Below the pieces are notes generated by a model, which had not been told where the DNA came from, ran no database searches, and saw only the letters and a program-made list of their open reading frames with translations. A program made the translations under genes and the position numbers. From Massalongia carnosa (taxonomy: Eukaryota): a DNA stretch of 64,000 bases. Of this stretch, positions 1 through 64,000 are shown piece by piece (the stretch's first letter is position 1; every line of letters begins with the position of its first letter). The DNA is taken from positions 1,240,001 through 1,304,000 of the forward strand of contig OZ287070.1 of the NCBI GenBank assembly GCA_965645245.1. The letters are read 5' to 3'.

Positions 1-154
1 GGCTGCAGAGTGCTCTGTACGGAGTACCTACTCTGTGTTGCGACCATATGCACTTTACGTTCTGCACTCTGCACCTGCACTTCGCCGTTTAGCTGACATG
101 GGAAAAACACCTACAAACCGCAAAGCATAATAGGTCTACGCCAAAACACGGAAT

Positions 155-1837
155 ATGATCGCCCATTCGCAGTTGGCACCGCTTCCCAACGAGTTACCGT
201 TTCGCATCATCTCTAAAACAATTGGCCAAGGAGCTTACGCGTGGTAAGCTGTACAGCTTCACGCTATTTTGTTCCCGACTTGACAATTGACACCTAGCAT
301 CAAGAAAGCTGCGCCATTGAAAGCTTCAAAACCGGTCTTCGCTGTCAAGTTCATTCACAAGGAGTATGCGGTCCGGCACGGTCGCCTCACGCCGCATCAA
401 CTGAACCTAGAAATTAGTCTGCATCATCACCTCGGACACCATGCCAACATTGTACAATTCTTCAACTCGGGGGAGGATCCTTCGTGGAGATGGATAGCAA
501 TGGAGCTTGCCGAAGGTGGGGACCTCTTCGACAAAATCGAGTCAGATGTGGGGGTTGGTGAGGATATTGCGCACTTCTATTTTACGCAACTCATCAGTGC
601 TGTGAGCTACATGCACTCGAAAGGTGTGGGGCATCGTGATATTAAGCCAGAAAATATTCTTTTATCCGCTGAAGGTGATTTGAAGATTGCCGATTTTGGA
701 TTGGCAACCCTGTTTGAACACAATGGCATTAAAAAGCTATGTAAAACTAGTTGTGGAAGCCCTCCTTATACCGCACCCGAAGTCGTGACTTGTGACACGA
801 GAATGGTAAAGAAGCTTGGGAAAGGCTATTATGGCAATCTTGTGGACATCTGGTCCTGCGGCGTAGTTCTCTTCGTGCTTTTGGTTGGAAACACGCCATG
901 GGACGAACCGTTAGACCGGAGTTACGAGTTTCATGAGTACGTGGAGACGAACGGGCGTCCGAATGATGAGTTGTGGAACAATCTGCCTTCCGAAACTCTC
1001 TCGCTTCTTCGCGGTATGATGCGAGTTGAGCCCTCAGAGCGATCTTCGCTCGCAGATGTGCGGCGCCATCCATGGTTCACGAGGAAGAACAAATTCCTGA
1101 CGCCTGACGGCAAGCTCGAGAACCCCTTGGTATTAGCCACCCAGATGTTCGAGAGGATGAAGATCGACTTTTCCCAAGACCCTATGGCCTCCCAGCGAAG
1201 CCAGCGTTCCGCAGATGCAATGGATCTCGACAGCCAGGACTGGGCGGCTACATTCGCATCGACGCAGCCGGAGACTCCTACTAGCGACATCATGTTTGAC
1301 TGGGAGCGCCCTCCTCGGGTCATGGCGAACGAGAGGATATCGGCCAGTCAGCCCGCTGCCAACGACGCAATGGCGATTACGACCTCTGTCGCGTGGGACG
1401 ACAAGCTGGCGGAGGAACCCTCGTTTTCCCAATTCTCCAGCACGCCCTCTGTGCCTCTCAGCCGCACGCAATTCGCACAGCAGTTCCGCGACATCGTCCC
1501 CTCGCACTCCCTCACCCGCTTCTTCTCTCTCTGGCCCCTCGAAGCGCTGCAGTCCAGCATCTCCGAGGCTCTCCTCCGCCTGCACACGCCCACGCCCAAG
1601 ATGCCGCAATTCGCACACCACACGCTCGACGGAGCCATGTGGATCAAGATCCGGACCGCCGACAGCAGGAACTGTCCCATGAGCGGCGACGTGGTGATCG
1701 AGAGGCTGACCAGCGCTGATGACTATATTCTCGAAGTCAACTTCGTCAAGGCCAAGGGCGACCCGGTGGAGTGGAGACGGTTTTTCAAAAAGGTTGTTGT
1801 TTTGTGCAAGGACGCCGTATACAAGCCCGAGGGCTGA
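155..1837 (+). CDS. CHK1: Checkpoint Ser/Thr protein kinase Chk1 (2 exons: 155-243, 298-1837)
   Basis: Exon 1 gives MIAHSQLAPLPNELPFRIISKTIGQGAYA; GTAAGC...CTAG intron at 244-297. Kinase motifs HRDIKPEN, DFG, GSPPYTAPE; C-terminal KA1-like TRFFS...KGDPVEWRRFFKKV typical of Chk1. Confidence 0.9.
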
Positions 1838-2258
1838 AATAGATATCCTGCTAAGAGCAGCTTCATGGGGAAATCCGGAATTTATCATGAAGCATAGCAT
1901 TAGATAGATAGAGTAAGAGGCGATTTTTCCGCATGACTTGTCTATAGCTTTTAGTCCCAGGCTTGCTGACTACGTTGCATTTCACGGCTGCATCCTTAGA
2001 GTGAACTTGAAAAGAGAGCACTGTTACATGCTATGACCACTACCTCAACGCTTCCCTAACAACTGCATGAGATTTGATTGAACAGCTACGCTTGCCATGA
2101 CATCCAGCTCCCAGCCATAGTAGCCACAAATCCGTAGACTTGTCCCCCCCACTCCCACTCCCAACCCCCCACCCCCTCCCCCTCCCCCTTTTTTCTAATT
2201 TTTTTATTAGCCAGCTCCACGAACCCCCCAATTCTGCACGGTCCGCATCCGATCAACC

Positions 2259-3013
2259 CTACGAATCTTCCACCACCACCGTCGTCAACCCCTTGGGGTT
2301 CTTCACATTCACGGCCTGCACATAGCTATACAGCTTCTCCTTGGCGCCCTCCTCGTCGTTGCGCTTCCGCGAGATTCGCACACGCAGCCGATACGGTACG
2401 CCCTTGATGCCGGCCTCCCATACCTTCTTGTTCAATTGCGTGTCAAGGCGGACGTCGCGCGTTCCCTGTTTCGCCAGCGCAACCATGGCCCTAGATCAGC
2501 ATGATCCTGATCATTTAGGGTAAATTTTATAATTCCCACTCTTCGATTCTTGGATTTTGGAGAGCAGGAACACTTTACCTAGCTCCAACTATCGTTACAT
2601 AGAATCGGGGAGGGGGGGAAACGTTACACGGAGGAAATGCCCACTCACCATCGCTTTGGTTGCGAAATCCCGAATCTCCTTGATCGCTCTTGGCGCTCGC
2701 TTCTTGAACGACACCCCATGTACCTGTACGCCCCCAAAAACATTGAAAATCAGTCTTCCGTCCCAAATACCCCTCCCCAAGAAGGGGGAAGAGGGTCATG
2801 CGTTGTATGGACTTCATCAAACTAATTCATGTGTGCCCCTGGTTTTTTTCATGCGCTGATTCGTGTATGCATCGAGGATCATAGATGAATAGATAGATGA
2901 GGACCACATACGCGCTTGTGTAGGTGAATGGTGTATTCGCGCGCCACCACGTCGGCGATGGCGGAGCGGGTGGTGGTGGGCTTCTTGGTCGCAGATTTGG
3001 ATTTGGGAGGCAT
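2259..3013 (-). CDS. RPL31: 60S ribosomal protein eL31 (exons 3013-2912, 2723-2649, 2465-2259; probable 5'UTR intron 3093-3032)
   Basis: Spliced product ...[35 protein letters not shown]...[46 protein letters not shown] donors and CAG acceptors. Confidence 0.95.
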
Positions 3014-3649
3014 TTTGGCTGAAACGGAGGATCTATATGTTAGCAGGTGGGGCAGAGACAGGAGATTTCGAGCTGATGGGTACGTAAGCATACCTGTTTC
3101 AGTATGAGTTGGTGCTGGAGGTTTGAGATGAATCACTTCAATTAAATTTGGCGACGTGAACAATTTCCGTGTGGGATCGCTTATCATCTACCAGTTAGCT
3201 AGTTAGTATGAAAGTCACGTGTTATCTCGGTTGGAGTATCAGTATTCGTTTAACGGCTTCGTGAAACTGGCCATTAACCAGGACTGCTCATGAGAGCTAT
3301 CTATCAGAAGCATTTCCAGTTTGTTTTATTCTAGCCTAAATTTTCCTATTGTTCCTAGGTACCATATCTCATTTCCTAATGACTGTTCATTCATGAAACC
3401 TTTTCCAATAAGATCAATCTCATTCAGGACTAAGAACTCTCACAACCGTTTTCCAGAGTTTTTTCTTATCAGCCTGTATCAATCTAAAATTCACTTAATT
3501 TTTTGGTGACATTGGCATCGGCATTTAGGATTTGCTGTCTAAAGAGTCAAGACGTCTTGCTTTCGCACAGGTGATCATTTAAAGTGCTCTAATCTTCATT
3601 CCAGAAACCGTGTTAGATAGAGGGTGTGATTTTTCTACTCAGCTCTAAA

Positions 3650-3995
3650 GTTGCCTGAATTCTCGGTGCTCCACCCCAGAACAAGGGTTTCGTGTCCGGA
3701 TGCGAAAACCCCTTGCCATGTCCTGAATATTTAACTGGAAGGGGCAGCCCATTAGGACGAGTACCCAAGTTCCAACCTAACCAAGGAGAGTTCGAGAGCT
3801 AGGCGGTATCTAACAGGGCCCTTGGTGGCGTAAAGCCCCAACCCCCCCCCCTCCCAAAAGCCTGGGCTTGTAAGCCTTGACGGGAGACTAACAAACGCTC
3901 AAGGATATGGTCATGGCTGCGAAAGGGACGCAATTGGCCAAGGTCGTAACGGCGCAATGGGGAACGGCTCAAGTTTCTGCTCATAGCTTTTTTTC
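3650..3995 (+). ncRNA. Candidate structured non-coding RNA, family unassigned
   Basis: Several nested helices readable by eye (TTGCCTG/TAGGCGG, AATTCTC/GAGAGTT, GGTGCTC/GAGTACC, CAAGGG/CCTTG, GTCCT/AGGAC, TGCG/CGCA) ending at a T7 run; intergenic, no credible ORF. Confidence 0.3.
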
Positions 3996-5383
3996 TTACG
4001 TGGCGTTTTCTTTAATGTTCGTGTATTGCATAGACTTGGCCCTAAAGAAGTCTACGCACGAGGAAGGATTCGTCCAAGCCTTCCTTATCCGAGGAATATC
4101 TTAAGTTCTGAGTATCAATCTCGGGCCGAGTTACTCCTACATCTGCTCCCATCTCAATGTTTCCCCAAGTATCATCCGATCCTACTAGCCAACAACATAT
4201 CCCATATGCACATCGCAGGCCACGAATCATCTATTCATCCCGGGAGAAGCCGGCGATCTCACCCCATATTTTCAGAGACCGATAGCTTCCTGCTACACGT
4301 GCGGCTCACAGCTCATCTCTTCATCATCCATTATTACACCCACTCCTGGCCGCAAGCCAGAGCCCCCAGCGGCCTAGCCTCCAGGGGGCACATTGGCCGT
4401 GAACGAGCTTGCGTAAAGCCAACATATGAAAAGGTAATACGGACTACGCGCCTGTCATTAAATCTCCCTTCAGGAAAGGATATGATATGGCTGGGGAGCA
4501 CAAGCGTCGAGCGATCGGGGCCTAAAAGGATCCCTGAGCAGATTTTGGGGGGGAGGCATGGGTGGGAATCCTCTGAGCGTACTCGTATATACTCGATATC
4601 TCTGCGCGGTATCCCTACGTGTCAAAAGCCGAAAACCCTTCGTATTCGCGATACACATCTAGTCTCCAAATAGATATATATAACATATACATATGATCAA
4701 ATATTAAGGATACAGCAAGACTTCATCCCCTCAATCAACAGGTACTGTAGTGTACTGTACTTACAGACTTAGGCGGTTTTTAGGGGGGGGAGGGCAAGAA
4801 CCGTTCACAAGTGCCTAAGCAAATCAATCGACCGACCGACCGAACCCCTTGGTTATCCGCATAATCCTTATCATTGTTTGTTTTTTAGGAGTTGTTGGGC
4901 GGGGTCGAAGGCAGAGAGTTATGGAGTTATGAAAGGAGGGCGGGGGCAGAGGGATAAGGGGGGGGGATACAGGGGCTGATTAGAAAATTTATAGACGAGA
5001 TGGATGGATGGTGAGGAGGAAGAGAGCGGTCTACGAGGGAGACGGCTTTGCGATGGTTTGGAAAAGGGATTAAGAGAATATTTTAGTATATAACCATTCA
5101 CACCCACTGCGTACCATCCAAGCCGCTGTTCCTAAAGAAAAGAAAAAATAAGAAGAGTATGCCCTCGTCCCATAGAAGAGGTTAAAATTTCCAAGCAAAA
5201 GTCTATCGCTCAGAAACGCCTTCATGAAAAAAAAGAAGAAAAAAAACTCGCTTCCGGATAATACCGTCCATTTACCCCCCGTCCCAAATACCCAGATCCC
5301 TGCATCCCATGCATCATAATATGTCCGTTCTAGTTCGTGTTAGCCAGGGTCTTTGAAATGCTCCAACTCCTTCGAGCCACTTA

Positions 5384-5698
5384 CTATTTGTCGGTTGGAA
5401 TGGGCACATCGATGAAATAGAACCAAGGCGTCATCTCCGGCGATCGAAACTTGTCCTCGATGTAGATTCCATGTTCCCACATCTGCCGGAGCATGACCGC
5501 TCGGTCTTGCTTCAGCTGGTTCGCGTAGCGGACAAACTCCCGCAGCACGTACGCCTCGCTCCTGCCCATGCCTTCGGTGGTGGGAATGATCGTGGTGAGG
5601 CGATCGAAAGCCTTGTGGATGCCTCCGCGACGGTTCTGCTCGCTCCTGACGTGGTTCTTCCTCTTCTGCTCTTCGTCGAGGAGAGCTTTGGGCGCCAT
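5384..5698 (-). CDS. Small bHLH transcription factor (Ino4/Mlx-like)
   Basis: MAPKALLDEEQKRKNHVRSEQNRRGGIHKAFDRLTTIIP...SEAYVL contains the H-x3-E-x2-RR basic region and HLH. Confidence 0.75.
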   Translation of the reverse strand: MAPKALLDEEQKRKNHVRSEQNRRGGIHKAFDRLTTIIPTTEGMGRSEAYVLREFVRYANQLKQDRAVMLRQMWEHGIYIEDKFRSPEMTPWFYFIDVPIPTDK

Positions 5699-6522
5699 TG
5701 AGGGAACGTTTGGAGAGTCGTGGGTGAAGGGTTTGGGTGGGGTGGGGTGAGGAGACTTGTTGGTGGTGATGAAAGCGCTGTGTCGAAACAAGAGGAAGGA
5801 TTGGCTTGGATGTATGCGACTCGTTGTTGTTACTGTTGTATTATATAGTATAGCTTTAATGATCGATGATGGTATATCAAGAAGAGAAGAAGATGAGACC
5901 TGTGATGGTGGTAGAAGAAATGGGACGAGCAGCGCTTCGCAGAGAATATATAGCACACACAGGAGCTAGGGATTCGGAAGGTTGCCCTGCCAAATCCTTC
6001 GACAGGAAAGCACATGGATCAGAGAACAGATGCAGAGTATGGTTCGCAAACCTCACTCGCGACATTTCACCTTGTTCCACGGCCATTCTGACCGTTGGAG
6101 TCCAATCATGTCAACGAAGACTGAGAAATAGTGGTATCGAAAGGTTAAGGAAGGAGCGATTGATTGGAAAAGAGGTTAGCGTTGGTCTGGTCCATCGAGT
6201 CAAGAATCGCATCTGCTAATGAAACGAGAACAAACCGATGACCCAAGATGGTGTGTGGCTTGAAAACGATAAGATAAGACGACTGAATGGTGGCGTCAAG
6301 CCTGCATTACCGACTAGTTCGTTTTTTTTTTCGCTGTATGGCACTTGTACAACCAGCTGCACCATACTGAACCACCAAACGAATGGCACTGCTGTTCTTC
6401 ACTGAATGAAACCTCCCACTTTGAAGAAACCGATACTGCTTTGGTAGGCATATGGGAATCACATACAACCAACCCAACAACATTATCGTCGTACACTATT
6501 CATGGTTGATCATGGCCTATGC

Positions 6523-6530
6523 AGAGTCAT
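6523..6530 (-). promoter_or_regulatory. Possible Gcn4/CpcA site (ATGACTCT) about 640 bp upstream of HIS4
   Basis: TGACTC core upstream of an amino-acid biosynthesis gene; a short motif that could occur by chance. Confidence 0.2.
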
Positions 6531-7166
6531 GGACATGACAAAAGATATTGAGTGGTCGTCCGTAGGGGTAAACTCTCGTTCTCTCGGCGGGGTGTTGAGT
6601 TAGGGTAATTTTAAGCTTAAACTTTAACTTCCACTACTCCGTACTTCGTCAGGCAGGAGGAAGAGCTGGTGGCTAGCCATACTCGTTGTGAGTACCTCTG
6701 TGCTCTGTGCAGTTCCATGCGAGATGCCCAAAGAACAACCAATGGGACCTGGAAAGTCGAATCATACACTGGCGGTCTACTGTATCTTCTCGAACTGCAA
6801 CTTACTCTGTATGGAGGACCGAAGTGGGGTTACGAGGGTAACTTTAAACGGGGCTGTGCAGTAAATGAGGAAACTGGACGCGGGCTTTACGCCGTTAACG
6901 TTCGCAGATCCGATCTTCCCGTAACCACTACGGAGTAGTGAACGTCCCTTTGTCCACGTAATTCACTTACTAACTAATTAACTAATCAACTAACCGAGTC
7001 TCGGCAAAGAAAACCCCTGTTCCCCTCCCCCACCTTGCGTGCATGTTCGTCCGTGCCCTCTCGCACAAATCACATGCTCCGAAAAACGCGAAAAACGGGA
7101 ATCCATCTTTGTACAGCGTACTCGGTGGTTAAGATGAGAGAGTCTTGAACGCTTGTCCCGTACGCA

Positions 7167-9982
7167 ATGGCAGAACACTTTCTGATCTCGGTCGATTTGG
7201 ACGCGTTGAACGACAAAAAATTAAAGACATTTTCGTTCCTGGACCGAGTGCACCTGCGCGTCACTCGGGATAATGTGCAACGGGCGGCATCTTTCCTCAA
7301 AGAGCATTTCGGTCATTTTGCCACATTTTGCGACGTCACCGCCGTAACAAAAACGTCAGACGTGGTGTCCTTGCTTGACCAGGGAGCCCTCAAGGTGGTC
7401 GTATCCTACCGTCAGGCAAAGGCCGTGTTGGATGCTCTCGAAGACGCTGGACGCCTTATAGTGTGCATCGGTGATGCGACGTCGGTGACCAAAGAAGCCA
7501 AGCAAGAGCTGCAAGCGCTTCTTGCCCACGCCGCGGTGGGGATCCAGGCAAATGACGTGCATGGCGGGGAGTGGTTGGATGCCATGCAAAAGCGCTCCAA
7601 ACCGCCTTGCAGTCGATATGTCGCTCTAGCCCCCGCGCCGGATATTTGGGACCATTATATCAACGCCATCAAGGCTGGTTATGTTCCCATCGTCCCTGCA
7701 AGTTCTCTCACCATTGATCCAACCGGACAGCCCCATCTACTATCAGTATCTCGTTTGCTGACAGGCATCCTCCATAGCGACAGGCCGGATGGGCTGTTCC
7801 CCACTGTGGTCGCCAATGAGCATGGCACCTGCCTGGGGTTGGTATATAGCAACGAAAAAAGTGTGGAAACCGCGCTCAAATTGGGTCGAGGGGTGTATTA
7901 CAGTCGTTCTCGTAACGGAATATGGATCAAAGGGGACGAGAGCGGAGACGCGCAGGACTTAATCAGTATCCGGTGTGACTGCGATGCAGATGCCTTGCGC
8001 TTCATCGTACGGCAGGAAGGGGACGGTGCGATTCGAATCCTCCTCGTCATGCGGCCTGAAATGCTTACATCTTGCAGGGTTCTGCCACCTCAAAAGCTCT
8101 ACATGTTTTGGTCCGTACAATGGATTTGCACGGCTGGAAAAAACCTTGCAGGCTCGTCGGGTGGGGTCTCCTGCGGGCTCGTATACTGCTCGACTTTACG
8201 AAGATCCGACACTACTGCGGGCAAAAATAATGGAGGAAGCAAGCGAGCTTTGCGACGCATCAAGTAAGGAAGACGTGGCGGCCGAAGCGGCCGACCTTTT
8301 TTATTTTGCCTTGACAAAATGTGTTGCCGCCGGCGTGAAATTGGAGGACGTGGAGCGCAATTTGGATCGTAAGAGCACCAAAATCACTCGAAGGAAGGGT
8401 GACGCAAAACCACATTGGGCAGTGAACGTCAGCCAAGACTCTGCTACCAGTGCTATTCCAAAGGGTAGCAATGGAATAGAAACAACCAGAACAGTAGAGG
8501 AACCGGCGTCCGTACCAAAGAGAAGTAAGGACCCCACTGGTACCATCAACGGAAGGATAAAAATGCGAAGAATCAAAACTTCAGAAACGGATTCTGCCAC
8601 TCTGGACGATGTGCTCCAGCGTCCTTCCCAAAGATCTACCGATGAGATTATGGAGATTGTGAGCCCGATCATTAAAGATGTTCGTGATGCGGGCGATGCT
8701 GCTGTCCTCAAATACACGCACAAATTTGACAAAGCCACCTCTCTAACCTCGCCCGTGCTACGCGCCCCGTTTTCAGAAGACTTGATGAAGCTGCCTGCGG
8801 AGACGCTGGAAGCCATCGATATCAGCTTTGAAAACATCCGCCGCTTTCACGCCGCCCAGATAGAGGAGCGACCTTTGCAGGTGGAGACAATGCCAGGCGT
8901 AGTGTGCTCACGCTTCTCGCGTCCAATCGAACGGGTTGGCCTCTACGTCCCCGGCGGAACCGCTGTCTTGCCGTCGACCGCGATGATGCTTGGCGTTCCC
9001 GCCATGGTTGCAGGCTGTAAGAAGATTGTGATTGCTTCGCCGCCTCGAAGCGATGGCACCATCACTCCGGAAATCGTGTACGTAGCGCATAAAGTCGGGG
9101 CCGAAAGCATTGTCCTGGCTGGCGGTGCACAAGCGGTCGCTGCCATGGCCTATGGGACAGAAAGCATTGCAAAAGTGGACAAGATTCTTGGCCCTGGAAA
9201 CCAGTTCGTTACGGCAGGCAAGATGATAGTAGCGAACGATACCACAGCAGGCGTCAGCATTGATATGCCTGCTGGACCTAGTGAAGTTCTTGTCATCGCG
9301 GACAAGACCGCAATCCCATCCTTTGTGGCATCGGATCTTCTCAGTCAAGCCGAACACGGGACCGACTCGCAGGTCATCCTCGTTGCGGTGGATCTTGACG
9401 AAGAGCATCTGGCTGCGATAGAATTTGAATTGCACTCCCAGGCTAGCGCCTTGCCCCGGATAGATATCGTGCGGGGAGCCATTGCGCATTCGATCACGCT
9501 TCTGGTTAAGGATATCGACGAGGCATTGACGCTGAGCAACCGGTACGCCCCGGAGCATTTAATCCTCCAACTCGACAACGCCAAGGAGGTCGTTGCACTG
9601 GTACAAAACGCCGGCAGCGTCTTTGTTGGGCACTGGACTCCAGAGAGCGTAGGGGACTACTCCGCTGGTGTCAACCATTCTTTGCGTAAGTCTTGTTCTC
9701 CCGTCTTTTGCCTTTCAATCGTCGGGGGGAAACGCCTTTGGCTGACCCTGCGAACCAGCAACGTACGGATATGCGAAACAATACTCCGGGGTCAACCTCT
9801 CCTCCTTTACGAAACACATCACCAGCTCCAACCTCACGCAAGAGGGCCTGAAGAACGTCGGCGGCGCGGTCATGCAAATGGCCAAGGTCGAGGAGCTGGA
9901 GGCTCATCGGAGAGCGGTGAGCATGCGGCTTAGGCACATGGAGCGGAACGGAACTGGGGGGGGTTTAGGTTTAGGTAGATAA
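7167..9982 (+). CDS. HIS4: Trifunctional histidine biosynthesis protein (PR-AMP cyclohydrolase, PR-ATP pyrophosphatase, histidinol dehydrogenase); introns about 8026-8078 and 9686-9758
   Basis: Motifs YYSRSRNGIWIKGDESG, CDCDADAL, GFCH, GSYTARL, KIMEEASEL, GLYVPGG, DMPAGPSE, QAEHG, YAPEHL, PESVGDYSAGVNHSLPTYG; stop TAA at 9980-9982. Confidence 0.95.
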
Positions 9983-10384
9983 CGTGTCAGATCAGCCTGG
10001 CTTGCGGCTGAGCGTGATTTTGCAACTTCCTACATCTTATCCGGGGGGTTTAAATTACCTGTGCTTGCCGATCCAGAAACCGAGACCCCTGGATGAGGGG
10101 GGAAAAGAGACACGCGTCATTATCCCGACACCTACGTGCCCCCATGTGGGCGGTCCCTACTGCTTAGAAGATTGGGGTTTTAGGGGGGAAGGGTTCGATT
10201 GTTGTGCGTGCGTGCATGCATTCGAGCGTGCATGTATATATGCATGCATGCGACAAGGAAAAGCGAAAAGTGATCCCGTTTATAAATGACGAGATTTATC
10301 TGGAACCTCCTCTATAATTTTTTTCCCGGCAACTCCAAGTCGGCAGTGAACTTTTCCGTATCCAGGGCAACCCCCCCCCTCTCT

Positions 10385-10795
10385 CTGTATGTATGTATGT
10401 ATGTATGTATATATGGATAGATGGATGGATGGATGGATATATGGGATGTGGATCTGCGGTTTTGGGGGGACTCCATGCAACACATACACACACACACACC
10501 TCCCTATCCCGTTGTTTCACGGGTTGCCCCTGAGTATTTCTGTACAATCACATACAGAACCCTGATGATGGTGATGATGATGCATCTGCGGATATGGATG
10601 TGGAGAATAAAATAAAAATGCTCGATAGGTTGTCTCCGAACTGGGAGGGCGGATGATGGTTCTTTTTTCTTCTTTCTATGTAAACTGTACAAGAGCGTAA
10701 CCGTTCTCCGTTGCCCCCCTTTGATGGAAAGCAACAGTAGAAATAAAAAATAAAAAAACAAAAAACAAAAACAAAAAACAAAAAACAAAAGGAAA
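10385..10795. repeat. Microsatellite-rich convergent intergenic region ((TATG)n, (GGAT)n, (CA)n, (CAAAAA)n)
   Basis: Simple repeats seen directly between the HIS4 and MAS1 3' ends. Confidence 0.85.
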
Positions 10796-10866
10796 ACTAC
10801 CCCCTCCCCCCCCACAACTCTGAAGCTTAAAAATGTCGCTAGCAAAACAGGTCCGGGGAACTCCTT

Positions 10867-12518
10867 CTACGCGTTCCGGCTCATATCGTTCCGGATGCGG
10901 TTGTAGTCCAAAAGACCCTCGATGCTGCCGACGGCGCTAACGGCGACGTCCTGATCCCACAGCTTCCGCCGCGCGAAATCCATCACGTCCTTCTCCGAGA
11001 TCTGGCCTACCACGCGCTCGACCTCTTCGGGGTTCATGCGGCGGCCTGTCGTCACGATTTGCCGGCCAATGTCCTCGGCTACGGCGGTCGTGCCGTCGAG
11101 GGAGAGCAACACCGACGCCTTGAGCTGCGCTTTGGCCCGCTCGGTCTCGGCTTCCGTCACATTGTAGGATAGTCGCGACCATTCGCGGAGCGTGAAGTGG
11201 ACGAGGTCGTCGATCTGCGTTTTGTTTTCCGTTACGAGGTAGATCCCCCATAATCTGGATGACGTTAGCGCGTCTCGTCAAGTCAACCCCCCCTGGTCTG
11301 GCTGGGGGTAATGTACCCGGTATCGCTATAGCTCGTCGAGAAGCTCATGAAGCTGTTTGCAAGCTTGTTCTCGTGGATGAACGTGCTTAACTTGCTTCCT
11401 AGATAAGGAGAATTCCCCATTGTACGGTCCCAATTCCCCACAATCGCTTGAGTTACCAGTGCCGTGAAATAGTCGTCGTCCTTCCAGCTGACACCTTCGA
11501 CTGCTATTGCGATGTTTGCTGTTGGGATAGTGTCATCTCTAATCCTGACTTCGGATCCGATGAAATCTGGTTTTTTCTTCTGAGCAGCTACGGCTCTGGA
11601 AGACGAGTAGGAGGATGGTTCGCTAGGTAATCTTGAAAAGTGTTTTTCGGCAAGCTCTACCATCTGCTTATGAGGAACACCCCCAGCACCAACCAACACC
11701 ATTCGGTCTGCGGTATAATTTTGCTTGATGTAGCCAACCAAGTCATTACGCTGGATGCTGGCTATATTTTCCTTCGGTCCAAGTATGGTACGGCCTAGGG
11801 GTTGGCCTTGGAAAGCGGTCGCGTGCAGGTGATCGAAAACGACTTCCTCGAGCTGTTTGTCGACTTCTTCTTGTTCTCTCAGTATTACGTCCCTTTCTCG
11901 TTCAATCGCCTGTGGTTCCAGCTTAGAGTTTTGCAAGATGTCAGACAGAATATCCACCGTTGAAGGAACGTCGGAATTAAACGACTTTGCGTAGTAGACC
12001 GTATTTTCGCGCTATTTATATGAGCTACCATTCACCATCTCAATTTTGATAGAAGTATCGTACGGACGTGTATGCGTTGAGATGGCCTCCCATGTTTTCT
12101 ATTTCGAGCTCCAACTGGTGCTGCGTCCGGCTCTTAGTACCCTGGAGAGAACTTTTAGCATTCCTCCTTTACAGTCTGTATTACTACCCCTACTTTAAAA
12201 GCCAAATGCTCCAAGAAATGTGCTGTTCCATTGGTTTTGTCTGTCTCCGCTCTACTTCCTGCATCAATCCAAACACCAACAGTCGAAGTCTGGGCCCATG
12301 GCGAATGTTCTGTTGCGATCTACGGGTAATATTAGCTTGCTCACTGGGAGAACCGATAATCCACGTACCGTCAAGCCGTTGGACAACGTAGTGCTCTCAG
12401 TAGTAATGGTTTGGCTGATAGGAGTCGCGAAACCTCGGTTTATAGGTTGCAAAGACTTGAGAGCCGCACGACTTCTCAGCGCCTGGTTTAAATTGAGAGC
12501 CAGTCGCCGTGAAGCCAT
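10867..12518 (-). CDS. MAS1: Mitochondrial processing peptidase beta subunit (M16 family), multi-exon
   Basis: Presequence [17 protein letters not shown]; spliced WIDAGSRAE...[13 protein letters not shown] (HxxEH); [35 protein letters not shown]. Confidence 0.93.
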
Positions 12519-12675
12519 GGCTTATGGGTAAATGAACAGGGATAGAGAGATGGTGACTGAGTGTAAATATTAATCTTTAATGCTGAAGATCAAAGAGCGA
12601 AATCTAAAGCTGTCTAAAGGTTTTCAGCGAATCACCGAAGCGGATAGACGCTTACATCATCGTGTGTACCCAGCA

Positions 12676-12889
12676 TTGCCTCAGTACCTCAGACGTGCCC
12701 GGCTAAGCCCCTTCGGGTTAGCCTTACAGAACGTTAAGCCCCTTCGGGTTAACAGGCTGACTACGCAGCACATCTGTAGCAAACGTTAGTCAGCTGGGAC
12801 GCTAATCCGAAGGAGCTTAGCGAAATAGGCTAACCCGGAGGGGCTTAGACGGCTCCTAGAGCCCACGCACGTCTGAGGTACTGAGGCAA
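12676..12889. mobile_element. 214-bp MITE in the MAS1/SDH4 divergent promoter (internal-deletion derivative of the 682-bp element at 48217-48898)
   Basis: Perfect 23-bp TIR TTGCCTCAGTACCTCAGACGTGC; near-identical to both arms of 48217-48898; no TSD visible here. Confidence 0.9.
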
Positions 12890-12943
12890 GTTCTGCAGCC
12901 ATTGAGGTCTCTATGCTCTGAACTTGACATTCAATTAACCATC

Positions 12944-13788
12944 ATGGCTTCGGCTCTTAAGTCTGTTGGGCTATGTCAAAGTTCTAGAGTAATGGCAATG
13001 GGGAGAACCATAATCAGAGAAACCTCTCAACAATCAGCACCTGCCATGACTCGAATGCCAAGTCCTTCCACATCATCCATAGTATTCCGCGCTCAGCGAA
13101 GGGACTTGTTTTCGAAAAGGGGGTTTGCCCCCGCCTTAAACCAAGTTGCGGCTTTTCATTCCAGCAAGCACAGAGCAATTCTCCCGGCTGGGCCTCGTAA
13201 GTCGCACTCAGCCGTTCGCCAGCTAGAACCATGCTGATTGTTTACAACAGAGGTTATTGAAGGAACCGGTACATATATGAATGGTCCCTTTTGTCACGCG
13301 ATTCCCCAATCAGCTTAAACTTCGAATAGCCAACGATCCAGCACCTGTGCTCGACTTATCACCTACTCACGGCAGCTACCATTGGGCTTTTGAGCGGCAA
13401 GGTTAAGCCCGCCATGATATCAAATCACTTGCTAATCTTGTAGTATAGGCTGGCATCAGCTGCTCTCATTCCTCTCACCGTTGCGCCTTTTGCGGCAGGG
13501 TCTCTAAATCCCCTTACTGATGCAGCGCTATGTGCGACGATCCTGATACATTCGCATATCGGCTTTCAGTATATCTGTCGGCAGGACTAGGTGAACGAAG
13601 ACTGCTAATAATCTATGACTAGGTCTATTATCATTGACTATATACCGAGGAAAAGATTGCCCAGGACGAAAGCTATACTGTGGTGGGGATTGCGAGGGGC
13701 AACGCTCATTGTGGCTCTAGGGTTATATGAGTTCGAAACAAATGATGTTGGCTTAACGGAGGCCATTAAGAGGATATGGATCGCGTGA
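12944..13788 (+). CDS. SDH4: Succinate dehydrogenase cytochrome b small subunit (CybS), multi-exon including an 18-nt micro-exon
   Basis: Spliced ...AILPAGP-(Q/E)VIEGT-ANDPAPV...HGSYHWAFER-LASAALIPL...LIHSHIGFQ-SIIIDYIP...GLYEFETNDVGLTEAIKRIW. Confidence 0.92.
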
Positions 13789-14409
13789 CCCCTGGTTTGA
13801 TTAAGCTTCCTTGATAAGATAGTATTTGCTTATGAGTGGGTGGAATCCTCAGAAGCAACTTGTCTCTCTAAATGAACAATTCCAATCTGAACTTCTTAGC
13901 TTGCGCGAGAGTTACTATCATGCCCCTCGATTCCTGTTTAGTTCAGAGTGTACAAGTGAAGGGGCTACAAATGGGTTGAGAAACCCGTCATATCTCTAAA
14001 GTTTGGTCCAATTTCGGGGCAACACACAGATGCCTCTTAGGAGATTGGGATGATGTGATATTCTCATGTAGCTCGGGCTAGATTCTGCTTTTTTTTTATC
14101 ATCGGCTTCATTTATCTTTTTATAGCCGCGCGCGAGAAAGCTTTAAGAGTTTTGAGTACTGATGCTTTTCTTGTTAACATGCACACCTTCCAGCTTAGCT
14201 ATGCAGAGACATCTAATTCAAGTCCTTGTATGGCGGCGCTATTTATCTAGGCTTGTACGAGCACATAGACCTCTCCTGTCATTTTTGTATTTAAAGTTAA
14301 CTATCTCAGTCAAGAGAGTTTTGGTAGAATACGCAAGATGAATAGGAAGTCCCTTAATATAAGTGCAAATGGGTATCACAAAAAAACAGATAGTAGATTG
14401 GGATCCGAA

Positions 14410-15276
14410 TCATCTCTTCCTTTCGCGAATCTTCCACTTGACTCCTGCTTTATTTACTCCACCAACGCTGTTGCTCATCCTAGCACGTTGAAGCTCAAGC
14501 TCCTGCTCCGCTGCAAAAAGATCCCTCTCTCGAAGCTGCAGCAGCTTTAGTCTGGAGATCCGAGCCTGCCTCCCCCTTTCGCGTTGCTTTCGTAGGGTCC
14601 TCTTCATCCTCAGATCTGAAATTTCCTCACCAGAAACTTGGCGACTCTTAGGGTCTTCGTCGATATCTGTTGAATCATCCTGCTCCATAAGGGAAGACTC
14701 ATCTATCGAGTGGGGTTCGCTTTTCCTTGATTGTAAGGTACCCTGAGCCTTAAACCGCCTCTGGTCTTCATTTGTCTCTACAAACAGCATGTGTGTATTC
14801 GGAGACGGTCCTGGCTTGTTGTCCTGAACTACCCTAGCCGTAGCAGCACTAAGGGTACACTCCTGCTCTAGCCTCTCGCGCGCTTTCCTAGTCGACTGAG
14901 CCATAGTCTTGAGATAGCCTGCGTCTTGGGTTTTCAATAGCTTGACAGCCTCTTGGCTGAGTACAGGATTGCCGCGATCTTTAATCTTCCCTCCCCCAGG
15001 ATACGCCTTGCTGCTCGTCATCCCGAAATGGAATTCATCTGGATTTCGCTCCACGGCTTTTTGCCGAAGAGCCTGGAGGCGCTTCTTTTTTTCATTGTAG
15101 TCTTTAGCCCGTAATGAATAGTCCTTTATTTGAGATTAGCGTTTCTAGATCTGTCTAGGAATGCTCTGTTACAGGCGAACCTTGTGCTTCTCCAAGACAC
15201 CCCACTTCTGTCTTTCCACTGGTTGCGCTCTCTCACGATGGTTCCTGCGCTGGACAGCATTGCGCATCGATGACAT
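14410..15276 (-). CDS. UTP11: U3 snoRNA-associated protein 11 (one intron about 15181-15124)
   Basis: [19 protein letters not shown]...[16 protein letters not shown]...[10 protein letters not shown]...[10 protein letters not shown]...WKIRERKR. Confidence 0.92.
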
Positions 15277-15612
15277 GACGGCTAGGAGGCACAAGACTTT
15301 AGATGACTATCCTTGAAGGAAATCAAATTGTAGCGGACAGTACGAGTACCTAGATGAAACTATTTCTTAGCATACGGATCTTCGAGGCGAAGAAACGCTA
15401 AACTCCATCAGGATTTGATCTTAGCGGCACCTCCTCTCTACTGGGTATCTCATCTAGTAGGTGGTAATTAATTTTCATTGAATTACTCGATACCCTTTAC
15501 AAGTCGATATCTTGTGGGTAATTGAGTACCCGATGCAGCAGTATTCATATGAGCAACCAGTCTACAATGTACTCTAAATTAGCAAATCCCTGAAAACCGT
15601 AGATTAACCAGG

Positions 15613-16094
15613 ATGATGGTAAATTCTCAAGGAGATACACAACCTCTACCATCACGAAATCCACTACCTCTATCATCGGCTCAAGAAGCTCAGGTCCGAG
15701 ATTTATATTACAAACGAGTCCGCGGTTACTGTTCCAACGAGATTCGAGGTATCGCTTGTTTTAGTGCTTGGTGGAGCTTTGATATGGAATTCTAATAACC
15801 ATGCATCTAGACTTTGCCGCATGCGCCTTGAATCGGACCATTTCTGCAACTTGGGCCTGTCGGCCAGAGCGTTTGGCAATGAACTCATGTATGATTTCGT
15901 ATGCAACTCAAAGGGAACAAGATGCGGCAAGGGAGGAGTGGTTTTCTACTCAGGATGTGAGAAAGCGGCAAAGGGAAGAGAAAGCGAAGAAGAAGAAACA
16001 GCAAGAGAAATTCCACAGGGAATGGTGGGGACTTCCTCCCGTATCGGAACAGGACACACAGGGCCAACAGGAGATTGAAGGCGACGGCAAATGA
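15613..16094 (+). CDS. CMC1: Twin-CX9C cytochrome c oxidase assembly protein (Cmc1-like); intron about 15749-15810
   Basis: PLPSRNPLPLSSAQEAQVRDLYYKRVRGYCSNEIR-DFAAC...ATWACRPERLAMNSCM: twin CX9C pattern. Confidence 0.8.
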
Positions 16095-16384
16095 TGCCGA
16101 TGGAGCCACAGCCGATATGCTGGCTAGTGATAGCCACCCGGCAATATGGATAGCAGGAGTGGGTGGGTTTATGTTTCAGGTCCCTCGTCCGTTATATACG
16201 GCGCAAATGGTGTACTTACGCGTTTCCAGCGTTTTGGCATTGGCCAAGGACCCTTGAATGGTATCCAACAGGAATCCTTAAAGTCCAAGATTCCTCTATA
16301 TCATGAACGCCATGCGCTATGCGAATAGTTGTAGAGCCACCAACCATTGGGAACTCCTGGGGAAACGGCTCTAAGAATAGCATA

Positions 16385-17134
16385 TTAATCTCCATCCATA
16401 TCCGTATCCCTTTTGTGTAAATCGGTTTCTTCTCCGAAGATGTCTTCCATTCTCTCGTTACCATCTTCTCCACCGTCACCCTCTCCCTCATCTTCCAGTG
16501 TTGAATTGAGCATAACCTGGTCTTCGCCCTTAACCGCCTCTGCATCATCTTCGATTTCGCTATCCCATTCTTCTTTCAAATTCCACCCTACACCCGTAAG
16601 GCAAAACTGCTCCGGAGGTAGCCGTAGCCCCCAATCTTTGCTCACCGCGGGCAATGCGACTCGGTTTCTTTCCTGCGCAATCTCGTGGTAAAATTCCTTT
16701 GGCAAAGTAGGGTTGAACTGATAATGGGTCCGACTGGCGATGCTTAGTCTCAATGACGACAACGTTACCGAGCTCATATCGTTATGATTCCCAGCGCCTC
16801 GCCCCCCTCCCGAAGTATTGCCCGAATTGCCATAACCTTCCGTAGTTAGGTGAAGTGCGTCCTGGAGGGTCGAAGACGTGTAGCGATAAGCAAAATCCAT
16901 GAGCTGTAAAGGCACGCGTTCTTGGTAAGCGGTCACCCCGAGATTCGCAAGAACCATGTGAAGCAGACGTGCATCGCGGGGGCGTTTTGAAAGACCATCG
17001 TCATTAAGCGACGTAGTAGGAAGCGTAGAATTAGTCGAGGTAAGGTGAGATTGGGATGGAGGCCCGCTAGGCATAGATGCTGGTTGAGGTTCAGAATAGG
17101 GGCGATCCATAACTGGGCCTTCAACATCAGCCAT
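16385..17134 (-). CDS. TAF9: TFIID/SAGA subunit Taf9
   Basis: PRDARLLHMVLANLGVTAYQERVPLQLMDFAYRYT histone fold; RNRVALP...GLRLPPEQFCLT. Confidence 0.92.
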   Translation of the reverse strand: MADVEGPVMDRPYSEPQPASMPSGPPSQSHLTSTNSTLPTTSLNDDGLSKRPRDARLLHMVLANLGVTAYQERVPLQLMDFAYRYTSSTLQDALHLTTEGYGNSGNTSGGGRGAGNHNDMSSVTLSSLRLSIASRTHYQFNPTLPKEFYHEIAQERNRVALPAVSKDWGLRLPPEQFCLTGVGWNLKEEWDSEIEDDAEAVKGEDQVMLNSTLEDEGEGDGGEDGNERMEDIFGEETDLHKRDTDMDGD

Positions 17135-17762
17135 AATGACAAGACCAGCTTTTCGTGAGGTGAAGACGTTCAATGTAGTAGGTGACTAGGGTAGCTATTT
17201 GAGGTATTGTATGAACATTTGCTTCGAAATTGCCGAGGCAACCCTCCAATCATACGAATGTTTTTCGTGAATCAATTCAAATGGCACTCAATGCGATCCA
17301 ATTTTCAAGATTCTTGATGCTTGGATACTGATCAAACAGCTGAGGTTTTTAATTTGCTGACATGTTTTTGATGATTCTTCACGAACTCTTTCATGTAAAC
17401 ATGTGTAATCATATAAACGTTTGAAAGAAGTTAACCTTTAAGTATTGTTGCATACATGATATATCATGTAAAACTATGATCTACATAATGCTTCGAAAAT
17501 GTTGCTGGTGCTATTCCATAAACTTATACTTTCTCCTTTCGCTCAACACTCCAGAACGCCATCCAATGGCGAATATCAAGACCCCCGGAGTATGGACAAC
17601 CTAGCGGTTTAGTAACAGCTTGCATCCTGTCAAGATGGCTGGAGCTTCTTGTGCCCTTTCCAAATATCTAAGTTGTCGACCCTACTTGTAATCGCTTTAG
17701 CTTTAATGAGCTCGGTAGGTTGCCGCAATATTTTCAGTGCAGACCTCTCGTTATGACTTCGG

Positions 17763-20243
17763 CTACATGCATTCAGCTTGGTCCGAATCAAAGACTATTG
17801 ATTCTTTGCTTAGGAGATAAATGGCAGCGGCATCTTCTATGGGTGATATCCCAATAACCGAATCGTTTTCCTCGGCGCTCTCAAGTAAGGAGTTTGCCAA
17901 GTCGCCGCTCTCGTCTATCGAGTCCCGAGAAAGGTAACTTTCTCCAAGTTCGTCTTCGAGCTCTTCCTCTTCAAGTCCCTCGCTACCCTCATCTTCGCTT
18001 CTGATGCTTTGCTGATTTCGGCTTCTGTAAGTCTGTACTTCGCTGTCGCTGTCCTCCAAGTCGTCAATTTCTAGCAATGGGTCTCGCCAATAGTTGAAAT
18101 CGGTAAAGTCTTCGCCCCCTCTGGTTACTAGTAAGCCAACAGGAGGAAAGAAATGATCAACAACTTCCCGCATTGTGACATAGCTACTTTTGTACTTGTT
18201 AAGAGTAAGTAGATCAAGTGAAACCTCAGCGTTTGAGTTGATGGTAAATATACGGGTTGATGGTATATTAACAGATCGATAACTCAGGGCATCAGTCAAA
18301 CGGTTGCCGAAACCAGCGTAAAACGGGGTTCGCTTGTGATTAAAAAGGGTTAAGATGTCTCGAAGGCAGGCCATCTTGAAGACTTCCGGTTTTCGAAGAT
18401 AAATTTCTCGGCGCAGCGCCGCAATCGTCCTGTCAGGGCTCATTATTACTGGTCCTTTGGGTAGCTTGAAGCCTTCTTGAGATATTCCGTTCAGGTATGC
18501 CCTTGTGGTATCTGCCTGACCCACTGATCTGCTGGTTAAGTAGAAGATATTATAACCATTAGCAATAATGTCCGTGTATAGCTTTGCAACCCCAGCGTGT
18601 GTCCAGTCACGACCAATCATGTTCAATACATGACCGAGCGCATCAGACCTTTTTAAATTGATAAGCTTTGGCGTTTCCTAAAACAACTAAATAGCTTACT
18701 TCGTGATTGTTCCATCAATGTCTGAAATAACGATAGGAACGTCATAGGTCCAATAGTACATTGAAGCGTGGCACGTCGCTCGATTAACACTAAAGCTCAT
18801 CGAGTTGGGTCCTGCTTTTAGATTTAGTGCCTTCAATTGCTCACTTGTAAGCCTTAGCGTTTTTGCATAGTTTCTGTTGGGGTCGCCGCTACCCGAGTTA
18901 TCAGCAGGTGGAGTTATGGGAGGAGTAACAGTTCCGATAGGAGACGTATCAGATTTCGTTCGATGATGCTCTGGTCGAATTTGGGTTGTGGAAGACGCTT
19001 CTTCATCACTATGGTATCCTGGATCGGAGGCAGCGTCGCTGAGCAACGCTCCAGGTGCAAGTTCACGAAATCGAACTTTGCTCACTGCGGCGTCTCTGGC
19101 TTCTTCACTATTGTAGATCCAAAGATTGCCTTGCTCATCAGCACCGATAAGTGCACCAATATCATAGTTGCCCTCAAGTTCCTCAGCTAGAATTTTTCGA
19201 GCTACAACTTCTGCACGGAGAGCTTCATCCTCACTACTCTTATATCCGGTTATATCAAGCATCAGGTCACCGCTGTCTGTAACAAGAGTTGGAATATTGG
19301 ATCCGGAGAGCTTTTTCGAGAGTGAAATCGCTCGATTGACAGCCTCGTTGGTAGAAAGTGGCGGGGGACTGTTGGAGCGCTCCGTTGGCGTACCTGTGTT
19401 TACAGCGGCTGACTCGGAATGGCTGCCAACTATGACTTTCTGATTTCGATCATTCCCGTTACTATCTACTATTCGCGGAGAAGACCACAGAACCTCTTCT
19501 GAAGCTGAGCGCTGGATTTGAACGGGCAGGGCTTGTGAGCCAGACCAGGTGCTTGTCAGAAACCGGCCGTACCCTTGATCGGGCGAGGAAGATAATGGGG
19601 TAAGATTATCTGCTCTTGTTAGCCTTGCATATGTTGTGACCAGATTGTGATTATCAGTATACTGAAGTCACTCTGAGACCTTCGGTCCCCCGCTCCACTA
19701 GGTCTCGCTGGCGAAACTGTATGAATCTTGCGCTCGTTACGCCCCACCGTATTTATATCTAAGAAGTCAGGCTCTTGAAGTCCCGAAGATGGAGAGCTAT
19801 CCTGAATCAAGTCTCGAGGGCTGGCAGCGGGCGAGACAATAGGAGAAGTTTGCAGGCTTTCAGGAATCTCGTCAGACGTTTCGAATACGAAGAACGCTTC
19901 TCCACCTTCTCCCAGCTTCATAGCATGACTTTGCTTGACATCATTAACCTTAAACTCTACCTAGTAACTGCATGAGCAGAAATCGGAAAACCACTCTCCG
20001 GCTGAAGTACCTTCTTCTCGTAGGGTCGTAGTAAGGAAAACTTCCCGAAACGAACATGAAATGGAGAGCAAGCTAGAGAGCCTGTCTCTCGTTTAGCAGT
20101 AGCTAAGGCTTGTAAGGTCTTGACACGATCTTACCATCCTCTTGCTCCACCACAATGACATCAATCGCACCGCTCAGAGTTGCTGGATTAATCGAGTTCC
20201 ATGTTTTAGACACCGATCCTCCAATACTCCGCACATATTGCAT
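17763..20243 (-). CDS. PAH1: Lipin / phosphatidate phosphatase (Ned1/Pah1), multi-exon; 3' end approximate
   Basis: NLIP domain MQYVRS...INPATLSGAIDVIVVEQ, CSPFHVRFGKF, MKLGEGGEAFFV; catalytic DIDGTITK-SD; LNS2 motifs YLTSRSVGQ, GFGNR. Confidence 0.93.
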
Positions 20244-20951
20244 AGCCCTTTACCGCTGTATGTGCTGCCGAGAAATCGACCTCCTTGGAGCTTCTACTAA
20301 GTCTTATCAAGATTTAACGGTCAAAGGAGCGCTCCAAGAAGCTACAGCTGTTCTAGTACTTGAGAGCCAAGAAACTCGAAGTTGGACAATAGGTGGAGCC
20401 AGTCGAAGAGCGACGTCCTTCTGATTGTTCCTCGGAGTTGAGAGATATGATAGGTATACGGCGATATTCATAAACGAATGAGTCAACTAGGTACAACGTC
20501 TCATCCTGACTCGGCTTGCATGTTGAGAAGAATCATTAATTCCCTGCATTTACCTTTGCACTACTCTTATTATTACAGAGTATATGTGTTGTAGATGTGA
20601 TGCTACCGAGTAGGACTGTAAGCTCTCATGCAGGAAGTGATCTACTTCGGCGTGAGTTAGCATGTAAGGTAAATACAAGGTACATACTTCGTACCTTAGC
20701 GTATATCAAATGTGGACGCAAAGCCGTTACGCTAGTCCGATCTTGGTAAGAAAAAATCTGAAACCTTTTCGTCATTTCTGATTGAGTTAGCACGTTAGGT
20801 ACTCTGCGGAGTACTATTATCTCTACAGGCTACTCTGTACAGCTTATCAAACCTTGATTTATTATTATTTCAATATAAAATTCCTACTTCTTTATAAAAA
20901 CCTAACACAACGAGTTCTGTTCAGCCACAAACCGTATCAGTATACCATCCG

Positions 20952-23900
20952 ATGGTCTTGCAACTTCGACTATGGTTTTCTCAAACTTTATCCTCCTTAT
21001 CTTCTTTACCTATGGCTGCTGCTGTACCCATACTTCAAGATGCGACTTTCGTTTGCTCTTTAAGCTGGTAAGAGCACAAGTTCAGCTGATCCTCATATAA
21101 GCTCACCGCCTTGATACAATGATACTAATCTTCTCACTCCTCAGGATTCTTTATCGAATTTGGCAGATTTATCAGAAGCCTATTGAAGAGCTCGTTGACT
21201 TACTCGGTCTGGACATACCTTCCGTACCTGAAATATCCTTAGCTGGTGTCACGGCGGAATCTGCTTTATTTTATTGGAAGCCTTTAGAGAACCAGGCTCT
21301 CAATCTTCGGCATTCCATTCAAGTAAACGGGATCAAAGGTGGGTGTTCCTATATAGAAACTCCGAGATGTCAATATACACGGCATTAATCACAGAACTGT
21401 AGTCGGGGACTTTGGTCGAGTAGATGCGTCAATACAAGTCATAGGTCTCAAGCCAGGCCATTACTACAACGTTCGTGTGATCACCACTAATGCTGCTAAC
21501 TTTTCTACGTTTGGGCCTCTAATACGTTTACGAACCTCAACCTTACCTCAAGTAAGTATAAATGGAGCAACAGTTTCTGGTCAAGGACTCCACTACCCCG
21601 AGACGGATGAGAACGAGCCTGCTAGTATTCGCGCTCTGCCCTCGCATTTTGATGCTACACACCTTTCAACCTTACATCAGGTGGTTCGAGAGTCTAATGG
21701 AAGTTTACCTAGCAGTAGAAGAACTATCTCTAGTCGACACAATTCACCTCCAAATCCTAGCGTGGAGAATCAGAGCGAATTAGCATTTCGCATTGAGAAC
21801 GTAGATGAAATGGAAGTGGAAGGAAACATGAAAGACCTTACTGAAAGACTTGAATTTTCCAGACGTGAACAGCAAGAGGTAGAAAAACAAAGTTTGGACG
21901 AAGAACAAGATTCGAAGCGAGTTATGACAGACTTAATTATGGAGCGTGACGCTCTTAGACAAATGCTCAAAGAAAAGGAAGACGCCAGCTCGGAACTTAG
22001 AAGGCATGGAAATTATCTGGATAAACTCAACAGGACTGCACAAAGCAAGAAAGCGGCAAAGGAGAAATTACTGCATCAAAAGGTGGCGGAACGAAAGAGA
22101 ATGAAAGATGAAATAGAGCGTTGGGACGGAGAGATTGCTGAGATGGGAAGAGAGACTGACGAGGTTGCCAGTGCGAGGGCTGAAATAACTGCCGCTAAGA
22201 ATCACGAGGTTGCTCAGGTGCGTCAAGCAATCAGTGAGGATCATGTCTTGATCAAATCTTTGGAAGAAGAAATTCGTATCCAAGGTATCCAAATCAAGGA
22301 AATTGAGAAGCAAAAGCAAATGCTAGGGTCTATTCCCTACGACGAACAAGTACAGAAGAGAGCTGTAAAGGAGAACCAGAATGTATGGGAGGCAAAGACC
22401 AAGGCTACCCAAGCCCAAATAGAAGCTTTATGGCAAACCCTCAAGCAGGTGTGTTTTTTTTTTTCGTGGAACTATACAACCATGGCTGATGAAACCCAGG
22501 CTCGTGCAGAAAATCAACGCGCTCAGGAACATTTAGCTTGGTGGGCTTCAAAAAGGTTGAGGGATCCAGCCCAATTTGCCTCCTCACCGGCTCTTGATTT
22601 TGTCTCCTCAAGCAAGTCTACCAGACCCCGGCAAACACGACAGATTAGCTCTCGTACAAGCACAATCTCGACGTCTTCGGCTATTTATTCTGCTAGTTCT
22701 CTGGTGTTTAACAATGTCTCTACAATGTCTCCGAACTTCTCACTTGCTTCTCCATTCTTCAATATAAGCAATGGTATGACCGTCCCTCCTACCCTGGATC
22801 CAACGAGTCGACAACAAGCGGAATATGAGAGTTCTACTGATGGAGGTGCAATGAGTCCTGCGGCGAATGATCTCCTACCGTCCAACCTCTTTCGTGATGA
22901 AGATCTCGCCAGCAAACGCTCTGCAACAGGAGTAGGCCACGAACCCGTTGGCAGCATAGGCTCGGAGATTTCTGCTGGTCAAGGAACCTTGCCCGCTGAA
23001 TTTGCCACTCATATGCCGCAATCGCCTATTTTCGCTCGTAGCCGAACTGGCAGTCTTTTCTCGAGTCCACATGATAGCCTGCATAATCTACGTGGCTATC
23101 AATCGCATGCACCTTCCTTCGCCGAAACCGATCAACACTCGAGTAACTCGGCAAACCCTTTAGCTACAAGTAGGATTGCAAATCTGTTTACAACAACTTT
23201 CAATCGACAGCGGGGCAAGTCTAGTACAAACGAGCCGCCTTCTCTAGGCTCATTGAAACAAGGCCAGAGTCAATCATTTCCACGGAACCCCAATGCAGGA
23301 ACTTTCGATCCACCCGGCAGTCGACGGCGAAGAGGGAGCTATGGAAATTGGGCAAATCCAGTAGCAGGCTTATTAAATCGAGGTACAACGGAACCTAATT
23401 CTTCACCAGAAGATAATGGACTTATTTCTGTCCGTACTGGCTCTGGGCGACGAAGCCGATTGAATATGTTCGGCTCTAAGCTTGATGGAATAGGGTCGAC
23501 GGGGCTCGCTGATAAAGGACCGTCCTCTCGACCTTCATCTACATATCCGTATGATACAGGGCTTGGTGCTATATCGAGCGATTGTCAACGTTATGGTTGG
23601 CCTATTCCTGAAGGTATCCCTAACCGTAACTCTCCTCTTGGGTGTGGTTGGTCGACAACTGGAGGCCCGTGGTCACGAGGCCAGTCACGACGTACATCTA
23701 TGCAGCATGGATCAACGAGTAATCTCTCCATTGGCTCTACGCCCCTCGATGCCGAGAGTTATCTAGGTTCCCTAGATAAGCAAGTCCCTGACCAGTTACC
23801 TATTGGTACACGCCCGCGGTCTTCTCACCAATCTGTTACCCCAAGGCTCAATCCTGCTGCGCCAACATTCAAAACTCTGTTTGGTCGCGGAGATGCGAAA

Positions 23901-24464
23901 AGATCCACGAAAGCTGACAAAATGACCGCCAAGTCTTTGGAGAAGTTGAAGAACAAGGATTTTGAGAAAACCGATGGAGAAGAGACCGATTTACAGTACG
24001 AGGAATCTTCGCCGCCCGACCCTCGGCTTTCCAGAGATGCGCAATCGATCACAACTGCCACCTCAGTTGCCGACTCTCGTGAGTCTCTCGACCGTTCGAC
24101 GTCCGGTACGCCTTCTGAGGCTCTGCCTCCTTCTGGACCGAAGGAGACCCTGATGCAAAAGATTACACGCAAAAGCAGCTCTAGTAAATTCAATGTCCCT
24201 TGGGTAAAAGATCGAGGCAGTCTGTTTTCTAACAAAAGGGTCGGCGGAGAACCATTGACGCCTGATGAGATCGTCGCGGATGCTTCAAGCGATAGCCAGC
24301 TACGCAGGAGTGTGGAAAATCTTGGTAGTACGCAACAACAGGACAAGGGAAATCGGACCACACTTTCATGGCAAAATATGCGACGAAAGTCGAAGAGGAA
24401 CGGTTCGAGAGCCGCTGATTCAAGCGAGAAAAGCGGTGAAATGTGGGACGACAATGAAACTTGA
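20952..24464 (+). CDS. Conserved fungal protein: N-terminal hydrophobic segment, fibronectin type III domain, coiled coil, Ser/Pro-rich tail; start uncertain
   Basis: LGLDIPSVPEISLAGVT...FYWKP...IQVNG-V...GLKPGHYYNVRVIT (FN3-like); long coiled coil; RLNPAAPTF motif; several GT-AG introns. Confidence 0.75.
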
Positions 24465-25134
24465 TCGCGTATTTATAGCATTTTAAGCTGGCTATAATGC
24501 CAAGAGCAGTCTTATAAGTAAGGCAGATTGGTAGAGTAATTAATCAGAATAATTCTAAGGCTTGATCCTTGATGCACTCTGGTCTAATTTCATACAGCCT
24601 ATTCGAACTCGATCGTCTTTCCAGAGAGTACATTGCATACAGTTGACTAAACAATACTTCGCAAAGTTGAAAATAATTCTCATTCATCCCCATACCGGTA
24701 TGATTGAGCAATATCACATTGGTTGTGCACTCATCTGCGGTATGGGAAATAATATGTAGATCACCTGACGCAGTACTTCCATCACGGGATAAGACATACG
24801 ATTAATGAATAGTTATTGAATTGTTCCCACTTTCATGCTTATGACAACTGTTCACCTATGCAGAATTTCATTATTCTAGATTTATAATCAGATATGAACC
24901 TGTGCTCTACAATCTACTTACCCTCAAGGAATGAGACACTAAGAATATTGAAGTTTTGGGTATCTCTCTATGAGCCTGATGAAAACCAGGATCAATCCGC
25001 AATCTTTAAAACATGATAAATACCTTGCTCTCTAGACATCCTGAAATTTGTCTCCGTCGCAAAGTCCGTCCTACACGAGCCACCCAATGTTGAATGAAAC
25101 GCTGTTTCTTCACATACCCATTATATCCGGTGCA

Positions 25135-25884
25135 ATGGATACAGTTGCCTATCTCACCCGGCAAGGCTGGCGTGGTCCCGGACACTCACTTAATCCTAGT
25201 GGTCATGGTGTGACCAAACCACTTCTCGTTGCGAAGAAGACCAATGCCCTGGGTCTTGGTAAGCGCAAAAATGATATACATGCAGACCAATGGTGGGCTA
25301 GGGCTTTCGACGCTACTTTAGAGCACTTAAACGTTAGCAAGGATGAAGCTACAGGGATGACCGCGACAGTGACATGCGGTTTGGGGTTGGAGTCTATGGG
25401 AGATAATGTTCAGGCTTGTGCGAATAGTCTGTATGGTTATTTCGTGCGTGGGGAGGGTTTACACGGAACACAAATACCCCAGGTTGTGAAGGAGTTGAAA
25501 ATGGACTCGACTCAGGATGTAAAGAGCCGGGGAAACGAGGAAGCTACCAGCGATCTGGAAAAACGCAGACAGAAAAAAGGGGGAATAGAACAACCTACTG
25601 AAGATCCATTACCGTATCTAGGGCAACCTATCATGCCAATAGATTGTGAGAACAAAGTTCCGGAAAACAAGGCATTGGAACTTACCTTTAGCAAACGGAG
25701 AAAGGATAAGAGAACACCACATGCCAGAAGAGAGCGGGCTTTCGCTGATAAGAAAGGAACATCGGCAATGGTCCGAGGAGGCTTTTACTCTCGAGAAAAG
25801 GTAACAAAGAGGGATAATTCAGAAAAAGAGAGCGCACGACTGTGGAAGGCCAAAAATCGACGACTACGGATGGATTCAAGCTAA
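25135..25884 (+). CDS. G-patch domain nucleolar protein (Tma23-like)
   Basis: MDTVAYLTRQGWRGPGHSL...GVTKPLLV...LGLG...DQWWARAFD...LYGYFVRGEGL; Lys/Arg-rich tail. Confidence 0.75.
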   Translation: MDTVAYLTRQGWRGPGHSLNPSGHGVTKPLLVAKKTNALGLGKRKNDIHADQWWARAFDATLEHLNVSKDEATGMTATVTCGLGLESMGDNVQACANSLYGYFVRGEGLHGTQIPQVVKELKMDSTQDVKSRGNEEATSDLEKRRQKKGGIEQPTEDPLPYLGQPIMPIDCENKVPENKALELTFSKRRKDKRTPHARRERAFADKKGTSAMVRGGFYSREKVTKRDNSEKESARLWKAKNRRLRMDSS

Positions 25885-26246
25885 TCATAGCCGGCTCATT
25901 GATAATTGTAATTTCTTTACAGAAGCTGGAAATATGGAGGCCCAATGGTGTTAACTAACGGTAGCAGCCGTTAGTCTAAGGGAACATCGCTTCTATCTAC
26001 TTATTGGTTGTGGAAGTATTGCTTTTGCAAAGTGTTCAAATATAGGAATAAGCCTAGATTCAGAAACGCTCAACCATTCCCACATGACAACTACAAACTT
26101 CATAAAAAGGCCATTTATACACCAACTTGAAGAACCAGACGAGCCAATACCTATATAATGGCACATCAACGGGATTTCGCTACTGTTGTGGAGGCTCAGT
26201 CTTCAACCACTTAAATAAGTTTTACCACTCAAAAGCAGTATTTCGG

Positions 26247-27507
26247 TCATGATAAGGCCTCCTTAGAAGATAAAAGCCACGGTTTTCCTTCCCAGAAAGT
26301 GTGCTTGATGATATCTGTATGATCGACAACAATCTTGGCGGCGGCGAGCCTTTTTGGGTACTTTTCCTTCTGAGTTTTCGAGGCGGCCGGTTTATTTTCT
26401 GAATTTGGCTTTGCTAAATGCTGTTTTGGTATATCCCGATCAATTGGTCCACACTCAAGAAGTGTTTTTCCTGGAAAAGATTTACCTCACGGTATAGCAC
26501 ACTGCCTTTCCTATAAATTTCTAACTCATTGTTGTAGTTGATATTGAACCTCGAAAACAAAATTTCATGCTTCTGAGAAGCAAGTGTACCCTAGACAATG
26601 TTTGCAAGATTGCATGTAAAGAGGAGGAACAAGTGTTTTCACCTTGAGTTCCTCCTCGGCTTGTGCTGCGTTCATTCCGCCTTGTTGCTGCAAAGCCCAG
26701 AAGGTAGTATTATAAAGATTATTGATGTGACCTATCGATATGAATGAGCAGGGCAAGCTTGTACAAAGCGAACTTTCCTACAGGAAAGGGGACATATTCA
26801 CAGTCAACTTGTCTCCAACTCAAGTAGTCCCGAATGTTCTCAGGCGTGGGATACTGCACAACTCTGCCGTCGAACGATGGCAGTACATTATCCAGTGGCT
26901 TCTCGGGAAAATGAGACTGCCATGAATGGATATAGCACGAGGTAAAAGTAGAAACTACAGTAGTAAGAATTTTGCTACATTGGCAATATTAGAACCAGAA
27001 GTTAGAGCATTTCCATTGAAACAACACATGCGATCGCCATACATATGTACCTTTCTCGTCGATCAAAGATGTTGCAAGATCGACCCAGTACGAAGCTGGC
27101 ACGCTATTTAGTTAATGGGGATCTTATTAAAATACTAATCAGCGTACCTGAACTCGTCGCTGAGGCCATAAGCCAGGGATATTTCTGGGAGCTCCCTCAT
27201 GACCCCCTGAGCAGCTGCATTCATCAAATCGAGAGCGCGGCGGTCGTTGGGTTTCTCAAAATCATACACAGTGCAAAGCCTGAATAAAGCCCCTAAGTCA
27301 GCGTCTTGTTTTCTTTTGTAGGTGTTATCATCTGGACAGGCTCACGTGTGAAATCTGCGGCCATCGATGCGGACGACGAGATACGTATTTGGCAACAACA
27401 TAACGTTTTGCTCAAACGATTTGACGTATTCATATCTGGTGGCATCTTGTCAAATTTAACAACTACCTACTCTACTGCGACCTGTTTACTTACTTGGAGT
27501 TGGCCAT
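26247..27507 (-). CDS. THG1: tRNA(His) guanylyltransferase, many short exons (mostly missed by the ORF track)
   Basis: Manual translation of the minus strand: [14 protein letters not shown]...[34 protein letters not shown]...[38 protein letters not shown]; stop TGA at 26249-26247. Confidence 0.92.
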
Positions 27508-27633
27508 CTGAACTGTTTTGCAATAGGTATATAGATGATAAGGAGCAATGTACCATTGTTGGCAAGTAAAGTACGTAAAAAGTTTATAGCGTGTGTGCTC
27601 CCAGCTTTTTGCAAAACCCTCCCAACATACCTA

Positions 27634-27680
27634 ACGTAATTCACTAGTCAACGGGACAAACCGCTCAACGGGACTAAGAA
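27634..27680 (+). mobile_element. Orphan pogo/Fot1-group (Tan1/Vader-like) terminal inverted repeat at the left edge of the TE island
   Basis: TA|ACGTAATTCACTAGTCAACGGGACAAACCGCTCAACGGGAC: starts ACGT after TA and carries the internal direct repeat TCAACGGGAC; partner end not found. Confidence 0.5.
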
Positions 27681-27763
27681 AATCCGAAAATATCACTTTT
27701 TGAATGTCTTAGATGCTGAAGCCTTTATACAGTACTTCATACAAATTTCATACAAATATATGT

Positions 27764-28211
27764 TGTCATGAAATCGAACCAACCCGATCCAGAATCAATC
27801 CCGCAGATGAATCTGACTAAGCTCCCGTTCCTCTATTCAGCTTAGTCAGAATCTCATTAACTAAATCGAGTTTAGACCCCTCTCAACGGCTTCAGGTCAA
27901 AGCTGTACCATCACCATCAAAGCGTACCAACGACAGGAGAACCTCATCTCCACCTTTTATCGTCAAACACCTCGTCAAACCTTCGTGCCGTACGTCTCCT
28001 AATAGGGGGAGATGAACACTGATCGAATCTTCATGCAAAGGGGTTCGAGACAAATATAAAAGGAAGGACAAGTTAATTAGATAGTTGACTCCTTGTCCGA
28101 CGTCTTGTATAGCAATCCATCACCTAGCTATAGCCTTATTAATAAAGACATCTTGATCACCCAATCCAATTCCTAGGAACATTAGTTCAATCCCCTGCCC
28201 AGTCCTTGACA
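27764..28211. mobile_element. Solo LTR family A (448 bp), no matching TSD
   Basis: TGTCA...TGACA ends; near-identical inverted copy at 52582-53029; flanks TATGT and GTCTA differ. Confidence 0.88.
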
Positions 28212-29580
28212 GTCTACCTGCAAGACTACCTTTTGACCATCACTCAGACCAACTTTTGATCATAATTCAGATCCCTATTTTTCCACCTCCCATATCATCT
28301 TTTGTCCACCTGTCAGATATTCTTTTGTCTACCTGTCAGATCATCTTTTGTCTATCGCCCATATCATCTTTTGTCAATCGTCCATATCATCTTTTGTTAA
28401 TCGTCTTGACTAACTTCTGATCATCACCCAGACAATCTTTTGTCTACCACTAATAACCTTTTTTTCACATCTCTGGCTAAACTTTGTTCATCACCCAGAT
28501 CACCTTTTGTCTATCGTCTAGACCACCTTTTGACCACCTTTTGACTACTTTTTGTCCATTATCTAGACCACCTTTTGTCCACTACTAATATAACCTTTTG
28601 TCCACCTGTCAGGCCACATTTTGTCCACCTGCCAGACTACCTTTTGTGCACCCCTCATATCACCTTTTAAGCATCGTCCAGACCACCTGCCAGACCACCT
28701 GCCAGACCACCTTTTGTCTACCTGCCAGACTAACTTTTGTCTACCTGCCAGACCACCTTTTGTCCACCTACCAGACCACCTTTTGTCTACTTGTCAGACC
28801 ACCTTTGTCCATCCCTCATATCAACTTATGATCATAATCTAGACTACCTGCCAGACTACCTGCCAGACTACCTTTTATCCACCTGCCAGACCACATGTCA
28901 GGTCACGCACGTCCTGACATAAGCGAATCGGTAGTTATACCGATCTCCTATCTCCGACTAGGACACGGCTCGTGTTCGTATTCTTCTTTTTATTGTACCA
29001 ATCATAATCACTGTAATTAAATCAACGGACTCGCGACCCGAAGAAGTGGGGCTATAGGATAAAGACCTGATCGCCCACTTCTTTCAAGGGGTCACTGATC
29101 AATTTATTGATTTACCACTCTCTATTCGTATATTTATCACGAATCTATATAGTTGTCACGCTGTTAGACTTGACCCCTTACACCACCTTTTATCCACCTG
29201 CCAGACTGCCTTTTGTCTACCTGTCAGACCACATTTAGTCCATCCCTCATATCAACTTTTTATCATAATTTAGACGACCTGCCGGACCACCTTTTGTCCA
29301 TCACCTAGACTACCTTTTTTCTACCTGCCAGATCACCTTTTGTCTACCGCTAATATTACCTTTTGTCAATTACTTATATCACCTTTTGATTATCCTCTAG
29401 ACCACCTGCCAGACCCCTGCCCAACCACTTTTTGTCTATTACCCAGCCACCCAGACTACCTTTTGTCTATAACACAGATCACCTTTTTTCTTCCTGCCAG
29501 ACCATCTTATGTCTATCATACAGACCTCCTTTTGTCTATCACCCAGACCCCTTTTTGTCCACCTGCCAGACAACCTTATG
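28212..29580. repeat. Degenerate minisatellite, unit about 23 bp (CCAGACCACCTTTTGTCCACCTG) with 12-bp subunits
   Basis: Dozens of decayed units with C-to-T variants; interrupted by a solo LTR. Confidence 0.88.
28896..29182. mobile_element. Solo LTR (287 bp) inserted in the minisatellite
   Basis: TGTCAGG...CCTTACA ends; flanks CCACA and CCACC; the array resumes on both sides. Confidence 0.7.
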
Positions 29581-31088
29581 TCCCCCAACTAAAATCATTA
29601 ATAGTCAGTAATTAATGATAATTGAAATAAATTATGAAATATATGAAGCAGATGATGAAGTAAATAATAAAGTAGCTGTCATGGAATGACTGGGCACCTG
29701 CCAGTTAGTTCATTGAATCAACCTTAGCTGCTTGAACGAAGCACTAGCCGGTTAGCCGATCCGAAAGGAACTAAGCTTAATCCGGTTCAAAGGTAAGTGT
29801 TCCGACTATCAATAGTGTCATGGCGATAGTTTCATGCTAGGGACTTGGGGAAATTAGATCAACGGCTGGATTGGGACTAGTTCCGTTCGCCAGAGTCTTA
29901 TACTCGTCCACGTTGGATTTTCTGTTTCTTTTCTCGTTGTCGAACGTCTTGTCTACCTAGCTAGACAATCAAGTAACACGCTTGCACAACCTGAATTCCT
30001 ACCTGACCTCGCACCGGGACAGTAGCAACGCGTTAACAAAACAATAATAATATTGATATAATCGACACTAAACTACATCGAGTCAACGTTAAACCGAATC
30101 GAGGTTTTTTGCAAGTTCGTTAGAAGGACGGATTTAGCGCGGTTTTCGGGAACATCAAAACATGAAAACCTTACATAACGACAACCTCTCACGGCCTACA
30201 ACGGGCGTAAAAGAACGTAGTTTTCGCGATCCGGACTGATATCAACAGGATCAGTTGATCTCCGAAGTTTGACGAAGTAAAACGGTCCGGTACGGTGGAG
30301 GCAAGAGGGGAGTTTTTGGTCCTGTCCGCACGACGTCCTCTCCGCATTAAACTTTAATTCAGTACTATATAGATGTATTGTCAATATGGCTATATAACAA
30401 AGATAATATGTGTCGAGATATATATGTAGATATGTGAAAAGATATAAAGATGTAGATATGTAAAGGTATGATAATGTTACGTAGACGTACCCTGAATATA
30501 GCGGTGGCAACCCAGTAGACCTAGAGGATTGGCTAGAGCTAGGGATACGGTTATAGACTGTCACGAAATCAGGTCGAGGGCAAGGGCAAAGGCAAGGTGG
30601 GTTGATGGTCAAGCTTATTGATTGAGTCTATAGCTATGAATCTAGGCTAGGCTAGGTTGGCTATTCAAGACGTTCGACAAAGAATCAGAACTTCCATGAT
30701 TCGACTTCTTTCTTATATCTTTGTCCTCCCATATTCATCTTTCTAGGGTGGCGGCGAATGATGTCTAGTCAGTGCGATGATGAATGAGGGGCATTATAGC
30801 GGCAATAAGCACGATGGGGTCAGCGAGGAGACGGGAGATGTCAAACATCAATGCGAAGCTATTAGACATGATAATAGTCGAAAGACGGGAATAAATCATC
30901 AATGCGAGGCTGATTAATGATCAGTAATCGGCGAATTCGAAGAATGATATGAGGGTCCCGAAGGCATGGCACGACGTCCGTGAGTAGTCATCAGATCAAG
31001 GCACGTGATAGAGGCACGTGGTGAGGTCGGAGGCATTTCATGACAGTAGCTCCCCCTTCAAGGCAGAGCTCCTGCGATGCCATCTTAT

Positions 31089-34000
31089 CTATGCCTCGTG
31101 GCATTGGCAACGGGGAATTTGACAGGGGTTTAGATGAGGGCCGGCCGCATTGGGATAGGCTTGGTGGTATTCGTCTATGACTTGCTGACAATTGATGAGA
31201 TAGTTGAAAGGCTCCCAGGTGGAAGGATGCCCTTCCCAATCCACTAGGTATTTCAGAAGCGGGGGTTGAAAACGTCGGTCGAGCTTGGAATTCAATACCC
31301 TATTGACATACCATTCTCGTTGGCCATCTTCGGCGATGACGGGGTCTCTAGGCTCCGGTCTCTGCCCGGGGAGGGGGTCATTGGCATCATGCTGCAACAG
31401 ATTGACGTGAAAGACGGGATGGATTTTGACGGTATCGGGAAGCTCCAGCTGTACGATCAAGGGGTTGGAAAACACCTTGCTGACGCGGTAGGGGCCGATA
31501 TTTCGGTCATCCAGCTTGACTGTGGGGCGAGCGGTTTGGATATTTCTGGTGCTTAGCCACACCATATCGCCAACGAAATAGCGGGGGCAGGGACGTCGGT
31601 TAGCATTTGCAGTTGCTTCGTACGAAGCTTGGGCCATCAGCATTTCGTCTCGAAGATGAGTGTCGATATCCTGCATCTTATTCACGAACTGATTGGCTGC
31701 AACTAGGTTTGCTCTGCCCTGAGCGGTTAGGTCTTGCGGCAGGGGTTCCTCCGGTTCAAATCCCATGCGGGGATGTTGCCCGAAGTTGGCTAGGAAGGGG
31801 GAGGCCAGGATACTAGATGAATCGGTGTTATTGCTGGCGAATTCGGCGCCAGGAAGCCATTGTGCCCAGTCATCCTGCATGTAGTTGACATAAGCCCTTA
31901 GGTAGTGCTCCATGGTGGCGTTGGCTCGCTCGGTCTGCCCGTCGGTCTCCGGGTGGTATCCGGTGGATAGCTTGGCGTCGATTTTCAGCCTCTTGCACAT
32001 GAGCTGCCAGAAATCGGAGACGAATTGGGGGCCACGATCAGAAACCATGGCTTCGGGAAGCCCATGTAGTTTCCAGACATTCTGATAGAACGCATCGGCG
32101 GCGTCTTCAACTTCCATGGACGTGATAGGAATGAAATGTCGCATCTTGGACAGGCGATCTATAACCACCAAGATGTAGCGATAAGTGATTCCAATGAAGG
32201 TGCTGGGGGTCAGGGGGCCTACATAATCCATGGAAATATCCCGCCATCTGCGCTCGGGGGGGGGGAGTGGGCGTAGCCAGCCCTGATAGCGCTGGCGGGA
32301 TGGTTTTGATCTTCTGCAAGTGTGGCAGTTTCGGATAAATCGCTTGATGGACTGATGCATGCTGGGCCACCAGTAGGATCGATTTACCAACTCATGGCAT
32401 TTGGAACGGCCCGGATGTCCGCCGGCGACGCTATCGTGAGCGAGTTGAATGATACGAAGCCTCAGACGATCGGATCGAGGTACGTATTTCTTGTTTCGAA
32501 AATACAAGATACCGTCCCTATCTTCGCATTCGGCTAATTGGATTCGATTGTGATGCCTCTCGTTATTACGAAGGGCTTCCAGGACTTCGGGGGCGAATTG
32601 GTCTCGTGTCAGGGCTTGTTCCCAGAGGAGCTCCGTGGAGATATCCTCATCGGGATCGATGAGGTCCTCATCTAGCTGAGGTTCTGCTTCTTCGATATCT
32701 GCATCATCTAGGAAAGCTGGTGCCAGAAGAATGGATCGCAAATAACTTTTTGCGACTTCCTCATCCAGGTTTTCGGTTTTCAAAATGGTTTGGTGTTGAA
32801 ATTTCCTTCGCTCGTCCGTATCATCCCCTTCTTTAGGAAGATCTCCCGATCGACGAGTTAGAGCGTCCGGTTTTCCTCCGGCTTTTCCTGGTCGATAGAC
32901 TATCTTGAAGTCAAATCGAGAGAGAAATTCGCTCCATCTAGCTTGGCGACGGCTGAGCTGCTTGGTGGAGGCAAAATACTCCAGGTTTTTGTGGTCGGAT
33001 ATGACGCTGATGGGGAAGGCAGATCCTTCTAGTTCGGGTCGCCATTCTTCAAAACATCGAACGATTGCCATCAGTTCTTTGTCATAGATCTCGTAGTTGC
33101 ACTCGGCGGGATTGTGCTTCTTTGAGAAGTAGGCGACGGGGTGAAGTATCCCATCATCGTCGTATTGAGAAAGAATGCCCCCCGAAACATAGTCGGAGGC
33201 ATCGGTTTCGACGATGATGGGACGATCGGGGTCGAAATGCCTGAGAATGACATCGGAGGTGAAAGCTTTTTTCAGCATTTCGAATGCCAATTGGCATTTG
33301 TCAGTCCACAGGAATTCCGTCTCCTTCTTGGTCAGGTTGGTTAGGGGGCCAGCTATGTCGCTAAACCCATACACGAATCGTCTATAAAAGTTAGCAAAAC
33401 CCAGAAAGCTTTGCACATCTTTCACATTGACGAGGTTTGGCCAATTGACGACGGTTTCCACCTTGGCCGGGTCCATTTTTATCCCTTCGGTGGTCACGAT
33501 CATCCCTAGGTATGCAATTTCGGTGACATGGAACTTGCACTTGGTGATGTCGGCTTGCAGGCCTGCATCTCGGAGTCGAGACAGGATTTTTTTGACGTGG
33601 ACCTCGTGCTCCAGCTCATTGTCACTGTAGATGAGGATATCATCTAGGTACGCAGTGCAAAAGTCAGCAAGATACTCGTGAAGCGTATCGTTGATGAAGT
33701 GCTGAAATGAGGCGGGCCCGTTGCATAGGCCGAAGGGTAGGACCAAGGACTCGAAAAGGCCGAAACGAGTGCGAAAAGCGGTGAGTTCTTCGTCTCCTTC
33801 TCGTATGCGGAGCATATTGAAGGCGGCGATGATGTCTATCTTGGTGAATATCTTGGCTTTGATTAATTGGTGCAGGGTCTCGGCGATCAAGGGCAGCGGA
33901 TAGCGATCCTTAATCGTGATGGCATTCAGAGCACGATAATCCACGCAAAATCGAAGTCCCCCACCTGGCTTTTTCACGAACATCACCGGGGAGGCGGCGT

Positions 34001-35546
34001 GGGAGCGACTAGCCCGAATAAATCCCTTGGCTAGATTTTCGTCGAGGTAGCGGCGGAGCTCCTCGATTTCGGTACGACTCATACCATACAGGGCCTGACT
34101 AGGGGCCTGCGTACCTTCTTTCAGGTTTATGGCATGATCGTAGGGACGGCGGGGGGGCAAGTCTTCGGATTTCTTCTTCGAGAAGACATCTAGGAATTCG
34201 TGGTATTGCTTGGGCAGAAGGGGGGCTGGGTCGACGTTCTTACTTTCTCGGTAAGCGTCTAACTCTTCACGAGTCACGGCGGTGGCTAGGGTTAGGGCCT
34301 TATTCATCTTGAATAAGGCTAGGTGGATTTCTTTCTCGTGCGGGCTTGCTCGAGATGGCAATGGTTGGTAGGCTGGGCTGGGTTTTTTGGCTTTTTCGAT
34401 CAAATCGGGGGCTGAACTAGGTGAGGCTTTCATTACTAGAGGTTCGGGGTTGGTTTTTCCTAGAAAGAGGTCAATTTCTTTCATGGACAGGGCGAAACTA
34501 TCGTGGTTTTTCTTCCGAGTCAGTCGATTGAAGGAGATAGCTCCGATTTCGCAGACATTCATCTGCGGGGTGGTTTTGCGTGCTGCTTGATGAGCACGTC
34601 TTTGGGTGGATGTCCGCAATTTGGACGGGCTTCGGTATCGGATTTTCGGGGGGGGAAGCCCTTGCTGGATTGCATTTTCAATGCGACTGGGTTCATCGGT
34701 GGGGTTTTGAGGCTGGGGTTCGGGTTCATTGATTTCGGGTTTGATTAAGGTGAAATCGCGCGGCGCGGTTTTGAACAAAGGGATGGATTCCTCGATTTTG
34801 ACGGGATTGTCAGGAATGGAATTTTTGATTGTGGGAATTTCTTCCCCCTCTTCTAGAGAAGTTATCGACGTTCTGATAGACGTGTCTTGATTGATAACTT
34901 TTCCTAGGGCGTCTTCGAGGATCTCTTCATCCCAGATTTTTCGACTCTCGGCTGGGGTGAGGAATTCTTCCTCAACGGCTTGAAGCTTGACGGGGTGGGG
35001 GCAACAGTGAGTGAGGCAGTAGGGGGAGGCAAAGGTGAGCGTATTATGCCCAAAATCGGCTATGGCGTTATGCCGGCGGAGCCATGGATGGCCCAGGATA
35101 ATGGGATAATTTTTTAACCCGGTGACATATAGAAAGAGTTTTTCTACATGACCTTCTAGATCCATGGTGATTTCGGCCACATGAGTGATATTGCCGGATA
35201 GAGCCCTTTGGCCGTCGAATCCTTCGAGCCGGCGGGGATATTTGAGAAGATGAAGGGGAATTTGGTTAGTATGCGCAAATTTCTCATCGATGAATGAAAA
35301 GCCAGATGCACCACAATCAATTAGATTATACGTTCTAATCCTAGATCTAGATAATCGCAAGATACCTGTCATCACCATGTGACTGTCTCTGAACGTCTTA
35401 TCTGATTCAAACAGCTCCAAAGCGGAGGCTGCGGAAAATCGCGTATTGGATCTCAAAGAGGGGGAAAAACTGGCCATCAAACATGAGGAAATGAGAAGGG
35501 GGGGGAGTCCCTGCACGCGACGATGTGCAGAGACTAGGCTTTTCCC
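31089..35546 (-). CDS. pol: G1 Pol (protease, RT, RNase H, integrase, chromodomain), in the -1 frame relative to gag
   Basis: LIDCGAS, LRFCVDYR, YLDD, ETDAS, DHKNL, HHCC zinc finger, SDRG, TDGQTER, GPY, C-terminal WYVNRVL...YLVDWEG...WEP chromodomain. Confidence 0.95.
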   Translation of the reverse strand, partial: GKSLVSAHRRVQGLPPLLISSCLMASFSPSLRSNTRFSAASALELFESDKTFRDSHMVMTGILRLSRSRIRTYNLIDCGASGFSFIDEKFAHTNQIPLHLLKYPRRLEGFDGQRALSGNITHVAEITMDLEGHVEKLFLYVTGLKNYPIILGHPWLRRHNAIADFGHNTLTFASPYCLTHCCPHPVKLQAVEEEFLTPAESRKIWDEEILEDALGKVINQDTSIRTSITSLEEGEEIPTIKNSIPDNPVKIEESIPLFKTAPRDFTLIKPEINEPEPQPQNPTDEPSRIENAIQQGLPPPKIRYRSPSKLRTSTQRRAHQAARKTTPQMNVCEIGAISFNRLTRKKNHDSFALSMKEIDLFLGKTNPEPLVMKASPSSAPDLIEKAKKPSPAYQPLPSRASPHEKEIHLALFKMNKALTLATAVTREELDAYRESKNVDPAPLLPKQYHEFLDVFSKKKSEDLPPRRPYDHAINLKEGTQAPSQALYGMSRTEIEELRRYLDENLAKGFIRASRSHAASPVMFVKKPGGGLRFCVDYRALNAITIKDRYPLPLIAETLHQLIKAKIFTKIDIIAAFNMLRIREGDEELTAFRTRFGLFESLVLPFGLCNGPASFQHFINDTLHEYLADFCTAYLDDILIYSDNELEHEVHVKKILSRLRDAGLQADITKCKFHVTEIAYLGMIVTTEGIKMDPAKVETVVNWPNLVNVKDVQSFLGFANFYRRFVYGFSDIAGPLTNLTKKETEFLWTDKCQLAFEMLKKAFTSDVILRHFDPDRPIIVETDASDYVSGGILSQYDDDGILHPVAYFSKKHNPAECNYEIYDKELMAIVRCFEEWRPELEGSAFPISVISDHKNLEYFASTKQLSRRQARWSEFLSRFDFKIVYRPGKAGGKPDALTRRSGDLPKEGDDTDERRKFQHQTILKTENLDEEVAKSYLRSILLAPAFLDDADIEEAEPQLDEDLIDPDEDISTELLWEQALTRDQFAPEVLEALRNNERHHNRIQLAECEDRDGILYFRNKKYVPRSDRLRLRIIQLAHDSVAGGHPGRSKCHELVNRSYWWPSMHQSIKRFIRNCHTCRRSKPSRQRYQGWLRPLPPPERRWRDISMDYVGPLTPSTFIGITYRYILVVIDRLSKMRHFIPITSMEVEDAADAFYQNVWKLHGLPEAMVSDRGPQFVSDFWQLMCKRLKIDAKLSTGYHPETDGQTERANATMEHYLRAYVNYMQDDWAQWLPGAEFASNNTDSSSILASPFLANFGQHPRMGFEPEEPLPQDLTAQGRANLVAANQFVNKMQDIDTHLRDEMLMAQASYEATANANRRPCPRYFVGDMVWLSTRNIQTARPTVKLDDRNIGPYRVSKVFSNPLIVQLELPDTVKIHPVFHVNLLQHDANDPLPGQRPEPRDPVIAEDGQREWYVNRVLNSKLDRRFQPPLLKYLVDWEGHPSTWEPFNYLINCQQVIDEYHQAYPNAAGPHLNPCQIPRCQCHEA

Positions 35547-36676
35547 TGATCAATATCAGGGGCTTCGAGCTCCATGCTCCGAAGGTTGGTTCGCTTGTTG
35601 GGACAGTCAGTTGCTGACTTCCCTGGATGCTGCAATTTGCAGTAGAAACACAACTTCCAGTCTTCGCAGATTTTGCGGACCCCCTCGGTTTTGAGCGATT
35701 GGCCTTTCACCGCTGCCATGGCAGAGCTTAGGTCCATGGGGTCGCCAATGAGCAGCGCAGGGGAGGCGGGAGAAGCGACAGGTGCTTTGGCAGCGGGAGC
35801 GACTGTCGGGGGAAGTGCTGATAACGGGTTTGGCTTTTTCGGTGTCGGGGTGATAGTGGTGGTGTTCGCCTTTGGGGCAATGTGGCGGATCTGCCGAAGG
35901 CCACGATCTGTCTCCAACCACATGGTGACGTGCTCGTCGAAGGTGGTTGGTTGCCTTTGGGTTCCGGGGACCCTATACATTAGGGCTGCGGTCTGGGTTG
36001 AATAATTCACATTTGCCTTCATGGCATCGATCAGGCTGGCATCTTCCATCTTGGACCGGTCTTTTTTCTGCGCAAAAAGGTTGTAGTACTCCTCGAAGCT
36101 ACTACTTCCCTGTTTGAGGATATCGCGAAGGTATTTGCGAGCATCCTCCTGCTCGTAGGGATTTCCGCATGCGCGGCGGAGGGCTGATCGCCATTCAGCA
36201 AATGAGGTGAGTACGCAAAGGCCATCGACCCTGTACGCATTCATTAGGTTATGAGCCTTTTTGCCTATGGTGAGTCGGCTTTCGGCATAGGCAATTTTGG
36301 CTTGATCGAACGGGTATCGATCATTGTTGACATGCATCCTTTGAATCAGGGACTGCTCCCACGCATCCAGCTTGACTTCTTCGCCCTCATACTCCGTGAT
36401 GTCCGGGAGCTTTTCGGAGCGGATGAGGGAGTTTTTTGACGCCAGGAGCAGCTGCATCATGGCCATGATTTGCGGATCCAAGGTAGGGGGGGGTGGATTT
36501 GAGATAGGTATGGGCTCGGAAATAGAAGGGGTATTGGCATTGTTGCGAAGTTGGTTTACTTCGGCTTCTAGGTTGTCCATTTGACTCAGGAATTGCTGAG
36601 GGTCTGCCTGAAGACGTTCCTGAATGAATCGAATACGCTTATCCAGCTCGGAGAGGTTCTCTTCTGCTGAAGACAT
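35534..36676 (-). CDS. gag: G1 Gag
   Basis: RSEKLPD, LKQG...Y major homology region, DPMDLS, Cys/His knuckle CFYCKLQHPGKSATDC. Confidence 0.92.
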   Translation of the reverse strand: MSSAEENLSELDKRIRFIQERLQADPQQFLSQMDNLEAEVNQLRNNANTPSISEPIPISNPPPPTLDPQIMAMMQLLLASKNSLIRSEKLPDITEYEGEEVKLDAWEQSLIQRMHVNNDRYPFDQAKIAYAESRLTIGKKAHNLMNAYRVDGLCVLTSFAEWRSALRRACGNPYEQEDARKYLRDILKQGSSSFEEYYNLFAQKKDRSKMEDASLIDAMKANVNYSTQTAALMYRVPGTQRQPTTFDEHVTMWLETDRGLRQIRHIAPKANTTTITPTPKKPNPLSALPPTVAPAAKAPVASPASPALLIGDPMDLSSAMAAVKGQSLKTEGVRKICEDWKLCFYCKLQHPGKSATDCPNKRTNLRSMELEAPDIDQGKA

Positions 36677-37959
36677 GATTGAGGGGGAATGAGATAAAGG
36701 GAGATGAGGGAAAATGCTATGGAAGGCACTTTTGAATGTTGGTCGAACGTAATGTCACGAAATCAGGTCGAGGGCAAGGGCAAAGGCAAGGTGGGTTGAT
36801 GGTCAAGCTTATTGATTGAGTCTATAGCTATGAATCTAGGCTAGGCTAGGTTGGCTATTCAAGACGTTCGACAAAGAATCAGAACTTCCATGATTCGACT
36901 TCTTTCTTATATCTTTGTCCTCCCATATTCATCTTTCTAGGGTGGCGGCGAATGATGTCTAGTCAGTGCGATGATGAATGAGGGGCATTATAGCGGCAAT
37001 AAGCACGATGGGGTCAGCGAGGAGACGGGAGATGTCAAACATCAATGCGAAGCTATTAGACATGATAATAGTCGAAAGACGGGAATAAATCATCAATGCG
37101 AGGCTGATTAATGATCAGTAATCGGCGAATTCGAAGAATGATATGAGGGTCCCGAAGGCATGGCACGACGTCCGTGAGTAGTCATCAGATCAAGGCACGT
37201 GATAGAGGCACGTGGTGAGGTCGGAGGCATTTCATGACATAGACAAGATAGAGGACGTGTCAACCTTTCTGACCAATCACATGGATTCAGGAAGGATAAA
37301 AAGACTGTATTCTGTATCTGGGAAATTCCCACCTCTAGCTACCTATATAGAAGGGAAAAGGGGTCATGGCGGCAACGATATCAACCCCGGCAAATTGAGG
37401 GGTGAATATAGGAAAGAAATGGCGTAGTCTTAGCGGCATCTGCCGCGACAGGGGGTCGAGGATCGGCGATGAGAATCGACCGCATTTAGGTTTGACAGGA
37501 CGTCATATGACTAGGGGCACGCTAGTCTGGATCGAGATACCAATTGACCGCCAAGACCACTAGGGTGACTATGGCTAGGTCACCAGTGACCACTTGGTCA
37601 CCAGTGACAATGGCTTAGATAGTAATGACTACTTGGTCACTAGGAGTCATACTTAGCAGTGACTAGTACTGAGACCCCCAGCACCAATCATGTATATAAG
37701 GAAGCCTATCTTCCCCTTAGCTAAAGTCCTCGCGGTTAACTCACTAGTAATCCAGAAGGGGATATTCCAGATAACTCTAACCCAGTTTATACTTGATTGC
37801 CCATGCACCTCTACTGACTATAGAGACGTTGCACTGCCGTTACAGATAGTGCCGGAGAAAACGACAGCAAAAAGCTCCTTATATCCCGACTCTCGGCCGC
37901 ACAGGCCTGTCCTGTCACCTGATCATCTATATAGCACGTGTAAACCCACCACAGTATCA

Positions 37960-38845
37960 TAAGCTTCTCTTACTGCTTTTCTCAGATTATCGTACGATAG
38001 TTTGTCCTGATCACCATATTGCATTTGAATTCAGTATTTCATAATATTTCAAACATGCTCGATCGGATTCAAATCGGGTGAAAAGGGTAACCATTCAATG
38101 AATAAAATTCGTCGATATTCAAACTCCTCTGGCTTTAATCGAGCTGCATGACCAGGAGTGTGACGGTTTAACTAGGATTGGAATTGACTATCTACTGGGA
38201 AGCTATGCACTAGAAAATATCAAAGATGCAGAAAGGAAACAAGCAAAAGATACTCTCTCTAGGAGTCTATATAGATAATTGCTTTGCCCGATCCAGCTGT
38301 TTGTGTCTCTATTAATAACTGAATAGTTTGGTCAAATATTCTTTCTGCCCTTTGTCACTTTCATCTATTTATGTTTGCTTTAGAAGGTCGTTCCGATGCG
38401 TCCCTTTCAGTCCTTTTAGACCTCCGTTAATTGCCCCTATGATTGCTAAAAGGGTTGAGTAACGGAAGCGGTTAGTGCGCCGGAAGATGCCGTACTTTCC
38501 TTTGATTGGTCTTGGGTGGATGTGGTTGAATTGTGACAAGGAGCATTATCTTGCATAAAACGAAGTCCCGGATTAAGCTTCATCCAGCCTTCAACGATAG
38601 GCATAATATGATCACAATATAACTATTGATTAATACTGCCCCAGCCCTTTTCTCAAAATAAAAAAGGTCCCTTTTTGTTGGCCGAAAAACACCCCTAAAA
38701 TATCCATCCTCCCTTGCTCGGAAGACGAGGAATCACACAGGTTAGATGTAGTTCTTAGGCTTCTCTTATTGTCATCTAAATACGTCGATAGCGGGTACTA
38801 TTTACCCATGTTTCATCATTCTATAATATTGATTCCCATTACTCT
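37960..38845 (-). pseudogene. Tc1-like DDE transposase relic with multiple stops, interrupted by a solo LTR
   Basis: ILYNDETWV...GWIF*GCF...FMQDNAP|GHAA...WLPFSPDLNPIEHV; removing the LTR rejoins the frame as QDNAPGH. Confidence 0.85.
38159..38538. mobile_element. Solo LTR (380 bp)
   Basis: TGTGAC...GTGACA ends; TSD AGGAG on both sides. Confidence 0.88.
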
Positions 38846-39259
38846 TGTAAAGGTTCGACCAAGCGTGGTGCGGAGGTCAGGACCTACAGCAAACATAGCT
38901 GATGGTGGCGGCGATAAGGTGGAGCAATAAGTGAACCAGTGGATGTAATCGTTCTAGCGATAAGAGGGTATAGTGGAGTGAGGAGATTGGTGGAGTAGAG
39001 TAAAGGGTTTATTCAGACTCATACCGAGGATAAATCTGAATAGGCTTTCAGGTGGCTTTTACCTCGATCGCCGCTTGGCGGCTCGGGGTAATCAATTAGG
39101 TTTTAACTCAAACTTTATTTCATGAGAGTACTCGTGTGGCCCAGAAGTCTGTCGTTTCCTTTTTAGGTTAGCGTTCTACAAGGGGGTTTAACCAATAGAA
39201 TCGTTTTTTTATTCCCCGTATTTCCCACCTAACTGATCAAATCGAAGCATTTTTTTTGT

Positions 39260-39821
39260 TATGACGAAGCGAGATAGTGAATAGATTTCTACCATTGCGC
39301 CACCTGTCCTTCCCGACTAAAAGGCACAATACTTAGTCCGCAGACCAAGCTCTATTCTACTATAACTGGGACTCCTGCTATGTTCGCTGTAGGTCCTGCC
39401 GTCCGCACCACGTATGGTCGAACCGTTACACTACCGCCCGTATAGCTGCGGCTAGCCTCTAGCCGCTTCCAGTTATAGTTAGCCCCGAAGAATGGGCTCT
39501 TCTTAGCGTACGGCCCTCGTTGATCCGACTTAGAGAGTTTTCATCCGACGCTTTCCCGTTTCGTCTTAGCTTCAATCCGTCGAAGCAAGGCGAAAAAGCG
39601 GGTCAGGAATCGAACTCACGACAAGTACACCGATTGATGACTAAGTATTCTGTGACGAAGCGAGATAGTGAATAGATTTCTACCATTGCGCCACCTGTCC
39701 TTCCCGACCAAAAGGCACAATACTTAGTCCGCAGCCCAAGCTCTATTCTACTATAAGTAGAACTCCTGCTATAATCGCTGTAGGTCCTGCCGTCCGCACC
39801 ACGCATGGTCGAACCGTTATA
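39260..39821 (-). mobile_element. TRIM (miniature non-coding LTR retrotransposon): two 171-bp LTRs plus a 220-bp internal domain
   Basis: LTRs at 39260-39430 and 39651-39821; TSD TTTGT; purine-rich tract GGGCGGTAG before the 3' LTR; PBS complementary to its own LTR. Confidence 0.9.
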
Positions 39822-41525
39822 TTTGTCAACTAATCATCATCATAACTTCAACTTTTGCTTTTATATGTCAGTACTATAGTCCTTCTATTTCTTATATCAT
39901 ACTCACTTACTAGGGTACCCGAACAATTTTCCGATCTCTAATCGCCGCCCTTAATGCGACGATCGAGTCGTATTTTTACTTTATTTGAGCGACAGCGTCC
40001 CCGAGATAGGAATTGCAATGATAGATCAAGCGATAAGTTTAGGCTGACTTAAAACGAGTCAGGATAAGGATTTTTTTCAGCAGAGATTAGAGAATAGTCA
40101 GGAAAGAATCGAGGGGAAAATTGTTCATATAGAATTAATTGAATGGAATAAAGAGGGAGGCATGTATTCAAGAGGAATTGTTTCGATTCTCCAAAATGCA
40201 GCGCCATAATTTGGTCTTCCATTCAGCAGAAAGATACTCTGCTCAGTCTTTTAACTCGGAAGAACTCTATGCATTTGTCAGAAATTCTCGTGCCTTCTTC
40301 TAAGCGTCATTTCCAGCCCCTCGAATTTTCAACAATTCGGGTATCAATCGTCTTTTTTCACTGGCCGACAACCCCTCGATAACGTTAAATCTGGAGAAGT
40401 AGCCGGCCAATCTACTTTGAAGATGCCTCGTTTCTCTCGATTCTTCTTGTATTGCTTAGCAGTCTCGGTGTAAGATGGTACGTTGTCTTCAATTAATCAT
40501 ACCTTTTTGTCAGGATAGGCCCTTTGAGCCTCTTTAAAGAATAGGTATAACAGAGGCAAAATGACCTTATTCCTATAAAGAATTGCGTCTATTCCGTTCT
40601 TCTTACCCCGACGTTCGAGGCCTTCATATTTGAACAGTATTTCGGGAGTAAATTTTATTTGTCGACCTTTGTTTCCGTTGATCCCACCTATTCGAAAATT
40701 TTCGTTATGTAACTCAACTGCGAAATTCTTGTCCTGAATTTGTTAGCAATTCTTAGTCATTCCGTGGAGATTTCTTACTTGAAGAAGTCGATATTCGGAT
40801 ATTCCGGGAATGATGACATTCTTTCTTTAATCTTTCACCTTTTTCACTGAAAGCTCATTTGCTTCCTTCAATTTCAATCCATTCAGGTATTTTTCCTCTT
40901 TGGTCTCTGCCTTCCAGAGATAATGAGGCCCTATCATACCTTTACTAGTCACTGATCCCTATTGCATAATTTTGAACTGAAAAGGAGGCTTGGGAGCCGC
41001 AAGCTTATAAGGATTCGTACCTTTTACAATAGAAATCTTGCGTTTTTTCCCTGAGGGCCAGCCCCCAATTTCATGCCAGGCCTCGTTACTATATATAAAG
41101 ATATCATTATCGTCAATTCGATCCGAGGCCTATTTACCAAGTCTTTTTCTGTGATTATCTATCTTGTTAATAAGAAGAGTATTAAAAGGCTGAACAACTT
41201 ATACGCTTTCCTTAACAGTCTTTCCGTCAATAACACGCTTATGCTGATGCTAAAAACGTTTAATAATCGAACGTGCTTGACGTTTATTTCGAGGTATGCC
41301 AGGAATAGTGATGTTTTCTTTATCCAGAACGGCTTGCTAAGGTCTATCATCGGGATTTTGAAGAATCGCCATCCGAATCATTGTTGAAAGGTCTGTATTA
41401 TCTGCTACTCTTGACACCCGACCGGACCGTTCCATGACGCTAATATAGGCCAAGACCTTATGAGAATCCTTATATCTAGCTTGTTTTATAACTCTTTTCA
41501 TAAGCGTCTGAGCTGTGCCCCTGAC

Positions 41526-41696
41526 TGTGACAAAGCGAGATAATAAATAGATTTCTACCATTGCGCCACCTGTCCTTCCCGACCAAAAGGCACAATACTT
41601 AGTCCGCAGACCAAGCTCTATTCTACTATAACTGGGACTCCTGCTATGTTCGCTGTAGGTCCTGCCGTCCGCACCACGATTGGTCGAACCGTTACA
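41526..41696 (-). mobile_element. Solo LTR of the TRIM family
   Basis: Same 171-bp sequence; TSD CTGAC/CTAAC (one G-to-A change); interrupts the Tc1-like transposase. Confidence 0.9.
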
Positions 41697-42264
41697 CTAA
41701 CTACTCTAATCTTCTGCTCTATCTCGAAGTAGGTGCAACCGAAAATAATTCTACAAGTAACTATAGCGTATCGAAGCTTATAAGTAACCTCATGACCAGC
41801 TTTATCATTCATATTGTGAATAATTATTGAAGTTTACATTATATAGATAAGGATATTCAGATTCGATAAGGGAAAAAAGCGATTAGAGAGGTTTGTTTAT
41901 GTCTGCCAAGACGCGCTAAACTAAAAAGGAAACGATAGACTTCTGGGCCACACGAGGAGTATAGTGGGTAAAAGAGTACACAATTTAGTAGTTAAATTAT
42001 AAGATGATCTATCTAGGTGGGCCTAATACCACATTATATAGATCAGTAGGCATAGTCGAGGTCGAGTTTTTTCAGCACTCTGCCAACTATGCCAACTATA
42101 GGCAGATGTTCCTCCGTGGGCTTAGAACTTCCATAGCCTGGCACGTCCTACTAGTTATCGCTTTATAGTATAACCGTGTTCAGTACCGCTGAGTCATTAT
42201 GCTTAGTAATAATCAGTCTTATACGGCGGCGCTGTAACAATTACACTACATATAGGTGCCCCGC

Positions 42265-45200
42265 TGTGACGAGGCGGCAACGGGGGGGCCTTTTCAGGTG
42301 GTGAAGGTGGTGGCATTGCTAGCTATGACTATACTAGATAGACAAGACGAACACAAGGAAGAAAGCACCAATTGCTGCAGAGATTTTCCATGTTACTCCC
42401 GGAACCCATTTCCTTACCTGAATGCGGTTAGCTCCCTACTAAGGCTAACGCGATACCTAAAACATTTAGCGTGTCGGGAGGTATCGCTTAGTAGAGCATC
42501 TCGCGCTCACACCATGACAGTAGCTCCCCCTTCAAGGCCTGCTTCCACGCAGGCTTTATAGCTTCAGGACGGTGTGAGCTATCGTGGCTTGGCTGGGTAT
42601 CGTTGATGAAATTCTGCTACCCTTTCCTTGGCGTTAGTAACATACTCAGCATACTCCCAGGTGGGGTCGTTCCAGCCCGTCCATTGCACCAGGTACTTTA
42701 GGCGGGTTCGAAATTTCTTGGAGTCGAGAATTTCTTCAACCTCGTATTCTTCTTCGCCTTCGACTTCAACAGGTGGTGCGGGAGGGGGGATGTGATCGGG
42801 ATGAGGGTGTTGCGGCACGGGCCGGGGGGCAGCTCGAGTTGATACGCATATTGGCTTACCACCTTAGATATCTTGAATGGACCCAGATTTTTCCAGTCGA
42901 GCTTTCGAGCAGGTCTTTGAGTACGGATGTTCTTAGTACTCAACCATACTTCGTCTCCTGCTTGGTAACTTGGTGCTGGTACACGATGTTCATTGGCTCC
43001 AGTCTCGTACCTGGCTTGCGCGAACTTCATCTCTTCCTGTAGCACGGACGAGATATCTTGCATCTTCTTGGCGAACTCCCCTGCGTTTAGACTGGCTGGG
43101 GATCGAGAGGGCTCAACCGATTCGAATCCCATTCTCGGATGAAATCCCATCTCGGCCAGGAATGGGCTGCACCCAGTCGTCTCGGACACTACATTGTTCC
43201 CTGTGAATTCTGCCATGGGTAACCAACTTGCCCAATCGTCTTGAAGATAGTCCGTGTAGCTTCGGAGGTATTGTTCCATGGAGGCGTTTACTCGCTCGGT
43301 TTGACCGTCCGTTTCTGGATGGAAGGCCGTTGATAACAGGCTCTTGATACCCAGTAGTTGACAGAGCTTTTTCCAAAATTCCGATACAAAGAGCACTCCA
43401 CGATCCGATACTACGGTGCTCGGCAACCCGTGTAGTTTCCAAATATCTCGAAGAAAGAGTTCAGCCAGTTCCTGAGCATTGATCGTGGTGAGGCATGGAG
43501 AGAAGTGCCGTCGTTTCGATAGACGATCGACCACCACTAATATGGCGTCGAACCCACTACTTTCTGGAAGCCCAGTCACGAAGTCCATCGAAATATCTTG
43601 CCAGCGGCGCTCCGGGACGGGTAACGGTTTCAAGACTCCCATTTTTCCTTGACGAGAGGGCTTGCTTCTTGCACAAACTTGACAATGTTGCACGTACCTT
43701 GCTACGAACTGATAGAATCGTGGCCAGTAATAGTGACGTTGCAGAAGATCAAAGGTCTTGGCTCGACCGGGATGACCGGCTACAGGGCTATCGTGAACGG
43801 ACTTGCAAAGTCTCATCTTCAGGGCGTGTGAGTCCGGAACGTATATCTTTCCTCGATAGTGCAGTCGGCCATCCATCTCTGTGCACTCTGCCAGCGAGAT
43901 TTCCTTGGATTGTCTAGCACCTGATCGTAATAATTCCAGAATTCTCATCGGAAAGAGGTCCTTTTCCAATGCTTCTTGCCATAATTCTTCCAAGGTCTTG
44001 ATTTCATCCTGATCTGAGGCGATTTCCAGAGGTTCACTTTGTTCCGAGGCTTCAACATTTTCTTCGAGAGGTTCATCTGCTAATCCGTTCGCTAGAGGTT
44101 CAAGATTTCGAGGTTTCAAGACCACTTGATGTTGAATTTTTATCCGTGGATCATCCTCCCCCTTCGGTAGGTCTTGAGACCTTCTAGTCAGGGCGTCGGG
44201 TTTTCCACCGCTTTTCCCTGGGCGGTACATAATCTGGAAATCGAAGCGGGAGAGATACTCGGACCAGCGTGCTTGACGACGACTGAGCTGTTTCGTTGTC
44301 ATGAAGTATTCGAGATTCTTATGATCAGAAATGACTTGAATGGGAAAGGCGGCTCCTTCGAGCTCGGATCTCCATTCCTCGAAAGCTCGAATGATGACCA
44401 TGAGTTCCTTGTCATAGATCTCGTAATTGATTTCCGCGGGGGCGTGTTTTTTCGAGAAGAAGGCTACAGGGCGTAGAACTCCCTCGTCATCGTACTGTGA
44501 GAGTACACCCCCCACTACCCAGTCGGAAGCGTCAACTTCTACCACGATTTTCTTTTCAGGATCGAAATGCATCAGAATGAGATCGCTAACAAAAGCGTTT
44601 TTTTAGCCTTTGAAACGCGGCCTCACACTCGGAGTTCCAAGAGAACACGGTCCCCTTTTTCGTCAGTTTGATCAGGGGCGAGGCAATGGCTGAGAAACCC
44701 TTGACGAAGCGTCTATAGAAATTTGCGAAGCCCACGAAAGCTTGAATATCCTTAATGTTCTTGGGTGTTATCCAGTCCTTGATCGTCTGAACTTTTCGTG
44801 GGTCCATCTTGATTCCTTTGTCCGAAATGATAAGTCCCAGGTAAGTGGTTTCCGTGACGAAGAACTCACACTTTTCTATGTCCAGTTACAGACCTGCGGA
44901 CCTCAGAGCTTCAAGAACCTTTCTTACGTGAATCTTGTGTTCCTTCTTTGATTTACTGTATACAAGAATGTCGTCGATATAGGCGGTGCAAAAGGCATCT
45001 AAATATTCTCGAAGGACGTCGTTGATATAGTGCTGAAAGGAGCCGGGCCCCCCTGAAAGTCCGAAAGGCAATACTTCATATTCGAAGAGACCGTACCTGG
45101 TCTTGAAAGCGGTCATCCATTCTTGCCCGCTCTGCATTCGTAGCTTATTGAAAGCCGCGATGATGTCAAACTTAGAGAAAATCATGGCCTTGGCAAGACG

Positions 45201-48080
45201 ATCTAGTGTTTCTTGAATCAGTGGTATTGGATAGCGATTCTTGATCGTGATCGCGTTCAGAGCTCGATAGTCTACACAGAAACGCAGTCCTCCCGACGGT
45301 TTTCGGGCGAATAACACGGGCGAGGAGCAGGGCGAGGAGCTGGCACGAATAAATCCTTTGGCTAGGTTTTCTTTCAAGTATTTCTGCAAGACTAGTAGTT
45401 CAGGAGCTGACATCTTGTACAGCGGGCCTGACGAGGGTATGGCTCCTTCCTTGAGAACGATTTTATGATCGTAGGAGCGGTGCGGGGGTAGTTTATCGGC
45501 TTCTTGCTTGGAGAAGACGTCTAGAAGATCGTGAAATTCCACGCGCACTATACTGGCGGGATCGATGATTTTCTTGGGCTTCAAGGACTTGGCGATATCT
45601 TCGAGGGACGAGGCGGAGAGATTGAATTTCTCTCTCGGATTTCTGAGTTGTTCAAGGGCTTTGTCAATTTCATACATGGAAGCGGTGAAGATTTCGTTCT
45701 TCCGGTCCTTCATCAGGGTCGAGAATGGAGCGGCTCCAACCATGTAAATACTCATAGGTGAGGGATCGGGAGATTCCGTGCAGACCGTCATTGGTCGTGC
45801 GTTCGAGATCGGTGGCTCAAGAAGTGTTCGGGATTCAGGACTTGAAAGAGCGTTTAATATACTGACTTCGAGAGTTCTAGGAGTCGAGCGAGAGACCTTG
45901 TTCTCACTGACTTTCAGGGTTTCAGGAGTTTTCATACAAGAGACCTCGTTCTTGCGTGATTCGACGGTTTTCAAGGACAGGGACGAAGCGGACTCAGGAG
46001 TCCCTTCAGATGGATCAGGAAGGCCAGAAATGACAAGAGGGACGTGTTTATTCTCTAAACACTCCTGGAAACAGTACGTGGACGAGAAGGTCAGGGTATT
46101 TTCAGTCCAGCTGACGGAGGGGTCATGAATTTGAAGCCACTTGAGTCCCAGGACGACAGGATAATGACCCAGTTGGGTAACTAAGAACGAGCCTTGCTCG
46201 GAATGACGGTTTATTCGCATCCTTGACTTGATCAGATGAGTAAGTTTTCCGGCCGCCGCGGGGCGACCATCGACTACTTCGAGGATACGAGGACGGACAA
46301 GAGAGGTGAAAGGCAGGGAATTGTTTCGCGCGAAGGATGAATCAATGAATGCGTAGCCCGAGGCACCGCAATCAATCAAAGCATGGGTGTGTATAACTCG
46401 ATTTTCCACAGAGAGTGCTATAGATATGACACAATGTCTACCGTCTAACGAATCTTCTGAGAGAGAAAAGGCTGAAATCGACACAGGGACCCCTTCTGAA
46501 CGTCTTCGGGGGCGACTTAGCCCGAAGACGACGCGTTTTCCGAGACCTCAGCTAGAGAGGACTCGTTCAGCCGAGAGGTTCGCGGCTTGGTTTCTCCCTT
46601 TCGAGGGCAGACGGCCGCAAAATGTCCTGACCCCCCACAATAGTGGCACAACCCTTCGTTCATCCGACGGGTGACTTCTGCTTGAGGTAACTTACCTCTG
46701 TGTGTGGCGGAGAGGTCCATTGGCTCGGCGGCCGGAAGGGGAGACGGGGAGGCGGCGGAAGAAGAGACGGATCGGGGGAGGGCGACTCCTCCCGACCGGG
46801 GGTTATGAGGGGGGGTCCCCACACCAGAAGAAGGTGGGGTGGACCGGGGGGAGTATGGCTTCCGGAGGGAAGCATTGACATTCCGTTGGCGGGTGTCTAG
46901 CCGTTGGAGGAGAGTCACTAGTTCGTCGAGGTCCTCGGGAGTGATTTGGGTAAGCATGAGCTGCTTCAGCTCGTCACTGATGCCTTCCAGCAGAGCTGAG
47001 CGCATTGCCTCCTCGTCGAAATTGGTATCCGGGGCAATACGCTGGAAGTCCGAGAGGTAGACATGGAATTCCTTGTTGGCCTGGCGCAGGGACCGCAGTT
47101 CCCGCTGTGCCGTGGCCTTTTTGTCCGGGTCCCCAAAGGCCCTCTCCAACATAGCCAATAACCCTGCCACATCGGGGATACTCACTTCGTTGTGAGACTT
47201 GACGTAGGGTTGCCCTTGCGCCATGGCACGACCCTCTAAGCGGCTGATGGCGTACAGAAGACCGGCTTTGGGATTCGTGAAACGGTCTTGATTCACAAAG
47301 AGCTTCAGGTTAAGCTGGGTGACCCACTCGCGCAACTCGTCCTTCTTGCCCGAGAACTTCGGGATGTCCGGCAATTTCTCTGAGCGCGCCTCGCGCTGGG
47401 CAGCGGGATAATAATGATGGTCACTGATCTGCTAACGGAGGCTGGCGACGGTGGCTCGAGAGGCGATGTTCTCGTTATTGGAGGTCTGCAACTGGCTACG
47501 GATATTATTATGCTCAGCTTCCAGAAAGTCATACTGATTTGATTTTTCCGTTAGAAAGCCCTGAAGGGTCGCTGATCGGTTGGCGGACTGAATGGCTTGA
47601 TGATACCATTCATGAGGGAATTTTTGGACCGATTGACTCCAGGCCTCAATAGATGCAACATGAGGGGCGAGAGAATCTTCGTCATCGAAGCTTGGGGGGG
47701 GAAGGCCAGGACTTGATTCGGAACGGGGCGTGGCTATCTTGGACGAGGAACTGGAAGCCATACTAAAGAGGTGAATGAGAAACGAGGAACGGAGCACCAC
47801 CTGAACACAGGTGAGGTGTTCCTAATGTGACGAGGCGGCAACGGGGGGGCCTATTCAGGTGGTGAAGGTGGTGGCATTGCTAGCTATGACTATACTAGAT
47901 AGACAAGACGAACACAAGGAAGAAAGCATCAATTGCTGCAGAGATTTTCCATGTAACTCCCGGAACTCATTTCCTTACCTGAATGCGGTTAGCTCCCCAC
48001 TAAGGCTAACGCGATACCTAAAACATTTAGCGTGTCGGGAGGTATCGCTTAGCAGAGCATCTCGCGCTCATACCATGACA
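42265..48080 (-). mobile_element. Decayed Ty3/Gypsy chromovirus (element G2)
   Basis: 255-bp LTRs at 42265-42519 and 47826-48080 with about 7 differences by eye; TSD CCCGC; same PPT as G1. Confidence 0.95.
42579..47761 (-). pseudogene. G2 gag-pol, disrupted
   Basis: In-frame TAG at 47432 in gag, TAA at 44886 in RT, A-run frameshift near 44600, deletion near 42820; motifs CHYCGGSGHFAAVC, LIDCGAS, YIDD, TDGQTER and chromodomain EYEVEEIL...YLVQWTG retained. Confidence 0.92.
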
Positions 48081-48216
48081 CCCGCGCCTGGTAAGTAGGG
48101 CTCCGAAAATTTCGCTCTTTTGACAAGATGACACGAAAACTTCATCACGTGCTGACATGGACCCTGAATTTTTGGAAATTAATTACCTAAGCACACATAA
48201 CTTATACGACAATTAG

Positions 48217-48898
48217 TTGCCTCAGTACCTCAGACGTGCCCGGCTAAGCCCCTTCGGGTTAGCCTTACAGAACGTTAAGCCCCTTCGGGTTAACAGGCTG
48301 ACTACGCAGCACATCTGTAGCAAGTCTGAGCCCAAAACTCAAGATTACGGTCAGATATGGCTTAACGATCATGACAAGAACGATTTCGACCTTATAGTAC
48401 AACGTCACAACTTCATTGTTTTCATGTTTGTACGTCATCGTCGCTTGATATGATCATGATCAATGTATTTTTGATTTTTTCGTTATAAATTTCAATCTTT
48501 ATTTATGTTTATAACGTGCAGAGCAATTTTACATACATCTTGTTATTTTCGTTAAGTCGATTCTCGATTTTTATGCGAAGTGCAATCAGATTGCCCCCAC
48601 ATGAACTTTACAACGAATAGGAATTTCAGAAAACCTTCTATACAAATTCTACTTGAATTCTTTCGAAGAAATAGCCCGTGTCAAATGAAAAAGCAAGACG
48701 TCAAAATGTCGAAAAATCGCAATAATACACGATGTATTACGAATATCTGACCGTAATATTTAGTTTTGCGCTCAGACGTGCTATCGCAGCCACGTTAGTC
48801 AGCTGGGACGCTAATCCGAAGGAGCTTAGCTAAATAGGCTAACCCGGAGGGGCTTAGACGGCTCCTAGAACCCACGCACGTCTGAGGTACTGAGGCAA
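48217..48898. mobile_element. 682-bp non-autonomous TIR element nested in the hAT 5' region
   Basis: 23-bp perfect TIR extending to about 140 bp of imperfect inverted repeat; 8-bp TSD ACAATTAG; AT-rich non-coding core. Confidence 0.92.
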
Positions 48899-48978
48899 AC
48901 AATTAGTAGAATATCGGAGTACCTCGATTTACTAGGTAATTGCACTTATAATCAGGAATCTTTCTATTATCATCTATT

Positions 48979-51900
48979 ATGTCTCAACGAGGTGGACGTC
49001 AGAAAAATCACCTGGTAGATGAGAATTTCAAGGATATCATTACTGAGGGCTTAAAAAATCCTCAACATCAATGCATTCATTGCGGTCATCAATCAACCAG
49101 AAATGCTGCTAGGGGACAACAGAATCTAAATCAATGTGATGCCTATCAAAAAGAGAAAGCTAGAAAACAGAAGGGTATTCTCAGTAATGCCTCTATTCAA
49201 CTGCCCATCACTACGTTGATTCGTCCGCTTAATCAAGCCCAAATTGCATCAGCACATCGAGCAGCTGCGATGTCTGTCCATATGACAAATCTGCCATTGA
49301 ACCACTTCGAAAATCCGTACGTTATTGCTCATCATTAGGCACTTAATCCGGGCTATAAACCTCCTCATTCTGGCCTTGTTGCTGGCAAGCTGTTGGACGA
49401 AATCTATGGCATCGTTAAATCGAAAGTTATCAAGGAATTGTATGCTTCTAATTACCTGAACTTCTTCACTGACGAGACAGCCAACATTCGAAAAGAACGT
49501 GTTATAAATCTCTGTTGTCATGTTCCCCCGTCCGCCACCTCCAATGGAGGAGGATTTCAATTGAAAGCTGATGCTGGTGTTGCCGAGAAGATGAGTGCTG
49601 TCGTTCAAGCTCAATGGGTGATAAAAGGTTGTAGGGAAGCAACCAACGATCAGCTTTGGAGAATCAATTGCATTGCCACTGATACGTGTGCAACCATGAA
49701 GGCTATGTAGACGGAGATAGCAAAATTTCCAGAGATGAAACACGTGTTTTTCGTTCCCTGCGACAGTCATGGTCTGCAATTGCTGATGGGAGACATACTG
49801 AAATTTCCATTCTTTTCGGAGGTTATAGAAAAGGCACAATTGATAGTAACCAGCTTTCGGGGGTCGAATAAGGAAATGTCCATTTTAAGGGGTTATCAAA
49901 TGAAGGTATGCCAAATTCTTGAATTATTAAACTTTCTGATGACCAACCTTTCTGATGATCAAACTTCTAGGCCTATCAACAACGTCGTTCATTGATTCTT
50001 AACGTTCTTACCAGATAGGGAACGACGATAGGCTTATTAAACTCAGTCCTCAGGAATCAGCAGGCCTTATTGGATTATTTTCAACAAAAGAATCCCGGCA
50101 TTGATCAGGGAAGAAAGAATTCTTTGAGAAGCTTCGTCAATGACTTTTCTTTTTAGAAAAAGCTGACCATTGTCAAGAAAGTGATGGATCCTATACATCA
50201 GTTTCAATTCTTGTCCGAGGCCGAAGAGCATAAACTTTATACCATAGCCAACACCTGGAATAAGATTCGATCTCATCTATATTCAATGGCTGCCAATGAA
50301 GACGACGAGACGGATTTGAATCACATTGCTCAGGTGATTTGGGAAGACAGATATCTCAGTCAGATTACTGAGCTTCATGTGGTAGCAGCTCTTTTGCTTC
50401 CTCAGAATCATGCTATAAAGGTGATTGGCGTATCTACGGAGCCGACATTTGCTCCGCTAATACATAGATTTTTCAATCAACATCTGACTAGTGCAGAGGC
50501 AGCTACTGCCATGAAGCAATGGCTCGCATTTCGCGATCAATGTAATGGGCTACGAGACCAGTAAGCTTATCACGAGCGACACTGATCTCGAAAGGGGAAA
50601 TGCTCAGCGTGAGAGGAGGAAGATAGCTACTACGTGCTAGTCTCCGAGAGTATATGTGATCCAAAGAACTAATGGATGTGGAAGTGCTTGGACCAAGAGA
50701 TCTCGTCCGAGACCCAAACGTAGGTTGTTCATAGAATAAAGACTAATTGCTAACGAATACTACAAGATTCGTTCTGATATTTATCCTACTCACCCCAAGC
50801 CTATAGCCTTGGGAGCCTTGGAACCTTAGGAGCCTTGCAAGCCTTGGGAGCCTTGCGAGCATTACAGCCTTGTAATCCACATCCGACTTTATCGCATTAC
50901 ATCCAACCATCCCTCAGGATCCATCCACGAACTCGCGTTCGCTGGATCATCTAGTCAGCCTCGAGCAGCCTTCTAGATCTTCCCTTGCAAGGTAGAACCA
51001 TTCTACCCCCGGCTAGATCCCTCACTACATGCCTCAGGCTATGTAGCTTCATTTCGCCGTCACCACTACCTAGTGATGGAAGGTTACCTCCGACTGAATA
51101 CCTCGCTACACTGCGGACCTGCCTCTAGACATAAGGTCTAGACAACGAGGTCATATAGGTTCATTCAGCCGACATCACTACCAACGTAGTAATAAAGGTT
51201 GAAGCTGAAGTTTACACCAGGGAGCCTAGCTCAAGCTGCGTCCAGCGAGCCGTGCCTCCTGCTACCTCTCTTGAACCATCAAGAGATCCAGTAGCTCCGA
51301 GTAGGCCAGTAGATCCCATATAGAGTTCCTTGGCGTCTCCACAGGAGTCCGCCTTACACTCCATGGCAATCTACCACCACGGCCTCGACAGGTGTTTGAT
51401 CTGTAAGTAGTCAAGAACGTGATAACAATAACTCCGAAGTTTCGGGGTAAGATGGTAGTGTGTCAGCCTCGACGGCTTATGCGACTTCGTACTACGGCAT
51501 GGTCCACGCTAGTTAATCCCGCAACCGCCATAGGCGATCACGTATCCCTCTAGCGCCATCCGTATTACAATCAAGAAGATGGCTTTCATACAAGCTCCGA
51601 ATGCTGGACGTATCAAATGGATCCGGAGCTGTTTTAGACATTCAGCAGAAATTTTGCATCAACCCTTAGCAGCTTAGCCAGAAAGGTGATGAAACTTCCT
51701 GGTAATTCGGTTTTGGCCGAAAGAAGCTGGTCGGTAATGAATCTGATCATGAATAAAACGCGCAATTCCATGAGCTCGATAAGCGTAGATAAAATCATGT
51801 TTATCTACATGAATGAGCGTACTCTCAACCGACCTGGGGATATCAAAAAGAAGTTACAATTTGCTGGCATCGACATTGACGAAAGCGATCTATGTGAAAT

Positions 51901-52012
51901 AGAAGACAGATTGCTGCAGGATGAAATTGTCATTCAGGAGTCCTTGACGTCATCGAAACATCCGGCCAGTCAAGAAATAGGAGGTGATTCAGCGAGATCA
52001 TGGGTTGAATAA
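48979..52012 (+). pseudogene. hAT transposase (BED-like finger, DUF659-like core, C-terminal dimerisation domain) with premature stops and an LTR insertion
   Basis: CIHC, FTDET, IATDT, VPCDSHGLQL, LTR*GT, NSVLAERSWS...RNSM...FIYMN; several TAG/TGA stops. Confidence 0.88.
50541..51569. mobile_element. 1029-bp LTR-type insertion (long solo LTR or deleted element) in the hAT transposase
   Basis: TGTAAT...ATTACA ends; TSD ATCAA; internal 9-bp tandem GCCTTGGGA repeats near 50806-50860. Confidence 0.85.
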
Positions 52013-52516
52013 GTAGAAATACATACAATTAATTGTATGATGATGACCGGCAAAATTACGTACTTTTTAAGTTTGTTATTTGCTGACTTTTCCCCGCTTT
52101 TCCCCCTTTCCGCACCTCCCTACCTACCCCCTCCTCCCCTGTAAATAATCCATGAAAGTTTCACTCATGAAGATGACAGTAAAAGTTTCGCCCGATCGGG
52201 TTAGGCAAACTTTCAGTGTTCTTTTCAAATCGGAGCCCTACTGGTAAGTCACCTTACCGACTTAGGCGCTAATATATTGCGCCTGCTGGCTAGCAGTACT
52301 GAGTACCGCTGTAGCAATAATCTCGAAAAGCTCAAAGACGTTGCTAAGAAAAAGAAAAACATAATTCAACGAATGAATAATAATGAAGAGATTACTTCAA
52401 AAAGAATACGACGTTTTATCAAAGGATCGATTGCAAACGCTAATTTATTAGAATTGACGCAACGTGATTTGCAAGTTACACATATATCTGCATTAGCTTA
52501 AAGAGCTCGAAAAAAG

Positions 52517-53243
52517 TGTTGAATATCCAATTCCTACCAGCACAATGAACACCTATCAGTACGATGAACATAGCACCTACGTGTCAAGGACTGGGCAGGG
52601 GATTGAACTAATGTTCCTAGGAATTGGATTGGGTGATCAAGATGTCTTTATTAATAAGGCTATAGCTAGGTGATGGATTGCTATACAAGACGTCGGACAA
52701 GGAGTCAACTATCTAATTAACTTGTCCTTCCTTTTATATTTGTCTCGAACCCCTTTGCATGAAGATTCGATCAGTGTTCATCTCCCCCTATTAGGAGACG
52801 TACGGCACGAAGGTTTGACGAGGTGTTTGACGATAAAAGGTGGAGATGAGGTTCTCCTGTCGTTGGTACGCTTTGATGGTGATGGTACAGCTTTGACCTG
52901 AAGCCGTTGAGAGGGGTCTAAACTCGATTTAGTTAATGAGATTCTGACTAAGCTGAATAGAGGAACGAGAGCTTAGTCAGATTCATCTGCGGGATTGATT
53001 CTGGATCGGGTTGGTTCGATTTCATGACACTACGGCTGCCCTAGATGGACAGATCATCTACGGAAACCGTAGATGCCGCATTAGGCTTAGTACCAAGATA
53101 AGATAAGATCACCTCGCTTAGAAGGGGGTGACCAGTAATAGGAAAAGATTGCTGCCTAGCAACTCTTTATCCTTAATATCGCGGTCATATATACCTTTAT
53201 TAATACATAGCAATATAGCTATAGTCATACACCTATTTCAACA
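52517..53243. mobile_element. Copia-like solo LTR family B (TGTTG...CAACA) carrying a nested family-A LTR
   Basis: TSD AAAAG; an uninterrupted inverted copy lies at 59124-59407. Confidence 0.88.
52582..53029. mobile_element. Solo LTR family A (448 bp), inverted relative to 27764-28211
   Basis: TSD CTACG; near-identical reverse complement of the first copy. Confidence 0.92.
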
Positions 53244-53458
53244 AAAAGCTTGCTGATATCGTTGTTCAGAAGAAAGAAATCCTTATCGTTCGAGATATAA
53301 GACATAATTATCTATATTGTATTATAGAAGGGTAAATACGGAAGTAGATCGTCAAAAGCGTGCTAATACGGCTAAACAGAAGAAAATATTTCTCAATGAA
53401 AAAGCGATAGTTAAACGGTTTGGCTTGGTAGATAAAAAGGCCGAAAGCTAGAGAGATA

Positions 53459-53629
53459 TGTGACGAAGCGAGATAGTGAATAGATTTCTACCATTGCGCC
53501 ACCTGTCCTTCCCGACCAAAAGGCACAATACTTAGTCCGCAGACCAAGCTCTATTCTACTATAACTGGGACTCCTGCTATGTTTGCTGTAGGTCCTGCCG
53601 TCCGCACCACGCTTAGTCGAACCGTTACA
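53459..53629 (-). mobile_element. Solo LTR of the TRIM family
   Basis: 171 bp; perfect TSD AGATA. Confidence 0.92.
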
Positions 53630-53710
53630 AGATAAACGTTAGCTATTGATTTTGAATAACTTTATTTTAAAAGGGTCAATCAATAGATATAATAAACAGT
53701 TTAAGAAATA

Positions 53711-53805
53711 CGTCATAGAGATTATAGTATTATAGAGATTATAGCATTATAGAGATGATAGCGTTATAGAGATGATAGCGTCATAGAGATGATAGCGTCA
53801 TAGAG
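53711..53805. repeat. 17-bp tandem repeat (CGTCATAGAGATGATAG), about 5.5 copies
   Basis: Seen directly, with C-to-T and G-to-A variants. Confidence 0.85.
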
Positions 53806-53857
53806 TTGAGCCGCACCAGGACCTACGCTCCGGGCGCGGTCTACTATCAAAGGAGGG

Positions 53858-54339
53858 TGTTACAACCCTAGTATAGATAGGACATCCTACTATGGATCGA
53901 ACAGTTAAAGCGTTCTAGTTTTAGACCCAGCGGAAAGCTCACCGGGCTCACTTGTCAGCAGGGCGAGCTGGAGAGTTCACCGAGCTCACGGGCGAGCAGG
54001 GCGAGCAGAGTGAGCAAGGACTATATAGGTAGCGAAGATTCCCTTATAGAAACTTCGTGTTCAACCTTTCCTACCATCTTAACTTCATAGTTATAATCTA
54101 CTGCATTGACGATTATTCCCATCTATGTGAAGCTATTCCCGTTACACCTGACGAATACTACAGACCGCTCTATATAAGACAAAACACCACTCGCGCCTGA
54201 GGCACCGAAGAAGATGCGTAGCAGAGGGGTTTCCTCGGTCCCACGGTTAGTAGATGCTCGTTTTTTGAATTGTTTAAAGAACTGTTTGAGGAATTGTTTT
54301 TAAGACTGTTTAGAAGACTGTTTTCTAGACGTGATAACA
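53858..54339 (+). mobile_element. LTR preceded by a polypurine tract (3' end of a truncated LTR element)
   Basis: AAAGGAGGG|TGTTAC...ATAACA; internal TATATA; no TSD match. Confidence 0.55.
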
Positions 54340-54849
54340 GGAATAACTACGTTGAAAGTTTATAAAAACAAAAATTAAAAGAATATTATTAATAGTATTA
54401 TCCTATATACTATAAAAGGCGATGTGAAGGAGAGAAGGATTATTAACTACTGCATCGAATTCTGATGTCAGGGGAGGGCTGGAGAGATACAAGACTCTAT
54501 CTTGCAGAACGGATATCTAGATATGCTAAAACTAGAAGTTGAGAATAATACATAAGACGTCGACATCGGGAAATCGGGAGGACTCGCGAATTGGTCAAAT
54601 GGTCGACTAATAGGCTACATTAGTCAATTAGCCGAAATGTTCTAGGTAATGCCGATTGCGCCCACGTTTGACATGGGCGCTTGACGAATAGTCGAACATT
54701 TGACGTGTAAACAGTTGCTCTTTGACTATTGATTACCTTTACCTTTCTTTGTCCAATGATGATAATTGTTATATTGACTCTTTTGTATCATTATAAGCAT
54801 TTGAATCCAATAATTTCATTAATTAACTTTTTGTTTTAGAAACGATTGT

Positions 54850-57300
54850 AACAAATCTTCAAAATACACTGCTTCTGTTTCCTTTTCGAGCGCTTGATGC
54901 TGCAAGATACGACAATAAAGACACACCAGTCAATTATATTATCAAGATTTAGGTAAAATAAATGTTATGTGAGTTCTCCTATATTGTCGTCCTCCCTCGC
55001 AGAGTCTTCATCTGCTTGAGATTGCGCCCAGTGTGTATCATTACTCTATGCACCTGTTCCACCCGATCCAAAAACGAACTATATTCCTCCTCAAAGCTCA
55101 ATGCGGCCTCGGGAAATGTAGGTACAGTATACCAGAACGACTCTCCATCTTTCATTCCCACAGCAGTCTGCCACTCCTTCCACGTTGCATCATACCTCAT
55201 CCGAATCCGCCAGTCTTTCCCCATGCGTAAATCGTAATCTACCGCAAATTCTTGACCCGAATCTGTCATCACGATTGCGTCTTGCACGAGTGGAGTTGGA
55301 GTTGACGATATCTTGTCGTTAATCTGTTTCCAACGCAACTGTTAGACTGACAGATATTCTACAAACAAAGCGAATTCTTACGAAGGATGAACTTGATGCG
55401 CTGTGCTTTAATTGTGAGGGCCCACGTTGCGAAGAATTCTAGTAGAGATGTTAATAGCACGTTAGAACGCGGTTAATAAGATTGCATACCTCGTGGCTCG
55501 TCAACTGCGGCGGTCTAGGTGAAGAGGTTTCCTTCTATTGTTGTTACTGATAATTCCAAAGCATAATATCAATCAAGACATAGCGAAAAACCCGAATCCA
55601 CCTCCTCGTAACGAACGATCGAAGTTCTACACGAAGATGTCAAGGAAGAAAGCCGCGCTGTCGACCTGACCGACTTTGTCATTTCATCTCCTGCATCAAG
55701 ATCTACAAGATCGTCAATAGAAGTGGCAAATGGATTGTGGACAGCTTTTGTGACCGCCGAAAAGTCCCCATCTCTTTGTCTAGTCTGATGCATAACCCGC
55801 CGATGAATGATTCTTTGTAACAACATCTTTCTCTCCGAGGACTGTTGATTCCAGGTGTTCGTCATTCGAGTATGGATTGTTTTCAGTATTAATGCCTCAA
55901 CTCAGCAAAGATTATATTGATACAAACTTACTCTCTCGCTCTGACCCATCAAAAGCCTGTACCTTTTTTTGCCCGTATTCATACTCTCCAATAGCATGTT
56001 GAGTTAGAGTTGCTATCAATACGATCACTTCTCCTCGAAGTGGATTGAACAAATACGCAGTGTCGGTATTGCGTCCATAACTGCAGTCATTGTCGTTATT
56101 GATGAATATCAGAGTAATTGCCTTTATCAAGATAGGCACGATAAACTGCTTTTTCGGAGCCTACTCGCGAGTTAGTTAAACTCTATATCAAGATAACTAG
56201 GACATACTAACCGTTGTTAAATCTTCGCACAGAAAATGAAGATTGTCTAGCAAAGTGGACACGAATATTCGACAGTCGCTCTGAACTGAGAACGGTATTC
56301 GTTAGCCACAAGCAAGCTCACTTTGCTCAACATTTGAGAGCGAAAATCCGTTGTCGAATCATAAATCTAGTCTCAGATTAGTTTTTATATGTACAAATCC
56401 GTTGTAAGACCTCTCCTACCTTGCGAGCCTCTTTGGCGGTGGGAAGTTCTGCTATATCGACGTTCCGGTTGCCAGGAAGGTCACCGAGACGCTTCGCAAG
56501 GTCCCGCCAAGTACGACTCATTAATTTGCTCAATCGAGGCTTCTGTGTGTTCGCCCAAGGCGAACATAATTCAACCGCGTGTCCGGACGTTATCAGAGCG
56601 TTGAAAAAAAGGAATCATGGCATATAGTATTGGTTGATGAGCAGGGCTAGAGTTGAACTTGGTTCGCCTTGATATGTCACCCCAGAGTAAACAATAAGCA
56701 TATATTTTTTTGATTTCGAGACTGTCTCGTCCTCCGTTATGCCAACCCTTGTGCCGAAAGTAGACTTGATCGGGAGGACCTTTGAGATCTCGAGAGTTTG
56801 CGAGGACAGTGTCGCAGGCAAACCCGACGAGTGCGTATTTGTGAAGGTGACAAGATATTATCCAGCGCGCGGGAAGGGTTTCTCGATCAAGACGAAGGGA
56901 ACGTTTCTCTTCGTAAGGAGCTCCTTCGAGATGGAGAACTTGGGCTGTATTGAATACCGCGGCCTGCGCCGGCCGGTAATGTCCTCGCCACATACTTAGT
57001 TATCGGCGTTTTCTGTTCTAGGTCAGAACCCGATACATGCATTCATGACTGTACTGCTTACACTCGGCTGGAAACTCGCATCGCTTGAGTCGTTGCCAGT
57101 ACTAGATTCAGCCAACTCGTCCACACAAGGCAGGCGATGTGAGCGTTTGTTGTCTCCGTAAATGTTATTTCCCTCAAATTGTGCACGAGAGCGTTTTAGT
57201 TGTGCCAATGCAGGCAAGTCTTCCTCGGAAGGCGAATCATCAAAATCCTGGGAGTTCTCGAAGGAAAAGCAAAGTCAGCCGATACGCGTTGGTTTCTATA
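54850..57300 (-). pseudogene. Degenerate multi-exon gene of unknown function inside the TE island
   Basis: Protein-like ORF fragments (57023-57217, 56571-56993, 55912-56139, 55569-55865, 54979-55338) separated by GT...CTAAC...AG introns and stops. Confidence 0.5.
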
Positions 57301-59123
57301 CATCCTGGGGAGGTTTTTACCATTGTAATTCTTTGTGGGTTGTTGATAGTGGTTGTCTTTGATGTTGACATTGTTGAAAAAAAGAAGCAACAAGGAATAT
57401 GCAATACCTGTGGGTTTGGGAAACGAGCAAAGTAGAAGAGATCGACGCGAAAAGTAAAATGAACAAGTTTGCCATTGCAACCAAATCTAGCGTGTTAGGA
57501 TCGTTGACTTTGTTATGATATGCTAACGGTTCCTGTTAGATTAAAACAGCCCCTGTTAGATCAAGAAAACCCTGTTAGATCAAGAAAATCCTGTTAGCTG
57601 TTAGATTAGGATTAGTTGATGTTAGCTTACCGTAGATCATCTCTGTAAAAGGTTCAGTATGTCAAACCTCAAAAGTCTCAAACGATAAAGTCTCCAATGC
57701 CCGTGATCCCGAGTCATATGTAGATAGTTCGTAGTCTTCCAGTAGTTATCGTGAGCGCTGCGACTGTTATTTTGAACGTCGGTATTCACTTAATGTTTCA
57801 TCTATGCAGTAGGTTAACTATTTCATTGAATCGATAATTAGAGTAGTATAGGATGTGACGGACCACAAATGCAACATGACATCCCGTCCAGCGAGGTTCG
57901 AGAGCCCGTCGTTTGCCAGTTTTGCCCCAAAAGACCGCTGTTCTTAATCCCTAACCATAACTCAAGCTTAATCGCTTCGAATTGAGCGTCATCGCACTAC
58001 AGTAAGGAAACTGATTGCCAGCTAACAGGGTTCCTAACACATAGTTACCTCGACCCGTCAGTCTAACACGACCTCACGATAGCTAACAAAACACTTGAAC
58101 TCTGATACAATATACAAAGATAGAGAAAGCAATTAGAACTCCGTTGATCTTCGAGAACTAAATGTGCGTAACTTTATCTTCGATGAGACATGCAAGGTGG
58201 GTTGCGCATTATAAAGATATTTTATACGCAAGATACAAAAACTGTAACGAAGTCAATGTATGACGATGCGACATGTAAAGAGAGCAGCTGTACAACCAAA
58301 ATTACTCTGCAACGGATAAAGAGGACGTAAAGATAGGATAGAGTGGATAATATACGACTGAATTATTAAAAGGTCGAGGTAAAGAGAATAATAAAGCCTA
58401 TCGAGACGAGAAGTAAAGACAGAGCGACGATTATTTGTTGAGATGCAGGTTGCACTGACTAATATGACGAAAAGACGTACAACAGATAAAGGCAACTGAC
58501 TAAAGGTTGACGAATAAAGACTAAAGAAACCACAGAGTCGAATATTTAATCATCAAGATCTATTAGTCATCTCCCGATTTCCCGATATTATAGCCATAGC
58601 TTTCAACTCTCCTATTCTCGACTTGCCCCATCTCTGTTCCTATACTAATTTCCTTAACATGATTGCTTTGACCTATCCAGCCTTTATCTATGCTGAAGCA
58701 CTCTCAGTCATAAGCCTGGATAGTAGAGACGTTGAGATTGGGTACAGATTGTAGGAGATTGATAGTGCGCTGAGGGCGGCAGAAGAACGCCTGAGCACGA
58801 TAGGTAAGGTTTCACAGCAATGGGCCCTGTTAAATACTAACCCGATCAGGACAAGCGGGAGGGTGCGGAGCGACTCCGTAACATCTGATGTGTAGTTTAA
58901 TTCTGTCGCTTATTTCTTTTTTATACCACGCAGTTTCGGGGTTCAAAGTTCGGCACACTATTTTGCAAACGGGTGTAGAACTGCTTCAGCAATTCATACT
59001 AGACTTTTCTAAATGAATAAATCTGAGATTTCTTGGCTAAATAAACTGTTTGATAGAGTCAAACAAAGTGCAAAGTCTTGTACGATTTTTCATTTTATCG
59101 AGCAATGACTATAAGTTATGTTC

Positions 59124-59407
59124 TGTTGAAATAGGTATATGACTATGGCTATATGGCTATGTAATAATAAAGGTATGTATGACCGTGATGTTAAGAATGA
59201 AGAGTTGCTAGGCAGCAATCTTTTCCTATTACTGGTCACCCACTTCTAAGCGAGGTGATCTTATCTTATCTTGGGACTAAGCCTAATGCGGCATCTACGG
59301 TTTCCGTACAACTAGATGATCTGTCCATCTAGGGCAGCCGTAGGTGCTATATTCATTGTACTGATAGTTAGGTGTTCATTGTGCTGGTAGGAATTGGATA
59401 TTCAACA
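59124..59407. mobile_element. Copia-like solo LTR family B at the right edge of the island
   Basis: TGTTGAA...TTCAACA; flanks TGTTC and AGTTC; reverse-complement match to 52517-53243. Confidence 0.88.
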
Positions 59408-59860
59408 AGTTCGTACGGATTATATTATTTGATTGATTGGAATTAGAAGGCAACTCAGAGATTGAATTACTCATTAATAAAAATCGCTCTGTATGTCACA
59501 TTATAAAATTCTATTAGAATAAAATCAGTGTATAAGTTAGCTGCCTCATGAAGTTATACAGTTTCTTATTTTACTTGAGAAGAGTTGTTCAAACTATTAA
59601 ATATTCGGGCGAGATAATGCAATCAGATAGGAAAGATGTTTGCCATACCCCGCCCTCCATAGCAACCTCATCCCGCTTTAAATATCTAGCAGCCGCTGGG
59701 TTCCGAAAATGATATATTCAATGCTAGTGATGTTTGGAGTTCATCATTTCCTTCTTTCTATATCCTTCTTCGTCTCTGCATCGCTGCGGCTACCCAGTAT
59801 TTCTCAGCGACAAACGTCTTGTCCTAGCTCTTTGCGCGTGACTTGAGAAGCTCCGTCATT

Positions 59861-62800
59861 ATGGCAAAAAGTCCACCAGTACCGGCTGCTCAACCTTCTA
59901 CCCATGCCTCCCAGCTTAGAGAAGAAGTTCTTGCTCAAGCACAAGCTGCTGCAGTGGGTAACATGAGCGATCATCAAGCGATAAGAGAGAATCCATCATC
60001 CGGCGCGATACCTATTGCGCCAGCTGGTACTAGAATTTCTACGTCTACAGATAAGCTTGCAACGTGCGTTACAACCCAAGTCTGTTAACATTCTGAAATT
60101 TTGGGTAACAAGCGCTGACCAAATGAAACTCATTACAGAAATCCAACCTTACAACCTACAGAAGCCCATTCTCCTTTGCAAAACACATTTTCAAGTTCCA
60201 TTGAGAATGCTCCACCAGCAGCCTATAGCGAAACATACGGTCAAGTGGACTTCAGCCAAGATGGTTTTAACACCCAGGCAAGGGTAGCAAGTACTGGTGA
60301 AACTGACAGCATGACATATACCGAAGCTGATGATTTTTAGACGATGGCCGAGTTAACATTCATATTAACCAGAAATCCCGTCGACTGTCTGAGCTGTTGG
60401 TACCGGCTTTGCGAAGCCAGCTCAACCTTCAGCAGGAGCATGAGGCATCTCCGACACATTCCCCTTATATTCCCCCCTCTCTCGGCGGACAGCCGGTTCA
60501 ACTACCTCCCCCACCACTGAATGTTACAATTCACGTGGTTGGCTCGCGTGGAGATGTCCAGCCATTCGTCGCATTGGGGATAGTCCTGAAGGAGAAATAC
60601 GGACATCGTGTAAGACTAGCCACTCACCCGACCTTCAGGTCTTTCGTCGAGGAAAATGGGCTTGAGTTCTTCAGTATTGGGGGTGATCCTGCGGAGCTCA
60701 TGGCATTTATGGTGAAGAATCCTGGCCTCATGCCTGGAATAGATTCTCTTCGAGCTGGAGATGTTGGCAAACGACGGAAAGATATGTACGAGATCGTCCA
60801 GGGTTGTTGGAGATCCTGTATTGAAATCGGTGATGGAACGGGCATCAGAGCTTCTGACGACAACATGGGCAGTCGCTCTAGCATTGATAGTGGAATTGTT
60901 ATGGATGGGGATTCGTCTGTGCGACCTTTCGTGGCAGATGCAATTATCGCAAACCCCCCTAGTTTCGCCCACATTCATTGCGCTGAAAAGCTTGGGATTC
61001 CGTTGCATTTAATGTTTACGTTAGTTCTTCGAAGTAAGGGAGTCGGCAAAGATGGATATGATATTAATAGTGTTACAGCATGCCATACTCACCCACCCAG
61101 GCGTTCCCGCATCCTTTGGCAAATATTCAATCATCAAACGCAGATGCAAGCATCACGAATTTCGTTTCCTATGCGCTCGTCGAGATGATGACTTGGCAAG
61201 GACTTGGAGATGTGATCAACCGGTTTCGAGAGGACAGTCTTGGGCTTGAGCCTGTCAGCCTGATGTGGGCCCCTGGTATGGCAAGTCGGCTGCGCATCCC
61301 TTACACATATTGCTGGTGAGACCTTTTTCCTGTCCAAATTAACCTAATTTAGCGCTATATGATGCTGATTGTGAGTTTAAGGTCCCCAACCTTGATCCCG
61401 AAGCCAAAAGATTGGGGCCCACATATTTCGATTTCTGGCTTTTATTTTCTGTCCTTGGCTAGTAACTTCACGCCAGATCCTGAGCTTGCCAACTTTCTTC
61501 GAAGCGGCCCAGCACCAATCTACATTGGATTTGGATCTATTGTGGTTGACGATCCTAACGCAATGACCAAACTCATCTTTGAAGCAGTAAAGAAAACGGG
61601 CCAACGGGCACTTGTATCAAAGGGCTGGGGTGGGTTTGGTGCTGATGCTATGGGTATTCCGGATGGCGTCTTCATGCTGGGGAATGTTCCCCATGATTGG
61701 CTCTTCAAACATGTCTCCTGCGTGGTACACCATGGAGGTGCTGGGACAACCGCAGCCGGTATTGCCATGGGCAAACCGACCGTTGTTGTCCCGTTCTTTG
61801 GGGATCAGCCCTTCTGGGGAGCAATGGTTGCAAAGGCTGGAGCTGGACCTACGCCAGTACCTAGTAAAAACCTCACTGCTGATAATCTTGCGGCTGCTAT
61901 ACTAGCAGCATTGGAGCCTGCGGCCCTAGAAAAGGCTCAAAGGCTGGGTGCTAGTATTAGCTCAGAAGTTGGTACCGAGGTTGGAGCCCAAAGCTTCCAT
62001 GACAAACTAGATATGGACTCCTTACGATGCACCTTAGTGCCCACCCGGGCAGCGGCCTGGCGTATTAAACGAACCAATATCAGATTAAGCCCATTCGCTG
62101 CAGCAACCCTGGGGCATGAAGGTTTGCTAGACTTTAGTGATCTGAAGCTGTGGGCCTATCTCTCTTTCCTTGTGTTGATTAATAGTGCTCGCTGACTGCC
62201 GTTAGCTATCGGCCCAGGGAATATGACTCAGAGGATGGTCCATGGGATCCTATCTCTGGTGGAGCTTCAGCCCTTCTTGGGACACTCGGCAGCCTTGCAA
62301 TGGGCTTTGCTGACTTTCCAGTTGAAATACTCAAGGCTCTAAGGATCAAATCTACAGAAGACAAGAAGATAGGAGACATCACACAACAGGTCCAAACAGC
62401 GAGCACAGAAGTGAGCAAAGTAGAAACCGCGAGTTCAAGTTTGCCAAATGTGTCAAATGCCGGGAAGCCAGATCACCTTAAGCGTACGGAATCTCCGTCG
62501 CCTACCAAAGAAGGTATATCGACTTCGGAAAACGTTACCTTAAATAAAATCGACACCCCACAGTCACCTAAAAGTCACAGCCTGAAGGGTAATGGCCACA
62601 GTAGTTCCAGCAACTCCCTACAAGGATTCTTCCATCGGAACTCTACGTCACATGCTCAAGGTCCATCAGTGCACCGGTCTCAGTCTCAGTCGAGCTCGAA
62701 TACTGAGCCTGGCTCGCAGCATCTTCACAGATCTTTTACGGCTAACCAGGCTAGTCAGATATCAATAGAGGCTGCCTTAGGGGCAGGTAAGGGAATTGGT

Positions 62801-64000
62801 CGCATTGTCGGCGCAGGTCTCAAATCACCCATGGATTTCACGCTTAGCTTGGCAAGAGGGTTCCACAACGCGCCAAAACTTTACGGTGATGAGAGTGTAC
62901 GCGAAGCGGACAAGATTACCGGCATCCACAGCGGTCTGAAAGCTGCTGGCAAGGTCTGTTGCTTAACAAAGCGAAAACTAAAAAATGCCCATGGTCTGAT
63001 AGCGTATAGGAATTCGGCCTTGGTTTTTACGACGGTATCACCGGCTTGCTTACTCAACCTTTCGAAGGAGCAAAGAAAGAAGGCGTGGCTGGATTAATCA
63101 AAGGGTTTGGCAAGGGACTTGGAGGGGTGGTACTGAAACCTGGAGCAGGTGTGGACTGTTTCCTGATAAGCTCTTTTGAAGACGCTAACTGTTAAGCAAT
63201 CTGGGGTTTGCCGGGTTACACGTTCAAGGGTATCTACAAAGAAATCCAGAAACTCTACGGGTCCAGCGTTCAAAATTATATTGTTGCCTCACGGACTGCG
63301 CAAGGATACGAAGATTGGGGTAAATCTAGCCATGAGGAGCGTCTTAACGTGGTCAGCCGATGGCATGAGGTTCAGCTTCAACTAGATAAGGAGAAGCAGC
63401 AAGCACGCCATAACAGCTTTTACACCCCGCAAGGCTTCCTTAAAAGCAGGCACTTGTCTTGCGACGATAGGAAAAGGAATCACCATAGTAAGAAACTTCA
63501 GAAGAGGAACCAGAGAGCCAAAGAGCCAAGCCGAACCAACAGCGATAGCGCGGTTATAGATGCTCCACTGCATCATGCTCGAACTTATCCTGTTATTTCT
63601 ATTGGGCGTTCAGACAGCGCTGCGTTCGAGGAGGCCATCCAAACCTCTGTCGCAGCCACTTCTCGAGGAGATCTAAAGCAAGATCAGCTCATTGAGCGCG
63701 CGATACGCGCGAGTGTACTTGAGCTGCAGTCAGCGTCTCAAGAAGGGGATAATAATGAAGCGATTCAGCGAGCTATTCAAGCCAGCATTACTGAGGCAAC
63801 TCGAGCTCGTGCCGAACATGCAGAGAGTGAATCTGCGCCAACTCATAGTGATAGCGATCACCACAGCGAACAACTTCAGGCCGCAATACACCGAAGCATC
63901 AGCATGCATGATAAAGTGGGTTCCAATGAGGAACAACGCCAATCTTCTAGGGACGATTTTGACGACTCGGGCGTGGACACCGAAGATGATGAAAACATAA
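59861..64000 (+). CDS. UDP-glucose:sterol glucosyltransferase-like protein (GT1, GT28_N domain), multi-exon, runs off the window end
   Basis: LNVTIHVVGSRGDVQPF, GHRVRLATH, AIIANPP, PIYIGFGS, VPHDWLF, HHGGAGTT, PFFGDQPFW; UIM-like repeats at the C-terminus. Confidence 0.92.

Follow-up and report, generated by a model that had tools for sequence, protein, structure and literature searches.

A 562-bp non-coding LTR element of Massalongia carnosa with a probable Tf1-type self-priming signal

The self-primer of Tf1 consists of the first 11 nt of its own RNA. In published accounts of the Tf1/sushi chromoviruses such self-priming is presented as a common feature of the group (PMC10085805, PMC4600332, PMC5341516), many members of which are described from fungi (PMC10085805, PMC4600332, PMC6934838), and Tf1 itself is reported to require a three-duplex RNA "pretzel" (PMC10085805). 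TRIMs are defined as LTR elements below 1 kb in length having terminal repeats of 100-250 bp, a tRNA-type PBS and a PPT (PMC6934838). The PBS of plant TRIMs is given as that of tRNA-Met and the PBS of the ant PbTRIM as that of tRNA-Leu (PMC3532108, PMC6934838). In the paper on bivalve TRIMs self-priming was raised as one possibility only, and no such signal was found there. As for fungi, the Helenus TRIMs are described as having tRNA-like LTRs and PBSs matching tRNA anticodon loops, and Helenus/TRIMp3 (Kojima, 2024) is stated to be known from Pucciniales and a few Agaricomycetes (PMC10886601). A survey of transposable elements in lichen fungi gives one TRIM family in its table, with no detail (PMC8773270). 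Full-text searches of openly accessible papers turned up no self-priming TRIM or other non-autonomous self-priming LTR element.

The window analysed here is a stretch of 64,000 nt of Massalongia carnosa DNA. A two-LTR unit of 562 bp occupies positions 39260-39821 of its minus strand, and sequence reading, a repeat finder, BLAST within the window and coordinate checks agree on its extent. The features of the unit and of its immediate borders are the following:

39255-39259, no strand: left TSD TTTGT (coordinate check; empty-site contigs in the public runs X2, X4 and X5)
39260-39430, minus strand: 3' LTR (LTR1), 171 bp (repeat finder, BLAST), with the outer terminal CA changed to TA
39328-39338, minus strand: copy of GACTAAGTATT in the 3' LTR, at the predicted start of R (repeat finder, coordinate check)
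39431-39441, minus strand: ACGGGCGGTAG, polypurine-tract-like, 8 of 11 bases purines, abutting the 3' LTR
39431-39650, minus strand: internal domain, 220 bp, between both LTRs
39639-39649, minus strand: putative PBS AATACTTAGTC, one base (G, 39650) past the terminal CA of the 5' LTR
39651-39821, minus strand: 5' LTR (LTR2), 171 bp (repeat finder, BLAST), with the outer terminal TG changed to TA
39719-39729, minus strand: putative self-primer GACTAAGTATT, LTR positions 93-103, the predicted first 11 nt of the RNA
39752-39755, minus strand: TATA motif, starting 26 nt upstream of the point where the RNA putatively begins
39822-39826, no strand: right TSD TTTGT (coordinate check)

The two 171-bp LTRs, the TSD TTTGT and the 220-bp internal domain are all where the initial annotation had placed them. 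It had also described the internal domain as having no ORF. Four ATG ORFs of at least 20 aa overlap the element; since the longest, of 67 aa, begins in U3 ahead of the predicted RNA start, that description is fair. Only the minus strand gives a sensible element, with ACGGGCGGTAG abutting the 3' LTR and the PBS following the 5' LTR. In BLAST within the window the internal domain matches only itself. With 562 bp in total (below 1000) and LTRs of 171 bp (between 100 and 250), the unit falls within the size range of TRIMs, and its layout is also theirs, the internal domain opening with the PBS and ending with the PPT-like ACGGGCGGTAG. Similarly to the classic TRIMs of plants, ants, cestodes and bivalves, it has a short non-coding core, a 5-bp TSD, solo LTRs and multiple copies. 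Unlike in them, the PBS matches the element's own LTR, and no TGG (the complement of CCA) can be read from the sequence in the 12 nt after the 5' LTR. With Helenus/TRIMp3 it shares being a fungal TRIM with a 5-bp TSD and a non-canonical PBS; in contrast to Helenus, no tRNA-like or 5S-like sequence is detectable in it (ARAGORN default and -ps; Rfam at E <= 10).

The LTR ends are of the TG..CA type, and both outermost dinucleotides are mutated in this copy. The mutated termini lie in the parts that are not copied, that is U3 of the 5' LTR and U5 of the 3' LTR; those that the RNA would regenerate in the progeny of the TRIM are still TG and CA. LTR1 and LTR2 differ at 10 of 171 positions (94.2% identity; 7 transitions and 3 transversions), which exceeds the 6 and 7 differences between LTR1 and the two solo LTRs of the window and thus indicates an old copy; the private changes of LTR2 cluster in U3. 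The element at 39260-39821 is a decayed, old TRIM copy.

The feature that sets the element apart is found at its PBS. Read on the minus strand, AATACTTAGTC (39649-39639) is, as the initial annotation had it, exactly complementary to GACTAAGTATT at 39729-39719; the same site recurs at 39338-39328, and 11 of 11 bases pair at an offset of 1 from the LTR end. When the LTR was shuffled with dinucleotide composition preserved and the complementary stretch had to start 0-4 nt after the LTR end, none of 5000 shuffles reached 11 nt of complementarity, and with a 12-mer allowing at most one mismatch the value of the TRIM was reached by one shuffle in 1000. The same complementarity test gives nothing in the opposite (plus-strand) orientation. 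The complementarity between the PBS and the LTR of the TRIM is far beyond chance. The TATA-like motif claimed at about 25 nt ahead is also present, as TATA at 39755-39752, with its first base 26 nt upstream. No tRNA genes are found within the window.

The primer site is invariant in all four full LTR copies of the window, where 16 of 171 columns vary, and none of the variants listed for the contigs of four public runs (X1, X2, X4 and X5, described below) falls in the PBS or in either primer site. Nine majority differences are listed in the 220-nt internal domain, so that only about 0.45 changes would be expected by chance in the 11-nt PBS and its invariance shows no constraint. There is no covariation between primer and PBS, neither site varying in the copies and contigs examined. 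A loose end of X1 behind 39310 hints at a possible LTR subfamily with another primer site; its five contigs, of median 15 nt, are too thin for covariation.

The arrangement resembles that of Tf1 in several respects. The PBS immediately follows the 5' LTR, and its complement lies within the same LTR, at the predicted 5' end of the RNA. This complement is 11 nt long, as is the Tf1 self-primer, the LTR ends with CA just before the PBS, and the TSD is 5 bp. Unlike the Tf1/sushi elements, the TRIM has no gag or pol and shares no sequence with either of the chromoviruses in the window. Since it encodes nothing and offers no protein for placement, it is filed here not in the Tf1/sushi clade, only as working like one of its members.

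The RNA was folded from 39729 with leaders of 110 nt and 170 nt. For both, the MFE and centroid structures contain the 11-bp duplex of primer and PBS, extended by two pairs into the CA of the LTR; the pair probabilities are 0.80-0.996, and this is the dominant predicted RNA duplex in the leader. The z-scores of the whole leaders are modest: the 110-nt leader folds at -30.2 kcal/mol (z -2.06; 5 of 200 shuffles fold as well), and the 170-nt leader has a z of -1.76 (9 of 200). Two flanking duplexes between PBS-adjacent sequence and the LTR are no better than in shuffles (fractions 0.189 and 0.797 of 1000). Compared with the Tf1 pretzel, only the central duplex, with its 2-bp extension, is thus predicted for the TRIM.

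Three further pieces of the same LTR family are present in the window:

38846-38899, plus strand: 54-nt fragment corresponding to the first 54 nt of the LTR at 89-93% identity, in the opposite orientation (repeat finder, BLAST)
41526-41696, minus strand: solo LTR of the same family (BLAST), flanks CTGAC/CTAAC, matching at 4 of 5 positions
53459-53629, minus strand: solo LTR of the same family (BLAST), perfect TSD AGATA

Outside the window, part of the 562 bp occurs in 15 public runs from 13 studies. The best of these runs contains 0.65 of the sampled words, one is labelled as a lichen metagenome, and none is recorded as RNA. Contigs of X1, X2, X4 and X5 were aligned to 39100-40000 at a likeness of at least 85%; their flanks differ from the window at many positions, and these runs therefore do not represent the window's own strain. 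The internal domain is tens to hundreds of times deeper than the flanks in the four runs. In X1 its summed depth is 214,579-426,107 vs. 1,697-7,621 in the flanks, a summed contig depth being no copy number. In X4 one internal contig of 143 nt has a depth of 3834.5, with 27-30 for contigs of 3-44 kb and 146 for a flank contig, and in X5 an internal contig reaches 115.6 vs. 10.8-13.4 for flank contigs. Up to 38 distinct contigs cover one internal-domain position in X1, which together with the depth figures suggests tens to hundreds of copies of the TRIM family.

The architecture, too, is found outside this locus. Contigs bridge the internal domain, the PBS and the 5' LTR in X1 (record 8, 39602-39728) and X5 (record 30, 39522-39679), and the junction of the 3' LTR with the internal domain in X2 (record 15, 39347-39469). 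Since both LTR-internal junctions are bridged, the architecture belongs to the family and is not an accident of this locus. A one-off deletion, which the initial annotation had named as a reading that would undo its own, is ruled out by the depth of the internal domain in four runs, and the bridging contigs bear on it in the same way. The loose-end contigs at LTR edges number 18, 8, 8, 32 and 10 in X1, with an agreement of 0.42-0.51, and over the four runs the agreement at LTR edges is 0.42-0.58 wherever more than one contig is listed, which means many different flanks. The empty site is seen in X2, X4 and X5, each of which has a contig passing straight from 39253 to 39822, with a single T in a T run as the only imprecision; the joints listed for X1 do not include it. 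The TRIM went in as one unit, as evidenced by its TSD and by the empty-site contigs in three of the four runs. Two independent solo LTRs are ruled out, the inner LTR flanks not being TSDs and the empty site lacking the whole 562 bp.

Nearly all contigs read another letter at 39442, 39458, 39520, 39521, 39547, 39566, 39575 and 39623, and the window copy carries private changes in its internal domain. Nine extra bases follow 39600 in X4, X5 and one X2 contig, and none do so in X1. One contig each of X1 and X2 has the LTR end joined directly to the LTR start (39430/39651) and lacks the internal domain, which amounts to a tandem LTR-LTR or two-LTR-circle-type junction somewhere in the genomes of these runs. 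The pattern of LTR end, PBS and leader and a 23-nt LTR pattern gave 0 matches each in metagenome contigs, and there were 0 matches in prokaryote genome contigs and viral contigs. That the family was mobile had been concluded earlier from the solo LTRs at 41526 and 53459; their flanks (CTGAC/CTAAC, 4 of 5; AGATA), the many flanks in the public runs and the empty site in three of four of them agree with that conclusion. It is very likely that 39260-39821 belongs to a TRIM family that is mobile and multi-copy.

Other LTR elements are clustered around the TRIM, two chromoviruses among them:

30559-37239, minus strand: chromovirus A, intact, 487-bp LTRs 100% identical, TSD GTCTA
42265-48080: chromovirus B, older, 255-bp LTRs 97% identical, TSD GCGGG, pol split into several frames

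Chromovirus A lies 2 kb from the TRIM and appears very young. Its gag and a pol frame of 1486 aa are open, and PR, RT, RNase H, IN, a Tf2-1-type SH3 domain and a chromodomain can be recognised. Its PBS ACGTTCGACCAA (36750-36739), two bases past the 5' LTR, is complementary at 11 of 12 positions (9 perfect) to an LTR site at 36875-36864, 36-39 nt after TATAA. While 19 of 5000 shuffles reach 9 perfect nt, none of 1000 reaches 11 of 12. The PBS:LTR duplex is in the MFE fold of its leader, which overall is not unusually stable (z -0.52). No self-primer complementarity is found in chromovirus B, the value of which is reached by 1476 of 5000 and 835 of 1000 shuffles in the two tests. Its PPT region is nearly the same as that of chromovirus A. 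Thus, counting the signals of the TRIM and of chromovirus A, two of the three two-LTR elements in the window have a self-primer-type PBS, and since chromovirus A has a PBS-LTR complementarity of its own, self-priming looks like the local norm.

Neither chromovirus qualifies as direct parent or partner of the TRIM: BLAST finds no similarity of A or B to the LTR or the internal domain of the TRIM (E <= 1e-3), and PBS and PPT differ. No coding element with the LTRs of the TRIM is present within the window. Chromovirus A would be the right type of helper, yet it shares no sequence with the TRIM. Nearer to the TRIM, contigs of X4 and X5 that match the window up to 39130 run on into sequence resembling the reverse complement of the PPT region of A and B, which suggests that the sequence running up to about 39127 is the margin of one more chromovirus LTR, a truncated one. 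Adjoining it is an inverted repeat of 43 nt (39131-39173 vs. 41914-41956, 95%).

These observations suggest the following cycle. Transcription by RNA polymerase II would begin at 39729 or close to it, in the 5' LTR and 26 nt downstream of the TATA motif, and the first 11 nt of the RNA are predicted in silico to pair back with the PBS, from which the LTR is separated by one base. By analogy with Tf1, the RNase H of a helper chromovirus would cut after nucleotide 11 and release the self-primer, from which minus-strand DNA synthesis could then start. From there the ordinary LTR cycle would take over, with strand transfer via R, ACGGGCGGTAG as the site of plus-strand priming and an integration that leaves a 5-bp TSD, and all proteins would be supplied in trans by an autonomous self-priming chromovirus. 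Self-priming is the best-supported mechanism for the TRIM and a probable one, on the grounds of sequence statistics, folding and analogy. For the account as a whole, that is a TRIM family member priming from the 5' end of its own RNA with a chromovirus as helper, moderate confidence seems appropriate. What stands firmly of the minimal self-priming parasite of chromovirus machinery proposed initially is a non-coding two-LTR unit, multi-copy, with a complementarity beyond chance; the parasitism itself has no more than the strength of this account.

Self-priming would be retained even if the TRIM were not an independent lineage. In that case the 220-bp core would come from an autonomous self-priming chromovirus with the same LTRs, whose 5' leader and 3' end it would combine, and the short copies would have come about via deletion or read-through. 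Such a parent would account for the LTRs being deeper than the internal domain, by a factor of about 4-5 in X1 and of up to about 20 in X4. It would also account for the half of the internal domain on the PPT side being 5-9 times deeper in X2 than the half on the PBS side; this fall along the domain, from 123,013 to 13,135, might reflect a portion that the domain has in common with another element. On the other hand, X1 and X4 show a roughly even depth along the internal domain, the loose ends and joints listed include no recurrent one inside it, and the loose ends at the LTR edges are heterogeneous in the way flanks are, instead of leading into one alternative internal sequence. As the window also has no coding element with these LTRs, derivation of the core from such a parent is considered unlikely.

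The primer could in principle be an RNA of the host. This might be the 3' end of a tRNA or, as in the Helenus and Copia elements of fungi, a piece from inside a tRNA, and the match to the own LTR would then be incidental. Precedent speaks for such a primer, since tRNA PBSs are what is described for classic TRIMs (PMC6934838, PMC3532108) and anticodon-loop fragments for most of the fungal Helenus TRIMs (PMC10886601). An incidental match is difficult to reconcile with a complementarity that 0 of 5000 shuffles reach, and with the same self-complementary design in chromovirus A, built there from a different sequence. A tRNA 3' end is further disfavoured by the lack of TGG in the 12 nt after the LTR, and an anticodon fragment by inspection of the 11-mer and its complement, neither of which could be fitted by eye to an anticodon stem-loop having U33 and a purine at 37. 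Priming by a host RNA is therefore quite unlikely.

It has also to be asked whether the pairing of the 5' end with the PBS, if real, is there for something other than priming, for example to cyclise the RNA for packaging or dimerisation or to form a silencing hairpin, with priming by another route. The predicted fold leaves some room for this, as of the Tf1-type duplexes only the central one is predicted and the flanking ones are not above chance. Yet the complementary stretch lies exactly at the PBS position, one base past the terminal CA, its 11 nt equal the length of the Tf1 self-primer, and the TRIM offers no other candidate primer site. A purpose other than priming is accordingly given a very low probability.

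Least of all is to be said for a tRNA-derived TRIM of the RNA polymerase III type, resembling Helenus, which we reject as hardly credible: tRNA-bearing TRIMs do exist in fungi according to PMC10886601, and an A-box-like TGGCGCAATGG in U5 (39693-39683), a B-box-like AGTTCGATTCC in the leader (39616-39606) and a T5 run (39597-39593) stand in the right order on the element strand, but ARAGORN finds 0 tRNAs by default and with -ps (its 4 hits in 701 nt at the 70% threshold are noise, with 217 in the whole 64 kb), Rfam at E <= 10 has no tRNA or 5S match, and the motif counts are near chance, with 17 A-box-like sites window-wide vs. 19.4 expected and 8 B-box-like sites vs. 3.6, which makes a single B-box-like site unremarkable. 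Moreover, if polymerase III stopped at the T5 run, neither R nor the PPT would be on the transcript, and reverse transcription could not yield a full copy from it.

Returning to self-priming with a chromovirus helper, its novelty had been overrated initially, for self-priming is a published common feature of the Tf1/sushi chromoviruses and the neighbouring chromovirus A is alike. The PBS signal of the TRIM is what is expected of a non-autonomous derivative that keeps a known cis signal of self-priming chromoviruses. Since self-priming is the rule in the parent group and is also seen in chromovirus A, the finding is a variant of known biology. A bolder reading, which we hold tentatively and with slightly more doubt than belief, is that of a natural minimal self-priming retroelement, whose RNA of about 400 nt has in cis all that Tf1-type priming requires, present in tens to hundreds of copies across several related, apparently lichen-associated fungi, and the first TRIM family shown to do without a tRNA primer. 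If this were true, the RNase H and RT of the helper would act in trans, recognising the self-primer duplex on an RNA that is foreign to the helper and has no sequence in common with it. TRIMs are usually recognised, and sought by software, via a tRNA-type PBS; a self-priming family would be missed or misclassified by such pipelines, and the TRIM content of fungi could consequently be underestimated. In addition, a TRIM of 562 bp whose self-primer is only 11 nt long would provide a compact natural substrate for asking what the RT and RNase H of self-priming chromoviruses recognise, including in trans. Beyond that the TRIM opens no new question, being the expected derivative of a well-described mechanism.

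Several other features of the window may be mentioned. The whole retrotransposon cluster lies between the two arms of a 448-bp inverted repeat of 99.8% identity (27764-28211 and 52582-53029), which are separated by about 25 kb. Its adjoining sequence is also repeated (53030-53246 / 59121-59343), further copies lying near 59.1-59.4 kb, and the inverted repeat represents either an inverted duplication or one more repeat family. Just upstream of chromovirus A, at 28200-29600, a 23-nt unit (ACCTTTTGTCCACCTGCCAGACC-like) is repeated in tandem to form a long and degenerate array, which has a strong skew of C over G. A 214-bp unit at 12676-12889 matches both ends of a 682-bp unit at 48217-48898 (100% and 98% over 107 bp each), the latter having inverted ends (48211-48358 vs. 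48904-48743), and the two look like a MITE and a longer relative. The frame at 7963-9933 fuses phosphoribosyl-ATP pyrophosphohydrolase and histidinol dehydrogenase domains, a fusion that we take to be of the fungal HIS4 type and that would thus suggest a fungal source. In a protein atlas this frame led to bacterial histidinol dehydrogenase clusters only, which is uninformative about the host. The run labelled as a lichen metagenome, which holds TRIM sequence, would fit a lichen-associated host.
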